From Chloroflexota bacterium (GTDB lineage: Bacteria; Chloroflexota; UBA11872; VXOZ01), in contig OZ244775.1 of the NCBI GenBank assembly GCA_965219505.1, positions 2,750,815 through 2,814,814 of the forward strand: a DNA stretch of 64,000 bases. Direction: 5' to 3'. Positions 1 through 64,000 of the stretch are shown here, piece after piece (the first letter of the stretch is position 1; the number at the start of each line of letters is the position of its first letter). Both the position numbers and the translations under genes were made by a program. The notes under the pieces are model-generated. The model had not been told where the DNA came from, did not search any database, and saw only the letters and a list, made by a program, of their open reading frames with translations.

Positions 1-329
1 CGCTTTTGCGTGGGCATTCCCGCGCGCGCCGGTGCCGACTATGCAGACGCGTAACCTGCCGTTAGCCATGTGTAATGTGCTCCTATTTAGTCGGTGAACC
101 GAACGGGCAGTACTTTCCCGTAAAGGAATCGATTTCGCAGGTTCGTCTGTTCTCATCTAGCGTGCGGCATGTGCCTTAGCATGGAGTAATGACACTCTCA
201 TGTCAACGCGCGGCAGCCTCTCCCTCTGAGCTAATGCATAGTGGACCACAAGTCATTATCGCTTGCGAAGCCAACCGGGCTCGTACAACTCCTGACCGTT
301 CCAAGTAAATTACTTGCGCTTGCATCTCG

Positions 330-540
330 ATATAGTTGCCATCCAAGTGGGCTCTCTTACCGTTCGTGCTGAGCATGCCTGTCCTGAGCCTGTCGAAGGA
401 TCGAAGCATGAACGGCCGTCCGAGCACTTTCTACGTCATGGCGGCTGCCACCCTTCGACAGGCTCAGGGCGAACGGCTTGCGTGCTCAGCGTGAATAGCT
501 TTCGTGCTCAGCGAGAGCAGATGCGATGCTCAGCGTGAAC
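330..540. repeat. Cluster of REP-like palindromic repeats (core CGTTCGTGCTGAGCCTGTCGAAG and its inverse CTTCGACAGGCTCAGGGCGAACGG)
   Basis: Core motif and its reverse complement both occur here. The same family recurs at ~1925-1990, 29640-29690, 34616-34860, 39690-39830, 41355-41480 and 54840-54900, always intergenic. Confidence 0.6.
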
Positions 541-679
541 AGGTTTGGTAACTTAGATATCGCGTTTGGTCCTGAGGGCAAGCAAGTTTAGGTGTACCCA
601 GGCAGATTCTCATCGTGAGCAATCGCATTGTCGGACACAAGCGCTCGTCAGCCGCTTCACACTTTGCACGACCCTCCCG

Positions 680-1858
680 TCACCAGCGCGGCCGCATCGG
701 CAGCCAGCTCGGATCTCGCTCTTGCATGGCGGAGACATCGTCCCGGCCCGCGGCTTTATTCTGTAGGTAGCGCTCGTGCGCCGCCTGCAACCGCTCCTCG
801 TCAACCTCCACGCCCAAGCCCGGTTCGGTCGGCACCGGAAGGGCGCCATCCACGAACTGCAACGGCGCGCCCTGCACGATGTCGTCCTCTTCGTTCCACG
901 GATAGTGCGTATCCGAAGCGTAAATCAGATTGGGCGCTGCGGCGGCCCAGTGAGTCATTGCCGCCAGCGAGATTCCCGTGTGGCTGTTGCTGTGTTGGGA
1001 GATGCCAAGGCGGAAGGTCTCGCAGATCTTGGCCAGCGTAAGCGACGCCTGCATCCCACCCCAGTGGTGGTGGTCGGCCAGCACCACCTGCACCGCATCC
1101 ATCTGGACAGAGGGAGCGATATGGGTGAAGGCAGTTACGACCATATTTGTTGCCAGCGGGATCGGCGTTGCCTGCGCCACGGCTGCCATGCCAGCCAGGT
1201 CCGGCGCCGGGTCCTCGTAGTATTCCAGATCGAGGTACTCTACCCAGCCCGCAAAGCGAATGCTCGTCTCCACCGACCAGATGGCATTCGGATCGATGCG
1301 CAATTGGTGCTGGGGGAAGCGCTCACGGAGCTGGCGCATCGTCTCGGCTTCCGCTTCCGGCGGCAGCACACCCCCTTTGAGTTTGAGGGTCTCAAAACCG
1401 TAACGATCCACAAATGTCTCCGCCTGGGCGACGAGTTGCTCCGGGCTCATGGCCTCGCCCCACTCGTCGTCGCCCGCGTACTTATAGAAGAGATACGCTG
1501 AGTAAGGCACGGTATCTCGCACCTTGCCGCCGAGGACGTCACAGACAGGTCTGCCGCCGGCTTTTCCCAGCAGATCGAGCATGGCCGTCTCGTACGCGGC
1601 AAAGACCGGAGGGTTGTTGATAAGGATACGCAACCGATTGAAAAGCGCGGGATCCAGACCTTTCACAAGCGAAGCAGCGCCCTGCAGCTTCCGCAGAATG
1701 TCCTCACCGCCATACGTCTCGCCCCAACCCACGCAACCGTCGTCCGTGGTAAGGCGCACGATTGAGCGGAGCGCAACGGGCTCGTGGACGCCCCAAGAGT
1801 TGCGTAACGGGGGATCGCTAATGGCAATGGGAATGACGTCAACATCAACGATGCGCAT
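680..1858 (-). CDS. Enolase-superfamily enzyme (mandelate racemase/muconate lactonizing enzyme family; glucarate/galactarate dehydratase-like)
   Basis: 392-aa ORF. N-terminal capping domain and TIM-barrel region with a KLKGG-type motif and metal-binding acidic residues typical of MR/MLE family acid-sugar dehydratases. Confidence 0.65.
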   Translation of the reverse strand: MRIVDVDVIPIAISDPPLRNSWGVHEPVALRSIVRLTTDDGCVGWGETYGGEDILRKLQGAASLVKGLDPALFNRLRILINNPPVFAAYETAMLDLLGKAGGRPVCDVLGGKVRDTVPYSAYLFYKYAGDDEWGEAMSPEQLVAQAETFVDRYGFETLKLKGGVLPPEAEAETMRQLRERFPQHQLRIDPNAIWSVETSIRFAGWVEYLDLEYYEDPAPDLAGMAAVAQATPIPLATNMVVTAFTHIAPSVQMDAVQVVLADHHHWGGMQASLTLAKICETFRLGISQHSNSHTGISLAAMTHWAAAAPNLIYASDTHYPWNEEDDIVQGAPLQFVDGALPVPTEPGLGVEVDEERLQAAHERYLQNKAAGRDDVSAMQERDPSWLPMRPRW

Positions 1859-1924
1859 CGGTTTCCGTTCTCCTCTTTGGTGCTAAGCCTTCTTGCTCCG
1901 ATTAGGGGTTCGTAAAAGCTGGGA

Positions 1925-1990
1925 ATAGCCGTTCGTGGTGAGCCTGTCGAACCATGAACGGCGCTTCGACAGGCTCAGCGCGAACGGAAG
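1925..1990. repeat. REP-like inverted-repeat element (CCGTTCGTGGTGAGCCTGTCGAA ... TTCGACAGGCTCAGCGCGAACGG)
   Basis: Perfect hairpin-forming copy of the recurrent repeat family, sitting between two convergent genes. Confidence 0.6.
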
Positions 1991-1998
1991 TTACGGTC

Positions 1999-2865
1999 TT
2001 ACATCAGGGTTGAAAGATCCACGCGCCCGCCGGTTTCCCCTGATTGTCTGGCCGCGACCAGCATGCCGATGATTTCGAGCATCTCCGCGTGGGGAATTGG
2101 ATTCTCTCGCGTCTGTATCATGCGCACAACGGCGCGCATCTGCTCGGCGTAGAAAAAACTGGCGTCCCGCACGGCAATCTCGGCTTTGCCCTCCGTGCCG
2201 TAGACGTTTAGCAAGAACCCGTAGCGAGCACTGCGAATTATCTGCATGGTGACGGCCCGGCCATCTGTATAGCGCACGTGCACGATATCGTACTCGTCCG
2301 TGTATTCATTGCGCACCCACGCGATACCGGGACCCATCACCGTGTAGAAAAGTTCCGCCGCATGGATGCCGTAGTAGACCAGTTCGTTCGGGCCGGTCGC
2401 CACGGCGACCCGGAGGTCGCCGACAAGCTCCTTCTCTTGCGCCTTGAATTCCAGCACCTCGCGGGCGAAGCGGAGCGCCGACGACGACATGAGAGGCGTG
2501 TTGTGGGTCTGGGCAAGCGCTATCATCTCCTGCGCATGCTCTACGCTCAGCGCGAAGGGCTTATCCACAAACGTCGGCACACCAGCCTCCAAATAGGGCC
2601 GTGCCAACTCCAGATGCGTATCGCCGGGGTCTTCGAGCACCAGCACGCCGTCGGCTCGTCCCAAAGCAGAGGTTGGTTCATCGAGGACCGTTGCCAGCCC
2701 TGCCTCGGCAGCGAACGCCTCCGCTGCCGCGCGGTCGCGGTCCCAGACCATGGAGATGCGGGCCACGCCGTTCAGGCCTTCCCCGTTGGGATTCTCCTCG
2801 TTGATTAGCTGGGAAAAAGAACGGGGGTGCTGCGGGCTGAGCCCGATGATGGCAAGTTCGAGCAT
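1999..2865 (-). CDS. Gfo/Idh/MocA-family NAD(P)-dependent oxidoreductase (short form)
   Basis: 288 aa. N-terminal Rossmann beta-strand (LAIIGL) and the VDKPFALSVEHAQEMIALAQ region (EKPla motif) characteristic of GFO_IDH_MocA. Confidence 0.6.
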   Translation of the reverse strand: MLELAIIGLSPQHPRSFSQLINEENPNGEGLNGVARISMVWDRDRAAAEAFAAEAGLATVLDEPTSALGRADGVLVLEDPGDTHLELARPYLEAGVPTFVDKPFALSVEHAQEMIALAQTHNTPLMSSSALRFAREVLEFKAQEKELVGDLRVAVATGPNELVYYGIHAAELFYTVMGPGIAWVRNEYTDEYDIVHVRYTDGRAVTMQIIRSARYGFLLNVYGTEGKAEIAVRDASFFYAEQMRAVVRMIQTRENPIPHAEMLEIIGMLVAARQSGETGGRVDLSTLM

Positions 2866-3151
2866 GGAGCGCTTCCTTTCAAGCAGATGATGCGATTCGG
2901 AGTTGCCACTTGTGGATGTGCCTAATGATACTCTACTGCAAAATCTCGTAGATTAGACTTGACCTAGCAAGTCGCTCAGGCTATCCAGGCTTAGTCCACA
3001 CGAGCCCCGGCTGGTCAAGGTATAAGACCCAACACACTCACCCTCGCCGTCAGGGTCACTGCGAATACGTACTCGACGCCAGTCCCGGCAACGCCTTCGG
3101 TGTATATGTCTATCTTGACAGTGTTATTGTAGATTTCTATGTTCCTGAACA

Positions 3152-3445
3152 CAATAGGCGTCAAGGGCAGCCGAGCAGTGGATCAAGGAAGGGAAGTACG
3201 CCCTGAACTGGACTCGGCTGTCGTGCCATCGGTTCGTGGCCAACCGGGTGCGTCTGTCTGTGTTCGTCCTGGCGTACAATCTTGGGAACTTCCTTCGACG
3301 GCTGTGTCTGCCCAAGGCGGTCAAGCACTGGTCGCTGCGGAGTGTGCAGGTCAAGGTGATCAAGACGGGAGGCCGTCTGGTGCGGCACTCCCGGCTATTG
3401 ATCTTTCAGTTGTCCGAGGTGTCGGTTCCTCGAAGGTTGTTCTAG
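3152..3445 (+). pseudogene. 3' remnant of an IS4/IS1380-type DDE transposase gene (C-terminal ~95 codons only)
   Basis: Translation ...AEQWIKEGKYALNWTRLSCHRFVANRVRLSVFVLAYNLGNFLRRLCLPKAVKHWSLRSVQVKVIKTGGRLVRHSRLLIFQLSEVSVPRRLF* is the conserved C-terminus of IS4/IS1380-group transposases. Upstream stops in this frame mean no intact N-terminal catalytic region. The surrounding 2.9-3.9 kb has no convincing genes. Confidence 0.7.
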
Positions 3446-3952
3446 GGAGTGTTGGATCGTATCGGCCGGTTATCGTCGGCGCCAAGCTGAGGAAGGGTAC
3501 AACTACGACCTTGTCAAGAGGGAGAGCGCTCCAGGGAGTCGGCTTGTCTTCAATGCGGTTTCACCCCACTGGCGGGAGGCCGAAGACGACAAAGATGGAC
3601 AAGAAACATGGTTCACGGCAAGAATCGCATCCGTTATTGGATAGACCGGAGATTGACTGGCCTTGCAGAACCTGACTATTATGATACCATCTCGTTTGGA
3701 TTGCCCTTTGAGCCTGAAGACTCCCAATGTGGGAAATGCCGGATACACTGGCGCGACGGGGCGTAAGCGGCTTCGCGCCCCGGGAAGCTCAGCCTCCGTC
3801 TGAGCTTCCACCACTCGGCCATCCTGGAGTTCGACGGCCCCAGCTATCGGAACGGGGCAGCTCAGAAGCGCCTTCAACAGGAGGTCTACCGGCAAAAATA
3901 ATAGACGCACACCGGCAACAATAGTTGACGCCGATCAAGAGGAGAACAGGGA

Positions 3953-4516
3953 ATGAATGGACAAGTATTGGCTTACTCCGCTCAAACCAACTCGGGACTG
4001 ATCACAGGGGATGACGGCAACCGATATAACTTTGTCGGGACCGAATGGAAAGACCAGGCCATTCCCAACCGGGGAATGCGGGTGGATTTCGAGGCGCAGG
4101 ACAGCGATGCTGTAGCCATTTACCGTGCTACGCCGGCCCCCGGCGCCGGCGGGATTGGCGCCGCTCTCGAGGGCGTGATGGGCTCCGAGAAGACCAAGGT
4201 GGTTGCCGGGCTGCTGGGGATATTCCTTGGCTGGGCCGGCGTCCACAAGTTCTATCTGGGCATCAAGAGGCCCGCAATAATACAGCTGGCAGTTGGCGGC
4301 GGCGGCCTAGTGCTGGCTACGATTGTGGGCAGTGCATTCATAGCTTTGGGAATGTTCGGCATTGGCATCGTCATTGGGATTTTGATGTACGTGGTTGGCT
4401 ATGCTGCTCTGATGGCGGCTGGCGTACTTGGGTTGGTGGAAGGCATTATCTACCTGACCAAGTCGGATGAAGACTTCCAGAGTATCTACGTTACCGGCCA
4501 GAAGCAGTGGCTATAG
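3953..4516 (+). CDS. TM2-domain membrane protein with N-terminal soluble domain
   Basis: 187 aa. RBS-like AGGAGAACAGGG upstream. C-terminal half carries the TM2 signature (GIFLGWAGVHKFYLG) and two hydrophobic helices. Confidence 0.6.
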   Translation: MNGQVLAYSAQTNSGLITGDDGNRYNFVGTEWKDQAIPNRGMRVDFEAQDSDAVAIYRATPAPGAGGIGAALEGVMGSEKTKVVAGLLGIFLGWAGVHKFYLGIKRPAIIQLAVGGGGLVLATIVGSAFIALGMFGIGIVIGILMYVVGYAALMAAGVLGLVEGIIYLTKSDEDFQSIYVTGQKQWL

Positions 4517-5284
4517 TCGGACGCGAGCGGTGTGTCGGCGTGTCGGATGTATGTTGGGGGTGGTGGGCCTCCACCGCGCTCGCTACACTCGCACGTCCCC
4601 TCCCGTCTGTGTCGCGGCGCTGGCCGTGCTGATCGCCCTTCTCCTGGTTGCATGCGGGTTAGGGGTCTCTGGCAGAAGATATGCACTCGCCTTGGTGTCC
4701 GGTATCTGCGTGAGGCAGCGGAATACAAGCCCTCGCGCTACACATAGCCGTCACATCCTTTGTCGCAGCCTAGTGTCATTCCGAGCGCGCCGCAGCCCCG
4801 TGCTTGACACGGGGGAGGAATCTTGGATTTCAGTCCGCCCTCAACGGCAACTGGGCGGCATCGACTTTGACCGAGATTGCAGATCATGTAGAAAAGCAAG
4901 AGAGCCGGTCAGGATGCCGAATGGGAACGGCATTGTACAATTGGATACTAGGCAATGACCACAAGTCTTGCTACAGCCACGGCAGCGGGCGACTTGGAAA
5001 GCATAGAAGATTTATCCCCGCTAATTATAGGGGGGGGTCATTCTAGCCAGGAACGGCAGCACCGTCATGCCCGACCCGTCCTGTGGAAGGGGACACTGGC
5101 CAAGGTGGCCGTAGTCGCCGTCCCGAATAGCAACGCCGCCGTCCTCAGCCTCCAGAGGACGGACTCCGACACGGCTGGGCGCGGGTATCGCCTGGCGATA
5201 GCTGCTCTCCGATAGTAGTGTGAAGGGCGGTTGTCCGGCGGAGTCAAGTCAGGCAGTGCGACCCGAGAAGGAAGGTAGGCCACT

Positions 5285-7003
5285 GTGAGTGTGGTGACAG
5301 CAGTGGCGGCCCTTGCCGCCATCGGCTTGCTGTTCGCGATAGACCCAGGCGGGGCAATCGCTGAAATCGGCTTTCCTGACTTCCGGGAGTTGGACCGGAG
5401 GCAGTTGGCGTTCTTGGGCTTCGGCACGATAGGCGTAGTCGCGGCGCACTTGGTCATTATCGTGCTGTGGCTGTGGCCCAAGTACCGGCCCCCACAGGCG
5501 TCGGAGGCGCATCGGTCCCCATGGTACTCGGGAACCCTGCAGCCCGATTCAATGCCCGCGGCGGCGGTATCTGCGCTGGGAGGCCACATGATATGGAGCC
5601 CGACGCTGCTGGCCTCCATCATCGAGATGTGCCAGCGCGGCACGCTGCGAATCGAGGCCATCGGAACAACGATCGGCTTCCTGTATCGGCTGTCTTGGCA
5701 GGCTCCCGCACAGTATGACTGGGAGCGAACGATATGCGAAAGCATGCCGATGCGTGCCACGACGGTTGATGCGCTCCATGAAGCGATAAATAAGCGCGAG
5801 GATGCCATCGGCGACCAGATAGGGGACTACCTGCAGCATCGCGGCCTTTTCCATGACAATCCGGTGCGAGTCAGGAGAGAAAACTTCGGCGATGCAATCG
5901 GATGGGGAATGCTGGCCGGCGCCTTGATGGGCGTTGGCAGCGGACTTTTGGCGGCTGTATGGCTGGACCAGTGGTGGGCGAACGCCCTGATCGGCGCGTT
6001 CACAGGCCTCGTATACTTGATGATGGCGCCGTCGATACCAACGGGCATGGTGCCGACAACGCAGAGGGGAGCGCATGAGAAAAGTCAGTGGCTAGGCTGG
6101 CAAGAGACTATGGCCGGACCTGCCCCGCCCGATGCCCGGAACAAAGCTGATTCCATATTGCCCTATGCCGTGGCGCTGAATGTGGCCCAGCCATGGCTCA
6201 ACGTCTCGGACTCGGCTCCGCCGTGGTTCGGATCCGGCAGCGCATCCTCCCTGCAAGGCGCCGACCTGGACGCGGCCTATCGCGGTTTCATGCACGCGCC
6301 GGAATGGTGGCTGACCGGACGGTCGGGCGATGCGGCGAAAGCGGCCGCGGGACTGGGTTACGAGGCAGAGCTTGAGCTGCTCCAATTGGAGTCGCCGGAT
6401 ACCGGGAAGGCCGTGCACAGGGAGACCGCCGACGAAATCCAGGACATAGCCCGTGAGCCGGTTTCACAGCGCAGTTCTCTGGAAGGTGCGCCGTCACCGC
6501 CATCGGGCGGGTATCAACAGTACAGGGGAGAAAAACTGATTGAGGAATCGAAGAGCGGCGGGTGCCTCCGCGGGTGCTTCATATGGGTGGTAAGCCTGTT
6601 GGGCATAGGGGCGTTGGTCTTGGTCGTCCTGTTCAGCCTCGACGTGGTATCGCCGCGCGTCAAGCCGTGTTCCTTGAACTCTCCCCGTATCCCCACCCCA
6701 GCACAGATTGCGGTGGCCGGCGACCTGTTTCGCGATGAATGCGTGAAGGTCAGTGGCACGGTCGTGTTCCAAGACGCCGACGAGCTAGTGGTGGAGATGA
6801 ATCGGGGCGAGTACGTGCAGCGAGTTAACGTCCTCGACCCGTCGGAGGTCCTCGAAGCAATCCCCCCGGGCCGCGTGGTGACCCTGGCTGGGCGGCTCAA
6901 AGTGGAGGAGGACGGGACGTACGCAGTCCACTTCCTACCGGACCATGGATCGGACCGAGGGTGGTGGCGGAACCTCCGGGAGAACCTCCAAGGGTTGTTC
7001 TAG
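5285..7003 (+). CDS. Hypothetical polytopic membrane protein (572 aa, GTG start)
   Basis: Long ORF with several hydrophobic segments (N-terminal, ~aa 200-250, ~aa 440-470) and a good RBS (GAAGGTAGG). No recognisable catalytic motif. The antisense ORF 5065-5808 is judged spurious. Confidence 0.45.
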   Translation: MSVVTAVAALAAIGLLFAIDPGGAIAEIGFPDFRELDRRQLAFLGFGTIGVVAAHLVIIVLWLWPKYRPPQASEAHRSPWYSGTLQPDSMPAAAVSALGGHMIWSPTLLASIIEMCQRGTLRIEAIGTTIGFLYRLSWQAPAQYDWERTICESMPMRATTVDALHEAINKREDAIGDQIGDYLQHRGLFHDNPVRVRRENFGDAIGWGMLAGALMGVGSGLLAAVWLDQWWANALIGAFTGLVYLMMAPSIPTGMVPTTQRGAHEKSQWLGWQETMAGPAPPDARNKADSILPYAVALNVAQPWLNVSDSAPPWFGSGSASSLQGADLDAAYRGFMHAPEWWLTGRSGDAAKAAAGLGYEAELELLQLESPDTGKAVHRETADEIQDIAREPVSQRSSLEGAPSPPSGGYQQYRGEKLIEESKSGGCLRGCFIWVVSLLGIGALVLVVLFSLDVVSPRVKPCSLNSPRIPTPAQIAVAGDLFRDECVKVSGTVVFQDADELVVEMNRGEYVQRVNVLDPSEVLEAIPPGRVVTLAGRLKVEEDGTYAVHFLPDHGSDRGWWRNLRENLQGLF

Positions 7004-7243
7004 GTGGCTGTGGGTGCGAAAGCCATTGGTGATGCCTTTCCCACGATGTCGGTTAAGGAGTCATCCCATCCAGGAAGAAGAGCATGAAGCATGACAGTCC
7101 CAGTTTTGGTGAAACCGTGGGCTTCGACCTGGACGATGGAATCGACCATCGCGAGGGCCACGCCCGGTTCCGGTCCTGGACCAGGTTCTCCTGGGAGACC
7201 AGCGTCTTCAACGGGTCACTGAGTAATGATTTCAGTCCCATTG

Positions 7244-7462
7244 GAGACCTTTGCGTAACCCTTGCTGAGGCGAGAAAGTCCCCTCTCCCGGCGGGAGAGG
7301 GTTAGGGTGAGGGGGAATCCCCGCAATCTGGGCTATTTTCACCGATTTTGCACACTTAAGTATAGGTCTTAGAGGTTGAAAGGACGGAATAAGCAGGAAT
7401 CCCCTCACCCCATGGAGAGGGAGTAATTATTGCGCCTCTGGCGGAAGTTACGCAAAGGTCTC
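7244..7462. mobile_element. MITE-like palindromic element, copy 1 (~219 bp) with 16-bp perfect terminal inverted repeats GAGACCTTTGCGTAAC / GTTACGCAAAGGTCTC
   Basis: Second copy at 51917-52149, ~85% identical, with TIRs AGAGACCTTTGCATAAC/GTTACGCAAGGGTCTCT. Internal arms CCCCTCTCCCGGCGGGAGAGGG and GGAATCCCCTCACCCC are mutually complementary. No coding capacity. Confidence 0.7.
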
Positions 7463-8051
7463 TATTGGGTCTAAGAGTGGAGCCAAAGGATGGGTCCAAT
7501 GTCCTAGGTGGGTCTCAGTCGTTCGCTACGGCAGAAGAATTCGAGTCCCCGCAGGACTTAGCTATGCACTGGTGGATCGGGGAGGACGCGAACCGAAACG
7601 GACACACTGGGCGCTGGGCGTTAGAGAAGACATCTTCTTCAATTGAGAGCCACCCAACTGGCACTTGTATAAGAGCCAATGTTCCGACACCAATGGGTAT
7701 GGGCTAAGTCCTTCGTTGGGTTACGTCTCTTGCCAGACTCAAGACTCTCAGGTAATACGCTGATTTGATAGGTAGGAGGAGAGTCGCCGTAGGATGAGTT
7801 CGAAGCATACCCTCGTAACACGTGGGGGCACGACATGTCGTGCCCCCACCCTCTCGTCGTGAGGTTGAATTGGCTGTGCCAAGATCGCAATAGGCCAATT
7901 CTGGGCCTGCAATGTGCGGTTTATGACTTGACTATTGGTCTATACGATGTTATCAAGTCTATTGACAGACCGTCTCTCGATATCCTGCTCTCGCAAGAGA
8001 GGGGAATCAGAGGTAAATCGAGTTTCTGCAGTTACGCAGAGGAGGCCAACC

Positions 8052-9449
8052 ATGCGTACCTCAAGACGGCGAATACTCGGAACCGGCATCGGCTTTGCGG
8101 GCGCTGCGGCGCTGCTTGCCGCCTGCGGACAAACCGCGGCCCCAATGGCGGACGCGCCCAAGGATGAAGCGCCCGAGGCTGAGACCAAAGAGGCCCCCGC
8201 AGCGCCCATGGAGGCCACAGAGGTGGTCTACTGGTCGCTCACGTCGGCGTGGGGTTCTTTCAACGAAGAGATCGGCGCTGAGCTCGTGGCAGAGTTCAAC
8301 GAGACATTCGAGGCCTACAACGTTTCCACCATACCCAAGGGCGGTGGAGACCTGCGCGATACGCTGCCGACGGCGGTAGCGGGCGGCGCGCCGCCCGACC
8401 TGGCGTTTGAGGACCGTTACATTCCCAAGACCATGGCGGTGAATGGCGTAGTCCGTGACATCACGGACATGGTCAAGATGTCGTCCATCATCAACACTGC
8501 CGATATGTGGGAGCGCATTCTCAACGACGTTACCTACCGCGGGCATCACTTCGGCTTGCCGTGGTCGGCAGACGTGCGCACGCTGTTCTACAACAACGAC
8601 GCGCTGCTCGAGGTAGGCCTGGACCCGGAAAGGCCGCCCACCTCGTGGGATGAATTCCACGAAGCCATCAACAAGACCTTCAAGAAAGAGGCCGGCAGCA
8701 TCGCCCGTCTCGGCTACGTGCCGTTGTGGGGCAGCGGCGGCTCTCTCGCCGGCTGGATGATCCCCTACTGGCAGCAGGGCGGCGACCTGACGTCAGCCGA
8801 CGACAGCACGTCCACCATGAACAATGAGATGATGGTGAATGCGTTCGAGCATACGGTGCGCATGTATGACGAGCAGGACGGCTACGACGCCGTCGCGGAG
8901 TTCCGCGGCGACGTCCGTACGCAGCAGATCTTCATCGACAGCAAGCTGGCGATGTACTTCGAGATCTACGACATCCCGAACTTCCCCGCCTACCGCGAGG
9001 GTTTTGCGGCGCTCAGCTACGGCCTGGCGGTGGAGCCGATTCCACCCGGCGGCACGCCCGCAACCTACGGCGGCGGCGGCTCCAAGGTGATGCCGAACGC
9101 TTCCAGTAACCCGGATGGCGCGTTCGCCTTTTTGGAGTGGCTCTACGACGCGCCGCAGGAGCTGCGCTTCAACGACGCCAAGGGCCGCCTGCCGGTGCAC
9201 AAGGCCGTCGCGAACAGTCCCGAGTGGACCAAGGACGACCCGCTGCGCTTGCAGGCCTCCATCGAGATGGCCGGCGCGCACTGGGTGGTGACCGCTCCCG
9301 GCGGCATCGAAATCCTCGGCCTGCACGTGGCGCTGCCGCGCGCGATCTACCAGGGTGAAAAGACCATCCAGGAAGCCATCGCCGAGACCAACGAGCAGAC
9401 CCAAATCGTCCTCGACGAGACGCTCTCAAACTCGGTGCTGGACTTCTAG
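8052..9449 (+). CDS. ABC transporter substrate-binding lipoprotein (extracellular solute-binding protein family 1, carbohydrate type)
   Basis: Start at MRTSRRRILGTGIGFAGAAALLAACG (Tat-like RR plus lipobox) with GGAGG RBS. SBP_bac_1-like throughout. Paralog of 15258-16658. Confidence 0.8.
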   Translation: MRTSRRRILGTGIGFAGAAALLAACGQTAAPMADAPKDEAPEAETKEAPAAPMEATEVVYWSLTSAWGSFNEEIGAELVAEFNETFEAYNVSTIPKGGGDLRDTLPTAVAGGAPPDLAFEDRYIPKTMAVNGVVRDITDMVKMSSIINTADMWERILNDVTYRGHHFGLPWSADVRTLFYNNDALLEVGLDPERPPTSWDEFHEAINKTFKKEAGSIARLGYVPLWGSGGSLAGWMIPYWQQGGDLTSADDSTSTMNNEMMVNAFEHTVRMYDEQDGYDAVAEFRGDVRTQQIFIDSKLAMYFEIYDIPNFPAYREGFAALSYGLAVEPIPPGGTPATYGGGGSKVMPNASSNPDGAFAFLEWLYDAPQELRFNDAKGRLPVHKAVANSPEWTKDDPLRLQASIEMAGAHWVVTAPGGIEILGLHVALPRAIYQGEKTIQEAIAETNEQTQIVLDETLSNSVLDF

Positions 9450-9512
9450 GCACTAAGGGAATACGTGGGATAAAGTTGCTGAGGAGCGCTTTTCCTCACT
9501 ATTGCGAATTGA

Positions 9513-9548
9513 AGGAAAAGGACAACCACTACGGGTTGTCCTTTTCCT
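9513..9548 (+). terminator. Rho-independent terminator candidate (14-bp perfect stem GGAAAAGGACAACC / GGTTGTCCTTTTCC followed by TTAGTTGT)
   Basis: Perfect hairpin 60 bp downstream of the SBP stop codon, followed by a T-rich run. Confidence 0.55.
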
Positions 9549-9792
9549 TAGTTGTGGGGGTGCGGAGGTGAGCAGATGGCAGGCATTAGTGTTGTATGGA
9601 CAAGCGAGCCGCGCGGCAAGGAAGGGCAGTCCTCGGCGATTGCCCTTCCCTCCTCTTGCTTCAAGGTGGGTTCGATCCCTGTACCTGATAGCCCGTCAGA
9701 ACGGGAGATATCGCGGTTTTAGCACCCAGTATCGTGTGTGGCCGAACGGCGCTGTGGGATAGCGGCCGGATCGCCTTGAGAGGCAGTGACGA

Positions 9793-10815
9793 TCACCCGC
9801 GGTAGTGGATGACGCCAGGGACTGGCGGCCACTCCGGGATTCCCAAATCGTCGTACATCAATGGTCGGGCTACCTTGAACGCGGGTGCGTCGCGGTCCAG
9901 GAGCGCGAGTGGCGCGCCCGCGCGCATGAACTCCCCTGGCAGCCACAGTATGCCCTCCGTATCCCACGACCACAGCATGGTAGTTCCGGCCGCGGAAGTG
10001 TGGCGCACGAAGGGCGCGGTCAAGAGTCCCATGAACGTTAGGTGGATGCCGTCCCATTCTGTGGCAACGCGAGCCCAGTCCGGCACGAGCGTGCCGACCC
10101 CGGCCGGGCTATTGGGATGCTGATTGACGCGCGGAAAAGAAACGCAGAGCGCGTGCCAGTCGGCAGCTCCCGAAACCTCAAAGATGCGGGCCGTTTCGTC
10201 TATCTCGGCTGCGAATCTGCGGTGCGTCTCTACCATTCCCCAGTCTCCAACGCCCCACGCGATCACAGTGTCGAGGCACGCATACCCGCCGCTGAGCGTG
10301 GAAGTGATGCGCCCTTCCCTGGGACGTTGCGCGTAGTCCTCCCAACGGAAAGCTGGCTTGGGCGACGCCGCGCGGGAGGAGGTTCGCTTGAATTTGCGAT
10401 GTATGCGCTCCCAAATGTGGTGAGGCGGTGCCGAGCGGGAGGAGCTTGGGTACAGCGTGTCGTCCCTCACGAGCACCTGCCGTGTCGGGTCCATAGGAGC
10501 AGTCCACCAGCGGCTTTGCGGATGTGTCACAACCGCGCGCGCTAGGCTTGCCAGGTCTGCGCCGCGAGAAAGCGCGGCCGTGACGGCTCGTTCGAAATCC
10601 GCCGACCAGGGATTGAGAGCGTTCAAGGCGATCGCGGCGCGCGCGAACGCCTGAGGCGGTGTGACGGCGATTTCAATGGGCACCTCATCCCGCACTATCG
10701 TCAGCAAGAAAGCGCATCCCACCGGGCAGCGCAGCAGCCGGGCAGCCAAATCATCGGTCCGGGATTCCATTGAGCGCTGTTCCTTACCTATTGAAAGCCT
10801 GGACGCCGCAGTCAC
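9793..10815 (-). CDS. Hypothetical protein (340 aa)
   Basis: Long ORF with codon usage like the neighbours. No recognisable domain. Confidence 0.4.
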   Translation of the reverse strand: MTAASRLSIGKEQRSMESRTDDLAARLLRCPVGCAFLLTIVRDEVPIEIAVTPPQAFARAAIALNALNPWSADFERAVTAALSRGADLASLARAVVTHPQSRWWTAPMDPTRQVLVRDDTLYPSSSRSAPPHHIWERIHRKFKRTSSRAASPKPAFRWEDYAQRPREGRITSTLSGGYACLDTVIAWGVGDWGMVETHRRFAAEIDETARIFEVSGAADWHALCVSFPRVNQHPNSPAGVGTLVPDWARVATEWDGIHLTFMGLLTAPFVRHTSAAGTTMLWSWDTEGILWLPGEFMRAGAPLALLDRDAPAFKVARPLMYDDLGIPEWPPVPGVIHYRG

Positions 10816-10956
10816 CCACTGCTGCGTCCAGACGCAGGACTCCTAAGTCCAAGCATAGCATACCGATATGCTTCTTCCCTTGACAGCAAGCCGTGAATAC
10901 GCTGTACTGTAGCCAAGTTTCGTCTTGCGCATGTTGAAATTTTGGGAGGATTTGCG

Positions 10957-12003
10957 ATGACAGACAACGGCAAGCTTGGCGTAGGTGTGGTCGGCATCGG
11001 CTGGGTCTCGCACCAGCACATTGACACTCTGGTCAAGAATCCCCACACGGAAGTGGTCGGTCTCTGCAGCGCCAGCCGCGAAAACGCGGAGAACGCCAAG
11101 GAAGAGCACGGGCTCGCCAACGCCCACGTCTACACCGATTACGAGCAGATGATCAAGCAGGACAACCTGGACATGGTCTACATTTGCTCCACCAACGAGA
11201 AGCACGTGCCGCAGGTGCTGGCAGCGGCGGACGCCGGTAAGCACATGTTGATCGAGAAGCCCGCCGCGCTCAATTGGGAAGACATGAAAGCCATTGTGGC
11301 AGCGGTGGACAAAGCCGGCGTGGTGGCCTGCGAGGGCTTCGAATTGCACTGGAGCCCTTACTTCCTGATCGTGCACAAACTCATCAAGGCCAACGCCTTC
11401 GGTAACATCTTCTACGGCGAGTGCGACTATTTCAGCGCCAACTGGCCCCAGTGGTACGTCGGTTACCCCTGGGTGAAGACTCGTGAGCAAGGCGGTTCCG
11501 CGCTGGCGGCCGCGGGCTGTCACGCGGTAGACGCGCTGCTGCAATTCATGCCCGGCGAGGTCGATCACGTGGTGGGCCATTGGGGCAACTTCACGAAGAC
11601 CTTCGACTGGGAAGGCACCGTGCTCAGCGTCATTAGCTACAAGGACGGCCGCATCGGCAAGGTCGGCTGCATCCTGGAGGGTAACAACCCCTATTCGTTC
11701 AACGTCCGCTTGCATGGCGACCGCGGCACGTTGGTGGGCAATAAGTTTCATTCGGAGACCCTGATCGGCGAGCGCATGACCGAGCAGACCGATTGGGCGA
11801 CCTTCGAGACGATCATGCCGGATACGCCTGAGGTCGCGCACCACCCCTTCCAGCCGCAGACGGACCACATCATCGACTGCATCCTGAACAACAAGAAGCC
11901 GGAAGTGGATGTCCACGACGCATTGAAGATCGACGAGGTCATCTTCGCGTTAGAGCGGTCGGCCGGTATGGGCGGCACGCCCGTCAAGCTGCCGTTGGAG
12001 TAA
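10957..12003 (+). CDS. Gfo/Idh/MocA-family oxidoreductase
   Basis: GVVGIGWVSHQH Rossmann motif, MLIEKPAA motif, C-terminal alpha/beta domain. RBS GGGAGGA 7 nt upstream of ATG at 10957. Confidence 0.85.
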   Translation: MTDNGKLGVGVVGIGWVSHQHIDTLVKNPHTEVVGLCSASRENAENAKEEHGLANAHVYTDYEQMIKQDNLDMVYICSTNEKHVPQVLAAADAGKHMLIEKPAALNWEDMKAIVAAVDKAGVVACEGFELHWSPYFLIVHKLIKANAFGNIFYGECDYFSANWPQWYVGYPWVKTREQGGSALAAAGCHAVDALLQFMPGEVDHVVGHWGNFTKTFDWEGTVLSVISYKDGRIGKVGCILEGNNPYSFNVRLHGDRGTLVGNKFHSETLIGERMTEQTDWATFETIMPDTPEVAHHPFQPQTDHIIDCILNNKKPEVDVHDALKIDEVIFALERSAGMGGTPVKLPLE

Positions 12004-12536
12004 GACCTGCAGATTGGCGACCGATCCGAGAATTAAAGGTACGGTCGGCCCATTGACAGCCAGCCCCGCGATGGAGCGGGAAACGGGAACGCTACTAGCA
12101 AGCCCTTCCGTTGCATGGCACGGGGCGCTGAAGACGGTCTTGGAATGCGCCGGAGAGATGCAGATTCTCCGGCGCATTCACTATGCTCAGGGGACTGGGT
12201 TTGGACACAAGTTGTACCAGGCCCCCACAAGGCTTGAAACAATGTGCTCAGACATTTCGCTGACAAATGCCAAGAAATGGCGCTACGGATTGGTGCGCTC
12301 TGCCAAGGAGATGAGCATGTCATTCCGAACGGAGCGCAGCGCAGTGAGGAATCTGGAGTCCATGCCACACTTGGTCCAATAGGTCTAGCACTTTAGATTC
12401 CTCACCCCGTTCGGAATGACACAAATCGCCGGCAGTAACTGGCAGAGAGGTGCTTATATTAGGTAGTCATGCAGCAGTAACTATCTTGTAGTCTTCCTGA
12501 ATCCAATCCATTCACTCACAAGAATTCCAACCAGTC

Positions 12537-13115
12537 ATGACACTCTTTTCTTCTCGGCGCGAGCGCCGCCTTTGGCTGTGGGTGTTGGTTGTCATGGCGG
12601 CGATCTATGCCACCCTGGGATTGGCGCAAACGCTGGCTGAAACATTGCGAGAGCGGGGCCTGCTGGATATCTCCATCGGTCTCTTTCTCCTCAGTATGTT
12701 CCTTGTGGGGGCAACCGTCCTCACGCAGGGGCTGAAGGTGCGGCCGGGCGGAGCGGAAGTCGCCGTGGTCGTCGGTGTCGCCACCGCCTACCTGCTGGTA
12801 CTCACACGAATGACGGTCCCGACCGAGCGCTCGCACCTAATCGAGTACGGCGTGGTGGGCGTCCTCATTTACGAGGCGCTCACGGAGCGTGCGAGCCAAG
12901 GCCGTCACGTGCCGCTGCCGCCCCTGCTCGCCGTCCTGGCAACCGCAGTACTGGGCGTGCTCGACGAAAGCATCCAGGCGATATTACCCAACCGCGTCTT
13001 CGATCCGGTAGACATCCTGTTTAATCTGCTCGCCGGTACCATGGCCGTAGGCGCCAGCGTAGCGCTGGCGTGGGCGCGGCGGTGGACTCGGTTACAGCGG
13101 TTGGGGTTGAAATGA
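12537..13115 (+). CDS. VanZ-like family membrane protein
   Basis: 192 aa, 4-5 TM helices, conserved HLIEYGVVGVL and LDESIQAILPNRVFDPVDILFNLLG motifs of the VanZ family. Confidence 0.6.
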   Translation: MTLFSSRRERRLWLWVLVVMAAIYATLGLAQTLAETLRERGLLDISIGLFLLSMFLVGATVLTQGLKVRPGGAEVAVVVGVATAYLLVLTRMTVPTERSHLIEYGVVGVLIYEALTERASQGRHVPLPPLLAVLATAVLGVLDESIQAILPNRVFDPVDILFNLLAGTMAVGASVALAWARRWTRLQRLGLK

Positions 13116-13413
13116 ACAAGCCCAAGTGGCGGGCAGCGCACGTGTCCCCGCCAACCTACTCACGAAGGATAGGGTACAATTTTGCCTGAAGAATCCTTAA
13201 CTCTGTAGGCCTTTCCATTGGAGGTCTCGTGTCCCTTCAGTTCATCCTCACTGAATGTTGCCCTCACCCCCGTATCAAGTACGGGGCAGGCTCTGGCCCT
13301 CTCCCTCGGGAGAGGGGACAGTCTCGGAGCCTGGCCATCTCCCTAAACCAAATGGAGATGGTACTTGGTGCAGAAAAAGCGGCGTGAACCAAAAGCGAGA
13401 GAGAGTTGATCGT

Positions 13414-15003
13414 ATGAGCATCGATACCGGTCTGCTGGCACACTGGAAATTCAACGGCGATTGCCGGGACTCTTCCGACAGCGGCAATCACGGCACGAAT
13501 CGCGGCGCCGATCTCGCGGCTGTGGGTCGGGACGGCAATCCCTATGGCGCAGCGGGCTTTGACGGCCGTACCGCATATGTAGAGGTTCCTATCAGCGACT
13601 CGCTGGCTCTCGTCGGCGGTGACTTCACGCTCTCCGCCTGGGTGGAACTGCCGCCCGACGGCGCCAACCTACACGGCGACATCCTCAGCAAATTCGATCC
13701 TGCCACCCGCACCGGCCTGAACTTCGGTACCTTGAATTACGCCGGAGTCACCGCTGCCCAGGCCCACCATCGCAATCTGCACTTTGGCATCGACGACGGC
13801 CTGCAAGAGCCGTCATGGAGCGACTGCGGCCGACCGGGCAACAATCTGCGCGTCTACTCCCTGGCCGTCTACAACGGCGACCTCTACACCGGCACCTTCG
13901 AATGGGGCGCGGACGAGGCCGGGCACGTGTACCGCTACGCGGGCGGCCAGACGTGGGAAGACTGCGGCAGCCCCGATCAAAGCAATACCGTGGCATCGCT
14001 GGCCGTGTTCAAAGGTGACCTCTATGCCGGTACTTCCCGCTATAAGGCCGGTGGCTCCGCGCTGGAGGATTCGCCGAACAAGCATCCCGGCGGCGCTATT
14101 TACCGCTACACGGGAGATGCCACTTGGGAGTACTGCGGCCGTCTCGAAGGCGCCGACTCCATTGCCGGTATGGCCGTGTACAACGGCGAACTCTACGCCA
14201 TTCCGCTGTACAGCCAGGGCGTCTTTCGCTACGTGGGCGGACAAGAGTGGGAATACTGCGGCACGCCCGGCCGCCGCATGATGGCGATCACCGTCTACAA
14301 GGGACACCTCTATGGCGCGGGCAACGAGGGCGGCGGCGTCTTTCGTTACGACGGCGGCACCCAGTGGACGCCCTGCGGCTTCCAGGAGGGAGTCACCCAG
14401 GTATACTCGTTCGCCGCCTATCAGGGCGAGCTCTACGTCGGCACCTGGCCTAACGGTACCGTCTTCCGTTGGGACGGCAAGGAAACGTGGGAGAGCGTGG
14501 GCCGCCTGGAAGAAGAGAAGGAAGTCATGGCAATGGCGGTCTACAACGGCAAGCTCTACGCGGGCACGTTGCCATTGGCAAACGTCTATCGCTACGAGGG
14601 CGGTACCACCTGGACCAATACGGGCCAATTGGACACCACGCCGGACGTGAAATACCGGCGGGTGTGGTCGATGGCGGTTTTTGAGGGTAAGCTCTTCGGC
14701 GGCACGCTGCCGTCCGGCCGGGTCTATTCCCTGCATGCCGGCGCCAACGTGACGTACGATTTCGCACTAGGCGTAGGTTGGCGCCATCTTGCCGCCGTGC
14801 GGGAAGGGAATCATCTCAGGCTCTACGTCGACGGCGTGCAGGTGGCAGAATCCGCCGACACAGCGCATGTTCCTACCTCCATTGCAAACGACCGTCCGCT
14901 GCGCATTGGGTTCGGCCAGCACGACCACTTCAACGGCAGCATGGCCGACGTGCGCGTGCACGGCCGCGCCCTTAACTCCGACGATATCGCTGCGCTCCAG
15001 TAG
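13414..15003 (+). CDS. Secreted LamG/concanavalin-A-like lectin-fold protein whose jelly-roll is split by seven ~45-aa beta-propeller-like repeats
   Basis: N-terminus (LLAHWKFNGD...GFDGRTAYVEV...DFTLSAWV) and C-terminus (WRHLAAVREGNHLRLYVDGVQVAES...MADVRVHGRALN) together form one LamG_3-type domain. Between them sit seven repeats of h-x-x-h-A-V-Y-x-G-x-L-Y-x-G-T...V-F/Y-R-Y-x-G-G-x-x-W. ATG at 13414 with GAGAGAGAG RBS. Confidence 0.6.
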   Translation: MSIDTGLLAHWKFNGDCRDSSDSGNHGTNRGADLAAVGRDGNPYGAAGFDGRTAYVEVPISDSLALVGGDFTLSAWVELPPDGANLHGDILSKFDPATRTGLNFGTLNYAGVTAAQAHHRNLHFGIDDGLQEPSWSDCGRPGNNLRVYSLAVYNGDLYTGTFEWGADEAGHVYRYAGGQTWEDCGSPDQSNTVASLAVFKGDLYAGTSRYKAGGSALEDSPNKHPGGAIYRYTGDATWEYCGRLEGADSIAGMAVYNGELYAIPLYSQGVFRYVGGQEWEYCGTPGRRMMAITVYKGHLYGAGNEGGGVFRYDGGTQWTPCGFQEGVTQVYSFAAYQGELYVGTWPNGTVFRWDGKETWESVGRLEEEKEVMAMAVYNGKLYAGTLPLANVYRYEGGTTWTNTGQLDTTPDVKYRRVWSMAVFEGKLFGGTLPSGRVYSLHAGANVTYDFALGVGWRHLAAVREGNHLRLYVDGVQVAESADTAHVPTSIANDRPLRIGFGQHDHFNGSMADVRVHGRALNSDDIAALQ

Positions 15004-15257
15004 GCCACATAGACGCCTGCTACTTTCAAGACCCTCGTTGAAATCCGCTCTTATAGAGCGGGTTTCTCCATTTGCACCCTTGACTACACACCGTTAATCG
15101 CGCTAGAATCCGTTTCAAGCCTTCTAGGAGTCGTCAAGGCAGGATTGAACTTCTGGAGAGGTGGAAGTGAGTGCCGCACGGTCGACAGCCACCCCATCTC
15201 GCAAGGCAGTGGTGTGTGTTCGGAATAACGCCTACCAGGCAGGAGGTATCGGTTCTG

Positions 15258-16658
15258 ATGAAGAGTCGTACTGAATTCCACGTTACACGGCGAAGTATGC
15301 TCGCAGGCACCGGAGCTGCGGCGGGAGCGGTGCTCTTTGCCGCGTGTGCAGAAGGCGGGATGGCGCCCGCTACAGGGGAAGCGCCTGCGTCCGAGGACAT
15401 GAAGAAGTCAGAAGAAATGCCGATGGAAGAGATGCTGCCCGTGAACTTCTGGGCCATCGACATGGGCGGCAGCAACTGGGTGCAGGGCATCGGCGAGGAA
15501 ATTGTCGCCGAGTTCCACGAGGCCAACCCTGGCGAAGAGGTCAACGTGATCGTCACCACCTACGGTGACACCATCAACAAGCTGCCGACCGTGGTCGCCG
15601 GCGGCATCCCGCCCGACATCTCCTACATCGACGCCTATTTGCCGAAAGACTTTGGGGTGCGCGGCATTGCCGCAGACATCACGAATTATGTCAAGTCATC
15701 GACCGTAATCGACGCGGATGACTACTACCCCCGCGTCGTTTACGACTCGACCTACCGCGGCCACTGGTTCGGGTTGCCCTGGGCGCCCACGGTCTTTACC
15801 TACTTTTACAACAAAGACGTCTTCGTGGAAGTGGGTCTGGATCCAGACGCGGGACCCTCGAATTGGGACGAGCTCGACGCGGCAATCCAGCAAACGCTTA
15901 GGAAAGAGGGCGACAACATCGAGCGACTCGGCTTCTGGTACGGCAACAGCTCCCTGGTCTGGTGGCTGGTGCCCTTCTGGCAGCAGGGCGGCCGCCTGCT
16001 CAGTGACGATGAGTTGACGTCCACCATCGACAACGAGACGATGGTTACCGCGTTCGACTTGACGTTGCGTTTCTTCGACCTCCAGGGCGGCCTGGACGCG
16101 ATGAACGAATTTAGGGGCGATGAGCGGCATCAACACCTCTTCTCCACCGGCCGCTGCGCCATGTGGACCGACGTGATGAACATCACCCGCTTCGCGCAGT
16201 ATGAGGAGAACTTCGCCAAGATCAACGTCGGGGTGGACACGTACCCGGTGGCCGAGGGCGGCTCGCCCGCGGCGTATCGCGGCGGCGGCGCGCACCTGAT
16301 GCCCGAGGGTTCCAACAACCCGGACGGCGCGTTCAAGTTCCTCGAGTGGCTCTTCCTGGAGCCCAACGACCGTCGCTTCAACGACGTGCGCGACAGTCTG
16401 CCGGCCCGCCGTTCGGTGGCCCAAAGCGCCGAATTCACGCAGGGCGACCCGCTGCGCATCCAAGGCGCCCGCGAGATGGACGGCGCCCAGTGGGTGGTGA
16501 GCGCCCCCGGCGGACGCAAGATCATCGGCATCCACGTGCGGATGGCAAGCTCCATCTGGAAGCGCGAGAAGACCGTGCCGGAAGCGCTCGCCGACGGCAA
16601 CACGCAGGTGCAGCAGGCGCTGGACGAGGCGTTGGAAAACTCAGTCGTCGATTTCTAG
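15258..16658 (+). CDS. ABC transporter substrate-binding lipoprotein (family 1), paralog of 8052-9449
   Basis: MKSRTEFHVTRRSMLAGTGAAAGAVLFAACAEG signal with AGGAGG RBS. Shares YRGHxFGLPW and FYNxD..EVGLDP blocks with the first SBP. Confidence 0.8.
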   Translation: MKSRTEFHVTRRSMLAGTGAAAGAVLFAACAEGGMAPATGEAPASEDMKKSEEMPMEEMLPVNFWAIDMGGSNWVQGIGEEIVAEFHEANPGEEVNVIVTTYGDTINKLPTVVAGGIPPDISYIDAYLPKDFGVRGIAADITNYVKSSTVIDADDYYPRVVYDSTYRGHWFGLPWAPTVFTYFYNKDVFVEVGLDPDAGPSNWDELDAAIQQTLRKEGDNIERLGFWYGNSSLVWWLVPFWQQGGRLLSDDELTSTIDNETMVTAFDLTLRFFDLQGGLDAMNEFRGDERHQHLFSTGRCAMWTDVMNITRFAQYEENFAKINVGVDTYPVAEGGSPAAYRGGGAHLMPEGSNNPDGAFKFLEWLFLEPNDRRFNDVRDSLPARRSVAQSAEFTQGDPLRIQGAREMDGAQWVVSAPGGRKIIGIHVRMASSIWKREKTVPEALADGNTQVQQALDEALENSVVDF

Positions 16659-16689
16659 CCCGCTAGAGCTCTGCAAACGCACTTTGCGC

Positions 16690-16727
16690 AATTCGCACGC
16701 GTGGGAAGTCCCACGCGTGCGTTTGCT
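16690..16727 (+). terminator. Terminator-like perfect palindrome GCACGCGTGGGA-AGT-CCCACGCGTGC
   Basis: 12-bp perfect stem immediately downstream of the SBP stop, followed by GTTTGCTT. Confidence 0.4.
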
Positions 16728-16936
16728 TAAGGTAGGCTATTCTCAATCAACGATTGGCCTGCTGGCCCCAGCACCAATAGAAAGCAATTCCCTTAGTGCA
16801 CCCACCTCATTCGTCCACTGGCGGTACAGCTTCGCATGATCTTTTAGACCTTCAAACTTGCAAACTGGAGGTAATTCGCTATCCTTAGTATAGTATATAT
16901 AGCGAATATTCCCTGCAGCGAATACTAATATCCTTC

Positions 16937-18340
16937 ATGAGCACTTCTGCACTCACGCTTGCCCCGGTCGAAGCCTTGTGTGAAGAGGACGTAGCGCAGC
17001 TCTGGCAGGCGTGCCCTTGGGGCGCAACACTCCTCCCCACTACGGCCGGCGAGCGGATTCAGGTGGTCTATCCGGGACGCCGCAATCTAGGCCCTGGGCC
17101 GGACTTCCTCGATGCCATCATCGCGTTGGACGGCCGCAGGCTGCGCTACGGTCACATAGAAGTACATTCCGCCGCCTCTGCTTGGCGCACGCACGGTCAC
17201 GCGTCCGATCCGGCCTACCACAACGTCATGCTCCACGTGGTGTGGGAAGACGACGGGCCGATTGGAGGCGGGCCGCTGCGCACGCTGGCGCTGGCGTCGT
17301 ACTTTCCTGACGGTTTGCCGGAACAGTATGTGGCGCAGCAACTGCCGTCGTTCCAGCCTTGCGCAGACCTCCACACCAAGTCCGACGCCATGACCGTCGG
17401 CATGCTCTTCGCGACGTTGGGCGAACGGCGCATGCGCAAGAAAGCGGCGCAGATGCTGGCTGCCATCGAACAAACTGGGCCGGAGCAGGCGCTCTATGCA
17501 ACTCTCCTCGATGCGCTCGGCTACAGTCAAAACCGGGAGCCATTCCGCCAACTCAGTGAGGCCCTGCCCTGGTCGGTGGTGGCGGCAAGCTTGGGCGGAA
17601 AGGCCGCTGCGGCTCTGCACGGCGAAGCGCTCTTCCTCGGCGCAGCGGGGCTGCTGCCCTCCCAACGCGACACTGCCACGCGCACGGGCACGGCATGCCG
17701 TGCCCCTACCGCTCACGATCGGGCATATGTACGGGAACTTGAGACGCTGTGGCAGCAGTTTCACTTAGAACCGGCGGTACCCACTACGGCCTGGGTGCGC
17801 GGCGGCGTGCGCCCCGTGAATGCCCCCGCGCGGCGCGTGGCAGCGGCGGGTCACCTCTGCGCCCGGCTTGCGGAGACGGGACCGGTGCAATTCTGCCTAG
17901 CATTCCGTGAAGAATTGGATCAGCCGCAGTTACGCCAACAGATGGTTAATGCGTTCGCGCTACCGGCGTCTTGCTCACGCTATTGGGCCTCTCGTTGTGA
18001 CTTCGGGGTCCCGTTGCGCGGCGCGCCACAGAGCCTCATAGGCGCGGAACGCGCCCGTGAAATTCTGATCAACGTGTTGCTGCCGTTCATGTTCGCTCTC
18101 GGCGAGCACACCGGCGACTCCGGCGTATCCGACTGGGCCGTCGCCTGCTTGCGTCATGCGCCGGCCGGCGGCATGAACCGACTCATCCGGAGCATGGGTG
18201 ACGACGTATTCGGCTTGCCGACAAAATACGTGCCCATGACTGCCGCTCGCCACCAGGGCATACTGCACATTTACCATGCATGGTGTCGGGAGAAGCGCTG
18301 CGACTCTTGTGCCGTGGGGCAAATGCTGGCGGAACGGTAG
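16937..18340 (+). CDS. DUF2851-family protein
   Basis: 467 aa. N-terminal ...VVYPGRRNLGPGPDFLDAII...HIEVH block matches the DUF2851 family as I remember it. Confidence 0.5.
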   Translation: MSTSALTLAPVEALCEEDVAQLWQACPWGATLLPTTAGERIQVVYPGRRNLGPGPDFLDAIIALDGRRLRYGHIEVHSAASAWRTHGHASDPAYHNVMLHVVWEDDGPIGGGPLRTLALASYFPDGLPEQYVAQQLPSFQPCADLHTKSDAMTVGMLFATLGERRMRKKAAQMLAAIEQTGPEQALYATLLDALGYSQNREPFRQLSEALPWSVVAASLGGKAAAALHGEALFLGAAGLLPSQRDTATRTGTACRAPTAHDRAYVRELETLWQQFHLEPAVPTTAWVRGGVRPVNAPARRVAAAGHLCARLAETGPVQFCLAFREELDQPQLRQQMVNAFALPASCSRYWASRCDFGVPLRGAPQSLIGAERAREILINVLLPFMFALGEHTGDSGVSDWAVACLRHAPAGGMNRLIRSMGDDVFGLPTKYVPMTAARHQGILHIYHAWCREKRCDSCAVGQMLAER

Positions 18341-18540
18341 CAGCGGTTGGAGGGAACTCCTTCACTTGAGCTCCTCGTTCGCTCTCCGATGCGGAGCTTC
18401 CCTCGAAACTCTTCACGGGCAAGCCTATTGAGCACGCGAAGATGGATTCCGGCTTCCGCCGGAATGACGGCCCCCCGAGGCCGGCCCACCCGTAGCCGAC
18501 CATGTTTGTCCTGACGCGAATGAGGTCTTGTCTACTTGGT

Positions 18541-19536
18541 TTATCCGTGCAAGAGCACGCGCTCGCCGCTCTCTGCCGCCTGATAGATTCCCTGCACGAT
18601 TTCCACGGCCCGCTTGCCGTCCTCGCCAGTGACGAGCGGCGCGCGCGATTCCCGGATGCTGGCCACAAACTCGCCGTCCTCGCGTATGAACTGGCTGCGG
18701 TCGCGGGGGAACGTCATTGTTTCCCACTCCTGGTCCTCCGCACCCGCTACCTTGAGGTGCCGCCAGGTCGCGATCTCCATGGCGCCGTTTGAACCCGTCA
18801 CCTCGGCGCGGCAACGGCCCATCGTGGGCGCCGCAATCAACGAGATTTCCATGGTCGCCGTAGCGCCGTTCGCGAATTCGAGATGCGCCACCCCGTGGTC
18901 CTCCCCCTCGGTACGCGCGCCGTAGTGGCCGATGTTGGCGGTGATCGCCGTAACCTCCGCTCCGATCCACCAGCGCAACCGGTCGGCGCTGTGCACGCCG
19001 TTGTCCATGAACACACCGCCGCCAGCTAGGGCACGCACACCGCGCCAGCCCAAGTCCTTGGTGCGAGTAGCGCCCATAATGGAATCGTGGATGTGGAGCA
19101 CGTCGCCGATGGCCCCCTCACGTAACAATTCCAGCGCCCGCACATTTTCTAACATGAACCGGTGCGTATGGCCCACCATGAGGTTCACGTTAGCTTTCCT
19201 GCAGGCGGCGATGATGGTGTCGCACTCTTCCACCGTCACCCCCAGCGGCTTTTCGCAGAGCACGTGCTTGCCGGCCTGCGCCGCAGCGATCGCGGCTTCA
19301 CCGTGCAGCGCATGGGGCAGACAGATTATGACCGCATCTACCGCCGAGTTGTCCAGAACGGCGCGGTAGTCAGTATCGACCTGCGCCACGTCGTGCGCAG
19401 CCGCAAACGCGCGCACGGCTGCTTCATTCACGTCCGCCGCAGCCACGATCCGCGCCTGGGGAACAGATGCCAACCCGCGCGCGTGCGACTGCGCTATGCC
19501 TCCTGTACCCGCTAAGCCGATGTTCACCATATCCAT
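18541..19536 (-). CDS. Gfo/Idh/MocA-family oxidoreductase
   Basis: Start at MDMVNIGLAGTGGIAQSH (AGAGGAG RBS). CEKPLGVTVEE motif and C-terminal domain. The 27 extra upstream codons in the ORF track lack an RBS. Confidence 0.85.
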   Translation of the reverse strand: MDMVNIGLAGTGGIAQSHARGLASVPQARIVAAADVNEAAVRAFAAAHDVAQVDTDYRAVLDNSAVDAVIICLPHALHGEAAIAAAQAGKHVLCEKPLGVTVEECDTIIAACRKANVNLMVGHTHRFMLENVRALELLREGAIGDVLHIHDSIMGATRTKDLGWRGVRALAGGGVFMDNGVHSADRLRWWIGAEVTAITANIGHYGARTEGEDHGVAHLEFANGATATMEISLIAAPTMGRCRAEVTGSNGAMEIATWRHLKVAGAEDQEWETMTFPRDRSQFIREDGEFVASIRESRAPLVTGEDGKRAVEIVQGIYQAAESGERVLLHG

Positions 19537-19747
19537 ATACACCGCTCCTCTCTTGTTAGTCCATATCCCGCGCCACAACCAACGCTGGAGAGTACAAACT
19601 ATGCGGCAGGTGCGCAATCAACGCAAACATGCGCCACCGGTCACTTCCTTCGCACTCTGTCGTTTCATTCTATACGCACTCCCTGTACGCCTGCACCGCA
19701 TGGTATACTGGAACCGTCTTACTGGCGTATACCGTATGCCGCCACTA

Positions 19748-19850
19748 GGGCCGCTAGGGGAGCCGCATGGCTGAGAGATTCTGCTTGCGAGCAGGGCAAC
19801 CCTTAGAACCTGAACTGGATCATCCCAGCGGAGGGAAGCGGCAGAACCTG
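19748..19850 (+). promoter_or_regulatory. TPP (THI-box) riboswitch in the leader of the thiG operon
   Basis: Contains the THI-element core ...GGGGAGCC..GCUGAGAGAUUCUG...ACCCUUAGAACCUGAACUGGAUCAUCCCAGCGGAGGGAAGCGG. The CUGAGA box and ACCYUUGAACCUGAUCUGGAUAAUGCCAGCGUAGGGAA-type 3' half sit ~120 nt upstream of thiG. Confidence 0.8.
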
Positions 19851-19975
19851 AAGACACTGCCGCAAACCGCTCTCCTCACTGTGAAGCGGTTTCTTGTATT
19901 TTGCGGGGAAGAGAGGGTGCGAGTGGCAGGCAGTCCCCTTCTCATCTACCCGCACCATGTGGAAAAGGAACGACA

Positions 19976-20752
19976 ATGACAGACGCGCTTGAGATAGCGG
20001 GGAAGCAATTCACGTCGCGGCTGATGATCGGCACGGGCAAGTACCGCACGCCTGAGGAAATGATTCACGCTATCGAGGCGTCGGGTGCCGAGATCATCAC
20101 GGTGGCGATACGGCGCCTCGACCTCAGCAATCCGGCGCAAAAGACCATCCTCGACCACATTGATTGGAACCATTACACTATCCTGCCGAATACGGCCGGC
20201 GCGCGCACCGCGGACGAGGCCGTCGTTACGGCCAAGCTGGCCCGTGAATTGACCGGGTCGGACTGGGTCAAGCTCGAGGTACAGCCGGATCCGGACTCGC
20301 TCCTGCCGGACCCTGTGGATACGCTCCATGCCGCCGAGGCGCTCGTCCATGACGGCTTTGTGGTACTGCCGTACATTCACGCCGATCCAATCTTGGCGCG
20401 GCGCTTGGAAGACGTGGGCTGCGCGACCGTGATGCCCCTCGGCTCGCCGATTGGTTCCGGCCAAGGCATCTTTACGCGGGAAGAAATCGAACTAATCGTC
20501 GAGCAGGCCAACGTACCCGTCGTTGTGGACGCCGGGATCGGTGTGCCGTCCGAAGCCTCCCAGTCACTGGAGATCGGGGCAGACGCCGTGCTCATCAACA
20601 CGGCAATTGCCCGCGCCGAAGACCCGGTACTCATGGCGGAAGGCTTCCGTCTCGGTGTAGAAGCCGGCCGCAAAGCTTACCTTGCCGGACGCATCGCGCA
20701 GCAGAAGTTCGCCAGCCCCAGCAGTCCGGTGGCAGGCGTGGTGCACGCCTAG
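19976..20752 (+). CDS. thiG: Thiazole synthase
   Basis: [23 protein letters not shown]... typical ThiG N-terminus. (beta/alpha)8 fold, conserved Lys region. Confidence 0.9.
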
Positions 20753-20772
20753 CACGACTCGTCTCACGCCGC

Positions 20773-21489
20773 ATGAAACCCCAACTGCCATACCCCTGCC
20801 TAACGCTGATCACGCGTCTCAGCCCACCTAAGCGCGTTGCGCTGCAGGAAACGGGCCCCGCACTGCGACCCGGCTTCCCTATGCATACACGGAATCCGCT
20901 AGCGAGCACGCTCATACAGCGAGTCCGGGAAGGGATGGAGGGCGGCGTACACGTCGTACAGTTGCGGGAGAAAGAGTCATCCGCCAAGGACCTTTACACC
21001 CTCGCACAGCAATTGCGGCACTTGACCGCAGATCGCGCGCTCTTTCTCGTCAACGACCGCATCGACGTTGCTCTCGCCGTCGGCGCGGATGGCGTACACT
21101 TGCCTGAGGACGGCCTGCCGGTCGCTGCAGCGCGCCGGTTGCTGGGTGAGGACAAACTCGTCGGCTGTTCAGTGCATAACGTCGCCAGCGCCCTGCAATG
21201 TGCGCAGGCCGGCGCGGACTTTGTGCACGTCGGCACACTGTATGCGACGGACTCCAAGCCGGGGCGCGCACCGGCCGGGCCTCAGTTGGTGCGTGACGTG
21301 GCGGCGGCAGTCGACATTCCCGTTATCGGGGTGGGAGGCATCTCGGCGCAGAACGCGTCAACAGTCATGACAGCCGGCGCTCACGGCGTGGCCGTAATCA
21401 GCGCCCTGCTCGACGCTCCCGATACGTCCGAGGCAGCACATCATCTGATCAGAGCCCTTAACGGTCAGACACAGGTGCAACCGCAATGA
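20773..21489 (+). CDS. thiE: Thiamine-phosphate synthase
   Basis: LTLITR (LYLIT-like) motif, HVVQLREKE, VNDRIDVALAVGADGVHL, GVGGI motifs of ThiE. Stop overlaps the next start (ATGA). Confidence 0.85.
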   Translation: MKPQLPYPCLTLITRLSPPKRVALQETGPALRPGFPMHTRNPLASTLIQRVREGMEGGVHVVQLREKESSAKDLYTLAQQLRHLTADRALFLVNDRIDVALAVGADGVHLPEDGLPVAAARRLLGEDKLVGCSVHNVASALQCAQAGADFVHVGTLYATDSKPGRAPAGPQLVRDVAAAVDIPVIGVGGISAQNASTVMTAGAHGVAVISALLDAPDTSEAAHHLIRALNGQTQVQPQ

Positions 21490-21860
21490 CGGCGGATGAG
21501 CGAATCCCCCACACTGAAGAGGAACAACCGCAGACGGCGCGCATCCGTATCAGGGTGAATGGGGAAGACCGGCGGCTGCCTGCACGTACGGCACTTGCTA
21601 CCTTTCTCAAAGCGCAAGACGTGCCGGCGCAGTTCGTCGCCGTGGCCGTGAACAACGAAGTAGTCCGCCGCGCCGACCACGCGCGCGTCATGCTCCAAGA
21701 TGGCGACGTCGTGGAGATCGTCCGCATGGTCGGCGGAGGCTGCGGTCGGCAGGACAATGTTCTTTCTGCCCCGGCTGCCGCGCATAGCAGTCCCGGCCCG
21801 CGTGCTCAGAGTGAAGACCAGCGTATTGACCGGCAGAAAGCGATCGCACGTTGTCTCTGA
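21486..21860 (+). CDS. thiS: Sulfur-carrier protein ThiS with a ~40-residue extension after the Gly-Gly-Gly terminus
   Basis: Translationally coupled (ATGA) to thiE. Residues ~22-88 (IRIRVNGEDRRL...QDGDVVEIVRMVGGG) form a canonical ThiS/MoaD beta-grasp ending in GGG. The reading frame then continues 41 codons (CGRQDNVL...) and overlaps the thiO start. Confidence 0.6.
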   Translation: MTADERIPHTEEEQPQTARIRIRVNGEDRRLPARTALATFLKAQDVPAQFVAVAVNNEVVRRADHARVMLQDGDVVEIVRMVGGGCGRQDNVLSAPAAAHSSPGPRAQSEDQRIDRQKAIARCL

Positions 21861-22966
21861 CCACAGAGGTTGCCATCGTCGGCGGCGGCATCATCGGCTG
21901 TGCGCTCGCCTACACGCTGGCAAAGGCCGGTGTGAGGGTAGCCGTGTTCGAGAAAGAGCGGGTGGGCGGCCAGGCCCGCATCGCCGCGGCCGGTATTCTG
22001 GGCTCCGGTGTGGAGGGAGACCGCGAAGACCACGTCTTCAATCTGGCCGCGCAATCAGCCCGACTCTATCCGGACTTCACGGCCGAACTCGAAGCCGCCA
22101 CCGGCCTGGATGCTACCTACACGCGTTCCGGCGCGCTCTCGGTCGTGTTTGGCGAGAAGCAAGCGGACTTTCTCTCTGGGCAGGCTAAGGCACTTGCCGA
22201 GCGGGGTCAGCGCGTCGCCTGGCTTGATGCCGAAGCGCTACGCCGCGCAGAGCCGCAGCTCAGCACAGCCGCGCGCGGCGCCGTACTCTTTCAAGACGAT
22301 GCCCACGTGTACGCGCCCCAACTCATGCATGTTCTGACACTGGCGGCCGTGGCCCAGGGTGTGACAATACACGAGTACACCCCCGTGCACGGCTTCCTCA
22401 CCGCTGGTGACCGGGTCACCGGCGTGCAATCTGCCGCAGGCCCGGTGTCCGCCGAACACGTCGTTATCGCCGCCGGGGCGTGGAGCCGCTTGCTCGGCGA
22501 TAATCTTAACATTGACCTCCCATTGAAACCGACACGGGGTCAGGTAATGGTGCTGGAAACCTATGACCGCCCGTTGCAGCGCGTCGTCTTTGGCGCAGGC
22601 GGGTACCTGGCGCCAAAGCAGGACGGGCGTATCGTCGTTGGCGCTACGGAAGAGGACGCGGGGTTCGAGCGCGAGAATACCCCCGGAGGCGTGGCCTATC
22701 TCGTCAAGGTGCTGCAAAAGCTCGCGCCTAATCTGGCCGACGCGCGGGTGCATCATTTCGGCGTTGGACTCCGGCCCACGCCGGCCGACGGACTGCCGCT
22801 GCTCGGTCCGGTCGCGCACAGGCCGGGCCTCTGGGTCGCCGCCGGTCACCACCGCAACGGCATCCTGCTCGCCCCCATCACCGCTCAACTCATGTGCAAT
22901 GCGCTTTGCAGCGGCGACCTCGCGCCGCTGCAGCCCTTCTCTCCCGATCGCTTTGCCGCGCAGTGA
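21851..22966 (+). CDS. thiO: Glycine oxidase (FAD-dependent)
   Basis: TTG start. VAIVGGGIIGCALAY dinucleotide-binding motif, DAO family, located in the thiamine operon. Confidence 0.8.
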   Translation: MSLTTEVAIVGGGIIGCALAYTLAKAGVRVAVFEKERVGGQARIAAAGILGSGVEGDREDHVFNLAAQSARLYPDFTAELEAATGLDATYTRSGALSVVFGEKQADFLSGQAKALAERGQRVAWLDAEALRRAEPQLSTAARGAVLFQDDAHVYAPQLMHVLTLAAVAQGVTIHEYTPVHGFLTAGDRVTGVQSAAGPVSAEHVVIAAGAWSRLLGDNLNIDLPLKPTRGQVMVLETYDRPLQRVVFGAGGYLAPKQDGRIVVGATEEDAGFERENTPGGVAYLVKVLQKLAPNLADARVHHFGVGLRPTPADGLPLLGPVAHRPGLWVAAGHHRNGILLAPITAQLMCNALCSGDLAPLQPFSPDRFAAQ

Positions 22967-23405
22967 GCCGCAGCGCGCTTCGGATTCCAGAAGGGAGTAC
23001 ACTAAGGAGGTGACAGTATGCTGTCAATTCAATAACCATGGTGGGGTTCGAAATCTCCCTCGTATCGAAAAGTCCGACATCTTGGGGCTGGGATATTTCT
23101 TCCTCCACAGCGGCCAGATCCATCTCAATAGTCTATAAGCGACTTGAGCACAATCGCTGTAACATCGCCCTAGAAACACAGGCCTATCGTATTGCAGCAC
23201 CACTCTTGGCCGTGCGATTCCTGGTAGATATATATGGTGCCATCAAATAACATCATGTTTAGCTCGTGTTCAAGAAGTAAAAGTGCCACCATGGCAATCG
23301 TCGAGGCCTATGGCATGCATGTTTGGCGTGAATGCGAGCTACATGCCGATAAAAGATGGGTCTTGCATTGACACTATTGCCGCAGAATTGTGTAGGACGA
23401 GTCTG

Positions 23406-26021
23406 ATGGGGTCTTGCCTAAAGAGAATTGTAGCTGGCCTGATTGCACTAGGGAGTGCGCTTTTCTTGATGGGATCTTCTCCGGGCTGTGGAGGCCCTCC
23501 ACAATTCCCCGATCCCCCAGGTAGACCAGAGATTGTTTGGTCCCATGATGGACAACACATCGTCTTCTCGCCAACATATCTCGGTATCTTTGTAGTCGAT
23601 ATTGCAGGTACGCGCTTTTGGTCAATACCAGAAAACACCGAACTTGGATCCGGGAGCTATCCCGGCAACTTTTCTCCAGCGCTCTCTCCCAATGGATCGA
23701 AGCTGGCGTATGTAACGTTTTGGGAATACGGCAACGCAGAGATAATGACCGCGAATTTCGATGGCACCGATGTGCGGCGGCTGACCAATGACGAGGCGCT
23801 CGACACGAACCCCTCCTGGTCTCCTGATGGAAGACAGATTGCTTTCACAACGGGCCACTATCGCGCGGCGAATCTTGCAGTAATGGACGCCGACGGGTCG
23901 AACGTCCGGCTGCTCGCCCCTTCGATCAAACTTGAAGGACATCCCGATGGACAACCGCCAGTGTGGTCACCCGACGGGAATTGGATTGCGTTTGTGGGCC
24001 AGGAGGGGAGTTACGAGGAAGGCTATCGTCAAGTACTCTACACCGTGCGCCCGGATGGGTCTGACCTCACTGAACTGGGAGAACTCGCCCTTTGGTGGTG
24101 GAGTAAACACGAGACTAACAGAAAAATTCTTCGAGGGTCTCCAACTTCCTTACCTTTCAATAAGGCTACCGTGTGGTGGTGGTCGCCGGACGGCAAGTGG
24201 ATAACATTCGTTGGCGCTGATGAGTTGGGCGAGCAAGACAAAGTACGTCGCGACCTGCTTTACACAGTCCATCCAAATGGGTCAGGCTTCAACAGATTGG
24301 CTGAGATTCATAGTCTGCCTGTGTGGTCGCCTGACAGCAGTCGCCTTGCCTTTATTGCAGCCGAAGTGGATGCAGATGGGGAGGAGCAATACGCGCTCTA
24401 TACAGTTGAGGCTAACGGATTGGGACTAACAAGACTGGCCACAATGGGCTACACGCCGCAGTGGTACGACAATGCTACTGGTCCCTTATGGGAATCCTAT
24501 CCAAAACCAGCTTGGTCACCCGACGGAACTTGGCTGGCATTCGCGAAGGACACAGGACCCGAAAGCGGCATCTATATGGCCCGGGCCGACGGCACTGAAA
24601 TTCGAACCGTCATCGTTGGACATGGCAGTCCGGTCTCTTGGTCTGCAGACGGTAGCGAATTGTTTATTGGCGGCATGCAGCACGCGGTCCGAACAGATGG
24701 CACGGCTCTACGCAAGTTAATTCCCGGTGGGGTGAGTAACCTAACGTCTTGGTCGCCCAGCGGATCCTACCTTGCCGTTCTCCAAGACCCACAGTTAGGC
24801 GGTTATGGGAGTGAGGCAAAGGTTCAGGGATTCCTATACGTGGCAGAACCAGACGAACCTGAAATGGGAAAGCGTGCATTAGTATGGGGAATCCTTGATC
24901 GTCTGGTGACAGAGGCAGAGCACTCTGAGTGGCGAAATGTCGCAGAGAATATCGCAGCGTGTGGCGACGGCTACGTGGTGCCGCAGCCAGAGCGGAACCC
25001 TGGATTAGTACGGGACTGTCAGTCATTGCTACTAAGCCGCGACAGGCTGGCTGGTGAACTCTACCTAAATTGGGGCTCCGCCACCCGAATCACAAACTGG
25101 GCCGCCATAGATATTGGAGGCGATCCGCCCCGGGTAGTGCGCTTGGATATTAGGACAGATGGCGGCATTATTCCTCCTGAAATAGGAGATGTTTCCGGTT
25201 TGGAGGAGATACGATTCTGGGGTTTTCAGGGAACTATCCCGCGAGAACTCGGCAAACTCTCGAATCTTCGGGTACTGGACTTCTACTTCAATTCCCTAGT
25301 CGGTAGCATTCCACCTGAGTTAGGGAATCTCACAAGCTTAGAGAAACTGACATTCGAATGGACTGGTCTGTATGGATATATCCCACCGGAATTAGGTAAT
25401 CTAACTCGATTAGAAGTGTTGCTCATTGAGCATACCGGCATAAATAGCAGCATTCCATCTGAGTTAGGGAATCTCACAAACCTTCAGGAACTGGATCTAA
25501 GGACTGAGGGTCTCTTTGGTAAACTCCCGCCAGAATTGGGACGCCTCGCCAATCTGAAAAAGCTGACCGTGGCTGGCACTAGGGTGAGTGGCAGAATTCC
25601 TTCAGAACTGGGAAACCTCACGAACCTTGTTTCATTGTCACTCGACAGGAATAACCTCAGTGGCCACATACCGCCAGAATTGGGAAACCTTACAAGACTC
25701 ACTGCGCTGACCGCGAGCAATAATGACCTGAGCGGCCACATCCCAAGCGAAATTGGAAACTTATCGGCCCTAAGGGATTTGTCTCTTAGGGAAAACAGTC
25801 TCTCGGGAACTATTCCTCCAGAGTTGGGTGACCTCAGGAATTTGAGAATCTTGTATCTAGACTCAAATGATCTCAGCGGCACATTTCCTCCTGAACTTGG
25901 AAGGCTCGCAAGTTTGGAATGGCTGCGAGTGGGAGGAAACGACTTAGGTGGATGTGTGCCGGAATCGTTGTCCAGCCGCCTGAATAGGATTGACGAGATT
26001 GGGTTAGCAATCTGCAAGTAG
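23406..26021 (+). CDS. Large secreted/lipoprotein with N-terminal TolB-like beta-propeller repeats (SPDG/WSPDG blades) and C-terminal plant-type leucine-rich repeats (about 11 LRRs of consensus LxxLxxLxLxxNxLSGxIPxELGNLTxL)
   Basis: Signal peptide MGSCLKRIVAGLIALGSALFLMGSSPGCGG. At least eight W/SWSPDG-type repeats as in TolB/DPP-IV propellers. A 24-residue LRR array from ~aa 640 to the C-terminus. The region is clearly lower in GC than its flanks. Confidence 0.75.
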   Translation: MGSCLKRIVAGLIALGSALFLMGSSPGCGGPPQFPDPPGRPEIVWSHDGQHIVFSPTYLGIFVVDIAGTRFWSIPENTELGSGSYPGNFSPALSPNGSKLAYVTFWEYGNAEIMTANFDGTDVRRLTNDEALDTNPSWSPDGRQIAFTTGHYRAANLAVMDADGSNVRLLAPSIKLEGHPDGQPPVWSPDGNWIAFVGQEGSYEEGYRQVLYTVRPDGSDLTELGELALWWWSKHETNRKILRGSPTSLPFNKATVWWWSPDGKWITFVGADELGEQDKVRRDLLYTVHPNGSGFNRLAEIHSLPVWSPDSSRLAFIAAEVDADGEEQYALYTVEANGLGLTRLATMGYTPQWYDNATGPLWESYPKPAWSPDGTWLAFAKDTGPESGIYMARADGTEIRTVIVGHGSPVSWSADGSELFIGGMQHAVRTDGTALRKLIPGGVSNLTSWSPSGSYLAVLQDPQLGGYGSEAKVQGFLYVAEPDEPEMGKRALVWGILDRLVTEAEHSEWRNVAENIAACGDGYVVPQPERNPGLVRDCQSLLLSRDRLAGELYLNWGSATRITNWAAIDIGGDPPRVVRLDIRTDGGIIPPEIGDVSGLEEIRFWGFQGTIPRELGKLSNLRVLDFYFNSLVGSIPPELGNLTSLEKLTFEWTGLYGYIPPELGNLTRLEVLLIEHTGINSSIPSELGNLTNLQELDLRTEGLFGKLPPELGRLANLKKLTVAGTRVSGRIPSELGNLTNLVSLSLDRNNLSGHIPPELGNLTRLTALTASNNDLSGHIPSEIGNLSALRDLSLRENSLSGTIPPELGDLRNLRILYLDSNDLSGTFPPELGRLASLEWLRVGGNDLGGCVPESLSSRLNRIDEIGLAICK

Positions 26022-26268
26022 GGCTATTCGTCTATCGCTACATTGACTTGGCGGCGGCTTGAGCAATGCCCGCGCAGAGACTAGCTCGTGCCACTACAGT
26101 TCGGGGTCCATGACCACAAGGCAAGTCACAGACAAAGTGTGACAAATCGACTACCCGTGCAGTTGGGTACGGACATTACGTGTTACCGGATGTAGCAAGC
26201 AAGTTGGCAATGCACGAATTAGCGCTCGTGAAACCACGTCCATGATGGACCTAAACATCAATTAACCG

Positions 26269-27249
26269 ATGCTTTCGAACGACGCACTGGCGCTTGCGCC
26301 GCGGACCGAGTCTGGCGGTCCCAGACTCACCTTTGACTTTCCCGGCCTAGCCATCGGCGTCGCCGAGTACGAGGCGGGCCCAACAGGCTGCACGGTATTC
26401 CAATTCGGCCATAGCGCCGTCGCCGCCGTAGACATTCGCGGCGGGGCGCACGCGACACTCTATACCGAAGCGCTCCAAAACGGTGAAGGCAAGCTGGACG
26501 CAATCTGCCTGGCCGGCGGCTCATTCTACGGCCTGGAAGCCGCGACGGGCGTGGCGGCGGAACTGCTCGCCCAGCGCGGTTATTCCCCTCATTGGGGCAA
26601 CATCGCCTTGGTTTCCGGCGCCATCATCTACGACTACGGCCCGCGCGACAATGCCGTCTATCCGGATAAAGCCCTGGGTCGCGCGGCGCTTAAGGCGGCG
26701 CGACCGGGGACATTTCCGCTGGGCCCACGGGGAGCGGGTCGCTCGGCCACAGTGGGAAAGTGGCTGCAAAAACCCTATCGAAGCGAGCCCGCCGGTCAGG
26801 GCGGCGCGTTCCGTGAAGTCGATGGCGTGAAGGTGGCGGTCTTCACGGTAGTGAACGCCGTTGGCGCCATCCTCGACCGCCAGGGACGGGTCGTGCGCGG
26901 CTCGCTGGACCCGCGTACCGGCGAACGCCCCCGCGTAGCTGACGCGGGACTACCCTCGCCTCCGCACGGCAACACCACTCTCACAGTAGTGGTCACCAAT
27001 CAAATCCTCGGAGGGTGGTCGTTGCGGCAGCTTGCCCGCCACGTCCATACGTCGATGGCACGGGCTATCGAGCCGCTGCATACCATTTCTGATGGCGACG
27101 TGTTATTCGCCGTGACCACCAACGAGATAGCGCAAGGCCAAGGTCTCAACGAGTATGTGCTTGGTGTGCTCGCCTCCGAGACCGCCTGGGACGCGGTGCT
27201 CGCGTCGTTCAGCGGCGATGGCTTGGAGAATCCTGGTGAGAATCTCTAG
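26269..27249 (+). CDS. P1/S58-family peptidase (DmpA-like L-aminopeptidase / Ntn-hydrolase fold)
   Basis: GPTGCTVFQF...AVDIRGGAHATLYTE...LDAICLAGGSFYGLEAATGV blocks match the DmpA/S58 family (TGxT, GGAPGTRE-like, GGSAFGL motifs). Confidence 0.6.
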   Translation: MLSNDALALAPRTESGGPRLTFDFPGLAIGVAEYEAGPTGCTVFQFGHSAVAAVDIRGGAHATLYTEALQNGEGKLDAICLAGGSFYGLEAATGVAAELLAQRGYSPHWGNIALVSGAIIYDYGPRDNAVYPDKALGRAALKAARPGTFPLGPRGAGRSATVGKWLQKPYRSEPAGQGGAFREVDGVKVAVFTVVNAVGAILDRQGRVVRGSLDPRTGERPRVADAGLPSPPHGNTTLTVVVTNQILGGWSLRQLARHVHTSMARAIEPLHTISDGDVLFAVTTNEIAQGQGLNEYVLGVLASETAWDAVLASFSGDGLENPGENL

Positions 27250-27269
27250 TCTAATTGGCTAGAGCTAGC

Positions 27270-27480
27270 AATCGGTGTCATTCCGAGCGGAGCGAGGAAT
27301 CTAGAATGCCTACCAGTCGGAATTCATTGACAGCGCATCCCATGTACCCTTACTAAAGGTCACTGTCGATTCCCCGCTGAATGACGGAGATGGCCGCTGC
27401 TCCATGTCCGCGATGACAATGCTGCGAGTTGAGAGGATGGATTCCCGCTTGCGCGGGAATGACGGAAATAGGAGTTGCAG
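27270..27480. repeat. Cluster of short GTCATTCCG...CGGAATGAC-type palindromic repeats
   Basis: GTCATTCCGAGCGGAGCGAGGAATC, GAATGACGGAG, and ATTCCCGCTTGCGCGGGAATGAC hairpins. The same motif occurs at ~4770-4800, 12395-12420 and 18440-18470. Confidence 0.5.
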
Positions 27481-27583
27481 GCTCTAGCCTCGCAGTTTTG
27501 CTAATTCCCGGCGCTTCTCCGTAGGCGAGAACGAATTGGCGCATAGGTGAGATGTTTCACCGTAGTTTACATGCGAGGACCTA

Positions 27584-28303
27584 TTGAGTACCGCATCCCC
27601 ACCGACCATCGGCACGTATCAGGAAAAGTCGCTGCACGCGGCGCTCAAGGACTGGTACGCTGCGCCCGGCGACCGCGAGGAACAGCCCGTAGACGGCTAC
27701 GTGGTAGACTTGGTTCGCAGCGACGATCTCATTGAAATCCAGACGCGGAACTTTGCCGCCATCAAGCGCAAGCTTGCTACGCTGCTGCGGCATCACGCGG
27801 TGCGATTGGTGCATCCGGTTCCGGCGCAGAAGTGGATCGTGCGGCTGGGCCGCGACGGGTCCACCGTGCTCAGCCGCCGCCGTTCGCCCAAGCGCGGTAC
27901 GTTGCTCGACGTCTTTGATGAGCTCGTGAGCATCCCAACCCTCGTCGCTCATCCGCAGTTCTTGCTGGATGTGCTACTCGTCGAGGTCGAGGAAACCCGC
28001 TGCCACGACGGCCGCGGCAGTTGGCGACGGCGCGGCTGGAGCATCCACGACCAAGTCCTCGTTGGCGTGACGTCCCAGCACCGCTTCCACGGCCCGGCAG
28101 ACTTTGCCGCGCTCCTGCCCGCCACGCTGCCAGAGCCGTTTACCAGCAGCGAGATCGCCGCCAGACTTGGCGGGCGCCACGGCCAGGGACAGAAGATCGC
28201 CTACTGCCTGCGCCACATGGGGGCGATCCACGTCGTCGGCAAGCAGGGCAACGCCTACCAATACCAGCGCTCGGTATTACCGACACCTTCTCAGGACGAC
28301 TGA
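27584..28303 (+). CDS. Hypothetical protein with a predicted PD-(D/E)xK nuclease-like N-terminal fold and a C-terminal winged-helix-like region
   Basis: TTG start. The segment PVDGYVVDLVRSDDLIEIQTRNF...KRKL resembles a D...E-x-Q/K restriction-endonuclease-fold core. This is a weak, motif-level call. Confidence 0.35.
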   Translation: MSTASPPTIGTYQEKSLHAALKDWYAAPGDREEQPVDGYVVDLVRSDDLIEIQTRNFAAIKRKLATLLRHHAVRLVHPVPAQKWIVRLGRDGSTVLSRRRSPKRGTLLDVFDELVSIPTLVAHPQFLLDVLLVEVEETRCHDGRGSWRRRGWSIHDQVLVGVTSQHRFHGPADFAALLPATLPEPFTSSEIAARLGGRHGQGQKIAYCLRHMGAIHVVGKQGNAYQYQRSVLPTPSQDD

Positions 28304-28466
28304 TCGCTGTTCTAGCAGAGACGTGTACGCAAAGCTACCGTCCAAACTTCCAGCTTTGGCTCAAGCGCCACTCATGGTACGCACTGTGGCAAGGCAAGTA
28401 AAGAAGGAGGGCAGGATGAAGATCCTGCCCTCCTTTCCCATCTGACTGTTCTGAAAAGCCCTTTGC

Positions 28467-29534
28467 CTACTCCAGCGGAAATGTCACCGGCGCGGGTGAG
28501 ATCTTGCCGGCTTTCTGAATGCCGACGGCGATCTCCAGGGCGTGGCGCGCCTCGTCGCCGGTGATAGCCGGCGGACGATTCTCGTGGATTGCCTGCACCA
28601 TGTCTTCCACCTGGACCTGGTGGCCGTTCCAGCCTTTGACCGTGGGATCGGCGGCAGCGGTCATGCGCGCGGAGTAGCCGGACTTCATCTCCTGCTCCTC
28701 CTCTTCTTCCCGGTCGCCCTGGATGCGCCAGGTTACGACACCGGCGTTCGTCAGGCAGATGCTGCCTTTTTCGCCGAAGAAGTGGAAGTTATGATCGAGC
28801 CCCGGATAGGCCGACGTAGTGAAGACCATGTTGCCGAACGACCCATTGGCAAAGCGGGCATTCACCACGGCCAGGTCTTCCGTCTCGATATCGTGGGTGA
28901 ACGTACCAAGCTGAGCCGTCAGCGACTCCACCGGGCCCATGATCCATTGCAAGAGATCGATGCTGTGGATGCCCTGGTTCATGGATGCGCCGCCGCCGTC
29001 GAACTTGTAGGTGCCGCGCCAACTGACCGGACCGCCGCCGGAAAAATACTCCGCCGTACGCAGCCAGTAGAGTTGCACGTCAGCGTAGAATACGCGTCCC
29101 AAACGGCCGGCGTCAATGGTCTCTTTTACTTTGGCATAGAGCGGGTGCAGGCGCGATTGGAAGATCGCCGCTAACTTCACGCCATTCTCCTCGCACGCCG
29201 CCATCAACGCGTCAGCCTTTTCCAGGGTTACGTCCAGGGGCTTCTCGCAGATGACGTGCTTGCCCGCCTTTGCCGCTTGGATGCCCAATTCGGCGTGGGT
29301 GCCGGTGGGGGTGCATATGTTCACCACTTGCACGGTATCGTCGGCCAGCAGCTCTGCCACAGAGCCGTAGGCCGTGACGTTATGCTTCCCCGCAAGGCTC
29401 ACTGCGAACTGTGGCTCCATGTCGGCGATGCCGATCAATTCCGCTCCGGCGGCGTCCTTAATTGCCTGTGTGTGGGAGCCGGCAATGCCCCCGGCGCCAA
29501 TCACGCCAAACCCTATCGCTTGCTGTGTCGCCAT
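28467..29534 (-). CDS. Gfo/Idh/MocA-family oxidoreductase
   Basis: Start MATQQAIGFGVIGAGGIAGSH with GAAGGAGAG RBS. ICEKPLDVTLEKAD motif. The 27 upstream codons in the ORF track lack an RBS. Confidence 0.85.
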   Translation of the reverse strand: MATQQAIGFGVIGAGGIAGSHTQAIKDAAGAELIGIADMEPQFAVSLAGKHNVTAYGSVAELLADDTVQVVNICTPTGTHAELGIQAAKAGKHVICEKPLDVTLEKADALMAACEENGVKLAAIFQSRLHPLYAKVKETIDAGRLGRVFYADVQLYWLRTAEYFSGGGPVSWRGTYKFDGGGASMNQGIHSIDLLQWIMGPVESLTAQLGTFTHDIETEDLAVVNARFANGSFGNMVFTTSAYPGLDHNFHFFGEKGSICLTNAGVVTWRIQGDREEEEEQEMKSGYSARMTAAADPTVKGWNGHQVQVEDMVQAIHENRPPAITGDEARHALEIAVGIQKAGKISPAPVTFPLE

Positions 29535-29811
29535 CCTGTACTCTCCTTCTTCTGCTCTCTCACTACCGAATTGTGCGCTGCGCCCGTGCGAAGCAAACGG
29601 CTTACAGTTACACAAGAGAATCTAACGCAATCGTGCGCTTGATGTATCCGTTCGTGCTGAGTTAGTCGTAGTACGAACGGATATCTGCCATACACGCGGT
29701 AATCACAACTCTGTTCGTCCTCAACGTCGGCTCTGTCAATATACTAGTAAACGATTATGCGTGCAATCCAAGAGTTGGAGGTTCGCAGAGCAAATCCAAG
29801 TGCGATCGGCT

Positions 29812-31110
29812 CTAGGCCACTTCATAGTGTTGCAGGTCTACGATCAGCGTGTCGTCACGGTGGGGGCCGACACCCACCATGCAGATTGGTGCGCCCGTTA
29901 GTTCACTTATGCGCTCCAAGTACGCCTGTGCGTTGGGGGGCAGGTCATGCCACGCGCGCGCCGCCGTAGTCGGCTCTTGCCAACCGGGAAGCTCCTCATA
30001 GATGGGCCGGGCTCGTGCCATCAGGCGCGTATCCGGTACCGTCTCATAGCGGGTGCCGTCCACATCGTACGCCACGCAAATCTTGAGCGTGGGCACTTGA
30101 TCGAGTACGTCAATCTTGGTAACCGCAATCGAAGAGAATCCGCAGAGTTCGGCGGCGTAGCGCACGGCGACGGCATCGAACCAACCGCAGCGGCGGGGCC
30201 GTCCGGTGGTGGCACCGTATTCCTCGCCGACTTCCCGCAGAGTCTCGCCCATTTCGCCATCAAGATCGGTTGGCACCGGGCCTTCGCCCACGGCCGTGGT
30301 GTAGGCCTTGACTACCCCAATGATGTTGCCAATCCGATGCGGCGGCACTCCGGCGCCGGTGGCACTGCCACCAGCGATGGGGGAGGACGACGTTACGTAG
30401 GGATAAATCCCCCAATCGATGTCGCGCAGCGCGCCAAGTTGGCCTTCCAAGAGGATCGTTCTTTCCTCTCGCAACGCCTGCTGAACCAAGGGGTGCGTAT
30501 TCTTGATGAACGGGGCGAGTTGCTTGCCCCAGGCCAGCGCCTGCTCCAGCACGTCTGCGTAGGAAAGCGGATTGTGGTCATATATGCGCGTAAGAAGCCT
30601 ATTCTTCGCTTCCAAGACGTGGCGCAAGTACTCGCCCAGGTGTTCTGCGTCGGTCAGGTCGCCCATGCGCAGCCCGACGCGTGCCGCCTTGTCGGTGTAG
30701 CAGGGACCGATGCCGCGCTTGGTAGTGCCCTGCGCGTTCTTGCCGCGCGCCTCTTCCTCGAGACCGTCGAAGAGCACGTGATAGGGCATCACCACCTGGG
30801 CCCGCTCCGAAATGTGCACGCGGCTGGGCGCAGTTACCAGCCCTGCATCATTCAGCATCTTCATTTCCGCAAGAAATGACTGCGGGTTGATCGCCATGCC
30901 CGTGCCGAGCACGTTGTGCACGTGCGGGTAGAATACCCCACATGGGAAGAGATGCAACGCGAACTTGCCATGGCTGTTAACAACCGTATGACCCGCGTTA
31001 TCCCCACCTTGATAACGAATTACCATGTGGGCCTGCGAGGCCAGGAAATCCACCACGCGCCCCTTGCCCTCATCACCCCACTGGGCTCCAACCACGGCTG
31101 TAACTGGCAT
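29812..31110 (-). CDS. purA: Adenylosuccinate synthetase
   Basis: MPVTAVVGAQWGDEGKGRVVD...QGGDNAGHTVV P-loop and GDP-binding motifs. GGAGG RBS. Full-length at 432 aa. Confidence 0.92.
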   Translation of the reverse strand: MPVTAVVGAQWGDEGKGRVVDFLASQAHMVIRYQGGDNAGHTVVNSHGKFALHLFPCGVFYPHVHNVLGTGMAINPQSFLAEMKMLNDAGLVTAPSRVHISERAQVVMPYHVLFDGLEEEARGKNAQGTTKRGIGPCYTDKAARVGLRMGDLTDAEHLGEYLRHVLEAKNRLLTRIYDHNPLSYADVLEQALAWGKQLAPFIKNTHPLVQQALREERTILLEGQLGALRDIDWGIYPYVTSSSPIAGGSATGAGVPPHRIGNIIGVVKAYTTAVGEGPVPTDLDGEMGETLREVGEEYGATTGRPRRCGWFDAVAVRYAAELCGFSSIAVTKIDVLDQVPTLKICVAYDVDGTRYETVPDTRLMARARPIYEELPGWQEPTTAARAWHDLPPNAQAYLERISELTGAPICMVGVGPHRDDTLIVDLQHYEVA

Positions 31111-31274
31111 GGATGCCTCCCTCAACACAAGCTAAACCAAGCCCTCAGTTTAGCAGAATAACCGTACCCCGGCATCACCGGCGTGACGCACCATTCCTAA
31201 TGGTACCCTATGCTCGCGTGCCGGACAAACATCGTGTGTGGACGGGCACACTCTCAGCGTATGGCGGGCGTGAG

Positions 31275-31868
31275 TTAACGTCTGCGTGTTGTTTTCCTGT
31301 CCAGTGGAACCTCGCCGGCAGAGGCTGTTGCGCCAATGAGCAGCAATACGGCAATCAGCAAGAAAGCGCCGAGCGCCATCACGGGGATGGAAATGAACCC
31401 AAACTCCTGCAGCCACATAACGTTGCAGGGAGCGTCCGCGCTGCAGCTTGTCGACTGCTGTAAGCTGGGTACCCGCTGCATAAGGGCATGATAGAACGCA
31501 AGCGCCGCGCCGATTCCTGCCAACGGCAGCGCATACCAGCGCACGTCACGATCGTCGCGGACCGCGCTGATGCCAAGCACAACTACCAGCGGGTACATAG
31601 CAATGCGTTGCAGCCAACACAAGGTGCAGGGCGGATAGTGAGCAATCTCAGAGAGGTAAAGACTACCAAGCGTCGCGATAAGTGCCACCACCCATGCCAG
31701 GCCAAGCGCGGATTCTCGGCCGTGCGCCCACACGCGGTCCAAAATGGTCAAGCGCGCGGAAACATCGGTAGGCAGCACACGCTGCCACAATCCCGCGATT
31801 GCGACTAGCGCTACTGCCCCGAATGCGATCAGGGTGAGAACTGCGAGGGCTAGAGGCACGGACCACAT
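31275..31868 (-). CDS. Disulfide bond formation protein B-like (DsbB/BdbC family) membrane oxidoreductase
   Basis: Four TM helices. First periplasmic loop has the Cys pair (PPCTLCWLQR), second loop has a Cys pair (SCSADAPC). Pattern of the DsbB/BdbC family. Confidence 0.65.
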   Translation of the reverse strand: MWSVPLALAVLTLIAFGAVALVAIAGLWQRVLPTDVSARLTILDRVWAHGRESALGLAWVVALIATLGSLYLSEIAHYPPCTLCWLQRIAMYPLVVVLGISAVRDDRDVRWYALPLAGIGAALAFYHALMQRVPSLQQSTSCSADAPCNVMWLQEFGFISIPVMALGAFLLIAVLLLIGATASAGEVPLDRKTTRRR

Positions 31869-31972
31869 GGGGTACGTTATTCCCCGTTTCGACTCAAGAA
31901 ATGCCGAATTAGCAACTGCACACCACTGTCTGCGGCGCTAAACCCAATGTATATCCAGACCCACGCGTTCTG

Positions 31973-33202
31973 TCAGGTCGCCGCAGTGGCCCGTTGCTCT
32001 ACGGCATTATGCGTAAAGCGGCCTACCGGCGGCAGTGGTTCACCGACCAGCGGCCGGGCATATTGGCGGAACGCTTCAGACGGCATGTTGCCGTCCTTGT
32101 CCATGAATGCCCGCGGCATGAGGCTTTCGGCGTTGGCCACGGCTCCCAATGGCGCCGTGCCGGTCGTGCACTGGTATGGGTCGTTGCTTGTTCGATCCAA
32201 AGTAATCATGACGCCGCTGGCGCCGCCCACGGCTTCCCGCACCGCCGCCTGACCGACCAGATAGGCCTCCTCGCGATCTACCGCGGAGGTGGTCACCATT
32301 GACGACCGCTGCAGCGTGCCGGGACGGTTTGCGCGCGCCTTTATCCCCAAACGTTCGCGCACTTGCCTCGCCAGGTAGTTGGCGCACCCTGCGACAATGA
32401 TGTGACCGAAGGAATCAGAGTTCACGGTAGCTTCCGACAGTCCGACGATATCGCCATCCGCCGTCGTTAGCATTTCGGCAACCGCCACCGTGGCGAAGCC
32501 GAATTCGACGAAGCAGCGCGAAACATCGTCCAAGAAACGATCTTCGCTGAACGGTATTTCAGGCACATACACGAGGTGCGGCGGGTCGATTGGGCTCTCT
32601 TTGCCCAAACAGCTCGCGGCAGTCAGCCAACCGGCGTGACGACCCATGCTTTCGTAGATCGCAACTCTATCGTAGCCCGCCATTGCTTCCACGTCACGCC
32701 CCATGTCGCGTACCGACAAGGCGCAGAAACGAGCGGCGCTGCCGTAGCCGGGACAATGGTCGGTGTACATGAGGTCGTTATCTATGGTCTTCGGTACGCC
32801 GATCACGCGCAATTCATAGCCCTCGCGCTCCGCCAGATCGGCGATGCGCTGGCTGGTATCCATCGAATCGTTGCCGCCGTTATAGAGAAAATACCTGATA
32901 TTCTGGGCGCAAAAGACCTCAAGGATACGCATGTAGTCGTCTGGGCGCAGCTTCCGGCGACAGGAACCCAGAGCGGCAGCCGGCGTGTGCTTGATACGCT
33001 CCAACTCTGCGCCGCTTACTCCTCCGAGGTCCATCAAGTCTTCCTTAAGCAAGCCTTCTACACCGTGCCGCAAGCCATAGACGTTTTCAATTGCAGAATG
33101 CTTGCTCGCCTCGTGCAACACGCCCACAAGCGATGCATTTATGACAGCCGTAGGCCCACCTGATTGACCAACCGCCAAATTGCCGCGCAGAGTGTCAGGC
33201 AT
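31973..33202 (-). CDS. pfk: 6-phosphofructokinase (PFK-A family; GGNDS variant suggests a PPi-dependent or atypical enzyme)
   Basis: VGQSGGPTAVINASLVG, YNGGNDSMDT, GVPKTIDNDL and MGRHAGWL motifs of the phosphofructokinase family. Confidence 0.8.
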   Translation of the reverse strand: MPDTLRGNLAVGQSGGPTAVINASLVGVLHEASKHSAIENVYGLRHGVEGLLKEDLMDLGGVSGAELERIKHTPAAALGSCRRKLRPDDYMRILEVFCAQNIRYFLYNGGNDSMDTSQRIADLAEREGYELRVIGVPKTIDNDLMYTDHCPGYGSAARFCALSVRDMGRDVEAMAGYDRVAIYESMGRHAGWLTAASCLGKESPIDPPHLVYVPEIPFSEDRFLDDVSRCFVEFGFATVAVAEMLTTADGDIVGLSEATVNSDSFGHIIVAGCANYLARQVRERLGIKARANRPGTLQRSSMVTTSAVDREEAYLVGQAAVREAVGGASGVMITLDRTSNDPYQCTTGTAPLGAVANAESLMPRAFMDKDGNMPSEAFRQYARPLVGEPLPPVGRFTHNAVEQRATAAT

Positions 33203-33225
33203 AAGAGGTTTCCGCTCCTCTCACG

Positions 33226-34266
33226 TTAAGCAAGTGCGTATTGTGTTAGGATGTCAATGCCCTGATCTCGGTAGCGGGGAAGTCTTCCCAGTGCTTCGTC
33301 CGGGCCGATGCCGTGATGAATGATCTCGCTGATGACCGCGCCAACGGCTAACGGGTCGTCCTGACCCGGGTAGAGCACGTTGCGTCCCACCATGGCCCCT
33401 CGGACATTGGGCCCGCCGCTCAAGCCACGGGCGAACTCGCGAATGGTCGGTTCAGGATTGTCGTGCGACGCCCCACCCAGCATCAAGAGCGGCATCGTCG
33501 TTGCCCGCACCACGCGCTCGTAGTCCTCGCAGACGGGAATCTTCAACCAGGTGCGGGCGGTATTGCCGCCCAGGCCGGAGAGCACGCCGATCTGCTTGAG
33601 CAGCTCGATGGGATCTTTGACCGGTTGGTACCCGTTTTCGGTGCGTTTTACCGGCAGCGGCTCCAAGAAACTCGGCAGGCCCATCGCGCTGAGTTCGCTA
33701 ACCGCCTCCGCAATGTACATGAGAGTCTTGCCGGAACCCGGCTCATTGAGATCAAGACGCCACAGCACCTTGGCTCCATCCAAATTCGCCTCGGCGATAC
33801 CATCAGCGGTGTACGCGCTCATGTCGTCGTCCATCTCGAACACCGTTCCGGCCAGGCCCGAACGATTCATCGAGCCCAGCAAGACCTTGCCGTCCAGAAA
33901 GCCCGGGCCGCCGCCTTGCTTGACTAAGTGGTTGACGATGAAGACGTCGTCCAGAACGTCGGGTGTTGCCATCAGGCCGTCAATGAGACCGCCCACCAGC
34001 GCCCGTAGCACACGGCCCAAGTACGCGTGCCGGTTCGTCATGCCCAGCGGGTCGGTGGGCGTGGCGGTCGACATGCGCGCCGGATGGTCCGCTGCTAGGA
34101 TGACCAGCTTGCCGTCGGGGGCAAGCTGCGTGCGCCTTTTGCGCGAGCGCTGCTCCAGCGCCACGACTTCCGGCCTATCTACCCGCACGTCCGTAATGCG
34201 CCAAAAGACGTCTTCAGGGAAGAACCGATCAAGATCGAATGCGTAAGCGCCCGCAATTTCTGCCAT
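33226..34266 (-). CDS. Class I aldolase of the DeoC/FbaB (DhnA-like) family, probable fructose-bisphosphate aldolase partner of the adjacent PFK
   Basis: 346 aa TIM-barrel-like protein. LVILAADHP and LMLGGAS blocks resemble Cgl0159/DhnA-type class I aldolases. It is adjacent to and on the same strand as pfk. Confidence 0.45.
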   Translation of the reverse strand: MAEIAGAYAFDLDRFFPEDVFWRITDVRVDRPEVVALEQRSRKRRTQLAPDGKLVILAADHPARMSTATPTDPLGMTNRHAYLGRVLRALVGGLIDGLMATPDVLDDVFIVNHLVKQGGGPGFLDGKVLLGSMNRSGLAGTVFEMDDDMSAYTADGIAEANLDGAKVLWRLDLNEPGSGKTLMYIAEAVSELSAMGLPSFLEPLPVKRTENGYQPVKDPIELLKQIGVLSGLGGNTARTWLKIPVCEDYERVVRATTMPLLMLGGASHDNPEPTIREFARGLSGGPNVRGAMVGRNVLYPGQDDPLAVGAVISEIIHHGIGPDEALGRLPRYRDQGIDILTQYALA

Positions 34267-34615
34267 CTATGCGTCTCCTGCTGTGGTCGCGCGCGTCAAT
34301 ATCCGTGTGCCAACAACCAATTATAGCTTACCTCTTCGTACTTTACTTGCACGGCTAACGATCACACACAACTAACACCCTCTCACCAACAAGCTCTCAC
34401 AAGCCCAATTGCCTGTCTCCGTAGAGTTTATATATTGACACATGCATACGCGCTCACAACTCTATAGGATACAGAGTCCTACCCATGGCCGGTAATCCAT
34501 AGCAGCGACACAACTAGGTTACAATATTGGAAGTCGGTGGGAAGTGCAAGACTGCAAGAGGGCATAACCTGCGCAGGAGTGGCCTGGGCCGCCGCAGGTA
34601 GCAAGACGGCGCGCT

Positions 34616-34860
34616 CTATCCTATCCCGTTCGTGCTGTGCCTGCCTGTCCAGAGCACTTCGACAAGCTCAGCACAGGCTTGTCGTAGGGTCGCAGCACAG
34701 CGGCGCGCTTTAGCCCTTCCCGTTCGCGCTGAGCCCGTCGAAGCACAACGTTGCGCCTGAATCCTTCCCGTTCGTGCTGAGCCTGTCGAAGCACAACGTT
34801 GCGCCTGAATCCTTCCCGTTCGTGCTGAGCCTGTCGAAGCACAACGGGAAGGCAGTTCAC
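34616..34860. repeat. Tandem array of the REP-like repeat: ~2.8 copies of a 48-bp unit CCTTCCCGTTCGTGCTGAGCCTGTCGAAGCACAACGTTGCGCCTGAAT, plus a divergent leading copy
   Basis: Units at ~34715-34762, 34763-34810 and 34811-~34850 are near-identical head-to-tail copies. There is no unique spacer between units. Confidence 0.7.
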
Positions 34861-34961
34861 CTGACAAGAACCGGTGCAAACTGCCTAAGCGCCACCGTGG
34901 TTAGTTTTGCGCAAGCGGTATAGGCTGTAAGTCAATAGCGAACCGAATAGAGAATCCCCGA

Positions 34962-35381
34962 ATGACTGGCTCCGTTACACCTCAGCCCCATGTTCCCGTT
35001 GAGACCAAAGGGCGCAGAAAGACCATCGCCGTTGTTGCCGAGCAGTGGCACCTGCGAGCGCTCGTACGCGCCGCCGTGGAGAACAAACGCACGAGAGTTG
35101 CCGAGGCATCGACCTTGCAAGCAATCAGCGCTATCGCCCACAGGGAACGGCTCGACCTTGTGATCCTGGATGCCGACCTTGTCTGTGACGACGCGATGGC
35201 ACCGTATGCACAGCTAAAGCGCGACCCGGCGCTTGCGGACGTGCCCATGATCCTACTCACCGACCGCACCGCGTCTGAGGAATGGTCAACCGCAAGCGTA
35301 AGACATCCCGATCGGACGCTCCACAAGCACTTCAGTCCCTTCGAACTCCTGAACATCGTCTACACCCTCACCGGCTATTGA
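34962..35381 (+). CDS. Stand-alone receiver (REC)-like domain protein with a degenerate acidic pocket
   Basis: CheY-like fold. The phospho-acceptor Asp (LVILDADL) and conserved Lys (HKHFSPFE) are present. The N-terminal DD pair is replaced by E-Q (IAVVAEQW). Confidence 0.5.
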   Translation: MTGSVTPQPHVPVETKGRRKTIAVVAEQWHLRALVRAAVENKRTRVAEASTLQAISAIAHRERLDLVILDADLVCDDAMAPYAQLKRDPALADVPMILLTDRTASEEWSTASVRHPDRTLHKHFSPFELLNIVYTLTGY

Positions 35382-35505
35382 CCGGCCAGCAAAGTTTTTA
35401 CGCCTATACGAATAGTCGGTCTCAACCAGATCCCTAACTTCGATTGGCATGAAGGGACGAAGCAAGTACAGGAGGTCAAGCCAGCGCCACAAACGCTAGT
35501 CGTCG

Positions 35506-36300
35506 TTACCGAGCCAGCAGCTCTTCCACATGATTGCGAACAGAGTCGCGGTCTGCACTGCAGACGAGGCAGGGGAACGGAAACTCGCCGGTGGCGCGGA
35601 AGCGGGCGGCGTTGGGGTAATGGAAGTCGCCGGTGTGGGTCATGAACTGTCCCCAATAGCCGTACGTGTAACTGGGACCCGATATGCGGCATTTCTCGTG
35701 CCATTCCGGGGGAAAGAGCGACCGAAATGGGGGAAAGTTGTTGATCCAACTGCCGCACTGCACAATCCGGATGTCCGGTCGATCCTTTTCCAGGTCGTCC
35801 AGGAGTTTTAGCAGCGACCGCGTCAAGGCGGGCATGTCCCGGAAGGGCGACCGGGGCTGCAGCACGTTGGTGAAGTGGATGTGGACGATGTCTTCCGCGT
35901 AGTCGCGGCTGAAGCAGCCGTAGGGCGTGGGCGGAATAATTTGCCCCGCACCCTCCCAGAGGTTGCCCTTGCGTTCCCCGGCGAGGCGTTCCTCCATAGC
36001 GGGGAGCAGCAGCGCGTAGGCGGCTTCTTCCAGCGCTTGGGTGGTCGCGTCGGCGCGGTGGTGATGGCGAAAGATTTCTTGTAACTGCTGCACTAATTCA
36101 TCCCACCGGGGATCGGCGTAGCCCCGCGCCGGATGGTTCTCTCCATCCCAGAGGTGCGTGCGCCGGTAGATATCGACTCGGGTAGTGATAAGTTCCTCGA
36201 AAGAGCGCTGCTCAGTCTGCAGCAGCCGATTCACGTACCAGATCTTGAGTTTCACGCACTCGCGATCATAGTTGCGCCGGATTTCTAACCGAGATGCCAT
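35506..36300 (-). CDS. Hypothetical protein (264 aa)
   Basis: Long ORF with codon usage like the neighbours. No recognisable domain. Confidence 0.4.
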   Translation of the reverse strand: MASRLEIRRNYDRECVKLKIWYVNRLLQTEQRSFEELITTRVDIYRRTHLWDGENHPARGYADPRWDELVQQLQEIFRHHHRADATTQALEEAAYALLLPAMEERLAGERKGNLWEGAGQIIPPTPYGCFSRDYAEDIVHIHFTNVLQPRSPFRDMPALTRSLLKLLDDLEKDRPDIRIVQCGSWINNFPPFRSLFPPEWHEKCRISGPSYTYGYWGQFMTHTGDFHYPNAARFRATGEFPFPCLVCSADRDSVRNHVEELLAR

Positions 36301-36572
36301 AACTCAATTCCCTGACGGAGAGCATTGCGTAACTCTGTCGGACACGAGGAACTGCACTTAAACGGTAGAGATTTCCCCTCACCCCGGCCCTTATATCTTA
36401 GAAATGGGAGATAAAATGGGGGCAGGCGTGGCAGACCGGCTGGCCCTGGGTCACAGAAGACCGTGGGAGAGAGAGGTCGTCACGCCTGCCGAGCTCCCCC
36501 AGAGCCCGAACAGTTACTCGGACTGATAGTCCGAATTCATAAGGCTGGGACTGCCGGGGGCACCACGCTTAG

Positions 36573-37535
<963 letters not shown>

Positions 37536-37734
37536 CAGCCAAGACAGTTTCTCTCCCCAGGGAGAGGGAGTCTTTTTTCCTGCCGGCCATGGTGGTGCAA
37601 AAGTCTCCTGGCCGAGGTACAACCGTTTGCCCGGCGCTCTCGTGTCCGATTCAAGCGCTTGTCTATACATCTATGGTCACCGGTCCGCCGGCTGTGCTAG
37701 AGATGTCCTCAAGAAGCGTTCTCGATTCTGTCGT

Positions 37735-38739
37735 CTACACTTCCGGTACTACTGTAACAGGCAAACCTGTCTCGATAGATTGCCGGGCGGCTGCGATGAG
37801 GCGCATCGCCTCCACGCCGTCCTCGCCCGTCACGATCGGCGCGGCTTTTCCTGCCAAGCAGTCGAGGAAGTGGCTGACTTCCAGGTAAAAGCGGTCGTGT
37901 CCGCCGATGTCCGCCTCTACCCGCTCGGTGACGTGGTCCAGGCTGAAGCGGCTCCTACCGGTCGAGTAGTCGATCACGATAGCGCCGTATTCACCGTATA
38001 ACTCTACACACTTCTCCGTATGGGGCGACGACCAGCTTCCCTCCATGGTGCCGACCACGCCGTCCACGCTCTCCGCCATGAAAACGACGGTATCGGTGCC
38101 GGGAATGTCCTGGGCGAGCGTTGCGCCCTTGGCGTAGATATTCTTCATTTCCCCCACCAGGTAGCGGAACAAATCGACGTAGTGGGGGCCGGACTCCCAG
38201 AGGATGCCGCCGCCCAGAGCGGGATCGGCCAGCCAGGTACCGGCCATGAGTTCAACTCCCGCAAACCGGAGGCGGAAATGGTGAAGCGGGCCCAACTTGC
38301 CGGCATCGATCCACTCCTTGGCTTTCGCGATCGGCGTATAGAAGCGATTGCAGAAGGCGGTCAGCAGAAAGACATTGGCCTGCTTGGCGGCGGCGACCAT
38401 GGCTTGGCCCTCAGCCACACTCATCGCCAGAGGTTTCTCGCAGAGCACGTGCAGACCCCACGCAGTGGCCTGTTCGGTGATTTCGCGGTGGGAGGGCGGC
38501 GGCGTGCAAATGCTGACCGCATCCAATTCCTCAGAACGCAGCAACTGTGCGTAGTCGCAGTACGCTTTGGCCTCGTACTCCTCCGCGCGCGCCTCGGCAA
38601 CGGCCTGAATTGGATCAGCCACGGCCACGATCTGCGCCCGCTCGTTTGCGGCATAGCTGCACAAGTGAGAGTGCGAAATAGCGCCGCACCCAATTACGCC
38701 CACACGTATGATGGACATATCTCTCTCAAGTGAAGCCAT
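37735..38739 (-). CDS. Gfo/Idh/MocA-family oxidoreductase
   Basis: IRVGVIGCGAISHSH Rossmann motif, LCEKPLAMSVAEGQ motif. GAGGAAG RBS upstream of ATG at 38739. Confidence 0.85.
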   Translation of the reverse strand: MASLERDMSIIRVGVIGCGAISHSHLCSYAANERAQIVAVADPIQAVAEARAEEYEAKAYCDYAQLLRSEELDAVSICTPPPSHREITEQATAWGLHVLCEKPLAMSVAEGQAMVAAAKQANVFLLTAFCNRFYTPIAKAKEWIDAGKLGPLHHFRLRFAGVELMAGTWLADPALGGGILWESGPHYVDLFRYLVGEMKNIYAKGATLAQDIPGTDTVVFMAESVDGVVGTMEGSWSSPHTEKCVELYGEYGAIVIDYSTGRSRFSLDHVTERVEADIGGHDRFYLEVSHFLDCLAGKAAPIVTGEDGVEAMRLIAAARQSIETGLPVTVVPEV

Positions 38740-38794
38740 GGCTTCCTCTCGCTCAAGGTCCTACAGCGTATAGAAACGCCCCCGAGCACATTGT

Positions 38795-39544
38795 TCACTG
38801 TTTCCGCCCGACCATCAGGCGCGTTAGTAAGCCGAATTGGGGTGGATCAAGGGCAAACGTCTCTCTTATTTCCCGCGGTGCTGAGGCAAACAACTCCCGC
38901 AGCTTCGCAACAGCGTCCGGCGGCGTCTGCTGGCGGGCTACCCAATCGTCGAACTCCAACATCTTCAACCAGGTATGCGTCACGGCAAAGCTCAGACCCG
39001 CATCGTGGAAAAAGCGTTGCCACTCACCTCTGCTCCACTCACGCACGTGCGAGGGATCGCGCAGTATCTCGACCGTATTGATCCAGCGGTCTGCGGCGGG
39101 ATCCTCCGGCGACGTATTGTCGACGACCAGCAAGCGCCCAGCCTTGGTCAGCACACGCGCCACTTCCTGCACAACGCGCGCGGGTTCGTGGAAGTGATGT
39201 CCCGTGTAGCGGCAGACGACGAGGGAAAAACTCTCGTCAGGAAACGGCAGGTGCTCGGCGTTCCCCACGCTGGCTTGAAAGTTCTCTACGCCGCGCTCAT
39301 GTGCATTGCGGCAGGCCGCTTGGACCATCTGGGGCGTAATGTCGAGTCCGACGATCTGCTGCGTACAGGGCGCGAGCGCAAAGGCGGCGTGGCCCGCCCC
39401 GGTACCGATGTCAAGGGCACGCGTGTGCCGGTCCGGTCCGGCATGCTCCACCAACCAGCCTAAGTCCTCGCCCTCCGCAAAGACCGCGCTCGTGGTGTAG
39501 GCGTCAGCCGCGCGTCCGAATTGTTTCTGGGTCTGTTGATACAT
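38795..39544 (-). CDS. Class I SAM-dependent methyltransferase (Methyltransf_11-like)
   Basis: ALDIGTGAGHAAFALAP (motif I) and LVVCRYTGHHF..LTKAGRLLVVD (post I/II). Start set at MYQQTQKQF. The 70 upstream codons in the ORF track are translated tandem-repeat DNA. Confidence 0.7.
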   Translation of the reverse strand: MYQQTQKQFGRAADAYTTSAVFAEGEDLGWLVEHAGPDRHTRALDIGTGAGHAAFALAPCTQQIVGLDITPQMVQAACRNAHERGVENFQASVGNAEHLPFPDESFSLVVCRYTGHHFHEPARVVQEVARVLTKAGRLLVVDNTSPEDPAADRWINTVEILRDPSHVREWSRGEWQRFFHDAGLSFAVTHTWLKMLEFDDWVARQQTPPDAVAKLRELFASAPREIRETFALDPPQFGLLTRLMVGRKQ

Positions 39545-39548
39545 CGTA

Positions 39549-39660
39549 TTGGGCAACCTTTGCGCACCTCGATCCTGCAGGCCGGAAAACTCCCTCTCCC
39601 TGGAAAACCCTTGCGCATCTCGATCCTGCAGGCCGAAAGACTCCCTCTCCCTGGGAGGCT
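39549..39660. repeat. Two tandem ~52-bp direct repeats (TTGCGCA(C/T)CTCGATCCTGCAGGCCG(G/A)AA(A/G)ACTCCCTCTCCCTGG...)
   Basis: Direct duplication immediately upstream of the methyltransferase start, followed at 39690-39830 by another REP-family hairpin pair. Confidence 0.6.
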
Positions 39661-40273
39661 GTCTCATAAGTCGACTCGATAAGCAAAATCGTGCTTCGAC
39701 ACGGGCTTCGCGAAGCCCACTCAGCACGAACGGGATTTGCCTTTTCCGTTCCACCCCGTATCGTGTACGGGGCAGGCTCCGAGTACTTCGACAGGCTCAG
39801 CACAGGCTCTGTCGAAGGGTAAGTCTGCACTGAGCAATGCACTTTTGAGACTAGCACCTGAGGAGAGGGCCGAGGTGAGAGGTAATCTTCACCATTACGG
39901 CCTATAGCCGTGCGCTCGTCAGAGATACACAAAGGCATCCTTGGGTGCAAGCCGCCTCATCTAATGTCCGAATTCATCCGACCTCCGCTTGATCGCTGCG
40001 CTCCGCGCGGCTGCACAAGAACGACACAACTTCGTACTCGCGGCGGTTGTAATGGATCAAACATTATGGGTCAAGCTGTCTAGCTCTTGCAACTCCACGA
40101 GTCCGCCTCTCGCATGGTAAAGGATGCGCCGCGTTCAGGGCAACGGGAACATGACACTGGTTTAGTGCTATGCTAGAATCGCGGTTTGGGTGAGGTGAAT
40201 GACTCGCCTTGCGCCAGACTGAAGCGGGCTCTACAAATATCCAGGAAGATGTCGGAAGAAGGAGTGGCTCTTG

Positions 40274-40786
40274 ATGCGGTGGCGTTTGCGCGTTCCCTTG
40301 GCGCTCATTGCGATTGTGCTTTCGTTGACACTGTTCAGCGCATGTGGCGGTGAAGAGGAAGCAACAGCCTGGAGTTGGGATGAAGAACCGACACCAGTTG
40401 TCGAACCGACCGCCGTTGTGGTTGAGGAAGCGTGCGAGCCGATGCCGGAATGCATTAAGGTACCTCCGGGCCTACTAGACAAAGGTAAGGTTGAGAATGG
40501 GATGGGACTATTCGCGGATAAGGGATGCATCGCCTGTCATCAGGTTGAAGAAGACGGCCCCGGCGGCACAATCGGCCCCTTACTCGCCGGCATCGGCGAT
40601 CCCGCTGCGCGACCGCTGCTGGCGGCAAGTACTGGGGACTCCGCAGGTATTCCCAACACGCCGAAGAATATCTGGCGGTGGGTGCAGTTCCCGCAGAAGA
40701 TCAAGCCGGGGACAGAAATGGCGCCCGCAGCCCTTACTCCCGAAGAGGCCGCTGATATTGTGGCCTATCTCAGGACGTTGAAGTAG
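40274..40786 (+). CDS. Class I c-type cytochrome lipoprotein
   Basis: Signal peptide plus LFSACGG lipobox. Single CIACH haem-binding motif with downstream Met. AGGAGTGG RBS. Confidence 0.8.
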   Translation: MRWRLRVPLALIAIVLSLTLFSACGGEEEATAWSWDEEPTPVVEPTAVVVEEACEPMPECIKVPPGLLDKGKVENGMGLFADKGCIACHQVEEDGPGGTIGPLLAGIGDPAARPLLAASTGDSAGIPNTPKNIWRWVQFPQKIKPGTEMAPAALTPEEAADIVAYLRTLK

Positions 40787-40850
40787 CGAGTCAAGCAGCC
40801 TGATTTCGGGCGTCGGGATTCTTTGCGGCAATCTCAGGGAACCGTAGTCG

Positions 40851-41309
40851 ATGCGTAGGCTTCTCCAAATCGCTGCGGGCCCATCTCTCGTCACTCTGCT
40901 GCTTGCTGCACTTACCGGCTGTTTTCCTTGGGATTCTCCGGAGCAGACGACTGCTCAACCCATCGCGAATGGTGGTTCGCGCGCTTCCGCCAAGCCGCTG
41001 CCGACTGTACCGCCGGGGATTCTCGACAAGGGCAGCGCTACTCAGGGCCAAGCGCTCTTCGCGAGCAAGGGATGCACTGCCTGCCACAAGATCGGCGGTG
41101 AAGGCGGCAGCGCCGGCCCTGCCCTGGACGGCATTGGAAATCGGGTGAAACGCCCAACCCTGGCAGGCAACCTTGAGAACACGCCGGGGAACTTGTGGCT
41201 CTGGATCACGGATCCGCAAGCGGTCAAGCGCGGTACTCTCATGGCATCGCAGCCGCTCACTCCTCAAGAAGCCGCAGACCTCGTAGCATACTTGGAGACT
41301 CTGAAGTAG
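40851..41309 (+). CDS. Class I c-type cytochrome lipoprotein (tandem paralog)
   Basis: LTGC lipobox, CTACH haem motif. The C-terminal ...PQEAADLVAYLETLK is nearly identical to the upstream paralog's ...PEEAADIVAYLRTLK. Confidence 0.8.
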   Translation: MRRLLQIAAGPSLVTLLLAALTGCFPWDSPEQTTAQPIANGGSRASAKPLPTVPPGILDKGSATQGQALFASKGCTACHKIGGEGGSAGPALDGIGNRVKRPTLAGNLENTPGNLWLWITDPQAVKRGTLMASQPLTPQEAADLVAYLETLK

Positions 41310-41524
41310 AGAGCTAAGCAGTCGGACGGCTGCCCGTTGAAGAACTTTTGCGATGCCCGTGAAGTCCGTTCGTACTTCGACAAGCTCAGCACGAACGGAC
41401 TTTGGGTGTTGGGACAAGCCGGATTGCCTCGCCGTTCGGTTCACCCTGCGGCCCTTCGACAAGCTCAGGGTGAACGTATGGTCGTGCAGACGATATCTTT
41501 GGAAACAGCCTCTTACATCGAAAC

Positions 41525-42478
41525 TTGAATGATCACAGGGATGGCGAGGTTTCGGCCATCCCTGTGCTGCATTCAAATGGTGAGGTGCGCACATTAGAGA
41601 TCGGAACGCTTGTGGTCATCCATTGCTACGCCAAAATAAATCTGACCCTGGAGATACTGGGAAAACGCGCCGATGGCTACCACGAGGTCCGCTCGGTGAT
41701 GCAGACCGTCGGACTGGCCGACCGACTGGAGGTGACGGCGGCAGAGGAGCTATCATTCACGTGTTCAGACCCGGCGCTGGCAACGCCGGATAATCTCGTC
41801 TATCGCGCCGCGCGGCTGCTGCAATCAGAGTGCGGCGTTAGCGCGGGGGCTGCGCTGCGGCTGGAAAAACGCATTCCGGCAGCCGCCGGTTTGGGCGGCG
41901 GGAGCAGCGACGCGGCGGCAACCATCATCGCCCTCAACCGGCTGTGGAATCTTCAACTATCCTTACCCGATCAAGAGCGGCTGGCAGCCAAGCTGGGTTC
42001 GGACGTGCCTTTCTTCCTAACGGGCGGCACGGCGCTGGCCACCGGCCGGGGCGAGAAGACTACGCCCTTGCCGCCTTTGCCGCCACACTGGGTCGTGCTC
42101 GTGCTGCTGCCATGCGCGCTCAGCACGGCAGCAGTCTACCAAGCCGTAACCCCAGCGGACTACACCTCAGGCGTCGCCACCGCAGACACCGTCGCGGCGG
42201 CACAACACGGAACCCTCTCACCACAGACTCGCTGGCACAACGCCCTCGCCTGCCCCGCCCGCGCGCTAGCATCGGAAATCACAACCGCACAGAATGCCTT
42301 GATCCAGGCTGGCGCTCAACACGCCCACGTCTCCGGCAGCGGCCCGACGGTCTTCACCTGCTGCAGAGACAGGCACACCGCCCACACGCTCGCCGACCGC
42401 CTCCGGGAGTGGGGGCAGACCGCCGAGGTCGTCCCATTCGTCCAGTCCGGTTGCGCTCAGGGCACACGCGGCGCGTGA
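41525..42478 (+). CDS. ispE: 4-(cytidine 5'-diphospho)-2-C-methyl-D-erythritol kinase
   Basis: YAKINLTLEI, GYHEV, and the GHMP-kinase motif PAAAGLGGGSSDAAA. The start may lie ~30 codons downstream of 41525 (GTG near VVIHCYAKINL). Confidence 0.85.
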   Translation: MNDHRDGEVSAIPVLHSNGEVRTLEIGTLVVIHCYAKINLTLEILGKRADGYHEVRSVMQTVGLADRLEVTAAEELSFTCSDPALATPDNLVYRAARLLQSECGVSAGAALRLEKRIPAAAGLGGGSSDAAATIIALNRLWNLQLSLPDQERLAAKLGSDVPFFLTGGTALATGRGEKTTPLPPLPPHWVVLVLLPCALSTAAVYQAVTPADYTSGVATADTVAAAQHGTLSPQTRWHNALACPARALASEITTAQNALIQAGAQHAHVSGSGPTVFTCCRDRHTAHTLADRLREWGQTAEVVPFVQSGCAQGTRGA

Positions 42479-42564
42479 ATGCAGAAGCCAACGGTGCTTG
42501 GGAACTGCCGGTTTCACGCGGCTTGTGGTACATTTGTCGTGAGCAAGTCAGGGAAGCGGGCAAG

Positions 42565-43959
42565 ATGAATGTTATCTGGATAGTTGCCGACACCTTTCGC
42601 AGGGACCACGTTGGCGCCTACGGCAATCCTACAATTCGCACACCTGCTCTCGATGCGCTGGCGGCCGGGTCGGTCAGGTTCGACGGCCACTATGCCGCCG
42701 GTTTCCCCACCATTCCCACGCGCGCCGACCACCACACAGGGCGTTGGACGATGTCCTTTATGGGGTGGGAGCCGCTGCCGGCGGGAGTGAACACTATTGC
42801 GGAAGTGCTGGCGGAGCACGGCTATCACACCGCGGCGTCGGTGGATACCCCCTACTATCTCAGGGACGGCATGAACTACGACCGGGGGTTTCAGTCCTTC
42901 TTCATGAACCGGGGCCAGGACACCATGTGGTCCCTCATCCCCCAGCCCGGCTATCACAATGAAGCCCTCGACGTGCGCGCGGCCTGGCACAACGAAGCGG
43001 ATCGCAATGCCCCGCGGACGTTCATGACCGCCATGCAGTGGTTGGAGCAACACTACAAAGAGGACTTCTTTCTTTACATCGACACCTGGGACCCGCATGA
43101 GCCGTGGGATGCGCCGGCGTACTACACAGAGCTCTACTGGCCGGGATACGACGGCGAGTTGGTACTCCCCTTGTACGGCAACTGGCATGACGCCCCCGGG
43201 TACACCGCAGAGCAAGTCCGGAAAGGTCACGCCACGTATTGCGGTGAGGTCACCATGGTTGACACGTGGCTGGGTTTCTTGCTCAAGGCCGTCGAGAACA
43301 TGGGCCTAACGGACACGACCACCATCATATTTACTACGGACCATGGATTCTGTTTCGGGGAGCATGGCGGCCTCTTCGGCAAGATGAACGCGGACACGTT
43401 CCCGGACGGCAGCCTGCGTCCCTATGGCGAGCCGGGATCAACCTGGACCCACTCTCCTCTCTACGAGGAGCTTGTTCACCTGCCGCTCTTGGTTTGCGTG
43501 CCCGGCATTCGTCCGGGCATATATACGGGCCTAAGTTCCGCAATTGACGTCATGCCCACTGTGCTCGATCTGATGGGTGTGGAGATTCCGCCCTACGTGC
43601 AAGGCAGGTCCCTCGTTTCCAGGATGCAAGATTCTGGGCTGCCCGGACGAGAATATGTCGTCAGCAGCATCCCCTTTGCCAACCCTGGCGATCCGGTGCA
43701 CTCCGTGGACAGCTTGCTCCGCACCCTTTCCGATTATCCGGTGACAACAATTACCGCGGGAGATTGGAGCCTACTTTACAGCCCGGCAGCCGGTCTCTCG
43801 GAACTCTACAATCTCATGTCCGATCCGCAGCAGCTTGAGAACGTCATCGGAACACACGGAGATAATGCCAGGGAAATTCATCGTTTCCTGGTTGATTTCA
43901 TGCATGAAACCAACGTGCCGGAGCGCCTCCTGCAGCCGCGCCTGGAATTGCGTGTGTAG
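42565..43959 (+). CDS. Sulfatase-family (alkaline-phosphatase superfamily) hydrolase/transferase with Thr at the formylglycine position
   Basis: MNVIWIVADTFRRDHVGAYGNPTIRTPALDALAAG..RF...Y......TIPTR...HTGR aligns with the arylsulfatase N-terminus (IVLIxADDLG...CTPSR..LLTGR), but the CxPxR Cys/Ser is Thr (T-I-P-T-R). The 5' part of the 671-aa ORF in the track is out-of-frame overlap with ispE. Confidence 0.7.
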   Translation: MNVIWIVADTFRRDHVGAYGNPTIRTPALDALAAGSVRFDGHYAAGFPTIPTRADHHTGRWTMSFMGWEPLPAGVNTIAEVLAEHGYHTAASVDTPYYLRDGMNYDRGFQSFFMNRGQDTMWSLIPQPGYHNEALDVRAAWHNEADRNAPRTFMTAMQWLEQHYKEDFFLYIDTWDPHEPWDAPAYYTELYWPGYDGELVLPLYGNWHDAPGYTAEQVRKGHATYCGEVTMVDTWLGFLLKAVENMGLTDTTTIIFTTDHGFCFGEHGGLFGKMNADTFPDGSLRPYGEPGSTWTHSPLYEELVHLPLLVCVPGIRPGIYTGLSSAIDVMPTVLDLMGVEIPPYVQGRSLVSRMQDSGLPGREYVVSSIPFANPGDPVHSVDSLLRTLSDYPVTTITAGDWSLLYSPAAGLSELYNLMSDPQQLENVIGTHGDNAREIHRFLVDFMHETNVPERLLQPRLELRV

Positions 43960-44133
43960 CTGCCCGAGAGATCGGACCTCAAGCAATCCCGGACCTGCCT
44001 GGGAAGATTGAGTGTCGGGTGGGGTCGCTCCCGCAATGAGACTGCCACGCCGCCGGGCGGCCGTGGCTAGCCTTACCGCTCGCGAGGGCCTGCCGACCGG
44101 CCAGCAACGCCCGAACGCAACTATAATTACAGC

Positions 44134-45687
44134 ATGAGCAAGAGATACGATCACATAATCGTTGGGGCAGGTTCGGCCGGTGCGGTCTTGGCGGCCCGCT
44201 TGACCGAAGACCCGCACCGGTCGGTGCTACTGCTGGAAGCCGGAAAGGACTATCCTTCAGTGGATCGGACGCCGGATCCGCTGTTGTATGTCTACGGTAC
44301 TAAGAAGTCGGTATGGGACAGCGAACACATTTGGAAGTTCCGCGCCAGGGCGACGGACGCAGCCGAGATAGATGTCCCGCGCGGCAAGGTTGTCGGTGGC
44401 TCCAGCGCCGTCAACGACGCGCAGTTTCTGCGGGCAATGCCGGAGGATTTCGACCGCTGGGCGTCGTGGGGGAATTCCGAGTGGGAGTTCAAGAAGGTCC
44501 TGCCCTACCTCAAGAAGCTGGAAGCGGACCAAGACAATTTGCACAGCGATCTCCATGGCGCAGACGGTCCCATGTATTTTCATCGGTTTACGCCGGGCGA
44601 ATGGAGTTGGCAGGCCCAGGCTTTCTATGCGGCCTGCCGCGACGCCGGTTTCCCCGACTGTCCCGACCACAATCATCCCAACGCCACCGGCGTAGGGCCG
44701 CTGGCATTCAACATCGCGGGCCGCACGCGGGTGAGCACTGCCTTCGCCTACCTTAACGATGCGCGCGCGCGTCCGGGGCTGACAATCAGACCCCGCTGCC
44801 TCGTTAACCGCGTCATATTTGCAGGCGAGCGCGCGGTAGGACTGGACGTTATCAGCGGAAATGGGTCGTCTGCCGTCTACGGCGGCGAGATCATTCTCTG
44901 TGCCGGCGCCATCGGCTCGCCGCACATCCTGGCGCTTTCCGGTATTGGACCGGCGGCACAGTTGCGGCAGGTGGGGATTCCCATAGTGCAAGACCTCCCC
45001 GGCGTCGGCCAAAACCTCCGCGACCATCCGGACGTGCCCATGGCCTGGCGCACGCGCGCGGGCTTTCGCTTGTACACCGATCAGGTCGCAACCGGCATGG
45101 TCACGCTGCGATATACGGCCTCGGGCTCGCCTTTTAAGAACGACCTGGTCATTTACATGGGCAACTACGCGGCGGCACGGCCCATGCGAGGTGCGGACCA
45201 TCAAAAGCCGGTGGGCATAGGGGTGAGCCAGTGCCTTTACTTGGCCTTGAGCCAGGGCGAACTCCGCATCCAATCGGACGACCCGAGGCAGGCGCCGTAT
45301 CTCGACTTCAACCTGCTGGACGACCCCTACGATCGTTCACGGCTCCGCGAAAGCATCAGAACGTGCGCCGACCTGTTCACGCATGCGTCCTTCGGTGAGA
45401 TAATCGATGAGCGGATCGCGCCCTCAGACGAAGTCTTGGATGACGACGATGCCTTGGACTCCTGGATGCAGCGCGAGGTGGTAACTGCCCACCACGTATC
45501 GAGCACGTGCAAAATGGGGCCCGCAAACGACCCAATGGCTGTGGTGGGCCAATACGGCAAGGTGCACGGCGTCGAGGGACTGCGTATCATTGACGCATCC
45601 ATCATGCCCGATACGGTACGGGCGAACCTCAACCATACGGTGATTGCAATGGCGGAGAAGGTGGCCGACTTCATCAAAGCAAGTTGA
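44134..45687 (+). CDS. GMC-family FAD-dependent oxidoreductase (choline dehydrogenase-like)
   Basis: YDHIIVGAGSAGAVLAARLTED N-terminal FAD motif. GMC_oxred_N and C blocks (GGSSAVN, active-site His region near the C-terminus). Confidence 0.85.
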   Translation: MSKRYDHIIVGAGSAGAVLAARLTEDPHRSVLLLEAGKDYPSVDRTPDPLLYVYGTKKSVWDSEHIWKFRARATDAAEIDVPRGKVVGGSSAVNDAQFLRAMPEDFDRWASWGNSEWEFKKVLPYLKKLEADQDNLHSDLHGADGPMYFHRFTPGEWSWQAQAFYAACRDAGFPDCPDHNHPNATGVGPLAFNIAGRTRVSTAFAYLNDARARPGLTIRPRCLVNRVIFAGERAVGLDVISGNGSSAVYGGEIILCAGAIGSPHILALSGIGPAAQLRQVGIPIVQDLPGVGQNLRDHPDVPMAWRTRAGFRLYTDQVATGMVTLRYTASGSPFKNDLVIYMGNYAAARPMRGADHQKPVGIGVSQCLYLALSQGELRIQSDDPRQAPYLDFNLLDDPYDRSRLRESIRTCADLFTHASFGEIIDERIAPSDEVLDDDDALDSWMQREVVTAHHVSSTCKMGPANDPMAVVGQYGKVHGVEGLRIIDASIMPDTVRANLNHTVIAMAEKVADFIKAS

Positions 45688-45875
45688 CCGCATTTCGGGG
45701 TCCGGCATGTCTCAATACGCGAGAACCATATAATTCAGGACTGCTGCGACCGCTAGGGCCGCTGGTTTCCGGTGGGACGAATTGCGGGAGCAGCGACTTG
45801 CCTGCGGCAGCAATGACCGCGTTCGGGGCACTGCGTCGCAATTGGGAAATGCAGCGCAGACCACGGCACGCGGAT

Positions 45876-46090
45876 TGCTCCGCCCCGCCCGCGCTCTAGC
45901 GCTGGAATCCACAACCGCATAAACCGCGCTGCTCCAGGACGGCGCCCCACACGCCCACGTCTCCGGCAGCGGCCCCACGGTTGTTGCCGTCTGTCGAAAG
46001 GAGGCTAAGGCACTCACGTTTGCCAAACGCCTCCAGGAGCAAGCATTCGCCTTGGTGGCAGTCGCCCCGTTCGTGCCAGCAGGCTAGGCG
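45876..46090 (+). pseudogene. Degenerate duplicate of the 3' end of ispE (~215 bp, ~75% identical to 42248-42470), with in-frame stops
   Basis: CCGCCCCGCCCGCGCTCTAGCGCTGGAATCCACAACCGCA...CACGCCCACGTCTCCGGCAGCGGCCCCACGGT... parallels the ispE codons for ...ACPARALASEITTAQ...AHVSGSGPTVFTC.... It contains TAG/TAA in the ispE frame. Confidence 0.75.
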
Positions 46091-46233
46091 CGCGAACAAC
46101 GCGGCCACTTGGGCAAACAGCTAAGTGGGAAGTCAGACCAAGCCCTGTGGGCGAACACTGCTTTCTTTCGTGTCATTGACTGCCGTAGTTCTTTAGGTGG
46201 AACTCAATACATCTTGCGTCCGTCCGTGTTGCG

Positions 46234-48621
46234 TCATTGTATTCCTAGTACCGGATGGAATGCTGGACCTATTGTGTATTCTTCACTCCGATTTTCACGG
46301 GAAGCAATTACCCTAGCGAAATTCCTCAAAGTACGACGATCTTCTTCATGGTCTGCCATTCTGAAGCCGTTCGCAGTCTCGATGCCTAGAAAATTGATAT
46401 CGCAAAGAAGATCAATATAGGAGTCCATGTCCTTTTCTTTGACTCCTGCCAAAGCGAACCGGGATTCGATCTCCTCTCTCTTGAACTTACTGTTTCGACC
46501 TGCAAACTCGTATAGCACTTCTTCAAGCTTACCCTTACTTGGATCGTCCTCATTGAGAACAGATTCAAAGGCGCGTTGTGAGTACTGTTCTCTAGCTGTC
46601 ATGATGTCTTCTGGCAAGACCCTATCGTGACCACGGTTAATTGCGCTGTTCACAGCCAATTTCGACAAGTCGATAAGGTCACGTGGTCGAGGTAGGACAC
46701 TCCTCAACATGAAGTCTGCGCATTCAATGCCATTCACACTCTCTGGGAAAAATGCGGACCATACTTCTTTAGGCGTGACTTGCCTAGATGCACGGTACCT
46801 CATCCTCTCATCTAACACCCTTAGCAGTAACTCGCGGTCGCTCCACGTGACTCTCTCAATTGGAAGCTTATCTTGTTCTGGCAGCCTGTGCCTAATGAAC
46901 GCAAAGATGTCACTCCGCAAAACAACAACTATCCTCGCGTCTACAGGCTTTTGACTGCTGCTAGATTTTCCAAACTCCTTTGGCACCGACTGGACAACAT
47001 CCAATAGACCTCCTATTAATTCCGCCAACTGAACGATATGCTCTCCAGGTGCCCACGGTCCATCTAGACCATCAATTAGCACAGTTAGTCTGCGTTTGCC
47101 TGACAACACATTACCAAGGTCGTTGCGAAGGCGGCTTATGATCAAGTCATGTAGTTCTTCACTAATTCTCCGCCGCTTTTCGCCCGCGTCAGCAATGCCA
47201 CCAATGCCCTTTAGCGAGGACAGTGCCCGTTCTATTCGCTCTGAAAACGGTGGACTAAGAATATGCGACTTACTCTCATAGTAGTCCAAGAACGCATCTT
47301 CATCGGTTGTTCGATCTAGGTGGGCCGGGCGGTCTAGAATCTGTTGCTTTAGGGTTGTGGCAATCTCACTATAGATGAGAAACTTCCAGAGGCTCTCAAT
47401 AAGAAAACCTCTCTCAGAGCGTTCTTGAAGCTCCTTTAAAACCCGAATTAAACCGTGAGTCTCATAACCAACTGGTTTCAGAACCGTTAAGTGATTATCT
47501 GATGTGTTGCTAATCTGGCTTGCGATAGCATAGAGAATTGCCGTCTTTCCCGTACCCCTTCGACCCAAAAGGATCGTGCACTGATTTTCTACTGCGCGAT
47601 TGTAGGAGGCAGTTCTTACAAAATACTCGTGAAGGTCGTCCGCTTCCAGCTCAGCCACGATATCCCCAAGAAAGAGCGTACGGAGGCTAAGTTGCCCTAG
47701 AGACTGAACTTGTGCCTTCCCACGACGCGATCTGAGGTCGGCCAGGTCTACGGTTACTTCGCTAAGCCAATTATTGACTCGTGTCACACACTCTCTTGCT
47801 GTGTCATGGATTTGCAACCATCTTCCATAGTCCGCTGGAGGTTTATACGGGGCATGAGCTAGAATGATCGTCGGCTTTTTAAGGCCAAGCGCCAAACCAG
47901 CTATCACAGAAGCCTTTAGGTTGTGGCTGTTGTTGTAGACCTGATCGTTACTCAAGAAGTGAACGGCAATGGCGTGTGCCGTGAGGAAATGTTCTGCATA
48001 CCACTCCAGCGATTGAGACGGAAACTCTATAGGATCGTCAATCAATAGAGATTGACCAAAGACTGAGCGTTCAAAGGCTTCGTGAGTTGAGATTACGCTA
48101 TCCGTATTCAGCGGAGGCTTCACATAAACCAATTTGAACTGTTCAGGCCGGGAAGTGTGAGGTTGAAGTCGACTATCCAAAAAGGTTTGTTCTAGGTTGT
48201 TCCACGGGCTCTCCTGTAAGATGGCTTGAGAAAGGCCTGCATGGTTGTTGTATTCCAAATACCCCATATTGAGTAGATTCTGGTATATGCGACTGTAGCG
48301 GCTTTGCGCGTTCAGTATGCCGGGATTTACGGAAGCGAGAACTCTTTTGAATCTTGCTATCGCATACCCAAGTTCGAAGCTTACATTTAAGTTTGGATAG
48401 GTGAGGTCGCAGGCGAAGATTTGGTGCCTATCAATTTGCCTCAAGATCGTAGTTTCAAGGGGTCGTCCTGATACACTCAAATCTCTCCAACGTTTGAATT
48501 GGACATCGTTCTTCTTGAGAACTCCTCTACTTTCAAGTGTCCTTATACATTGCTTGATCGTCTCACCAAGATCGGCTGGCTTATCCGGATATGCGTAGAG
48601 TGCTCTCACTCCCCTTGACAT
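46234..48621 (-). CDS. NACHT/STAND-like P-loop NTPase with two tandem N-terminal nucleoside-2-deoxyribosyltransferase/TIR-like (SLOG-like) Rossmann domains; candidate bacterial NLR-like antiphage defence protein
   Basis: 795 aa in a ~45-50% GC patch. Domain 1 has ...IDRHQIFACDLTYPNLNVSFELGYAIARFKRVL and domain 2 has ...NSHNLKASVIAGLALGLKKPTIIL; both match the D...(N/G)xxxE.GyA.a.gKp signature of NDT/TIR-like folds. Walker A LLGRRGTGKTAIL and Walker B RLTVLIDGLDGPW (hhhhDGhD as in NACHT). GGAGG RBS. Confidence 0.6.
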   Translation of the reverse strand: MSRGVRALYAYPDKPADLGETIKQCIRTLESRGVLKKNDVQFKRWRDLSVSGRPLETTILRQIDRHQIFACDLTYPNLNVSFELGYAIARFKRVLASVNPGILNAQSRYSRIYQNLLNMGYLEYNNHAGLSQAILQESPWNNLEQTFLDSRLQPHTSRPEQFKLVYVKPPLNTDSVISTHEAFERSVFGQSLLIDDPIEFPSQSLEWYAEHFLTAHAIAVHFLSNDQVYNNSHNLKASVIAGLALGLKKPTIILAHAPYKPPADYGRWLQIHDTARECVTRVNNWLSEVTVDLADLRSRRGKAQVQSLGQLSLRTLFLGDIVAELEADDLHEYFVRTASYNRAVENQCTILLGRRGTGKTAILYAIASQISNTSDNHLTVLKPVGYETHGLIRVLKELQERSERGFLIESLWKFLIYSEIATTLKQQILDRPAHLDRTTDEDAFLDYYESKSHILSPPFSERIERALSSLKGIGGIADAGEKRRRISEELHDLIISRLRNDLGNVLSGKRRLTVLIDGLDGPWAPGEHIVQLAELIGGLLDVVQSVPKEFGKSSSSQKPVDARIVVVLRSDIFAFIRHRLPEQDKLPIERVTWSDRELLLRVLDERMRYRASRQVTPKEVWSAFFPESVNGIECADFMLRSVLPRPRDLIDLSKLAVNSAINRGHDRVLPEDIMTAREQYSQRAFESVLNEDDPSKGKLEEVLYEFAGRNSKFKREEIESRFALAGVKEKDMDSYIDLLCDINFLGIETANGFRMADHEEDRRTLRNFARVIASRENRSEEYTIGPAFHPVLGIQ

Positions 48622-49114
48622 TTCCCTTGACCTCCAACTGGAGTTACTAATTCAGAGTTGTCTAGGCTTTCTATGTCATAAACTCTGAAGCCAGTTCACG
48701 AATTCTAGAACTAAGCAGATTTGAGGTGATTTTTCACGATAGTAGCTGACAAGTATGGTACACGAGCGGGGCGTAGAGCGCATTGATCTAGAATTACTGT
48801 ACGTGCGCTGAAAACAAGACTTGTAGGACCCCGCGCACCGGGGGGCTCAGTGCTTGTCGTGGGAAGGGGCCACTAGGAATAGATAGTTGCACTACAAATG
48901 GAATAAACATCAAATTCGAGCTGAGTTCAGCTTACACTACCTAGCCAAGCCCTCCATTAGGCTGAACCCCAGCGCAGCCTTGAATTAACCAGTGTAACTG
49001 CGCCCTGAAGAGCTTGCTGGTTTGCGGCGGAGTTCCCTCAACGAGGAATTGCAACCACGGAGCAGTCGGGAAATTGGCCCGCGCCAACGCCCTAAGCGAC
49101 GGAGACATAGTTGA

Positions 49115-49765
49115 GTGATGATTACAGCCGTTCACCCTTTGCGACTAGCCGCAGCTGCCTTGATCGCCGGACTCTCCTTTCTCTTAATCGTGGGTGAGGT
49201 GCGTGCTTGCTCGTGCGGGGATACGCCTTCCCCATCCGTGGCATTGGCGCAGAGCGCAAAAGTGTTCTCCGGTAAAGTCGTGCACATAAGCGATGACGGC
49301 GGCACGCGGAGAGAGCCCGCTCTGCTCAGCGGTTACATCTTGGTAGAGTTTGAGGTCTACGCAGTCTGGAAAGGCCCGGCCTATGCCACCATGTTTGTCG
49401 AAACGGCATGGTGGAGCGGCAGTTGCGGTGTAGAGTTCTATCTGGGACAAGAATGGCTGGTCTACTCCTATGACGGTGAAACCACGCACCCTTGCAGCCG
49501 CACACGTCCCTTGGAACTGGCGCAGGTAGACATTGACGAACTTGGCGAGGGCCAAGTACCTGTGCCGGGAACAATCGAGCCCTATCAACAATCCGGCGAC
49601 CGGATCGAGCGAACAAGCACGCAGGCCGCCGAGGCCGACGCGCCTACGCCTGAGGAAAGCCCTTGGCAGAATGTGATTCCGGCGTGGCTGAGTTTCACGT
49701 TCCTCATAGTTTTGGTGGTAGCGGTGCTCGGCTGGGCGCTGCGTGGGACCAGCCAGAAGAGCTAG
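49115..49765 (+). CDS. TIMP-like (NTR/netrin-like OB-fold) secreted protein with C-terminal transmembrane anchor
   Basis: Signal peptide ending VRA|CSCG. The mature N-terminus CSCGDTPSPSVALAQSAKVFSGKVV parallels TIMP-2 [24 protein letters not shown]. Further matches: EVYAVWKGP to KQIKMFKGP, SGSCGVEFYLGQEWLVYS to [20 protein letters not shown], and a conserved late Cys. Hydrophobic C-terminal helix. Confidence 0.55.
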   Translation: MMITAVHPLRLAAAALIAGLSFLLIVGEVRACSCGDTPSPSVALAQSAKVFSGKVVHISDDGGTRREPALLSGYILVEFEVYAVWKGPAYATMFVETAWWSGSCGVEFYLGQEWLVYSYDGETTHPCSRTRPLELAQVDIDELGEGQVPVPGTIEPYQQSGDRIERTSTQAAEADAPTPEESPWQNVIPAWLSFTFLIVLVVAVLGWALRGTSQKS

Positions 49766-49921
49766 GACTGTCTGTGCCCTAGGCAGACCCTCGTGCCCCA
49801 CGCGGCAGTCCCAGCATCACTACGGCGATCAGTCTAGGCGCTAGTCCGCAGAACTCGCCAGCTCAAGTCTAGAGCGACTATTGCAACAGAAGCGCCTTGT
49901 CGCCATTGAAAAGCCGCTTGC

Positions 49922-50854
49922 CTATGCCCGATACGGCTTACCCGTACGCCGTAGCTCTTTCGTCACCGCAATCTGGCAGGTGACGTAGGCGCTCTCTGTC
50001 GGTCGGCCGCGGTGGTTCATGTCGCCGGCGGAGTAGCCGGGGCGGGCGTCGCCGATGGTGCCGACAATGAGGTTCGCGTGTTCCGTGGTGGTATCGTAGC
50101 GGTCGGCGATGAGGCCCACCATATCCGCCCACGCCGCGCGCACGGCATCCGTCCAGGTGCGGCCCTGACCGGCGGTGAGGTATTCCTCCGCGGCCTCGGC
50201 GACATTGGTAGTTTCGACGACGGGGCTGGAGGTCGAGAAGCCCGGCGAACGGTCTACTCTAATCTTTACAGCCGTGTCGATCTCCACGCCGGTGCCGGTG
50301 AGTTCGCCGTCCGACATGCGCGCGTGGGCGTCGGCTAGAGTCAGCAGACCGCCGGGCTTCTGCGCGCGAATGTGCACGGTGCTGCCGGGGCGCGTTGAGT
50401 TGAAGTCCATGTTGCCGCCGTGGTCGATCTCATACGGGTCCACCGACTCCAACATCACCACGCCGACCATGGGGCGCGCCGGCACCACAAAGTCCGGCGG
50501 AAAGTGCACCAGGCCGTCGCGCACGGGGGCGATGAGGCGCACGCTGCCCCAGATGGGGCCGCCGTTGCGGTAGAAGCCGTAGGGGCCCACCTCCATGTCC
50601 AGGATTTCGATTGCCACCCAGTCTCCCGGCTCGATGCCCTCGATGTAGAACGGCCCGCCCGGTCGCGAATAGCGCGGCGCGCCGACTTCCATGACCGCAC
50701 CGGGCTTGAGTTCGCCTTCTATCTTCAAGTCCTGGTCGTGGCCGCCGACCGTCTCGATGACGACCGTCTCGCCCAATCGCAGAGTGCCTCGGAGTTGACC
50801 GCGCTCAGGATCGTTGGGTCCGTTGTAGTAGGGTGTACGGGTGAAGCGTCGCAT
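49922..50854 (-). CDS. Acetamidase/formamidase (FmdA_AmdA) family amidohydrolase
   Basis: 310 aa. GPFYIEGIEPGD, HGGNMDF, and DGELTGTGVEIDTAVKIRV blocks typical of the FmdA/AmdA family. Confidence 0.75.
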   Translation of the reverse strand: MRRFTRTPYYNGPNDPERGQLRGTLRLGETVVIETVGGHDQDLKIEGELKPGAVMEVGAPRYSRPGGPFYIEGIEPGDWVAIEILDMEVGPYGFYRNGGPIWGSVRLIAPVRDGLVHFPPDFVVPARPMVGVVMLESVDPYEIDHGGNMDFNSTRPGSTVHIRAQKPGGLLTLADAHARMSDGELTGTGVEIDTAVKIRVDRSPGFSTSSPVVETTNVAEAAEEYLTAGQGRTWTDAVRAAWADMVGLIADRYDTTTEHANLIVGTIGDARPGYSAGDMNHRGRPTESAYVTCQIAVTKELRRTGKPYRA

Positions 50855-51176
50855 GCCAGTCCTCCCGCTTGCGGTAATGTTCGGCCGTATCGTGTGGTGC
50901 TCGTTCAGGGCGAAGCCGGCCGGAACTTCCCCTTACAAGCTAATCTTAAGCCGAAATGATGTACGCGCCTAGACCCTTTGCACTGAATCACTCGTATTGT
51001 TAAGCAATTTCATATATTCTGCGGCTGGCAAATCGACATCGTAGTTCGTAAGCGTTAGATCGCTTGACAGAGGCGGAAAATCCGCCCTATACTTACGGAA
51101 ATCTGTCAATGTTGCCGGAGGTGAAAGACCGGTGGTTTGATACCCAATGAAGCCTACGCGGCTTCTTTATTGTTAA

Positions 51177-51252
<76 letters not shown>

Positions 51253-51319
51253 TAGAGATGGCTTTCAGATTCTATTCCGACCAATTCAGCCGCGCAGAGC
51301 GGGGATTGAATTGAACGCA

Positions 51320-51790
51320 ATGGACGAAAAGGCGTCCGAGAATTCAACGAAGGTCGCAAAGAAGGCCGTTGCCATGGGGTCTGGCGCGAAGCCGGTCCTC
51401 CTCTCAGGCGGCAACCCTCAGATCGCGAAGGCCGACGGCGACGCTCCGGTGCAGGCCTACATAGAGGCCATGCCGGGCTGGAGGAGCGACCTTGGACGCC
51501 GCCTCGACGCGCTCATTGTACGCGAAGTGCCCAACGTGCGCAAAGCCGTGCGGTGGAATTCGCCTTGGTATGGCATCAAGGGGCAGGGATGGTTCGTGAG
51601 CTATCACGTCTTTACCCGCTATGTCAAGTTGACATTCATACGTGGTGCGTCGTTGGAACCCGTTCCACCCGGCTCAGGGAAAGACAAGGATGCGCGCTGG
51701 ATCGACATCTACGAGGGCGAATTCGACGAAGAGCAAATGGCCGAATGGGTCCGGCAAGCGGCGGTCCTGCCCGGTTGGGATGGGTTCTGA
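51320..51790 (+). CDS. DUF1801 (YdhG-like) domain protein
   Basis: Start MDEKAS.... WNSPWYGIKGQGWFVSYHVFTRYVKLTFIRG matches the DUF1801 core. The upstream part of the 190-aa ORF in the track overlaps the tRNA and is not coding. Confidence 0.65.
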   Translation: MDEKASENSTKVAKKAVAMGSGAKPVLLSGGNPQIAKADGDAPVQAYIEAMPGWRSDLGRRLDALIVREVPNVRKAVRWNSPWYGIKGQGWFVSYHVFTRYVKLTFIRGASLEPVPPGSGKDKDARWIDIYEGEFDEEQMAEWVRQAAVLPGWDGF

Positions 51791-51916
51791 CGTCATGTGA
51801 ACTGCAATTCACGGTCATTTGCAAAACGGGGCGAAGGTTTCTTTGGGCCTCTTCATAGGCGAGGAGGTGCGCGAACGTGCACAGCAGTACGCGGCACGGT
51901 ATTCCCGGCCTAGTTA

Positions 51917-52149
51917 GAGACCTTTGCATAACCCTTGCCGCATCGAGAAAGTCCCCTCTCCCGGCGGGAGAGGGTTAGGGTGAGGGGGAATCCCCGCAGT
52001 TAGGACCATTTTCACCGATTTTGCACACTTACGCATAGGTCTTAGAGGTAGAAAGGACAGGATAAGCAGGAATCCCCTTACCCCGGCCCTCTCCCGCCGG
52101 GAGAGGGAGTAATTCTTGCGCCGCTGGCCAGAAGTTACGCAAGGGTCTC
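51917..52149. mobile_element. MITE-like palindromic element, copy 2 (~233 bp), TIRs AGAGACCTTTGCATAAC / GTTACGCAAGGGTCTCT
   Basis: Collinear with copy 1 (7244-7462) over its full length, with the same internal complementary arms. Intergenic between the DUF1801 gene and the NCS2 permease gene. Confidence 0.7.
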
Positions 52150-52340
52150 TAGTTGGGAGAGAATCGGAGGATACGTTCTTGCCGAGCCGATTTTCCGAAT
52201 TCTTGAGATCCTTTGGATGACCATGTGGGTCGCTTGACTGGCTCACCATATAGATGCCTCCCAGTGAGAATACCGCGGTACAGTACTCTTAGGCTCATCG
52301 CAGCAGTGGGCGTTGGGCAAAATGGAGCGAGGTGTAACGC

Positions 52341-54083
52341 ATGGCTGCAGTGAACGTCAACGACAACGTCCGCTACGAACCTGATGAGAACCCTCCCCGG
52401 TTAGTTACCATTGGCTCCGGCGTTCAGGCTGCCATCCTAATCCTGGCCCCGGTAGTGTTGACCGTCGTCATCGTGTCTCGCATTGCCGGGCAGTCGGTAG
52501 GCTTCATGACCTGGGCCGTCTTTGCAGCGTTGCTCGTTAGCGGATCCACGACGATACTCCAAGCGGTTCGCGTCGGACGGTTTGGCTCGGGGCACGTGCT
52601 GATGATGGGCACGTCGGGGGCTTTCATTGCCGTCTGTGTCGCGGCCCTCAAGCTGGCGGGCCCGGCCACAATGGCGAGCCTGATCGTTATTTCATCGCTA
52701 TTCCAGTTTCTGTTGGCGGCACGCCTCTCGCTGCTACGCCGCATCTTTACACCGATCGTCACCGGTACAGTGATCATGCTGATCGCGGCCACGGTAATGC
52801 CCATCATCTTCGATTCGCTCACTGACGTGCCTGAAGGGTCACCACAGGCGGCTGCACCGGTGGCGGCCCTGGTTACGCTGGTTATCGTGGCGGCGATGGT
52901 GGTACGCGCGCCGCCGGCCTGGCGGCTGTGGTCGCCAATCATCGCCATTGCCGCAGGTTGTCTCGTCTCCATTCCTTTTGGCATCTACGAACTTCAACAA
53001 GTGCTGGATGCGCCGTGGATCGGCGTTCCTTTTGACTCTTGGCCGGGATTTGATATTACTCCCGGTGTTGAGTTTTGGGCGCTCCTGCCCGCGTTCATCG
53101 TGGTTACCTTGGTTGGGGCTATCGAGACCATTGGAGACGGTGTGGCGATCCAGCGCGTCTCCCGCCGCAATCCCCGCGCTACGGACTTTCGCGTCGTGCA
53201 AGGCGCGCTGAATGCCGACGGCGTGGGCAATTTCCTCTCCGGCATACTGGCGACGGTGCCGAATACCACCTATTCATCCAGCATCTCTCTTGCCGAGGTC
53301 ACAGGGGTCGCCGCTAGGCGCGTGGGCGTGGTTATCGGTGTCATATTCGTTGTACTTGCGTTCTTCCCCAAAGTTGCCGCCTTGCTGATTGCTATTCCCG
53401 CTCCCGTGGCGGCTGCGTATATCACTGTGCTTGTCGTATTGCTCTTTGTGCAGGGCATGAGAATTGTCATCCAGGACGGCATGGACCACCGCAAGGCTGT
53501 AGTTGTCGGTCTGTCATTTTGGGTTGGCGCGGGTTTCCAGAGTGGATGGATCTTTCCGGAGTTGCTGGGCGAAGGCTTCTTGGGCGTGCTGCTGAGCAAC
53601 GGCATGACCGCCGGCGCTATCGTGGCGATTATTGTGATGGTGTTCATCGAGCTAACGCGCCCGCGGCGCAGGCGGTTACAGGTTGCTTTGGAGAGCGACG
53701 CCCTGCCGAAGATCGAGCAGTTCCTGCTGGCGTTTGCGGCAAAGCGCAAATGGAACGACGCCTCAGCGGAACGGCTGACCTCTGCGGGCGAAGAGACGCT
53801 CGCAATCCTGTTGCAGGAAAGTGATGGGGCCGAGGCTACTGATACGGCGCGGCGCTTGACCATAAACGCCCGCATTGAGGGCGAATCGGCGGAATTGGAA
53901 TTCGTGACGTCACTGGAAGGTGAGAACGTGGAGGACTACCTGGTGCACCTCAATGAGCTTCCGCCCGTGCCGGACGAACACGAAGTGTCGTTCCGCCTGC
54001 TCTGGCACTATGCGTCCTCCGTGCGGCATCAGAAGTATCACGGGTTGGACATTATTACGGTGCAGGTTGAAGGCTCGCGCTAG
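52341..54083 (+). CDS. Nucleobase:cation symporter-2 (NCS2/xanthine-uracil permease) family transporter with a ~140-aa C-terminal cytoplasmic extension
   Basis: LSGILATVPNTTYSSSISLAEVTGVAARRV matches the NCS2 signature (xTPNTTYxENIG...TxV). 12-14 predicted TM helices. Hydrophilic tail after ~aa 440. GGAGCGAGG RBS. Confidence 0.8.
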   Translation: MAAVNVNDNVRYEPDENPPRLVTIGSGVQAAILILAPVVLTVVIVSRIAGQSVGFMTWAVFAALLVSGSTTILQAVRVGRFGSGHVLMMGTSGAFIAVCVAALKLAGPATMASLIVISSLFQFLLAARLSLLRRIFTPIVTGTVIMLIAATVMPIIFDSLTDVPEGSPQAAAPVAALVTLVIVAAMVVRAPPAWRLWSPIIAIAAGCLVSIPFGIYELQQVLDAPWIGVPFDSWPGFDITPGVEFWALLPAFIVVTLVGAIETIGDGVAIQRVSRRNPRATDFRVVQGALNADGVGNFLSGILATVPNTTYSSSISLAEVTGVAARRVGVVIGVIFVVLAFFPKVAALLIAIPAPVAAAYITVLVVLLFVQGMRIVIQDGMDHRKAVVVGLSFWVGAGFQSGWIFPELLGEGFLGVLLSNGMTAGAIVAIIVMVFIELTRPRRRRLQVALESDALPKIEQFLLAFAAKRKWNDASAERLTSAGEETLAILLQESDGAEATDTARRLTINARIEGESAELEFVTSLEGENVEDYLVHLNELPPVPDEHEVSFRLLWHYASSVRHQKYHGLDIITVQVEGSR

Positions 54084-54226
54084 GGGCTCGATCTAGATGG
54101 CTTGCGCCAGTGCGTTGCACTACAGGCTCGCGCTAGAAACGTGTACCTTGCCCAGAGTGAGCAAGCGGTGTTATCTTGTCGGCGATTCTCACCTGAATCA
54201 GCAAGCTCACTTGCGCTTCCTACGCC

Positions 54227-54799
54227 ATGTCCATTGCGATTGTCGAACACTCCCCCGCTCTCCTGGGCAGCTACAGCGACATTCCCATCTCGTTCACCGT
54301 CGACTCGCAATACCGTGTTGACACAATCGACCGGGGACTTGGTGGCTGGAGGCTCGTTGAAGAGCGGGTGGACCCTCCGTACGTCAAGGACTATGACGAG
54401 GGAGGCGAGCGAGCGCTCCAGTGGCTGAAGCGGTGGGACATAGCGAATTGGGTGGTCCTGGCAGCTATGAGGAATGGGTCGCGTCTTGGAGGCGCTGTCG
54501 TCGCCTGGAACACTCTTGGCGTAAACATGCTGGAAGGCCGTGACGACCTGGCGGTGCTCTGGGACTTGCGCGTTTATCCGGACCACCGCCGAGAGGGCAT
54601 TGGCAAGCGGCTTTTTGACCATGCCGCCGCATGGGCACACGCTAAAGGGTGTCGGCAACTCAAGGTGGAAACACAGGACATCAACGTGCGGGCGTGCAAG
54701 TTCTATGCCAAGCAGGGCTGCTATCTCGGGGCGGTACACTCCGGCGCATATCCAGAGATTCCCGACGAAGTCCAGCTACTCTGGTATCTAAACCTCTAA
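54227..54799 (+). CDS. GNAT-family N-acetyltransferase
   Basis: Acetyl-CoA binding region VYPDHRREGIGKRLFDHAAAWA (R/Q-x-x-G-x-G/A motif). Confidence 0.75.
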   Translation: MSIAIVEHSPALLGSYSDIPISFTVDSQYRVDTIDRGLGGWRLVEERVDPPYVKDYDEGGERALQWLKRWDIANWVVLAAMRNGSRLGGAVVAWNTLGVNMLEGRDDLAVLWDLRVYPDHRREGIGKRLFDHAAAWAHAKGCRQLKVETQDINVRACKFYAKQGCYLGAVHSGAYPEIPDEVQLLWYLNL

Positions 54800-55094
54800 G
54801 AGGGTGTTTCCAAAGGTGTTGTCTGCACGAGTAACGTTCGCCCTGAGCTTGTCGAAGGGCAGTTCATACTTCGACAGGCTCAGCACGAACAGTTTTCATG
54901 GGCTTTGCAAACACCCTCTAAGTGATTCCGCGCAGACGCACTTATCTGCTGCCTAGAGTCTTCTGCAGGACTGACCCCATTGCCGGACGCGCGCCGAATA
55001 TCTTGCTCAAACTTGGCGGACTTTTGCTGGCTCTGGGGCAGATGCAACTTCTCAGTCTCACTCCGCGGTCTAAAGAGCTACATCGGACTTCACC

Positions 55095-55628
55095 TCATGC
55101 AACAGCGATCTCGGTGATGTCTTTCCAGCCGTAGGCCACCTCTATGAGGTCTGTGCCGCCAATCGTGATGGTCTTTTGCTCGACGTACTCTCCTCCCATC
55201 AATTCGTAGAACCGGCATGCCGGATGGTTGTCCTCGAGTACCCACAGCAGCATTGAATCTATGTCCTGACTAATAAAGTGATGGACCATCGCCGAGAAAA
55301 GCCTTCGACCCACGCCTCTGCGCTGATGGCCCTTCAGCACGTAGATGGCGAAGAGTTCACCACGGTAGAGCGGATTGCCTTCTCGCTCCGGCGCTCCATA
55401 TGCAAAGCCTACAACCTCGCCGTCATCGGTCTCAGCCACAACCATGCACGTAGCCGGCCGGTCTGCTGTGAGAGCTTGCTTCCACATTTGCTCTCTACCC
55501 GCATACGAGAGGCCGGCCAAAAATTCGGCCGGCAGGATGCCGGCATATGCGGTGCGCCACGTGTCCACGTGGACTCGGGCGATGGCGCCAGCATCCGTCG
55601 GGCAGGCCTCTCTTATGCGAATCTTCAT
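55095..55628 (-). CDS. GNAT-family N-acetyltransferase (tandem paralog A)
   Basis: VLKGHQRRGVGRRLF motif. ~60% identical to the adjacent paralog. Confidence 0.8.
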   Translation of the reverse strand: MKIRIREACPTDAGAIARVHVDTWRTAYAGILPAEFLAGLSYAGREQMWKQALTADRPATCMVVAETDDGEVVGFAYGAPEREGNPLYRGELFAIYVLKGHQRRGVGRRLFSAMVHHFISQDIDSMLLWVLEDNHPACRFYELMGGEYVEQKTITIGGTDLIEVAYGWKDITEIAVA

Positions 55629-55689
55629 GCTGACTTCATCTACTTAGAGTTGAGAAACTACAGCGCACTTGACAGATTCAGTCGCCACA

Positions 55690-56232
55690 TTAGTCGCATT
55701 TCCCGGCAGCCAGACTAGCTATGTGCTTCCAGCCGTAGGACACCATCACAAGATCTGTGCCGCTGATTGTAACAGTCTTATGATCGAGATACTCCCCTCC
55801 CATCGATTCGTAGAATCGCCGGGCCGGATGGTTTTCCTTGAACACCCACAATTGCATCGAGTCTATTCCGTGTTTTAGAAAGTGCTTGGCCGCAGCCGAG
55901 AAAAGACGACGCCCGATGCCCTGGCGCTGACACTCATCGAGAACGTAAATGGCGAAGATTTCGCCCCGGTAAACGCGGTTGCCCTCTCGCTCCGGGGCGA
56001 CATATGCAAAACCGACAACTTCGCCCCCATCGGTCTCGGCTACAAGCATGCTCGTAGCGGGCCAGTCTGTCTTGAGGGTCTCCTCCCACATTTTCTTGCA
56101 ATCCGCATACGAAAAGTCAGCCAAGTTCTCGTCTATAAGGATGCCCGCATACGTAGTCTGCCTTGTGTCCATGTGCACTTGTGCAATAGCACCGGTGTCT
56201 GCCGCCTCGGCCCATCTGATGCGTATCTCCAC
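55690..56232 (-). CDS. GNAT-family N-acetyltransferase (tandem paralog B)
   Basis: VLDECQRQGIGRRLF motif. Collinear with paralog A. Confidence 0.8.
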   Translation of the reverse strand: MEIRIRWAEAADTGAIAQVHMDTRQTTYAGILIDENLADFSYADCKKMWEETLKTDWPATSMLVAETDGGEVVGFAYVAPEREGNRVYRGEIFAIYVLDECQRQGIGRRLFSAAAKHFLKHGIDSMQLWVFKENHPARRFYESMGGEYLDHKTVTISGTDLVMVSYGWKHIASLAAGKCD

Positions 56233-56283
56233 GCTGTTCTCCAGCTACCTATGACCCATGGGCGCTACACCTCTTGTAAGCAC

Positions 56284-57900
56284 TTATTCCGCCAACAGCC
56301 GCTGAGCGATTTCCTTCGCCTCGTCGAGGTCCTTAGCGAATTGACCTGCAGGTACGCGGTCGAGTACGTTGAGCGCGTGCAGAGAAGCGGCGGGCGAACC
56401 CGTTAGGCTCGTTATGATGCATTCAGTCTCTTCTGCGATGGCGATATCGATCATCTGCTCGACCACCAGTGCGGCGCTGTCGTCTATGTAGACGGTCTCG
56501 GAGAAGTCGAGAATTACGACCTCGTGATCCCGGATGTCCACGCTGATCGTGTTGATGAGCTTGTTGGAAGAGGCTACAGAGAAGCTGCCTCTGAGCGCCA
56601 CCAGGCCCACGCGTGCGGAGAATTCATCTGTCTCTTCCTCGCTTTCATCACTCTCCAGGAAACTCTGGTCCAGCAGCGGCACGGAAACAACTCTATCGAG
56701 TTCCAGGCGCTCGAACTGGCGCGCGCTGGCCATACCGGCAGCAATTAGGCCGATGGCGACTGCGGTAACCAGGTCAACGAAAACAGTGAGCCCGAGTGTG
56801 ATCAGCATTACCAGCAGGTGTTCCCGCTGCACGCGGTGAACCCGCATGATAAACCGCCAATCGATGATGTCCCAGCCGACTTTCAACAGAATGCCGGCAA
56901 GTACCGCGTGTGGGATCGCCTCGACGTACTTGCCGAGACCAAGCACGAGCGCCAGCAGAATCGCCGCCCGCAATGCACCGGAGACCTGGGTCTGCCCACC
57001 GGCGCGGATGTTCACCACAGTGCCCAGAGTGGCTCCGGCGCCCGGCAGGCCCCCGATAAATCCGGCGACCAAGTTGCCGATGCCCTGGCCCACCAACTCG
57101 CGGTTTGGGTTGTGACGGGTGCGGGTCATTGCATCGGCTATTAGTGATGTAAGCAGGCTGTCGATGGAACCAAGCAGCGCGAGGATTAGCGCGGGTTCTA
57201 TCGCTCTAACCAATAGGGAGAGTGAAAACACCGGCATCTCTAGCTGCGGCAGGCCGGTGGGAACTTCACCAATGACCGGCACGTCGGTCAACCACAGCAC
57301 GCCGAGTAGCGTACCGGCAACGAGGGCCGCCAACGTGGGAGGAAAATACTTTCGAAATTGCTGGGGCCACAGCACGCCTACCACGAGAGTTACGGCGGCG
57401 ATGGCGAACGCACTGAAGTTGACGTTGTTCATCGCGTTCGGTAAGGCTCGAATGACCCCAACCGGCCCGCCCGTGGCGCCTGCCGCACCCAGAAAAGGCA
57501 GGGTCTGCAAGAGCATGATGATTATGCCGATGCCGGACATGAACCCGGATATCACCGAATACGGCGTGAAGGCGACAAAGCGGCCGATGCGCATCACGCC
57601 TAGCAGGATCTGAATGAGGCCGGCCATGATAACGATGGTGAAGGCTTCGGCCAGGGTGTCGGCGTGGGTGGTGACGATAACCGCCATGGCCACGGCCATG
57701 GGACCCGTGGGACCCGAGATTTGAGACTTCGTTCCGCCGAAAACGGCCGCGAAGAAGCCGACCGCAATTGCCCCATATATGCCGGCAAGCGCCCCCAGGC
57801 CGGACGCGACTCCGAAGGCAAGCGCCACCGGCAGGCCTACCACGGCTGCGGTGATGCCGCCAAAGAGGTCGCCCCGGAGTGTTTGGAAGTTGTAGGTCAC
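56284..57900 (-). CDS. SulP-family anion transporter with C-terminal STAS domain
   Basis: N-terminal DLFGGITAAVVGLPVALAFGVASG (SulP signature), multiple TM segments, C-terminal STAS-like region. Confidence 0.85.
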   Translation of the reverse strand: MTYNFQTLRGDLFGGITAAVVGLPVALAFGVASGLGALAGIYGAIAVGFFAAVFGGTKSQISGPTGPMAVAMAVIVTTHADTLAEAFTIVIMAGLIQILLGVMRIGRFVAFTPYSVISGFMSGIGIIIMLLQTLPFLGAAGATGGPVGVIRALPNAMNNVNFSAFAIAAVTLVVGVLWPQQFRKYFPPTLAALVAGTLLGVLWLTDVPVIGEVPTGLPQLEMPVFSLSLLVRAIEPALILALLGSIDSLLTSLIADAMTRTRHNPNRELVGQGIGNLVAGFIGGLPGAGATLGTVVNIRAGGQTQVSGALRAAILLALVLGLGKYVEAIPHAVLAGILLKVGWDIIDWRFIMRVHRVQREHLLVMLITLGLTVFVDLVTAVAIGLIAAGMASARQFERLELDRVVSVPLLDQSFLESDESEEETDEFSARVGLVALRGSFSVASSNKLINTISVDIRDHEVVILDFSETVYIDDSAALVVEQMIDIAIAEETECIITSLTGSPAASLHALNVLDRVPAGQFAKDLDEAKEIAQRLLAE

Positions 57901-58427
57901 TTTCGCTCTTCCAAAGGTTTTGAGCTGAGTGCGCTTACTTCAAATCCTTGGTAACCGATCTTGCCGCAAAGACACCCAAAGGAACGGCGCGATTGCTCCC
58001 ATGTCCGCCGGGAGGCAGTGGGGCCGCTCGCTACCGGGCCTTGCGGGCGAGCTCTCACGACTCTGCCAACGGCAGCCTTTCAAATTGCTGAATTATATAC
58101 ATTTAGGGGCTGCCGGACATTCCATAGCGAATAAGATGCTACCACAACAGAATAGGCGCGTCAGTGCTAGTCCAGCGACACGAGTCGCTCAGCATGAGAC
58201 CCGGTTAGCGGGGACGGCAAGAGGATTACCCCCACAGATCCACGGAGCAAGATACAAGGTGGGTTGGCATCGCTCCGTGCCTGAGACTCGAGCGTCTCGT
58301 GTGCGCAGAGAAGCAGGAATTTAGCAGACTAGCGCCACCACGAGCGCGAGATGAGAAAGACCGCGTCTATCGCCGCGTCAGGCTTCGCTTTCCAAGCGTC
58401 GGAGTTGCGCGTCGTTTCCTACCAGCA

Positions 58428-59540
58428 CTACGCTATCGCCCCCGATTCCATGATCGTTTCCTCATCAGGTGTGAGCAGCAACCTGCCGTCTTGCTTGCTT
58501 ACCGCGAGCACTCGAACTTGATGCCCTGTATCTAGTGCGGCAATGGTTGCTCCCACGAGCGTCGAACCGGGCGCGTCGGCAACATAGGCGATCCGAGGGC
58601 TGGCGCGCGAGTGATCCACGACATTATCGAAGTAGTCTGCCGCGAGCGGCTTGACGGCAGACAGCGCCATGCGCCGCCCACCAATGCTGTACGGCGTGAC
58701 GACCCGATCTGCGCCCGCCAACCTGAGTTTCTCTCCGGTTTCGACGGCATCAGCGCGGGCGACTATGGTGAGATTGGAGTTGATGGCCTTTGCGGTGAGC
58801 GTAATGAGCATGTTGCTGCTGTCGCTGCCGGTAGCGGCGATGAGACCGCGAGCGCGTTCGATCCCGGCTTCGAGGAGAGTCGCATTGTGGGTGGCATCTC
58901 TGCAGATGGCGAGGAGACCGTCCTCCTCCGCAGCGGCTATGGCGGCTTCAGTGCTGTCAACGACGACAACGTCCACGTCTTCTCCGTGAATCGCGGCGGC
59001 GGCTTCACGGCCCACTCTGCCGAAACCACAAAGTGTGAAATGCGCTTCAACCGCATCGATCTACTTTTTCATTCGTCGCCTCCGCATGAATACTCTGAGT
59101 ACCTCGTCCTCTACCACGGTCTGCACGGTCACCGTGAGTATGTAGAGCATCAGCCCGACACCGCCCAGCATGATGAAGAGGTTGAAAACGCGACCGACCG
59201 GTGAAAGGGGCCACACCTCTTCATACCCTACCGTCGTCATGGTGAGCACCGTCATGTAGACGGCGTCGAAAAGGCTCCAACCTTCGATCACCACGTAGCC
59301 CGTGGAGCCCACCAGAAAGATGATAGCAAGCGCCAGGCCGCCACGCATGAGCCGACCGCTCGCGGCGATGGCTACGAGCAAATCGTGTACATGGTGTCTG
59401 ATAGCCACGTTGAGTTTCTGGGGACCCTTAGCTGAGAATGGGAAACTGCCAGTAAAGAGAGGTGAACCCTTCGCTTGGCTCTCAGCCAGAGATCCTGGAT
59501 CGAGTGCGGCCTCCGCTCTTGCCGCACACGATCGGCCCAA
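58428..59540 (-). pseudogene. MthK-like K+ channel (2-TM pore domain + RCK/TrkA domain) interrupted by an in-frame TAG at 59061-59063
   Basis: Upstream ORF (59540-59064) encodes TM helices and the pore TVLTMTTVGYEEV. After TAG the same frame continues IDAVEAHFTLCGFGRVGREAAAAI (Rossmann GxGxxG of the RCK domain) into ORF 58428-59015 (TrkA-N/TrkA-C). Confidence 0.6.
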
Positions 59541-59763
59541 GCGAGCGGAGTTTCTTATTCACTCCAGCAATTCTAGCACACGCATGTGCGAGTGAATTTT
59601 CTCCCGATTGGGTGGCTCAAAGGCGCTAAGCTCACTTGAAATCGAGCTAACTTGGAGAGAGTCCATTTGCATGGTATGTTTCTAATGATGGACTTTGACA
59701 CGCAAATCTAAGCAGTCTGCCTGGTGTCCATGGTGTAGTGCGTAGCGGTTTACTATCGACAAG

Positions 59764-60099
59764 TTGGAGTTAGAACCAGCAATGATGCTCAAACAAGAAA
59801 TCTTGGAAGACATCATCAACAGAATAGTCGAGACTGTCCGCCCGGAGAAGATAATCCTGTTCGGCTCGGCGGCTCGCGGCGAGATGGGGCCGAATAGCGA
59901 CGTGGATCTTCTTATAATTAGGCAAGGCGGACACTCGCGCAAGCTGGTGGGGCGGATTTACCGTAAACTGCATGGTGTAGGTGCGGCAGTAGACGCCGTT
60001 ATGGTCTCGCCCGCGGACGTGGAGCGCTATAAGGACAGCCACGCGCTGGTCATCAAACCGGCGCTGGCGGAAGGAAGAGTCGTGTATGACGCCTCCTGA
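59764..60099 (+). CDS. mntA: Nucleotidyltransferase (MNT/MntA-like) antitoxin of a type VII HepT/MntA toxin-antitoxin pair
   Basis: Minimal NTase motif LFGSAARGEMGPNSDVDLLI (GSx9-13DxD). 111 aa. Immediately followed by a HEPN gene. Confidence 0.7.
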   Translation: MELEPAMMLKQEILEDIINRIVETVRPEKIILFGSAARGEMGPNSDVDLLIIRQGGHSRKLVGRIYRKLHGVGAAVDAVMVSPADVERYKDSHALVIKPALAEGRVVYDAS

Positions 60100-60113
60100 G
60101 CGCTTCCCACCGG

Positions 60114-60494
60114 ATGGACCCCAGAGAGTGGTTGAACCGCGCCAAGAGCAATCTAGCAATGGCAATGAACCGAACTCCCGATGTCTACATGGAAGCTCTG
60201 TGCTTTGAGGCCCAGCAGGCGGCGGAGAAGGCTATCAAGGCAATAATGATGATGCGCGGCATCGAATTTCCCTATGTGCATGACTTGGCTCGGCTGCTGT
60301 CCTTGCTCGAGGAAGCAGGGGAAACACTGCCGGAGATCGTTATACAGGCTGAGGAGCTGACTCAGTACGCTATAACAACGCGCTATCCAACGCCCGAACA
60401 ACCGGTCACCGAACGAGACTACAGCCAAGCAGTTAGGATAGCTGAGGCAGTTGTCCGCTGGGCCGAGGAGCGCGCATTAGGCTCCTTGCCATGA
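60114..60494 (+). CDS. hepT: HEPN-domain protein (HepT-like toxin partner)
   Basis: PF05168-type HEPN: ...FEAQQAAEKAIKAIM...H.LARLL...LTQYAITTRYP. 126 aa, 15 bp after the MNT stop. Confidence 0.7.
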   Translation: MDPREWLNRAKSNLAMAMNRTPDVYMEALCFEAQQAAEKAIKAIMMMRGIEFPYVHDLARLLSLLEEAGETLPEIVIQAEELTQYAITTRYPTPEQPVTERDYSQAVRIAEAVVRWAEERALGSLP

Positions 60495-60615
60495 ACGACC
60501 TAGGGTGCTCTCATAGTAATCCCGGACTGCAGCTTGAGGTTTTTTTGAATGACCAGAGTGTAGAGTTCTTATTCCCTATCCTGAATGGGCAGAGGAGACT
60601 TGGTTCGGCCGTAGG

Positions 60616-61968
60616 TCAGGACCGTTTCTGGTTCAGGGCATCCATCATATTCCGCAATAGCCGGTTGAACTGTCTCTTGAGGTCATCCAAGTTTCGTCCC
60701 TCATGTTCCATTTGAATGTCCGGTTTTAGGCAAGAGAAAGTCCAAAGACACTTGTTTGCGTCCGTGTCGCTAACCACCCACGCTATGATGTCTTCATCCT
60801 GTTTTCCCTGAAACCTAACAAAGTGAAACAAGAGCTTTGCGGAAATGGATTGCAACGGGTCTGGCCCGGTTGAGTAATCCAAGAGTGGTTGTAAGTTAGG
60901 GGAACTCTTGCAGATTTCAAGCACTCTACCCCCTGTGGTGCGCTCGTAGACACTAAGAAATGTACGTACTTCCCCAAAGGCATCCGACAGAAGCTCTAAC
61001 TTGCTCAGACAGTACTCGAAGAACGGATACAAGGCAAACTCAATGTATTCTTTGACAAGAAACCCTCCATTCGACGGGTGTACAGTCGCACTTGTGAGGG
61101 ATCCCTTGAAGAGTGCGATTTCTTTGTCGATGTCATCAATATCATCGATGGGTTCGCCACGGGCGGCCTTGAGATGAAGGTTGAGCGCGAACTCGCAGCA
61201 CGTGGCGATGTAGTTGATAAATTCCGTTAGGTCCTCGGACTTGTCAGCCTGTTCGAGTTTGTTGAGGTACTCGTTGCGGTTCTCCTGCCGAATCATCGCC
61301 ACGGTGTATCCGTGCTTGATGAGGATCATGTTCATCAACAGCCGGGCCATGCGCCCGTTGCCGTCATCGAAGGGGTGGATACGCACAAAGCGGTAGTGGA
61401 AGGTGGCGGCGACGATTATCGGGTGTTCGCCCCCACGCTCTCTGGCTCGATACCAGTCGATGAGGTCGCTCATCGCTTGCTTCACTTGCGCAGGCGGCGT
61501 GAAGAAATAGGTCTCGCCGGTGGAAGTCCTGACATTGTTGGGTATCGTCTTGTACTCACCAAGTGAAATCGTACGCTCTATCAATTGCCCATCTGGCGTT
61601 TCAGCCTTCGTTTTGTAAGGTTCCTTAAGCAACACTCGGTGAAGATTTCGAATAAAGACCTCGTTGAGTTCTTGGTTATCCTTTACTGCAGCCTCTATTG
61701 ACTGTACAGCGCTGTCGTGTCCCCTAATATCCAGGTGGTCGCGCAATGGCTTACCGTGAGCGGTAAGTCCGTGGAGGATGAGGCTGCGGGTTTCTCCGAG
61801 GGTGAGCGTGTTGCCTTCGATTGCATTGGAGTTAAAATTCGCCTCAAGCCGAAGCTTCTGCTCCACTCGGGCAAGGACGGTTGACGGCAGCGGTCGTAGG
61901 CCGTCAAGCTCTTCCTTGAGCTTGGTGATGGACTCTAGTACATTGACCATTAGAAGCCCCAATTCCAC
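60616..61968 (-). CDS. Fic-family protein (AMPylase/adenylyltransferase) with N-terminal inhibitory helix motif and a ~170-aa C-terminal domain of unknown function
   Basis: Canonical Fic motif HPFDDGNGRMARLL. N-terminal S-N-A-I-E-G matches the (S/T)xxxE(G/N) auto-inhibition motif. Lower-GC region. Confidence 0.8.
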   Translation of the reverse strand: MELGLLMVNVLESITKLKEELDGLRPLPSTVLARVEQKLRLEANFNSNAIEGNTLTLGETRSLILHGLTAHGKPLRDHLDIRGHDSAVQSIEAAVKDNQELNEVFIRNLHRVLLKEPYKTKAETPDGQLIERTISLGEYKTIPNNVRTSTGETYFFTPPAQVKQAMSDLIDWYRARERGGEHPIIVAATFHYRFVRIHPFDDGNGRMARLLMNMILIKHGYTVAMIRQENRNEYLNKLEQADKSEDLTEFINYIATCCEFALNLHLKAARGEPIDDIDDIDKEIALFKGSLTSATVHPSNGGFLVKEYIEFALYPFFEYCLSKLELLSDAFGEVRTFLSVYERTTGGRVLEICKSSPNLQPLLDYSTGPDPLQSISAKLLFHFVRFQGKQDEDIIAWVVSDTDANKCLWTFSCLKPDIQMEHEGRNLDDLKRQFNRLLRNMMDALNQKRS

Positions 61969-62224
61969 TTCTCAAAGGACGCGCCCGTAACTCTCAATTG
62001 CTGCACCCAAGAACAAGCGCGTAACGGACTTCCAAGAAGTCCTCAATTCAATCAGGCTCGGAAATTCCATCTCATTATAAGCCTTGATGTAAGTGGTCCG
62101 CCCATTGAGCCTAAATGAAGCGGTTCGCAAGCCCAAGTACGGGACCCATCCCATTAATTGTCACCGAACCAAGAAACCAGCGGACCCGCAAGTAACTCAA
62201 GGCTAAGTGATAGAGTGCCAGAGT

Positions 62225-62320
62225 CTCTCTAATGCTTGCGCGGACGTAAAGACAGCGGAGCGCAGGTTGCAAACCTGCGCTCCCGGAGTGGAACCGATTG
62301 GAGCCGCTGTCTTTACGCTG
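62225..62320. repeat. Nested perfect hairpins: outer GTAAAGACAGCGG/CCGCTGTCTTTAC enclosing inner GGAGCGCAGG-TTGCAAA-CCTGCGCTCC
   Basis: Intergenic, just downstream of the ABC-2 permease gene. No T-tract on either strand. Confidence 0.5.
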
Positions 62321-62357
62321 ATGCTGTCTTGATGGGGTGGCAAATTGCCTGCTGCCC

Positions 62358-63395
62358 CTAACCACCTTTGGCGCCGGTGATGTCGCGGCGTTGGAACAGC
62401 GCGAACGTCAATGCGCCGAAAACGAGCGTATACCCTGCTAGGACGAGAACGGCGTGAAGGATGTCCGGTTGTGCCGCGTCGCCGCCGCCGTTGATCGATA
62501 TGGAGACCTCACCGTAGCTCGCTTGGAGCACGGTCGTGACGTTGGGGCTCAGCAGGTATTCAGAGATGCGCTGGAACCAGTCGAAGTTGCTGAGGATAGG
62601 AGAGGCCGTGGTCTCGATCAAGTAGTAGACCACGAAAGCGGTGATGCCCAGAGCCGTCGACGAAGTCAACGCCGTGGCGAGCAGCGCCAGCATCACATAG
62701 GGGAGAAAGCTGTAGAGCAGCGTGCCCATCTTGATTGGGACGTCGAGCCACTCAGCAGAGCCCTGCAGAGAGTCACCTTCCAGGCCGAACAACCCTATGA
62801 TGAGGCTGCTTAGCGCGACCGTAGCTGCGGCAACGACCAAGCCGGCAAGCGCTGTCATCATAAGGGCCAAAACCTTTGCCAGCATGAACTGCCAACGGCC
62901 CGTGCCCTTCGTCAGCACCGTCCGCAGCGTGCCCCAGCCGTACTCGCCGCCCAGTGCCGCCGCAGCCAATATGCTGACAAGAATGAACAACGTACCTTGC
63001 AGCAGTGTAAAAGCCAAGAGGATGCTATTCGGCAGTAGGACCGCATGGCGGCTAAAATCGAGTGCTTCCTCATAGCCTTCGCATGTCTGCCGGAACTCCT
63101 CGACGTTCGCGAGCGCACCTTCGCGATGCCTATCGGGAAGCTCATTGATCCCCGCCGGGATGCGGTCGCCGCGCACGTCCTTGCACTCCCAATCCGCCTC
63201 GAAGATTGTCTCGTCGTTTTCGGATATGGAAAAGCTATATTCCGGGGAGAAGGGCTCGGTGCGATGCACCACGTAGGCGCCCCACACTGTCGCTTGCATT
63301 AGAATGACGACAATAGCCAACAGTACCCACGGCAGCAAGCGACGGCGGACTTTGTGCCACTCCCAAACGGAGAGACGGAAGATGTGGGAGATCAT
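62358..63395 (-). CDS. ABC-2-type transporter permease
   Basis: N-terminal TM helix, ~110-aa extracytoplasmic loop, then five TM helices. Start overlaps the stop of the upstream ATPase (ATGA). Confidence 0.7.
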   Translation of the reverse strand: MISHIFRLSVWEWHKVRRRLLPWVLLAIVVILMQATVWGAYVVHRTEPFSPEYSFSISENDETIFEADWECKDVRGDRIPAGINELPDRHREGALANVEEFRQTCEGYEEALDFSRHAVLLPNSILLAFTLLQGTLFILVSILAAAALGGEYGWGTLRTVLTKGTGRWQFMLAKVLALMMTALAGLVVAAATVALSSLIIGLFGLEGDSLQGSAEWLDVPIKMGTLLYSFLPYVMLALLATALTSSTALGITAFVVYYLIETTASPILSNFDWFQRISEYLLSPNVTTVLQASYGEVSISINGGGDAAQPDILHAVLVLAGYTLVFGALTFALFQRRDITGAKGG

Positions 63396-64000
63396 TAGTC
63401 TTCTCCCTCCTCTGCGGTAATCTCAAGGAAGTAGCTCTCCAGGGATTCATTGCCGGATGTCATCTCCGAGATGTAGATGTCGGCTCGGCTCAAAGCGGCA
63501 CTCACCTCCGCTGCACGCTCCGGCGGCGCGGTGACAAATACAAAGCCATCGTCGATTCTTACTTCCTCTACCCAATCCAAGGTTCCCAAAACGGCGACCG
63601 CCTGATCGTTATCGGAAGTTCGCAGGCGAATTTGGCCGCGCCCCTTGAGAAGATCAGCCACCGAGCCCTGCGCGATGAGCTTGCCTTTGGAGAGAATCAC
63701 CACGCTATCGCACACGTGTTCGACCTCGTTGAGCAGGTGACTCGAAAGAAAGACCGTGCGGTCCTCCGTCCCCAAGCTGCGGATCAATTCGCGAATCTCG
63801 GCCATACCGGCTGGGTCCATGCCGTTGGTGGGTTCGTCCAGAAAGAGCAACTCAGGATCGCCCAGCAGCGCGTAGGCCAGTCCCAGGCGCTGCTTCATGC
63901 CGAGGGAATAGGTGTGGAAGCGGTCGTTACCCCTATCCGCTAAGCCGACCCGTTCGAGCAGATCATCGAGTTCTTGCGGGGTACCTCGTCCCAAAATGCC
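63395..64000 (-). CDS. ABC transporter ATP-binding protein (C-terminal portion; gene continues past window end)
   Basis: ABC signature LSLGMKQRL, Walker B LLFLDEPTNGMD, H-loop SSHLL. The N-terminus including Walker A lies beyond 64000. Confidence 0.85.
   Translation of the reverse strand, partial: GILGRGTPQELDDLLERVGLADRGNDRFHTYSLGMKQRLGLAYALLGDPELLFLDEPTNGMDPAGMAEIRELIRSLGTEDRTVFLSSHLLNEVEHVCDSVVILSKGKLIAQGSVADLLKGRGQIRLRTSDNDQAVAVLGTLDWVEEVRIDDGFVFVTAPPERAAEVSAALSRADIYISEMTSGNESLESYFLEITAEEGED

Follow-up and report, generated by a model that had tools for sequence, protein, structure and literature searches.

The plant-specific (PS) class of LRRs consists of repeats of 23 to 25 residues, for which the consensus LxxLxLxxNxL(t/s)GxIPxxLGxLxx has been published (PMC2946307), and a classical statement from 1998, as quoted in PMC2244805, restricts this class to extracellular plant proteins. 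The ectodomains of plant LRR-RK and RLP proteins, such as GSO1, FLS2, MIK2, ERL1, PEPR1, and BRI1, are extracellular and built from 24-residue repeats of this consensus; their caps contain cysteines, and they bind through a concave face that varies. Exported bacterial LRR proteins that serve host adhesion include LIC12759, LIC11098, and LIC10831 of Leptospira and the internalins of Listeria. LRR proteins are also one class of the "eukaryotic-like" proteins that have repeatedly been put forward as possible mediators of the symbiosis between sponges and microbes and have been treated there as domain counts. Sponge MAGs are enriched in LRR repeat proteins, which also move between these genomes by lateral transfer (PMC8163846), and among the repeat proteins of sponge symbionts, only ankyrin proteins have been the subject of functional experiments (PMC6306507, PMC3977351, and PMC8163846).

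Here we describe a gene in a window of 64,000 nucleotides from a Chloroflexota bacterium whose product joins a PD40 β-propeller to LRRs of the PS type (Table 1). The reading that we favor, with a probability of roughly 0.6, is that this is an exported, hypervariable binding protein with two modules, exchanged between strains in a genomic slot, that would serve the recognition of hosts or cell surfaces. The locus thereby gives concrete form, namely a PD40 propeller with nine repeats that follows a signal peptide and precedes a capped solenoid of plant-type LRRs, to a family within a class that has so far been counted by domain.

Architecture of the PD40-LRR protein

Table 1. Features of the PD40-LRR locus (window coordinates)
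Feature	Position	Strand	Basis
thiO-type FAD oxidase (DAO family)	21851..22966	+	Pfam; synteny in L083-L086
AT-rich noncoding leader 5' of PD40-LRR gene	22967..23405	+	Composition profile, GC about 0.47-0.52
Strain-specific segment, 3,275 bp	22973..26247	+	blastn vs L085: homology stops at 22972, resumes at 26248
PD40-LRR gene	23406..26021	+	Intact ORF, 871 aa plus stop codon
Signal peptide (predicted), aa 1-28	23406..23489	+	n-region MGSCLKR, hydrophobic core, SSPGC with Cys28
PD40 β-propeller, aa about 40-502	23523..24911	+	Pfam PD40, nine WSPDG-type repeats
Helical linker, LRR N-terminal cap, degenerate first turns, aa 503-617	24912..25256	+	Family consensus, invariant columns
Ten regular 24-residue PS-type LRRs, aa 618-857	25257..25976	+	Register, per-position entropy, 72-nt periodicity
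C-terminal cap tail, aa 858-871	25977..26018	+	Family consensus NxLxGCxPxxL...GLxxC
Peptidase_S58 (P1/DmpA-type) gene	26269..27249	+	Pfam; conserved right anchor of slot

The sequence-only reading had placed the ORF correctly and made its product, which has 871 residues, one residue too short. A GTG at 23283 provides an alternative start; the ATG at 23406 agrees with the N-termini of homologs, has an AGGA about 10 to 13 nt upstream as read from the sequence, and yields a protein identical to one encoded on an independent ENA contig (P0001). A simple consensus scan of the leader revealed no sigma-70-like site, and a promoter and terminator scan gave nothing exceeding the expectation from shuffled sequence. 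The protein had also been called a lipoprotein, of which the export signal and Cys28, a possible lipid-anchor site, hold up, and the anchor itself is not confirmed: SSPGC has Pro at -2, which breaks both the PROSITE-type lipobox rule and the pattern [LVI][ASTVI][GAS]C. The lipobox fits the PROSITE-type rule in the nearest relatives, P0003 and P0004, and a rule-conforming lipobox is present in 26 of 78 family members, and the Cys is not conserved family-wide. Lipid anchoring is a possibility for this protein. Nearly all of the 78 N-termini are signal-peptide-like, the AF2 model places a helix at residues 2 to 23, and a DsbB gene is present nearby in the genome; together with the Cys pairs described below, the N-termini and DsbB point to a protein that is probably exported.

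The first module matches Pfam PD40 in six stretches (E value of 4e-32) and contains nine WSPDG-type motifs, at residues 45, 93, 138, 187, 259, 307, 370, 412, and 449, in keeping with the "at least eight" blades counted earlier. Its separate AF2 model (pLDDT of 85, pTM of 0.87; overall pLDDT of 84 to 85 across models) shows about nine sheets of three to four strands by DSSP. Foldseek returned only generic matches to the propeller (TolB, N-domains of S9/DPP-IV, and LRP6; TM scores of 0.27 to 0.47) and no close structural neighbor that would hint at a ligand. The TolB propeller has six blades. The window protein shares the PD40 repeat motif and the propeller fold with TolB and similar proteins but has nine repeats, lacks the TolB N-domain, and shows no global structural match to TolB.

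Partial matches to the TolB and DPP-IV/Tricorn propellers raise the question of whether the protein is a housekeeping propeller protein of the envelope or one associated with a protease, either a TolB-like part of Tol-Pal or the N-domain of an S9/DPP-IV-type peptidase. Against the TolB equivalog TIGR02800, it scores 120 bits, compared with a curated cutoff of 343, and the best stretch is limited to positions 198 to 345 of the profile, within the TolB propeller. The likeness to the S9/DPP-IV and Tricorn N-domains is one of DPPIV_N-type propeller similarity, and a Pfam scan of the protein found no α/β-hydrolase peptidase catalytic domain of the kind present in S9/DPP-IV peptidases. No tol-pal operon context surrounds the gene, whose neighbors are thiG/E/S/O and the Peptidase_S58 gene. 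Since the gene is missing from close relatives, as described below, it is not a housekeeping gene, and this presence/absence pattern effectively refutes the candidate, to which we assign almost no probability.

The second module contains ten regular units of exactly 24 residues and two to three degenerate turns in front of them (residues 571 to 617), where about 11 consecutive repeats had been counted before. Its consensus, L(T/S)xLxxLxLxxNxLSGxIPPELGN, agrees with that published for the PS class (PMC2946307): L1, L4, L7, and P19 are invariant within the protein, G16, E21, L22, and G23 are nearly so, position 12 is N or T, and position 15 is S. In a phmmer search of PDB sequences, the top matches were all plant LRR-RK ectodomains, among them GSO1 (E value of 1e-141), FLS2, MIK2, ERL1, and PEPR1, and all 50 of the top 50 Foldseek matches to the LRR fold were plant LRR-RK ectodomains, which bears out the plant receptor-kinase likeness that had been proposed. 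Leptospira LIC proteins, SHOC2, and internalin ranked lower in the PDB comparison; the matches to the Leptospira and internalin LRR proteins (E values of 5e-56 to 4e-38), which have no propeller and belong to a different repeat class, came after every one of about 40 plant matches, and the window protein scores 31 bits against the internalin_H model, for which the cutoff is 1050. The Pfam models LRR_14, LRR_1, LRR_4, and LRR_8 all scored above their cutoffs. Judged by consensus, length, and modeled fold, the LRRs are of the PS type, and not, as the sequence-only reading had allowed for, ordinary bacterial LRRs only.

With plant ectodomains, the window protein also shares Cys-containing caps, a variable concave face, and, probably, an extracellular location; in other respects it differs from them. 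The window protein has no transmembrane helix, ends 14 residues past the last LRR, and gives no Pfam match to a kinase, and its LRRs are fused to an N-terminal propeller in a bacterial operon context. LRRNT_2 (PF08263) did not match the whole protein at an E value of ≤1 or the cap alone at ≤10, and no other Pfam model fits the cap at that level. The N-cap carries instead the family motif NPGLVxDCxxLLxxRDxLAGxxxLNWxxxxxIxxWxxIxIG..RVxxLxI and a conserved Cys519/Cys538 pair, and the pair of the C-cap consists of Cys870 and, within the final LRR unit, Cys850; these pairs are placed differently from those of plant ectodomains. Both presumably form disulfides, and their presence suggests an oxidizing, extracytoplasmic location.

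DNA identity between the LRR units is only about 49%, so the units are old and too diverged for Tandem Repeats Finder, which detected nothing in the gene. Variation is concentrated on one face: entropy at the concave positions is 2.4 to 3.1 bits within the protein, and across the 78 family members, it is 3.03 bits at concave positions, compared with 0.64 bits at scaffold positions. The concave face of the solenoid would accordingly be the variable surface that contacts a ligand, held on a nearly invariant GxIPxELGNL scaffold.

Plant-type LRRs also occur in a bacterial protein, XopAC. Among the LRR families of NCBIfam, XopAC, XopAE, and XopL match the window protein best (E values of 8e-34 to 2e-17), and the protein could be imagined as an effector that the bacterium secretes and passes into host cells in the manner of XopAC/AvrAC, XopL, and XopAE from Xanthomonas. 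However, the scores lie well under the cutoffs (117 versus 450 bits for XopAC/AvrAC [NF041381] and 105 versus 600 and 63 versus 500 bits for the other two). These effectors are type III substrates with a Fic or E3-ligase domain; the window protein has neither domain and instead carries a propeller behind a Sec-type signal peptide, the window contains no type III secretion genes, and the paired cap cysteines also speak for a location outside the cytoplasm. We consider an effector very improbable. A Fic gene is present at a distance of 35 kb but is separate from, and not linked to, the PD40-LRR gene.

Insertion polymorphism between thiO and Peptidase_S58

The gene sits in a variable slot whose left anchor is thiO, which closes the thiG-thiE-thiS-thiO operon, and whose right anchor is the Peptidase_S58 gene, the 5' end of which is remodeled compared with that of its relatives in an alignment. 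In the closest relative, L085, the flanks are 95 to 97% identical at the nucleotide level, and a thiO-S58 spacer of 383 bp stands in place of the 3,275 bp. The site is likewise empty in L086 and is filled by a GT1 glycosyltransferase in L083 and L084; the genomes with empty, glycosyltransferase-filled, and LRR-filled versions are 75 to 97% identical in the flanks. The window copy is therefore an acquired accessory gene and a strain-specific insertion, and to this extent the foreign origin proposed in the sequence-only reading stands.

At the insert borders, we found no bracketing repeats, target-site duplication, inverted repeats, tRNA, integrase, or recombination scars, and no mobility gene lies inside the insert. 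Identity to L082 and L083 is mosaic, dropping from 95% to 77%. Because border scars, repeats, and mobility genes are absent, the mechanism of transfer is inferred only from the conserved flanks and this mosaic identity; homologous recombination through the flanks would be the most plausible route by which alleles are swapped.

Other members of the family behave similarly. The paralog P0004 occupies a different slot in a relative with 85 to 95% identical DNA, L089 has a tandem cluster of family paralogs, and at a conserved slot between DUF3604 and pnp, the family proteins are 42 to 54% identical, compared with 82 to 91% for the flanking proteins. Among 5.8 billion clusters, the closest relative of the window allele reaches at most about 54% identity, a level at which synonymous sites are saturated, whereas the S58 neighbor has more than 30 ortholog clusters at 85 to 92%. 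The family is thus multicopy, hypervariable, and strain variable. Its members occupy intergenic slots flanked by conserved housekeeping genes, and close relatives gain, lose, or swap them, the window copy being one such insertion.

Family breadth, base composition, and origin

The sequence-only reading had regarded LRRs of this kind as rare in bacteria, which our searches contradict. An exhaustive phmmer scan of protein clusters built at 50% identity detected the N-cap module in at least 2,698 of them, and among the 120 clusters that match best, about 80 carry the PD40-LRR fusion. A PS-LRR protein in a Chloroflexota bacterium and a cap module of this breadth show the classical restriction of the class to plants to be outdated; the capped PS-LRR class is abundant in uncultured bacteria, and its bacterial cap has no Pfam model. 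All named sources of homologs are Chloroflexota MAGs. The family alignment was also used to scan GTDB genomes, through generic WSPDG patterns; among the 80 loci listed, 77 encode PD40-only proteins from many phyla, and L002 to L004 are the informative ones. Searches of viral contigs and phage genomes did not turn up the fusion, and our literature search gave no account of the fusion, of the cap module, or of the replacement by slots.

As had been noted from the sequence, both the gene and the spacer upstream of it are AT richer than their surroundings, with a GC content of 0.43 to 0.58 in 200-nt windows, compared with 0.61 to 0.69 in the flanks. GC3 is 0.525 against 0.708 ± 0.067 for the 44 other ORFs (z of about -2.7), which places the dip at synonymous sites and excludes amino acid composition as its cause. 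The same holds for relatives: family copies at the conserved syntenic site in three genomes have GC3 z values of -3.35, -4.73, and -1.30, and all five of the PD40-LRR genes examined in the clade, three of them at that slot, are low. Since the dip is present even at a conserved site, low GC3 is unreliable as an import signal, and low GC alone is no evidence of recent foreign origin; the sequence-only reading had taken it to point to a foreign origin. This is a caution for genome scans, in which the dip marks the family even at a conserved site.

These data bear on a recent import from outside the phylum, implied by the sequence-only reading, in which the donor would be a bacterium of low GC or, in the case of the LRR half, a plant or an alga. 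The low GC3, the empty site in a close relative, and the closeness of the LRR half to plant receptor kinases among solved structures would fit such an event. However, the best homologs of both halves are bacterial, and Chloroflexota where named (47 to 50% identity for the propeller and 42 to 51% for the LRR half, compared with 21 to 38% to plant LRRs), the N-cap is a widespread bacterial module and not LRRNT_2, the low GC3 is common to family copies at a conserved site, and the LRR units are old. The sequence-only reading had itself set against foreign origin a pattern of best homologs that are ubiquitous within the phylum and alike in GC; as regards an origin outside the phylum, which we regard as highly unlikely, this pattern is essentially what we find.

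Bacterial mutation is generally AT biased. A more serious alternative for the composition, which we would rate at somewhat below even odds, is that low GC3 is intrinsic to a fast-evolving family native to the accessory pool of the clade, where rapid turnover or positive selection and weak selection on codons and GC would expose this bias. Consistent with this, low GC3 is shared by all five clade genes, PD40-containing genes in the L089 cluster have values of 0.56 to 0.64 against 0.82 to 0.85 in adjacent LRR-only genes, and more distant Chloroflexota homologs are host typical. On the other side, intrinsic low GC3 alone leaves the presence/absence polymorphism unexplained, and the AT-rich noncoding leader, which travels together with the gene, would be explained just as well by the transfer of a cassette out of a pool with lower GC. 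This alternative concerns composition only and is compatible with the functional explanation that we favor.

A candidate role in host or cell-surface recognition

Taken with the exported, possibly lipid-anchored combination of a propeller module and a disulfide-capped PS-LRR solenoid, the pattern of variation would fit best with strain-specific recognition of, or adhesion to, a host or other cell-surface or matrix molecules. In such a role, the protein would be a "eukaryotic-like protein" of the LRR class. It shares with those of sponge symbionts the LRR Pfam domains, strain variability, and a presumed function in host interaction (PMC8163846, PMC6306507, and PMC3977351); it differs in that the published record consists of Pfam counts and in that a sponge origin of the window genome is only inferred. 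We regard it as an interesting, though not unprecedented, candidate for host or cell recognition.

Hypervariability and strain-specific presence are also typical of phage-receptor and self/nonself loci, and the alternative occupant of the slot, a glycosyltransferase, is a typical surface-variation gene. The protein might thus act between bacteria or between bacterium and phage, as a variable receptor, a decoy, or a kin recognition factor, with no role toward an animal host. PADLOC families gave no match at an E value of ≤0.01, the fusion is absent from the viral and phage sequences searched, and nothing positively identifies a role of this kind, which we consider unlikely. Recognition of a host or of cell-surface molecules is the reading that we prefer.

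In a broader and doubtful extension of that reading, the family would be a bacterial counterpart of the LRR recognition receptors of plants and animals, with hypervariable concave faces that set which molecules or cells of a sponge host a strain recognizes, with variation maintained by frequency-dependent selection, as at O-antigen and capsule loci, and with a capped module that could share direct ancestry with plant LRR-RK ectodomains. If true, that shared ancestry would bear on the source of the plant ectodomain. A single site that is empty in some genomes and occupied by a glycosyltransferase or by the LRR gene in others constitutes a clean natural experiment, and with the difference between family and flanking proteins at the DUF3604-pnp slot, it makes strain-level host specificity testable.

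As to habitat, the clade member L091 encodes a GPP34-P450 fusion, which has been reported from sponge symbionts only (PMC11706023). The clade is probably sponge associated, and the case for the genome of the window itself is circumstantial. Poribacteria and Poriferisodalis are among the members of the related MAG series.

A PD40-LRR fusion with a capped LRR module

The PD40-LRR gene on the + strand ends at position 26021 and could start at either 23283 (GTG) or 23406 (ATG). The ATG start coincides with the start position of homologues and gives a protein of 871 amino acids. The sequence-only reading had described this ORF as coding for 870 amino acids, and it is real. A second, independent ENA contig of 17.8 kb codes for an identical protein (P0001), with the neighboring genes also those of the window. 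A Pfam search with the whole protein identified PD40 (E value of 4e-32) in six stretches followed by LRR_14, LRR_1, LRR_4, and LRR_8, all of which exceeded the cutoffs, and a motif count gave nine WSPDG-type repeats (at amino acids 45, 93, 138, 187, 259, 307, 370, 412, and 449), bearing out the propeller-plus-LRR architecture described in that reading. Two or three degenerate turns precede ten perfectly phased LRRs of 24 residues (amino acids 618 to 857). The full-length AF2 model has a pLDDT of 84.4 and a pTM of 0.75.

That the LRRs are of the plant type, as had also been proposed, was confirmed in three ways. Plant-specific (PS) LRRs have the consensus LxxLxLxxNxL(t/s)GxIPxxLGxLxx, with 23 to 25 residues (PMC2946307), and the repeat consensus of the target matches this published class. 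When the LRR half was compared by phmmer with all PDB sequences, all of the top ~40 entries were plant receptor kinase ectodomains (best matches, GSO1, 1e-141, and FLS2, 2e-130; also MIK2, ERL1, PEPR1, RGFR, HSL1, and BRI1), with Leptospira LIC proteins and SHOC2 ranking below them. Likewise, plant LRR-RK ectodomains accounted for 50 of the 50 best Foldseek matches of the full-length AF2 model. While the target shares PS-type repeats with these ectodomains, it carries its own family cap and not LRRNT_2, for which Pfam profile searches gave no match, whether run on the entire protein or, at an E value of ≤10, on the isolated cap. Membership in the plant ectodomain family was not confirmed, the protein being without an LRRNT_2 cap, a transmembrane segment, and a kinase.

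The LRR scaffold positions of the target are invariant, whereas the concave-face x positions (5, 6, 8, 10, and 11) reach 2.4 to 3.1 bits across its ten repeats; among 78 family members, the values are 3.03 bits for the concave x positions and 0.64 bits for the scaffold. In the first five repeats, aromatic and charged residues are found at these positions (DFYF, TFEW, LIEH, and DLRTE). LRR surfaces that bind ligands are typically recognized by just such a variable concave face on an invariant scaffold, and by this signature the concave face of the target is a putative ligand-binding face.

Of the earlier description, the lipoprotein label alone was not confirmed. The N terminus of the target resembles a signal peptide and ends in SSPGC with Cys28, but the proline at position -2 breaks the lipobox rule, which is obeyed in its nearest relatives, P0003 and P0004. 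An N-terminal signal peptide is general among family members. The N-cap consensus of the family, NPGLVxDCxTLLxxRDxLAGxxxLNWxxxxPIxxWxGVxV...RVxxLxL, includes a conserved Cys pair (Cys519/Cys538), and the C-cap consensus, NxLxGCxPxxL...GLxxC, a second one (850/870). The location of these conserved pairs suggests that the caps may contain disulfides, and a DsbB gene lies near the target in the genome. Signal peptide, cap Cys pairs, and DsbB gene together would fit an extracytoplasmic protein.

Both PD40 and LRR were present in ~80 of the best 120 clusters from a database of 5.8 billion clusters, with 27 to 46% BLASTP identity to the target among these fusion clusters; pairwise identity by MAFFT reaches 54 to 57%. 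P0001 aside, the allele of the window has no relative with >~54% identity. All homologues bearing a name are from Chloroflexota/Chloroflexi metagenome-assembled genomes (MAGs), and the three GTDB genomes that matched over both domains belong to Chloroflexota or Dehalococcoidia. The fusion thus forms a family of its own and is no isolated case. When the N-cap module alone (see the table) was run by phmmer, exhaustively, against 1.84 billion representatives, counted as clusters at the 50% identity level, the scan returned 2,698 clusters at an E value of ≤1e-3 and 1,030 at ≤1e-10. Among the carriers (P0266 to P0413), some are giant, with up to 16 module copies, and those scanned for domains are LRR arrays, two of them with an N-terminal Wzy_C-like (O-antigen-ligase-like) membrane domain. 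In a 2,363-amino-acid Dehalococcoidia protein (L004 7442-14533), reiterated capped LRR modules of the PS type occur together with a PD40 propeller and additional domains, which shows that many architectures make use of the module; two kinds of cap, NAGLVSDC... and DRAALVALYNATxGxxW..., occur on its LRR modules. The classical statement that PS-LRRs are found "exclusively" in plant extracellular proteins (quoted in PMC2244805) is outdated because of these cap module clusters and the bacterial fusion family, and the same counts do not support the earlier view that such LRRs are rare in bacteria.

Bacterial exported LRR proteins, eukaryotic-like proteins (ELPs) of sponge symbionts, and PS-type LRRs outside plants are already known kinds. 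The nine-repeat PD40 propeller joined to a capped PS-LRR module whose cap has no Pfam model is a new variant, and no description of the fusion family was found in the literature searched.

Gain, loss, and replacement at defined slots

Syntenic regions of related genomes were reached through orthologues of the neighboring Peptidase_S58 gene (>30 ortholog clusters, 85 to 92% identity).

The thiO-S58 slot in the window and in related genomes (L loci), and the N-cap module
Feature	Extent	Strand	Content or basis	Nucleotide identity to window
Window slot, between thiO and S58	3,275 bp, 22973-26247		PD40-LRR gene inside	
L085 slot	383-bp spacer		Empty	95-97% (flanks)
L086 slot	411-bp spacer		Empty	74-81%
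L083, L084 slot			GT1 glycosyltransferase	75-83%
N-cap module	aa 505-600, nt 24918-25205 of window	+	phmmer scan; no Pfam model	

Homology between the window and L085 passes the thiO stop codon, ends at ~22972, and restarts at ~26248 at the S58 start. As the slot is empty or filled by a glycosyltransferase gene in relatives, the target gene is a strain-specific accessory insertion. No integrase, tRNA, or bracketing repeat was found in its surroundings.

Beside the insert, the 5' end of the S58 gene (26242-26268) is remodelled: the start region of the relatives (ATGTCAGACCAAGAC...) is retained in the window with an in-frame TAA, and translation of the window gene begins from an ATG that lies 27 nt further downstream and that corresponds to a CTG in relatives. 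A short REP-like element (GTCATTCCGAGCG...) is present in five copies in the window (at 4775, 12319, 12408, 27277, and 34037; 0.49 expected) and also at L086 3177-3213 and 7784-7815; its occurrences in L086 include an inverted one inside the large palindrome by which the empty thiO-S58 spacer is occupied. Intergenic palindromic elements of this type may be marks of variable slots. An rve-type integrase/IS gene that is absent from the window lies between DUF2851 and GFO_IDH in L084 (655-1665), a related 3.59-Mb chromosome from the sample that also yielded the P0001 contig.

Two further slots were seen. L082 and L083 come from a single contig, the genome of which is 85 to 95% identical to the window across the first 17 kb. 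In that genome, P0004, a paralog 46% identical to the target, is encoded between SBP_bac_1 and GFO_IDH genes (L082 9521-12168), and the matching part of the window (9450-10874) holds an unrelated 340-amino-acid ORF (9793-10815, - strand) of normal GC with no Pfam or PADLOC match. Identity to this single contig drops from ~95% (window 682-7244) to 77 to 83% (15459-22971), a mosaic that suggests recombination among co-occurring strains. Lastly, the gene order DUF3604, PD40-LRR, PNPase, DapB is conserved in three different genomes, between which the flanking proteins are 81 to 91% identical and the PD40-LRR proteins merely 42 to 54%. The family diverges, or gets replaced, far faster than its flanking genes. 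This contrast is new behavior, as are a persistent GC3 deficit and the way in which close relatives gain, lose, or replace the gene slot by slot; the locus is a good testable example, although it does not overturn expectations.

Base composition and origin

The target gene was said to be AT-rich, and this was upheld by 200-nt windows (GC of 0.43 to 0.58 for the gene and its 440-nt leader, 0.61 to 0.69 for the flanks) and at synonymous sites (GC3 of 0.525 versus 0.708 ± 0.067 for 44 other window ORFs). GC3 is low in every family member examined within the clade of the window: P0004 has a GC3 of 0.58, with most surrounding genes at 0.72 to 0.87, and the three copies at the DUF3604-PNPase slot have z scores of -3.35, -4.73, and -1.30. 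Homologues from more distant Chloroflexota (L002 to L004) have host-typical GC3 (z scores of +0.15 to +0.66). Since low GC3 persists at a positionally stable slot, it is undependable as a sign of recent import. Thus, of the foreign origin proposed from sequence alone, strain-specific acquisition stands, given the empty slots of L085 and L086, but low GC does not serve as its proof. The presence/absence and composition data are both solid, although they lead in different directions. A plant donor, or any other donor beyond the phylum, is unlikely, as the family is exchanged within the clade and GC3 is low at the conserved slot too; the exchanged gene pool is the clade's own. The low GC3 may stem either from an external pool of lower-GC alleles or from AT-biased drift in a gene with rapid turnover.

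A second, stronger low-GC island (46234-48621, - strand; GC and GC3 both 0.47) encodes a 795-amino-acid protein with weak AAA_16/ORC-CDC6-like P-loop and weak PtuA-like PADLOC matches, which may be a STAND-type accessory or defense gene. The sole mobility gene noticed in the window, an IS110-family transposase (DEDD_Tnp_IS110 plus Transposase_20; 36591-37535, + strand), adjoins neither island. In L089, a 742-kb contig, at least nine paralogs are clustered in tandem (4368-21966), among them PD40-only, LRR-only, fn3, and PD40-LRR genes; with GC3 values of 0.56 to 0.64 for PD40-containing genes, 0.64 to 0.66 for fn3 genes, and 0.82 to 0.85 for the two LRR-only genes, composition alternates from gene to gene.

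Proposed role and habitat

We propose that the target could act as an exported, possibly membrane-tethered, binding protein with two platforms, the specificity of which would vary by strain. A TolB-like or peptidase role was excluded on the basis of scores and gene context and because no catalytic domain is present and close relatives do not have the gene. XopAC, an LRR-Fic fusion, is the best NCBIfam LRR match of the target; however, a type III effector akin to XopAC, XopL, or XopAE is unlikely, as the scores are 63 to 117 bits against cutoffs of 450 to 600, a Sec signal is present, and neither a Fic nor a ligase domain accompanies the LRRs.

In L091, a clade member, the PD40-LRR gene lies 10 kb from a gene for a GPP34-cytochrome P450 fusion, an architecture reported from sponge symbionts only (PMC11706023), and the MAG series containing homologues also include Poribacteria and Candidatus Poriferisodalis. 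This circumstantial evidence points to a probable sponge-symbiotic habitat of the clade. LRR repeat proteins are enriched in sponge MAGs, and their genes are some of those that symbionts acquire from one another by lateral transfer (PMC8163846; also PMC6306507 and PMC3977351); in light of this, the best-supported role for the target would be that of an LRR-class ELP recognizing host or other cell surfaces. It is conceivable that it acts instead toward phages or other bacteria, which its hypervariability and the glycosyltransferase as an alternative occupant of the thiO-S58 slot would fit, but the target had no PADLOC match and the family was not found on the viral contigs searched. With no sign of linkage to the target gene 35 kb away, a 450-amino-acid Fic/DOC-domain protein, curious in view of the LRR-Fic makeup of XopAC, is encoded at 60616-61968 (- strand), with a lowish GC of 0.51 and a GC2 of 0.355.

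Follow-up and report, generated by a model that had tools for sequence, protein, structure and literature searches.

Introduction

The locus described here raises the question of how a working ispE gene came to be followed, beyond two other genes, by a decayed piece of its own 3′ end. In the window, by which we mean the whole 64-kb stretch of DNA analysed, the order is intact ispE (copy A), a sulfatase gene, a GMC oxidoreductase gene, a decayed ispE fragment (copy B), a low-GC island and the gene g49115. A preliminary description of this DNA had proposed an insertion or recombination event that brackets the sulfatase and GMC genes and leaves a decayed ispE fragment behind, which proved right in kind. 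The locus was compared with 24 related Chloroflexota loci.

The intact ispE gene

41597-42478, + strand: copy A, intact ispE, the gene for 4-diphosphocytidyl-2-C-methyl-D-erythritol kinase (TIGR00154, Pfam)
42044-42478, + strand: part of copy A represented again downstream, from the GRGE motif at codon ~150 through the stop codon (L083 alignment, TCGGGGC junction)
42479-42564, + strand: spacer from ispE to the sulfatase gene, unlike the native spacer downstream of ispE

The mechanical open reading frame of ispE opens at 41525, but the conserved protein begins near 41597-41615, and the 5′ extension (41525-41596) contains stop codons in L003, L005 and L006; codons of ispE are counted from 41597 throughout. 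Copy A passes the ispE equivalog TIGR00154 of NCBIfam (240.6 bits, cut-off 138.7) and matches both Pfam GHMP domains, GHMP_kinases_N (PF00288) and GHMP_kinases_C (PF08544), and its predicted full-length product is assigned to IspE, the CDP-ME kinase of the GHMP kinase superfamily. This upstream copy is the working gene. The short spacer behind it has 61 bp in common with L001 and L002 (88%) and does not resemble what follows copy B, nor what follows ispE where the insert is absent.

A decayed second 3′ end

45823-46110, + strand: copy B, ispE pseudogene relic with codons ~150-152 and ~200-294 and the tail (nhmmer, hmmsearch, junction motif, translation)
45920-45922, + strand: in-frame TAA stop in copy B, at a Gln codon position of ispE
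46085-46087, + strand: in-frame TAG stop in copy B, opposite a Cys codon (TGC) of copy A

The presence of a diverged copy of the ispE 3′ end at this place was borne out by MAFFT, blastn, nhmmer and hmmsearch. Aligned with 42240-42480, the stretch 45860-46095 is collinear codon by codon, with 79% mean column identity (MAFFT), and the likeness is not one of GC-rich low complexity. The blastn core pairs 42252-42351 with 45882-45981 (82%, E = 8e-20), the ungapped repeat 42252-42409/45882-46039 is 73% identical, and blastn found no ispE-like stretch in the 64-kb window besides ispE and copy B. A DNA profile made from eight ispE genes matches 45880-46100 (nhmmer, E = 1.8e-34), and a protein profile matches the translation of 45839-46105 over IspE residues 203-292 (hmmsearch, E = 1.2e-23). 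The preliminary description had placed the copy correctly, but it is longer than claimed and runs in one frame from 45823 to about 46110. The translation in this frame reads ...RPARALALESTTA-stop-TALLQDGAPHAHVSGSGPTVVAVCRKEAKALTFAKRLQEQAFALVAVAPFVPAG-stop, its ispE counterpart being ...CPARALASEITTAQNALIQAGAQHAHVSGSGPTVFTCCRDRHTAHTLADRLREWGQTAEVVPFVQSG; the in-frame stops that had been reported are two, the TAA and the TAG listed above. At the TAG site, the Cys codon of the window copy A is a Trp codon (TGG) in the ispE of most relatives, and ispE-like sequence continues for ~20 nt past this stop.

Copy B has an internal in-frame deletion of roughly codons 153-199 (about 47 codons) and also a one-codon insertion; its GC content is 0.66. 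It has no start and no N-terminal domain, with only residues ~150-152 and ~200-294 represented. Because a complete reading frame with the N-terminal ATP-binding GHMP domain is missing, 45823-46110 is a decayed pseudogene fragment and not a functional IspE gene. Scans of this region gave no Rfam match and no promoter-like or terminator-like sites. We also considered an additional relic piece further upstream (45768-45857, resembling IspE residues 96-121, GLGGGSSD...ALNRLW) and rejected it: its score of 31 compares with a mean of 24.5 and a maximum of 38 for shuffled sequence, its profile E-values are 0.26-3, and it conflicts with the codon-150 junction that is common to eight loci.

Extent, junction and context of the relic in relatives

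The GMC gene was found in 16 of the 24 related loci, in most of them together with the sulfatase gene, and the relic occurs at the same place in 10-11 of these 16. It is most complete in L083, where positions 9336-9772 correspond to ispE codons 150-294, uninterrupted, in a single frame that closes with its own stop codon (214.6 bits with the protein profile; nhmmer E = 4e-102). Codons 147/150-171 are retained in L001, L082, L085, L087 and L092 (E = 1e-8 to 5e-5), and these fragments have a mutual identity of 85-100% and the same TAG; L086 carries the same allele, as judged by eye. Other parts have been kept in L002 (codons 187-203, E = 8e-4) and L003 (codons 225-288, E = 1.4e-31). The left edge of copy B is abrupt, with DNA from downstream of the GMC gene joined to the GRGE motif at codon ~150, and the same junction, ...GGAATGACCGCGT/TCGGGGC..., is found in eight loci (the window, L001, L082, L083, L085, L086, L087 and L092). 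The similarity between the copies stops exactly at the stop codon. Because the L083 copy is uninterrupted and the left junction is the same in eight loci, the ancestral duplicate comprised the ~435 bp of the ispE 3′ half, beginning at codon ~150 and including the stop, and was truncated at its 5′ side from the outset; it was not the last ~215-230 bp as had been proposed. Since ten or eleven genomes hold different pieces of one fossil, the ancestral structure, the junctions and the decay can be reconstructed, which is rarely possible for uncultivated Chloroflexota.

The right-hand side of the relic is equally informative. In L083, the 226 bp after copy B match, from end to end and with 78% identity, the spacer between ispE and g49115 of the insert-free L005 (E = 3e-48); the ispE tail of L005 is collinear with the tail of copy B, and the sequence beyond the stop of copy A is unrelated. 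These matches indicate that the downstream copy retains the original right-hand context of ispE. Furthermore, the suggested synteny comparison with related genomes found ispE followed directly by the g49115 homologue in five insert-free relatives (L005, L006, L058, L088 and L089), and g49115 is the native right-hand neighbour of ispE.

The genes between the two copies

42565-43959, + strand: sulfatase-family gene, 464 aa, first cargo gene (Pfam Sulfatase, E = 8e-40)
44134-45687, + strand: GMC-family FAD oxidoreductase gene, 517 aa, second cargo gene (Pfam GMC_oxred_N and GMC_oxred_C)
45688-45822, + strand: spacer downstream of the GMC gene, ending at the illegitimate junction with copy B (similarity to L082, L001 and L003)

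Exactly two genes lie between the copies, as had been noted from the reading frames, and Pfam identified them as those of a sulfatase and a GMC oxidoreductase; no mobile-element machinery was found by Pfam in 42479-45822 beside them. The sulfatase has 92% protein identity to its counterparts in L001 and L002 and scores under the curated cut-offs for arylsulfatase and choline-sulfatase, and the GMC protein has about 80-83% identity to those of L001-L004 and scores under the cut-offs for choline dehydrogenase and MftG. A betC/betA-like choline-O-sulfate module was rejected (choline-sulfatase TIGR03417, 98 bits vs a cut-off of 433; choline dehydrogenase TIGR01810, 372 bits vs 732). An exact-protein look-up of the window GMC protein returned no record. 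In the spacer after the GMC gene, 93 of 97 aligned bases are identical to the sister locus L082 and the identity to L001 is 74%; the spacer is also present in L003.

The pair is not a recent foreign insert. Its GC content is like that of the flanks and the host, its proteins are 81-92% identical to orthologues, and the tree of the GMC gene agrees for the most part with that of the flanking genes, L085 being an exception. The pair thus consists of conserved, housekeeping-like enzymes. No transposase gene, terminal inverted repeats or short target-site duplication were found in 41300-49300; the insertion sequences of L003 and L084 arrived later and independently. The sole tRNA gene of the window, according to a tRNA scan, lies at 51177.

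The low-GC island and g49115

46111-49050, no strand: low-GC island (GC 0.476, defined by composition) in place of the native spacer between copy B and g49115
46234-48621, - strand: P-loop ATPase gene of the Sll1717 family, 795 aa (NF047389)
49115-49765, + strand: g49115, which follows ispE in five relatives; its product is conserved, specific to the clade and rich in Cys, and apparently has a signal peptide or membrane anchor

As previously described, the relic forms the left border of a low-GC island, where GC drops from 0.66 to 0.476; the right border is approximate, within 49050-49100. The naming of the island gene as NACHT did not hold, since it has no PF05729 match and NCBIfam places it in the Sll1717 family of P-loop ATPases (NF047389, 253.7 bits, cut-off 75). 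In Pfam, it has weak ORC-CDC6-like and AAA_16 matches only, and its N-terminal ~319 aa contain no known domain and no Pfam match at E <= 1. Homologues of the island elsewhere were found for the ATPase coding part only, and no trace of the native spacer was detected in the window at the left or the right end of the island. The island with its ATPase would have taken the place of the native spacer right after copy B at a later time. No Pfam or NCBIfam family matches g49115, and a metagenome scan anchored on it gave one 2-kb contig only.

Age, decay and recombination

The event is not confined to this genome. It is ancient: loci bearing the relic fall in three clades of the flanking-gene tree, representing at least three species-level clades, and the fragments differ by lineage. 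Stops, frameshifts and deletions of the relic vary between lineages, and several have no relic at all. Relics are 65% identical to each other and 61-73% identical to intact genes, and four-fold degenerate sites between the window and L003 are 53-69% identical; by these values, the divergence of the relic appears to resemble that of neutral sites. The duplication is an old recombination scar, common to many related Chloroflexota genomes.

There are traces of later exchange. In L083, copy B is intact, and from its tail through the spacer into the 5′ end of g49115 the sequence is like that of L005, contrary to the flank tree. The two copies of L003 have the lineage-specific states LMQA and LANR in common. 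The ispE of L089 is 95-99% identical to copy A of its sister up to codon ~165, but only 53-68% in the last 70 codons. In L058 and L088, the gene pair was lost through simple deletion, which joined the tail of ispE to the start of g49115, and not by recombination between A and B. A single clade (L090, L093, L094, L004 and L081) carries the GMC gene, with or without the sulfatase gene, 72-89 bp from g49115, and no relic was found in these five loci. Either copy B and the spacer were deleted there or this arrangement is ancestral and copy B was added later.

Relics have no clearly greater similarity to the ispE of insert-free genomes than to copy A, so that the phylogeny is silent on which 3′ half is native. 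Moreover, lineages have recombined extensively at this locus (L001 vs L002, L083 vs L084, the GMC gene of L085), which weakens tree-based counts of gains and losses.

Some apparent patterns were discarded. The association of a D-type ispE tail (C-x-D-R/K...) with the insert and of a Q-type tail (CQEEAAAR) with relics and insert-free genomes fails with 17 genomes; Q-type tails occur in the insert-bearing L082, L083, L084, L087 and L090, too. The tract of divergence between L001 and L002 (ispE codons ~94-280) was considered as gene conversion from B to A, but its left end does not match the edge of B, neither genome is asymmetrically distant, and import of an allele from another lineage is at least as likely. 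Likewise, the sites that differ between copy A of L083 and of L084 were rejected as conversion from the L083 copy B, the states of which they do not track.

Origin of the duplicated 3′ half

In an ancestor of this Chloroflexota group, the starting arrangement would have been ispE - native spacer - g49115, and the resulting order ispE(1-294) - spacer - sulfatase - GMC - spacer - ispE(150-294) - native spacer - g49115. One ancient recombination, followed by decay of the displaced ispE 3′ half, is the best explanation for the whole and in our judgement the probable one. The incoming fragment would derive from a relative with the sulfatase and GMC genes after its ispE. One side of the recombination would have been homologous, anchored in the ispE 3′ half, and the other illegitimate, joining GMC-downstream DNA to codon ~150. 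The fragment would have supplied a working 3′ half to the essential gene and displaced the resident 3′ half downstream. Copy B, presumably without function, would then have undergone neutral decay with deletions varying by lineage. The direct repeat A/B and the flanking genes may have been reused later for homologous exchange, in which copy B was apparently refreshed in L083, and through such exchange some lineages probably lost or acquired the gene pair.

Such an event could have occurred by homology-facilitated illegitimate recombination of a linear fragment or, equally, by Campbell-type integration of a circularised fragment, which would leave the same scar. In the former, according to PMC3240628 and PMC5361080, and to de Vries & Wackernagel 2002, Prudhomme et al. 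2002 and Meier & Wackernagel 2003 as reported in them, one end is anchored by homology, the other is joined illegitimately, and foreign genes are added beside the anchor. The ispE locus likewise has one diffuse homologous side and one abrupt junction, which is seen in eight loci. However, this process was defined by experiment in naturally transformable bacteria, whereas the ispE case is inferred from the scar alone in uncultivated Chloroflexota. Both marks of a homology-anchored insertion of either type are present, namely the abrupt shared junction and a displaced copy with its native flank. A donor genome or a circular intermediate was not found among the data, and the direction of the event is thus inferred.

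The reverse direction appears unlikely. The relic-free order ispE - sulfatase - GMC - g49115, as in L090 and L093, would be ancestral and copy A wholly native, and copy B would have come from an insert-free relative, on a piece of DNA with ispE from codon ~150 through its stop, the native spacer and the 5′ end of g49115 that was placed after the GMC gene by a homologous crossover in g49115 on the right and an illegitimate one on the left. The resulting junction would equal the observed one, L090, L093 and L094 have both genes and a 72-75 bp spacer without the relic, and the resemblance of copy B, spacer and g49115 5′ end of L083 to the type-0 (L005-like) haplotype implies that such imports occur. 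On the other hand, the common left junction across clades makes L083 a refresh of an existing copy B and not a new formation. Moreover, an insert-free genome with a native spacer of 261-267 bp must already have existed; this spacer is without counterpart in the relic-free insert-bearing genomes, so that the insert-free state is simpler as the ancestral one.

An improbable alternative is a local origin in two steps, in which a tandem duplication of the ispE 3′ half, through slippage or unequal crossing-over, came first and the sulfatase-GMC pair entered between the copies afterwards. Local duplications are common and the final order would be identical, but two independent events at one point are needed, and tandem duplication would not lead one to expect an end exactly at the stop codon or unrelated spacers after each copy. 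Furthermore, no locus has the intermediate state of two copies without cargo.

The geometry of the locus also recalls icd - e14 - icdC in Escherichia coli K-12, where icd and icdC flank the e14 element (and phage 21) (PMC13626634). According to that paper and to Hill et al. 1989 (PMC210168) as cited therein, recombination between icd and icdC eliminates the insert, and the chimeric gene that results is functional. Both loci consist of an intact gene of an essential pathway, inserted DNA after its 3′ end and a displaced C-terminal pseudogene fragment, so that a duplicate of the target's 3′ end lies at the far side of the insert. We nevertheless consider it very improbable that the ispE insert was a site-specific element which carried a replacement ispE 3′ end in its attachment site and later lost its integrase and most genes. 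The e14 element is prophage-like, with its own site-specific recombination system and SOS-induced excision, whereas no gene for an integrase or excisionase and no phage gene lies between A and B in any of the 16 loci that bear the insert. The cargo here is two conserved metabolic genes, housekeeping-like and of host GC, the duplicated segment of ~435 bp greatly exceeds the usual att overlaps, and the event dates far back and is fixed across species. Nor is there a short identical att core at the junctions, as the left edge of copy B has no counterpart at the stop codon of copy A, and the sole long identical run between the copies is internal, i.e. the best-conserved stretch coding for HAHVSGSGPTV, which is striking in the relics.

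Finally, chance GC-rich similarity, or a functional element resembling ispE (small gene, regulatory RNA, promoter or terminator), is suggested by the GC-rich region (0.66) and the strikingly conserved HAHVSGSGPTV core but can practically be dismissed, given E-values of 1e-20 to 1e-102 and codon-level collinearity in many genomes, which already refute chance, stops, frameshifts and deletions that differ between lineages up to complete loss of the relic in several, a lack of Rfam matches and of promoter-like or terminator-like sites in the scans, and divergence like that of neutral sites.

Wider context

Displacement of 3′ ends is also known from rhs, CDI and T6SS effector loci, in which, according to PMC5361080 (with Jackson et al. 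2009 and Kirchberger et al. 2017), an incoming module brings a new 3′ end with downstream genes and the old 3′ end is displaced as an orphan 5′-truncated fragment. In the same way, the single recombination favoured here would have renewed the 3′ end of ispE and left the old one downstream, truncated at its 5′ side. In contrast to those polymorphic toxins, whose 3′ ends differ functionally and whose displacement recurs as arrays, ispE encodes a housekeeping kinase, its two 3′ halves do not differ in what they encode and a single displacement is seen. The locus would be a clean natural case of an essential gene that outlives an insertion in its own 3′ half through an incoming replacement end, with the old end fossilised. 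This is tidy but ordinary genome evolution and reveals no new mechanism or system. In annotation, the proper label for 45823-46110 is ispE pseudogene fragment rather than gene, and the name NACHT should be dropped for the island gene.

It is doubtful whether the half-copy, together with ispE and g49115, forms a standing homology anchor, i.e. an exchange point without integrase at which the sulfatase-GMC module is lost, regained and swapped between species by homologous recombination, and single-gene defence-like cargo (Sll1717 ATPase, GmrSD-like nucleases, Pyr_excise) is repeatedly placed beside the relic. Among the other 72 ispE loci, a GMC homologue lies nearby only in L052, with 42% identity and on the opposite strand.

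Relic of the ispE 3′ half

The intact ispE gene (copy A) and a decayed copy of its 3′ half (copy B, the relic) enclose exactly two genes, in agreement with the preliminary description of this DNA:

41597-42478, ispE, copy A (codons are counted from 41597)
42565-43959, sulfatase gene
44134-45687, GMC oxidoreductase gene
45823-46110, ispE relic, copy B
49115-49765 (+), g49115, a clade-specific gene and the native right-hand neighbour of ispE

The mechanical ORF 41525-42478 was assigned to ispE by TIGR00154 (240.6 bits, cut-off 138.7), and both GHMP kinase domains are present. Its first 24 codons (41525-41596, LNDHRDGEVSAIPVLH...) are conserved in three related loci (L003, L005, L006) but contain a stop there, so this part is a conserved leader that does not code for protein. 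No Rfam family matched the leader region. A 23-nt direct repeat (41375-41397 / 41454-41476) is situated just 5′ of the leader. Further 5′, the tandem cytochrome c genes (40271-41309 in the window) vary from one to three among relatives, and the 267-aa ORF 40791-41594 (-) overlapping them is probably spurious.

The second ispE-like stretch is located 3.6 kb 3′ of ispE, and no further one was found by blastn over the window. Alignment of 42240-42480 with 45860-46095 gave 79% column identity (MAFFT), while blastn of ispE against the relic returned 82% over 100 nt (E = 8e-20); the ungapped repeat 42252-42409 / 45882-46039 is 73% identical. A DNA profile built from eight ispE genes matched 45880-46100 (E = 1.8e-34), and an IspE protein profile matched the translated stretch 45839-46105 (E = 1.2e-23). 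The correspondence to ispE runs codon by codon and includes in-frame stops, as previously noticed, at 45920 and 46085; therefore, low-complexity similarity does not explain the match, and we regard the identity of 45823-46110 as an ispE relic as practically certain. The interval initially proposed for the copy, 45876-46090, is only its best-preserved portion. The whole relic is bigger and older, and comprises a single reading frame with an approximately 47-codon in-frame deletion, two stops and one additional codon.

Gene order in related genomes

A genome scan with IspE retrieved L001-L006 and L058, seven Chloroflexota MAGs that are closely related to the window (72-83% IspE identity). L081 came from a metagenome scan anchored on g49115, and L082-L094 from a search with g49115 followed by contig look-ups; L091, a 1.2-kb contig, is uninformative.

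Gene order at the ispE/g49115 locus
ispE followed directly by g49115, spacer 261-267 bp: L005, L006, L089
ispE tail fused to the g49115 start, no pair: L058, L088
ispE - sulfatase - GMC - g49115: window, L001, L002, L082-L087, L090, L092, L093; also L094, whose contig begins inside the gene 5′ of GMC
GMC without sulfatase: L004, L081
Sulfatase interrupted by an IS: L003

The insert-free loci L005, L006, L089, L058 and L088 bear out the prediction that ispE normally directly precedes the gene at about 49.1 kb, since this order is seen in all of them. Several loci carry additional changes. In L003 (11032-13454), an IS with a DDE transposase (DUF772 + DDE_Tnp_1_6) interrupts the sulfatase behind codon 79; IS copies in L084 (6320-7270 and 14025-15011) are related to it. 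About 370 bp of extra DNA separate the ispE stop and the sulfatase in L001 (10880-11253) and likewise in L002, L082-L085, L087 and L092; the window, L086, L090 and L093 lack it and have spacers of 84-87 bp. In L082 (8228-9822) and L092 (8422-9775), GMC was called as two separate genes, which reflects either a frameshift or an assembly error; cargo decay in some lineages is possible. L058 (15894-19626) and L088 (12234-15974) have a tandem duplication of the gene for the xanthine/uracil permease (52341-54083 in the window).

Ancestral structure of the locus

All spacers between GMC and g49115 were searched with ispE profiles. Many loci carry DNA derived from ispE at one common place, and the retained parts differ by locus.

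Retained ispE codons in the relics
L083: 150-294, one frame, no internal stops, own stop codon (E = 4e-102)
Window: about 150-152, then about 200-294 (E = 1.8e-34)
L003: 225-288, frameshifted (E = 1.4e-31)
L001, L082, L085, L087, L092: 147/150-171, same TAG stop, mutually 85-100% identical (E = 1e-8 to 5e-5)
L086: same allele as the preceding five by eye, not detected by nhmmer
L002: 187-203 (E = 8e-4)
L084: 226-283, doubtful (E about 1)

Eight loci have a common left junction (45823 in the window), at which GMC-downstream DNA ...GGAATGACCGCGT meets TCGGGGC, corresponding to G-R-G in the GRGE motif (codon ~150). At the right edge, the similarity between A and B ends at the stop codon, and the DNA beyond is unrelated. 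The 226 bp following B in L083 match the spacer following the single ispE of L005 at 78% over the full length (E = 3e-48), and the L005 ispE tail is collinear with the B tail. Together, the common junction, the end of similarity at the stop codon and the L005-like spacer establish the ancestral order ispE(1-294) - sulfatase - GMC - ispE(150-294) - native spacer - g49115. The original duplicate was thus the ispE 3′ half (about 435 bp), 5′-truncated already at formation, and B retains the original right-hand context of ispE.

Age of the arrangement

A tree from five flanking proteins (supported splits with 92-100% bootstrap) resolved four groups: window, L082, L001, L085, L087, L002, L083 and L084 (group 1); L086, L005 and L006 (group 2); L003 and L089 (group 3); L090, L004, L058 and L088 (group 4). 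Relics occur in the first three (those of the window, L086 and L003). The window and L003 are 53-69% identical at four-fold degenerate sites; identity is 65% between relics and 61-73% between relic and intact ispE, values expected of neutral decay since about the split of these species. With their L001/L002 orthologues, the sulfatase and GMC proteins share 81-92% identity, the GMC tree largely agrees with the flank tree, and at 0.59-0.62 the GC of the pair is in line with the 0.59 average of the window. Taken together, these observations show an ancient, mostly vertically inherited arrangement and not a recent island.

Origin of the scar

In none of the loci does the pair come with an integrase or transposase, a tRNA gene, inverted repeats or short duplications of the target. 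One edge of the scar is an abrupt junction that was passed on to all descendants; the other is the stop codon, exactly where a donor ispE - sulfatase and a recipient ispE - g49115 would cease to match. These features are in line with the earlier reading of an insertion or recombination event that duplicated the 3′ end of its target. With moderate confidence, we interpret the scar as the signature of a recombination in which homology within the ispE 3′ half served as the anchor and the other end was joined illegitimately. A linear fragment could have entered through homology-facilitated illegitimate recombination or, equally possible, a fragment that had circularised could have integrated by a single crossover; passages in PMC3240628 and PMC5361080 describe these concepts. 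By either route, the incoming DNA would bring a working ispE 3′ half and displace the resident half downstream, and because of this supply the essential ispE would have stayed intact. In a mirror-image scenario, an ispE-3′ - spacer - g49115 fragment of an insert-free relative was joined behind GMC with the pair already resident. It could account for L090, L093, L094, L004 and L081, where GMC ends 72-89 bp from g49115 and no relic is present; we consider it the less probable of the two scenarios.

The nearest known cases to a scar anchored in the ispE 3′ half are icd/icdC at e14, scars of homology-facilitated illegitimate recombination, and C-terminal displacement in rhs and T6SS loci. All have the same geometry. 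The ispE scar differs in that no recombinase is present, that the gene encodes a housekeeping kinase and its two 3′ halves are equivalent, and that the event is ancient. The differential relic decay over about ten genomes is instructive to the specialist, not surprising.

Later exchange and loss

The locus is mosaic. Over its length L001 and L002 share 92-99% identity, which falls to 72-85% within ispE codons ~94-280, and L083 and L084 are 100% identical up to ispE codon 128, followed by patchy differences. The GMC of L085 clusters with that of L086, contrary to the flank tree; the B tail, spacer and g49115 start of L083 likewise depart from it in being L005-like. For its age, B of L083 is much too well preserved, and homologous exchange with the functional ispE of an insert-free relative probably refreshed it. 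Lineage-specific states common to A and B in L003 point to intragenomic conversion.

Insert-bearing and insert-free genomes are sisters in three clades of the flank tree, so the pair was repeatedly lost or exchanged. Up to codon ~165, the L089 ispE is 95-99% identical to copy A of its sister, but identity drops to 53-68% over the final 70 codons, which fits a crossover inside the repeat, with allele import as an alternative. In L058 and L088, the pair disappeared through a simple deletion. For icd/icdC at e14, loss through recombination of a gene with its displaced fragment is reported as experimentally shown (PMC13626634), which provides a precedent.

Low-GC island and variable genes around g49115

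From 46111 to about 49050-49100, GC drops to 0.476 and the native spacer is gone, so the relic forms the left border of a low-GC island, as had been proposed. The NACHT assignment of its single gene was not supported: there is no NACHT match, Pfam gives only weak ORC-CDC6-like and AAA_16 hits, and NF047389 (254 bits, cut-off 75) places it in the Sll1717 family of P-loop ATPases. Its N-terminal 319 residues have no Pfam match even at E <= 1, and this third could be an effector domain. Homologues with 64-68% DNA identity are present in L084, L083 and L058. Both slots flanking g49115 hold variable single-gene cargo:

Upstream, Sll1717-family ATPase: window 46234-48621 (-); L084 7428-9635
Upstream, GmrSD_N/DUF262 (HEC-05-like) gene: L002 14653-16551; L003 15427-17433
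Downstream, Sll1717-family ATPase: L083 10851-13238; L058 11717-14101
Downstream, Pyr_excise gene: L093 10682-11071

The slots look like a small hotspot of defence-like genes without a recombinase. Further downstream in the window, tRNA-Val(CAC) at 51177-51252 extends into the beginning of the mechanical ORF 51218-51790 (DUF1801), the true start of which probably lies further downstream than 51218.
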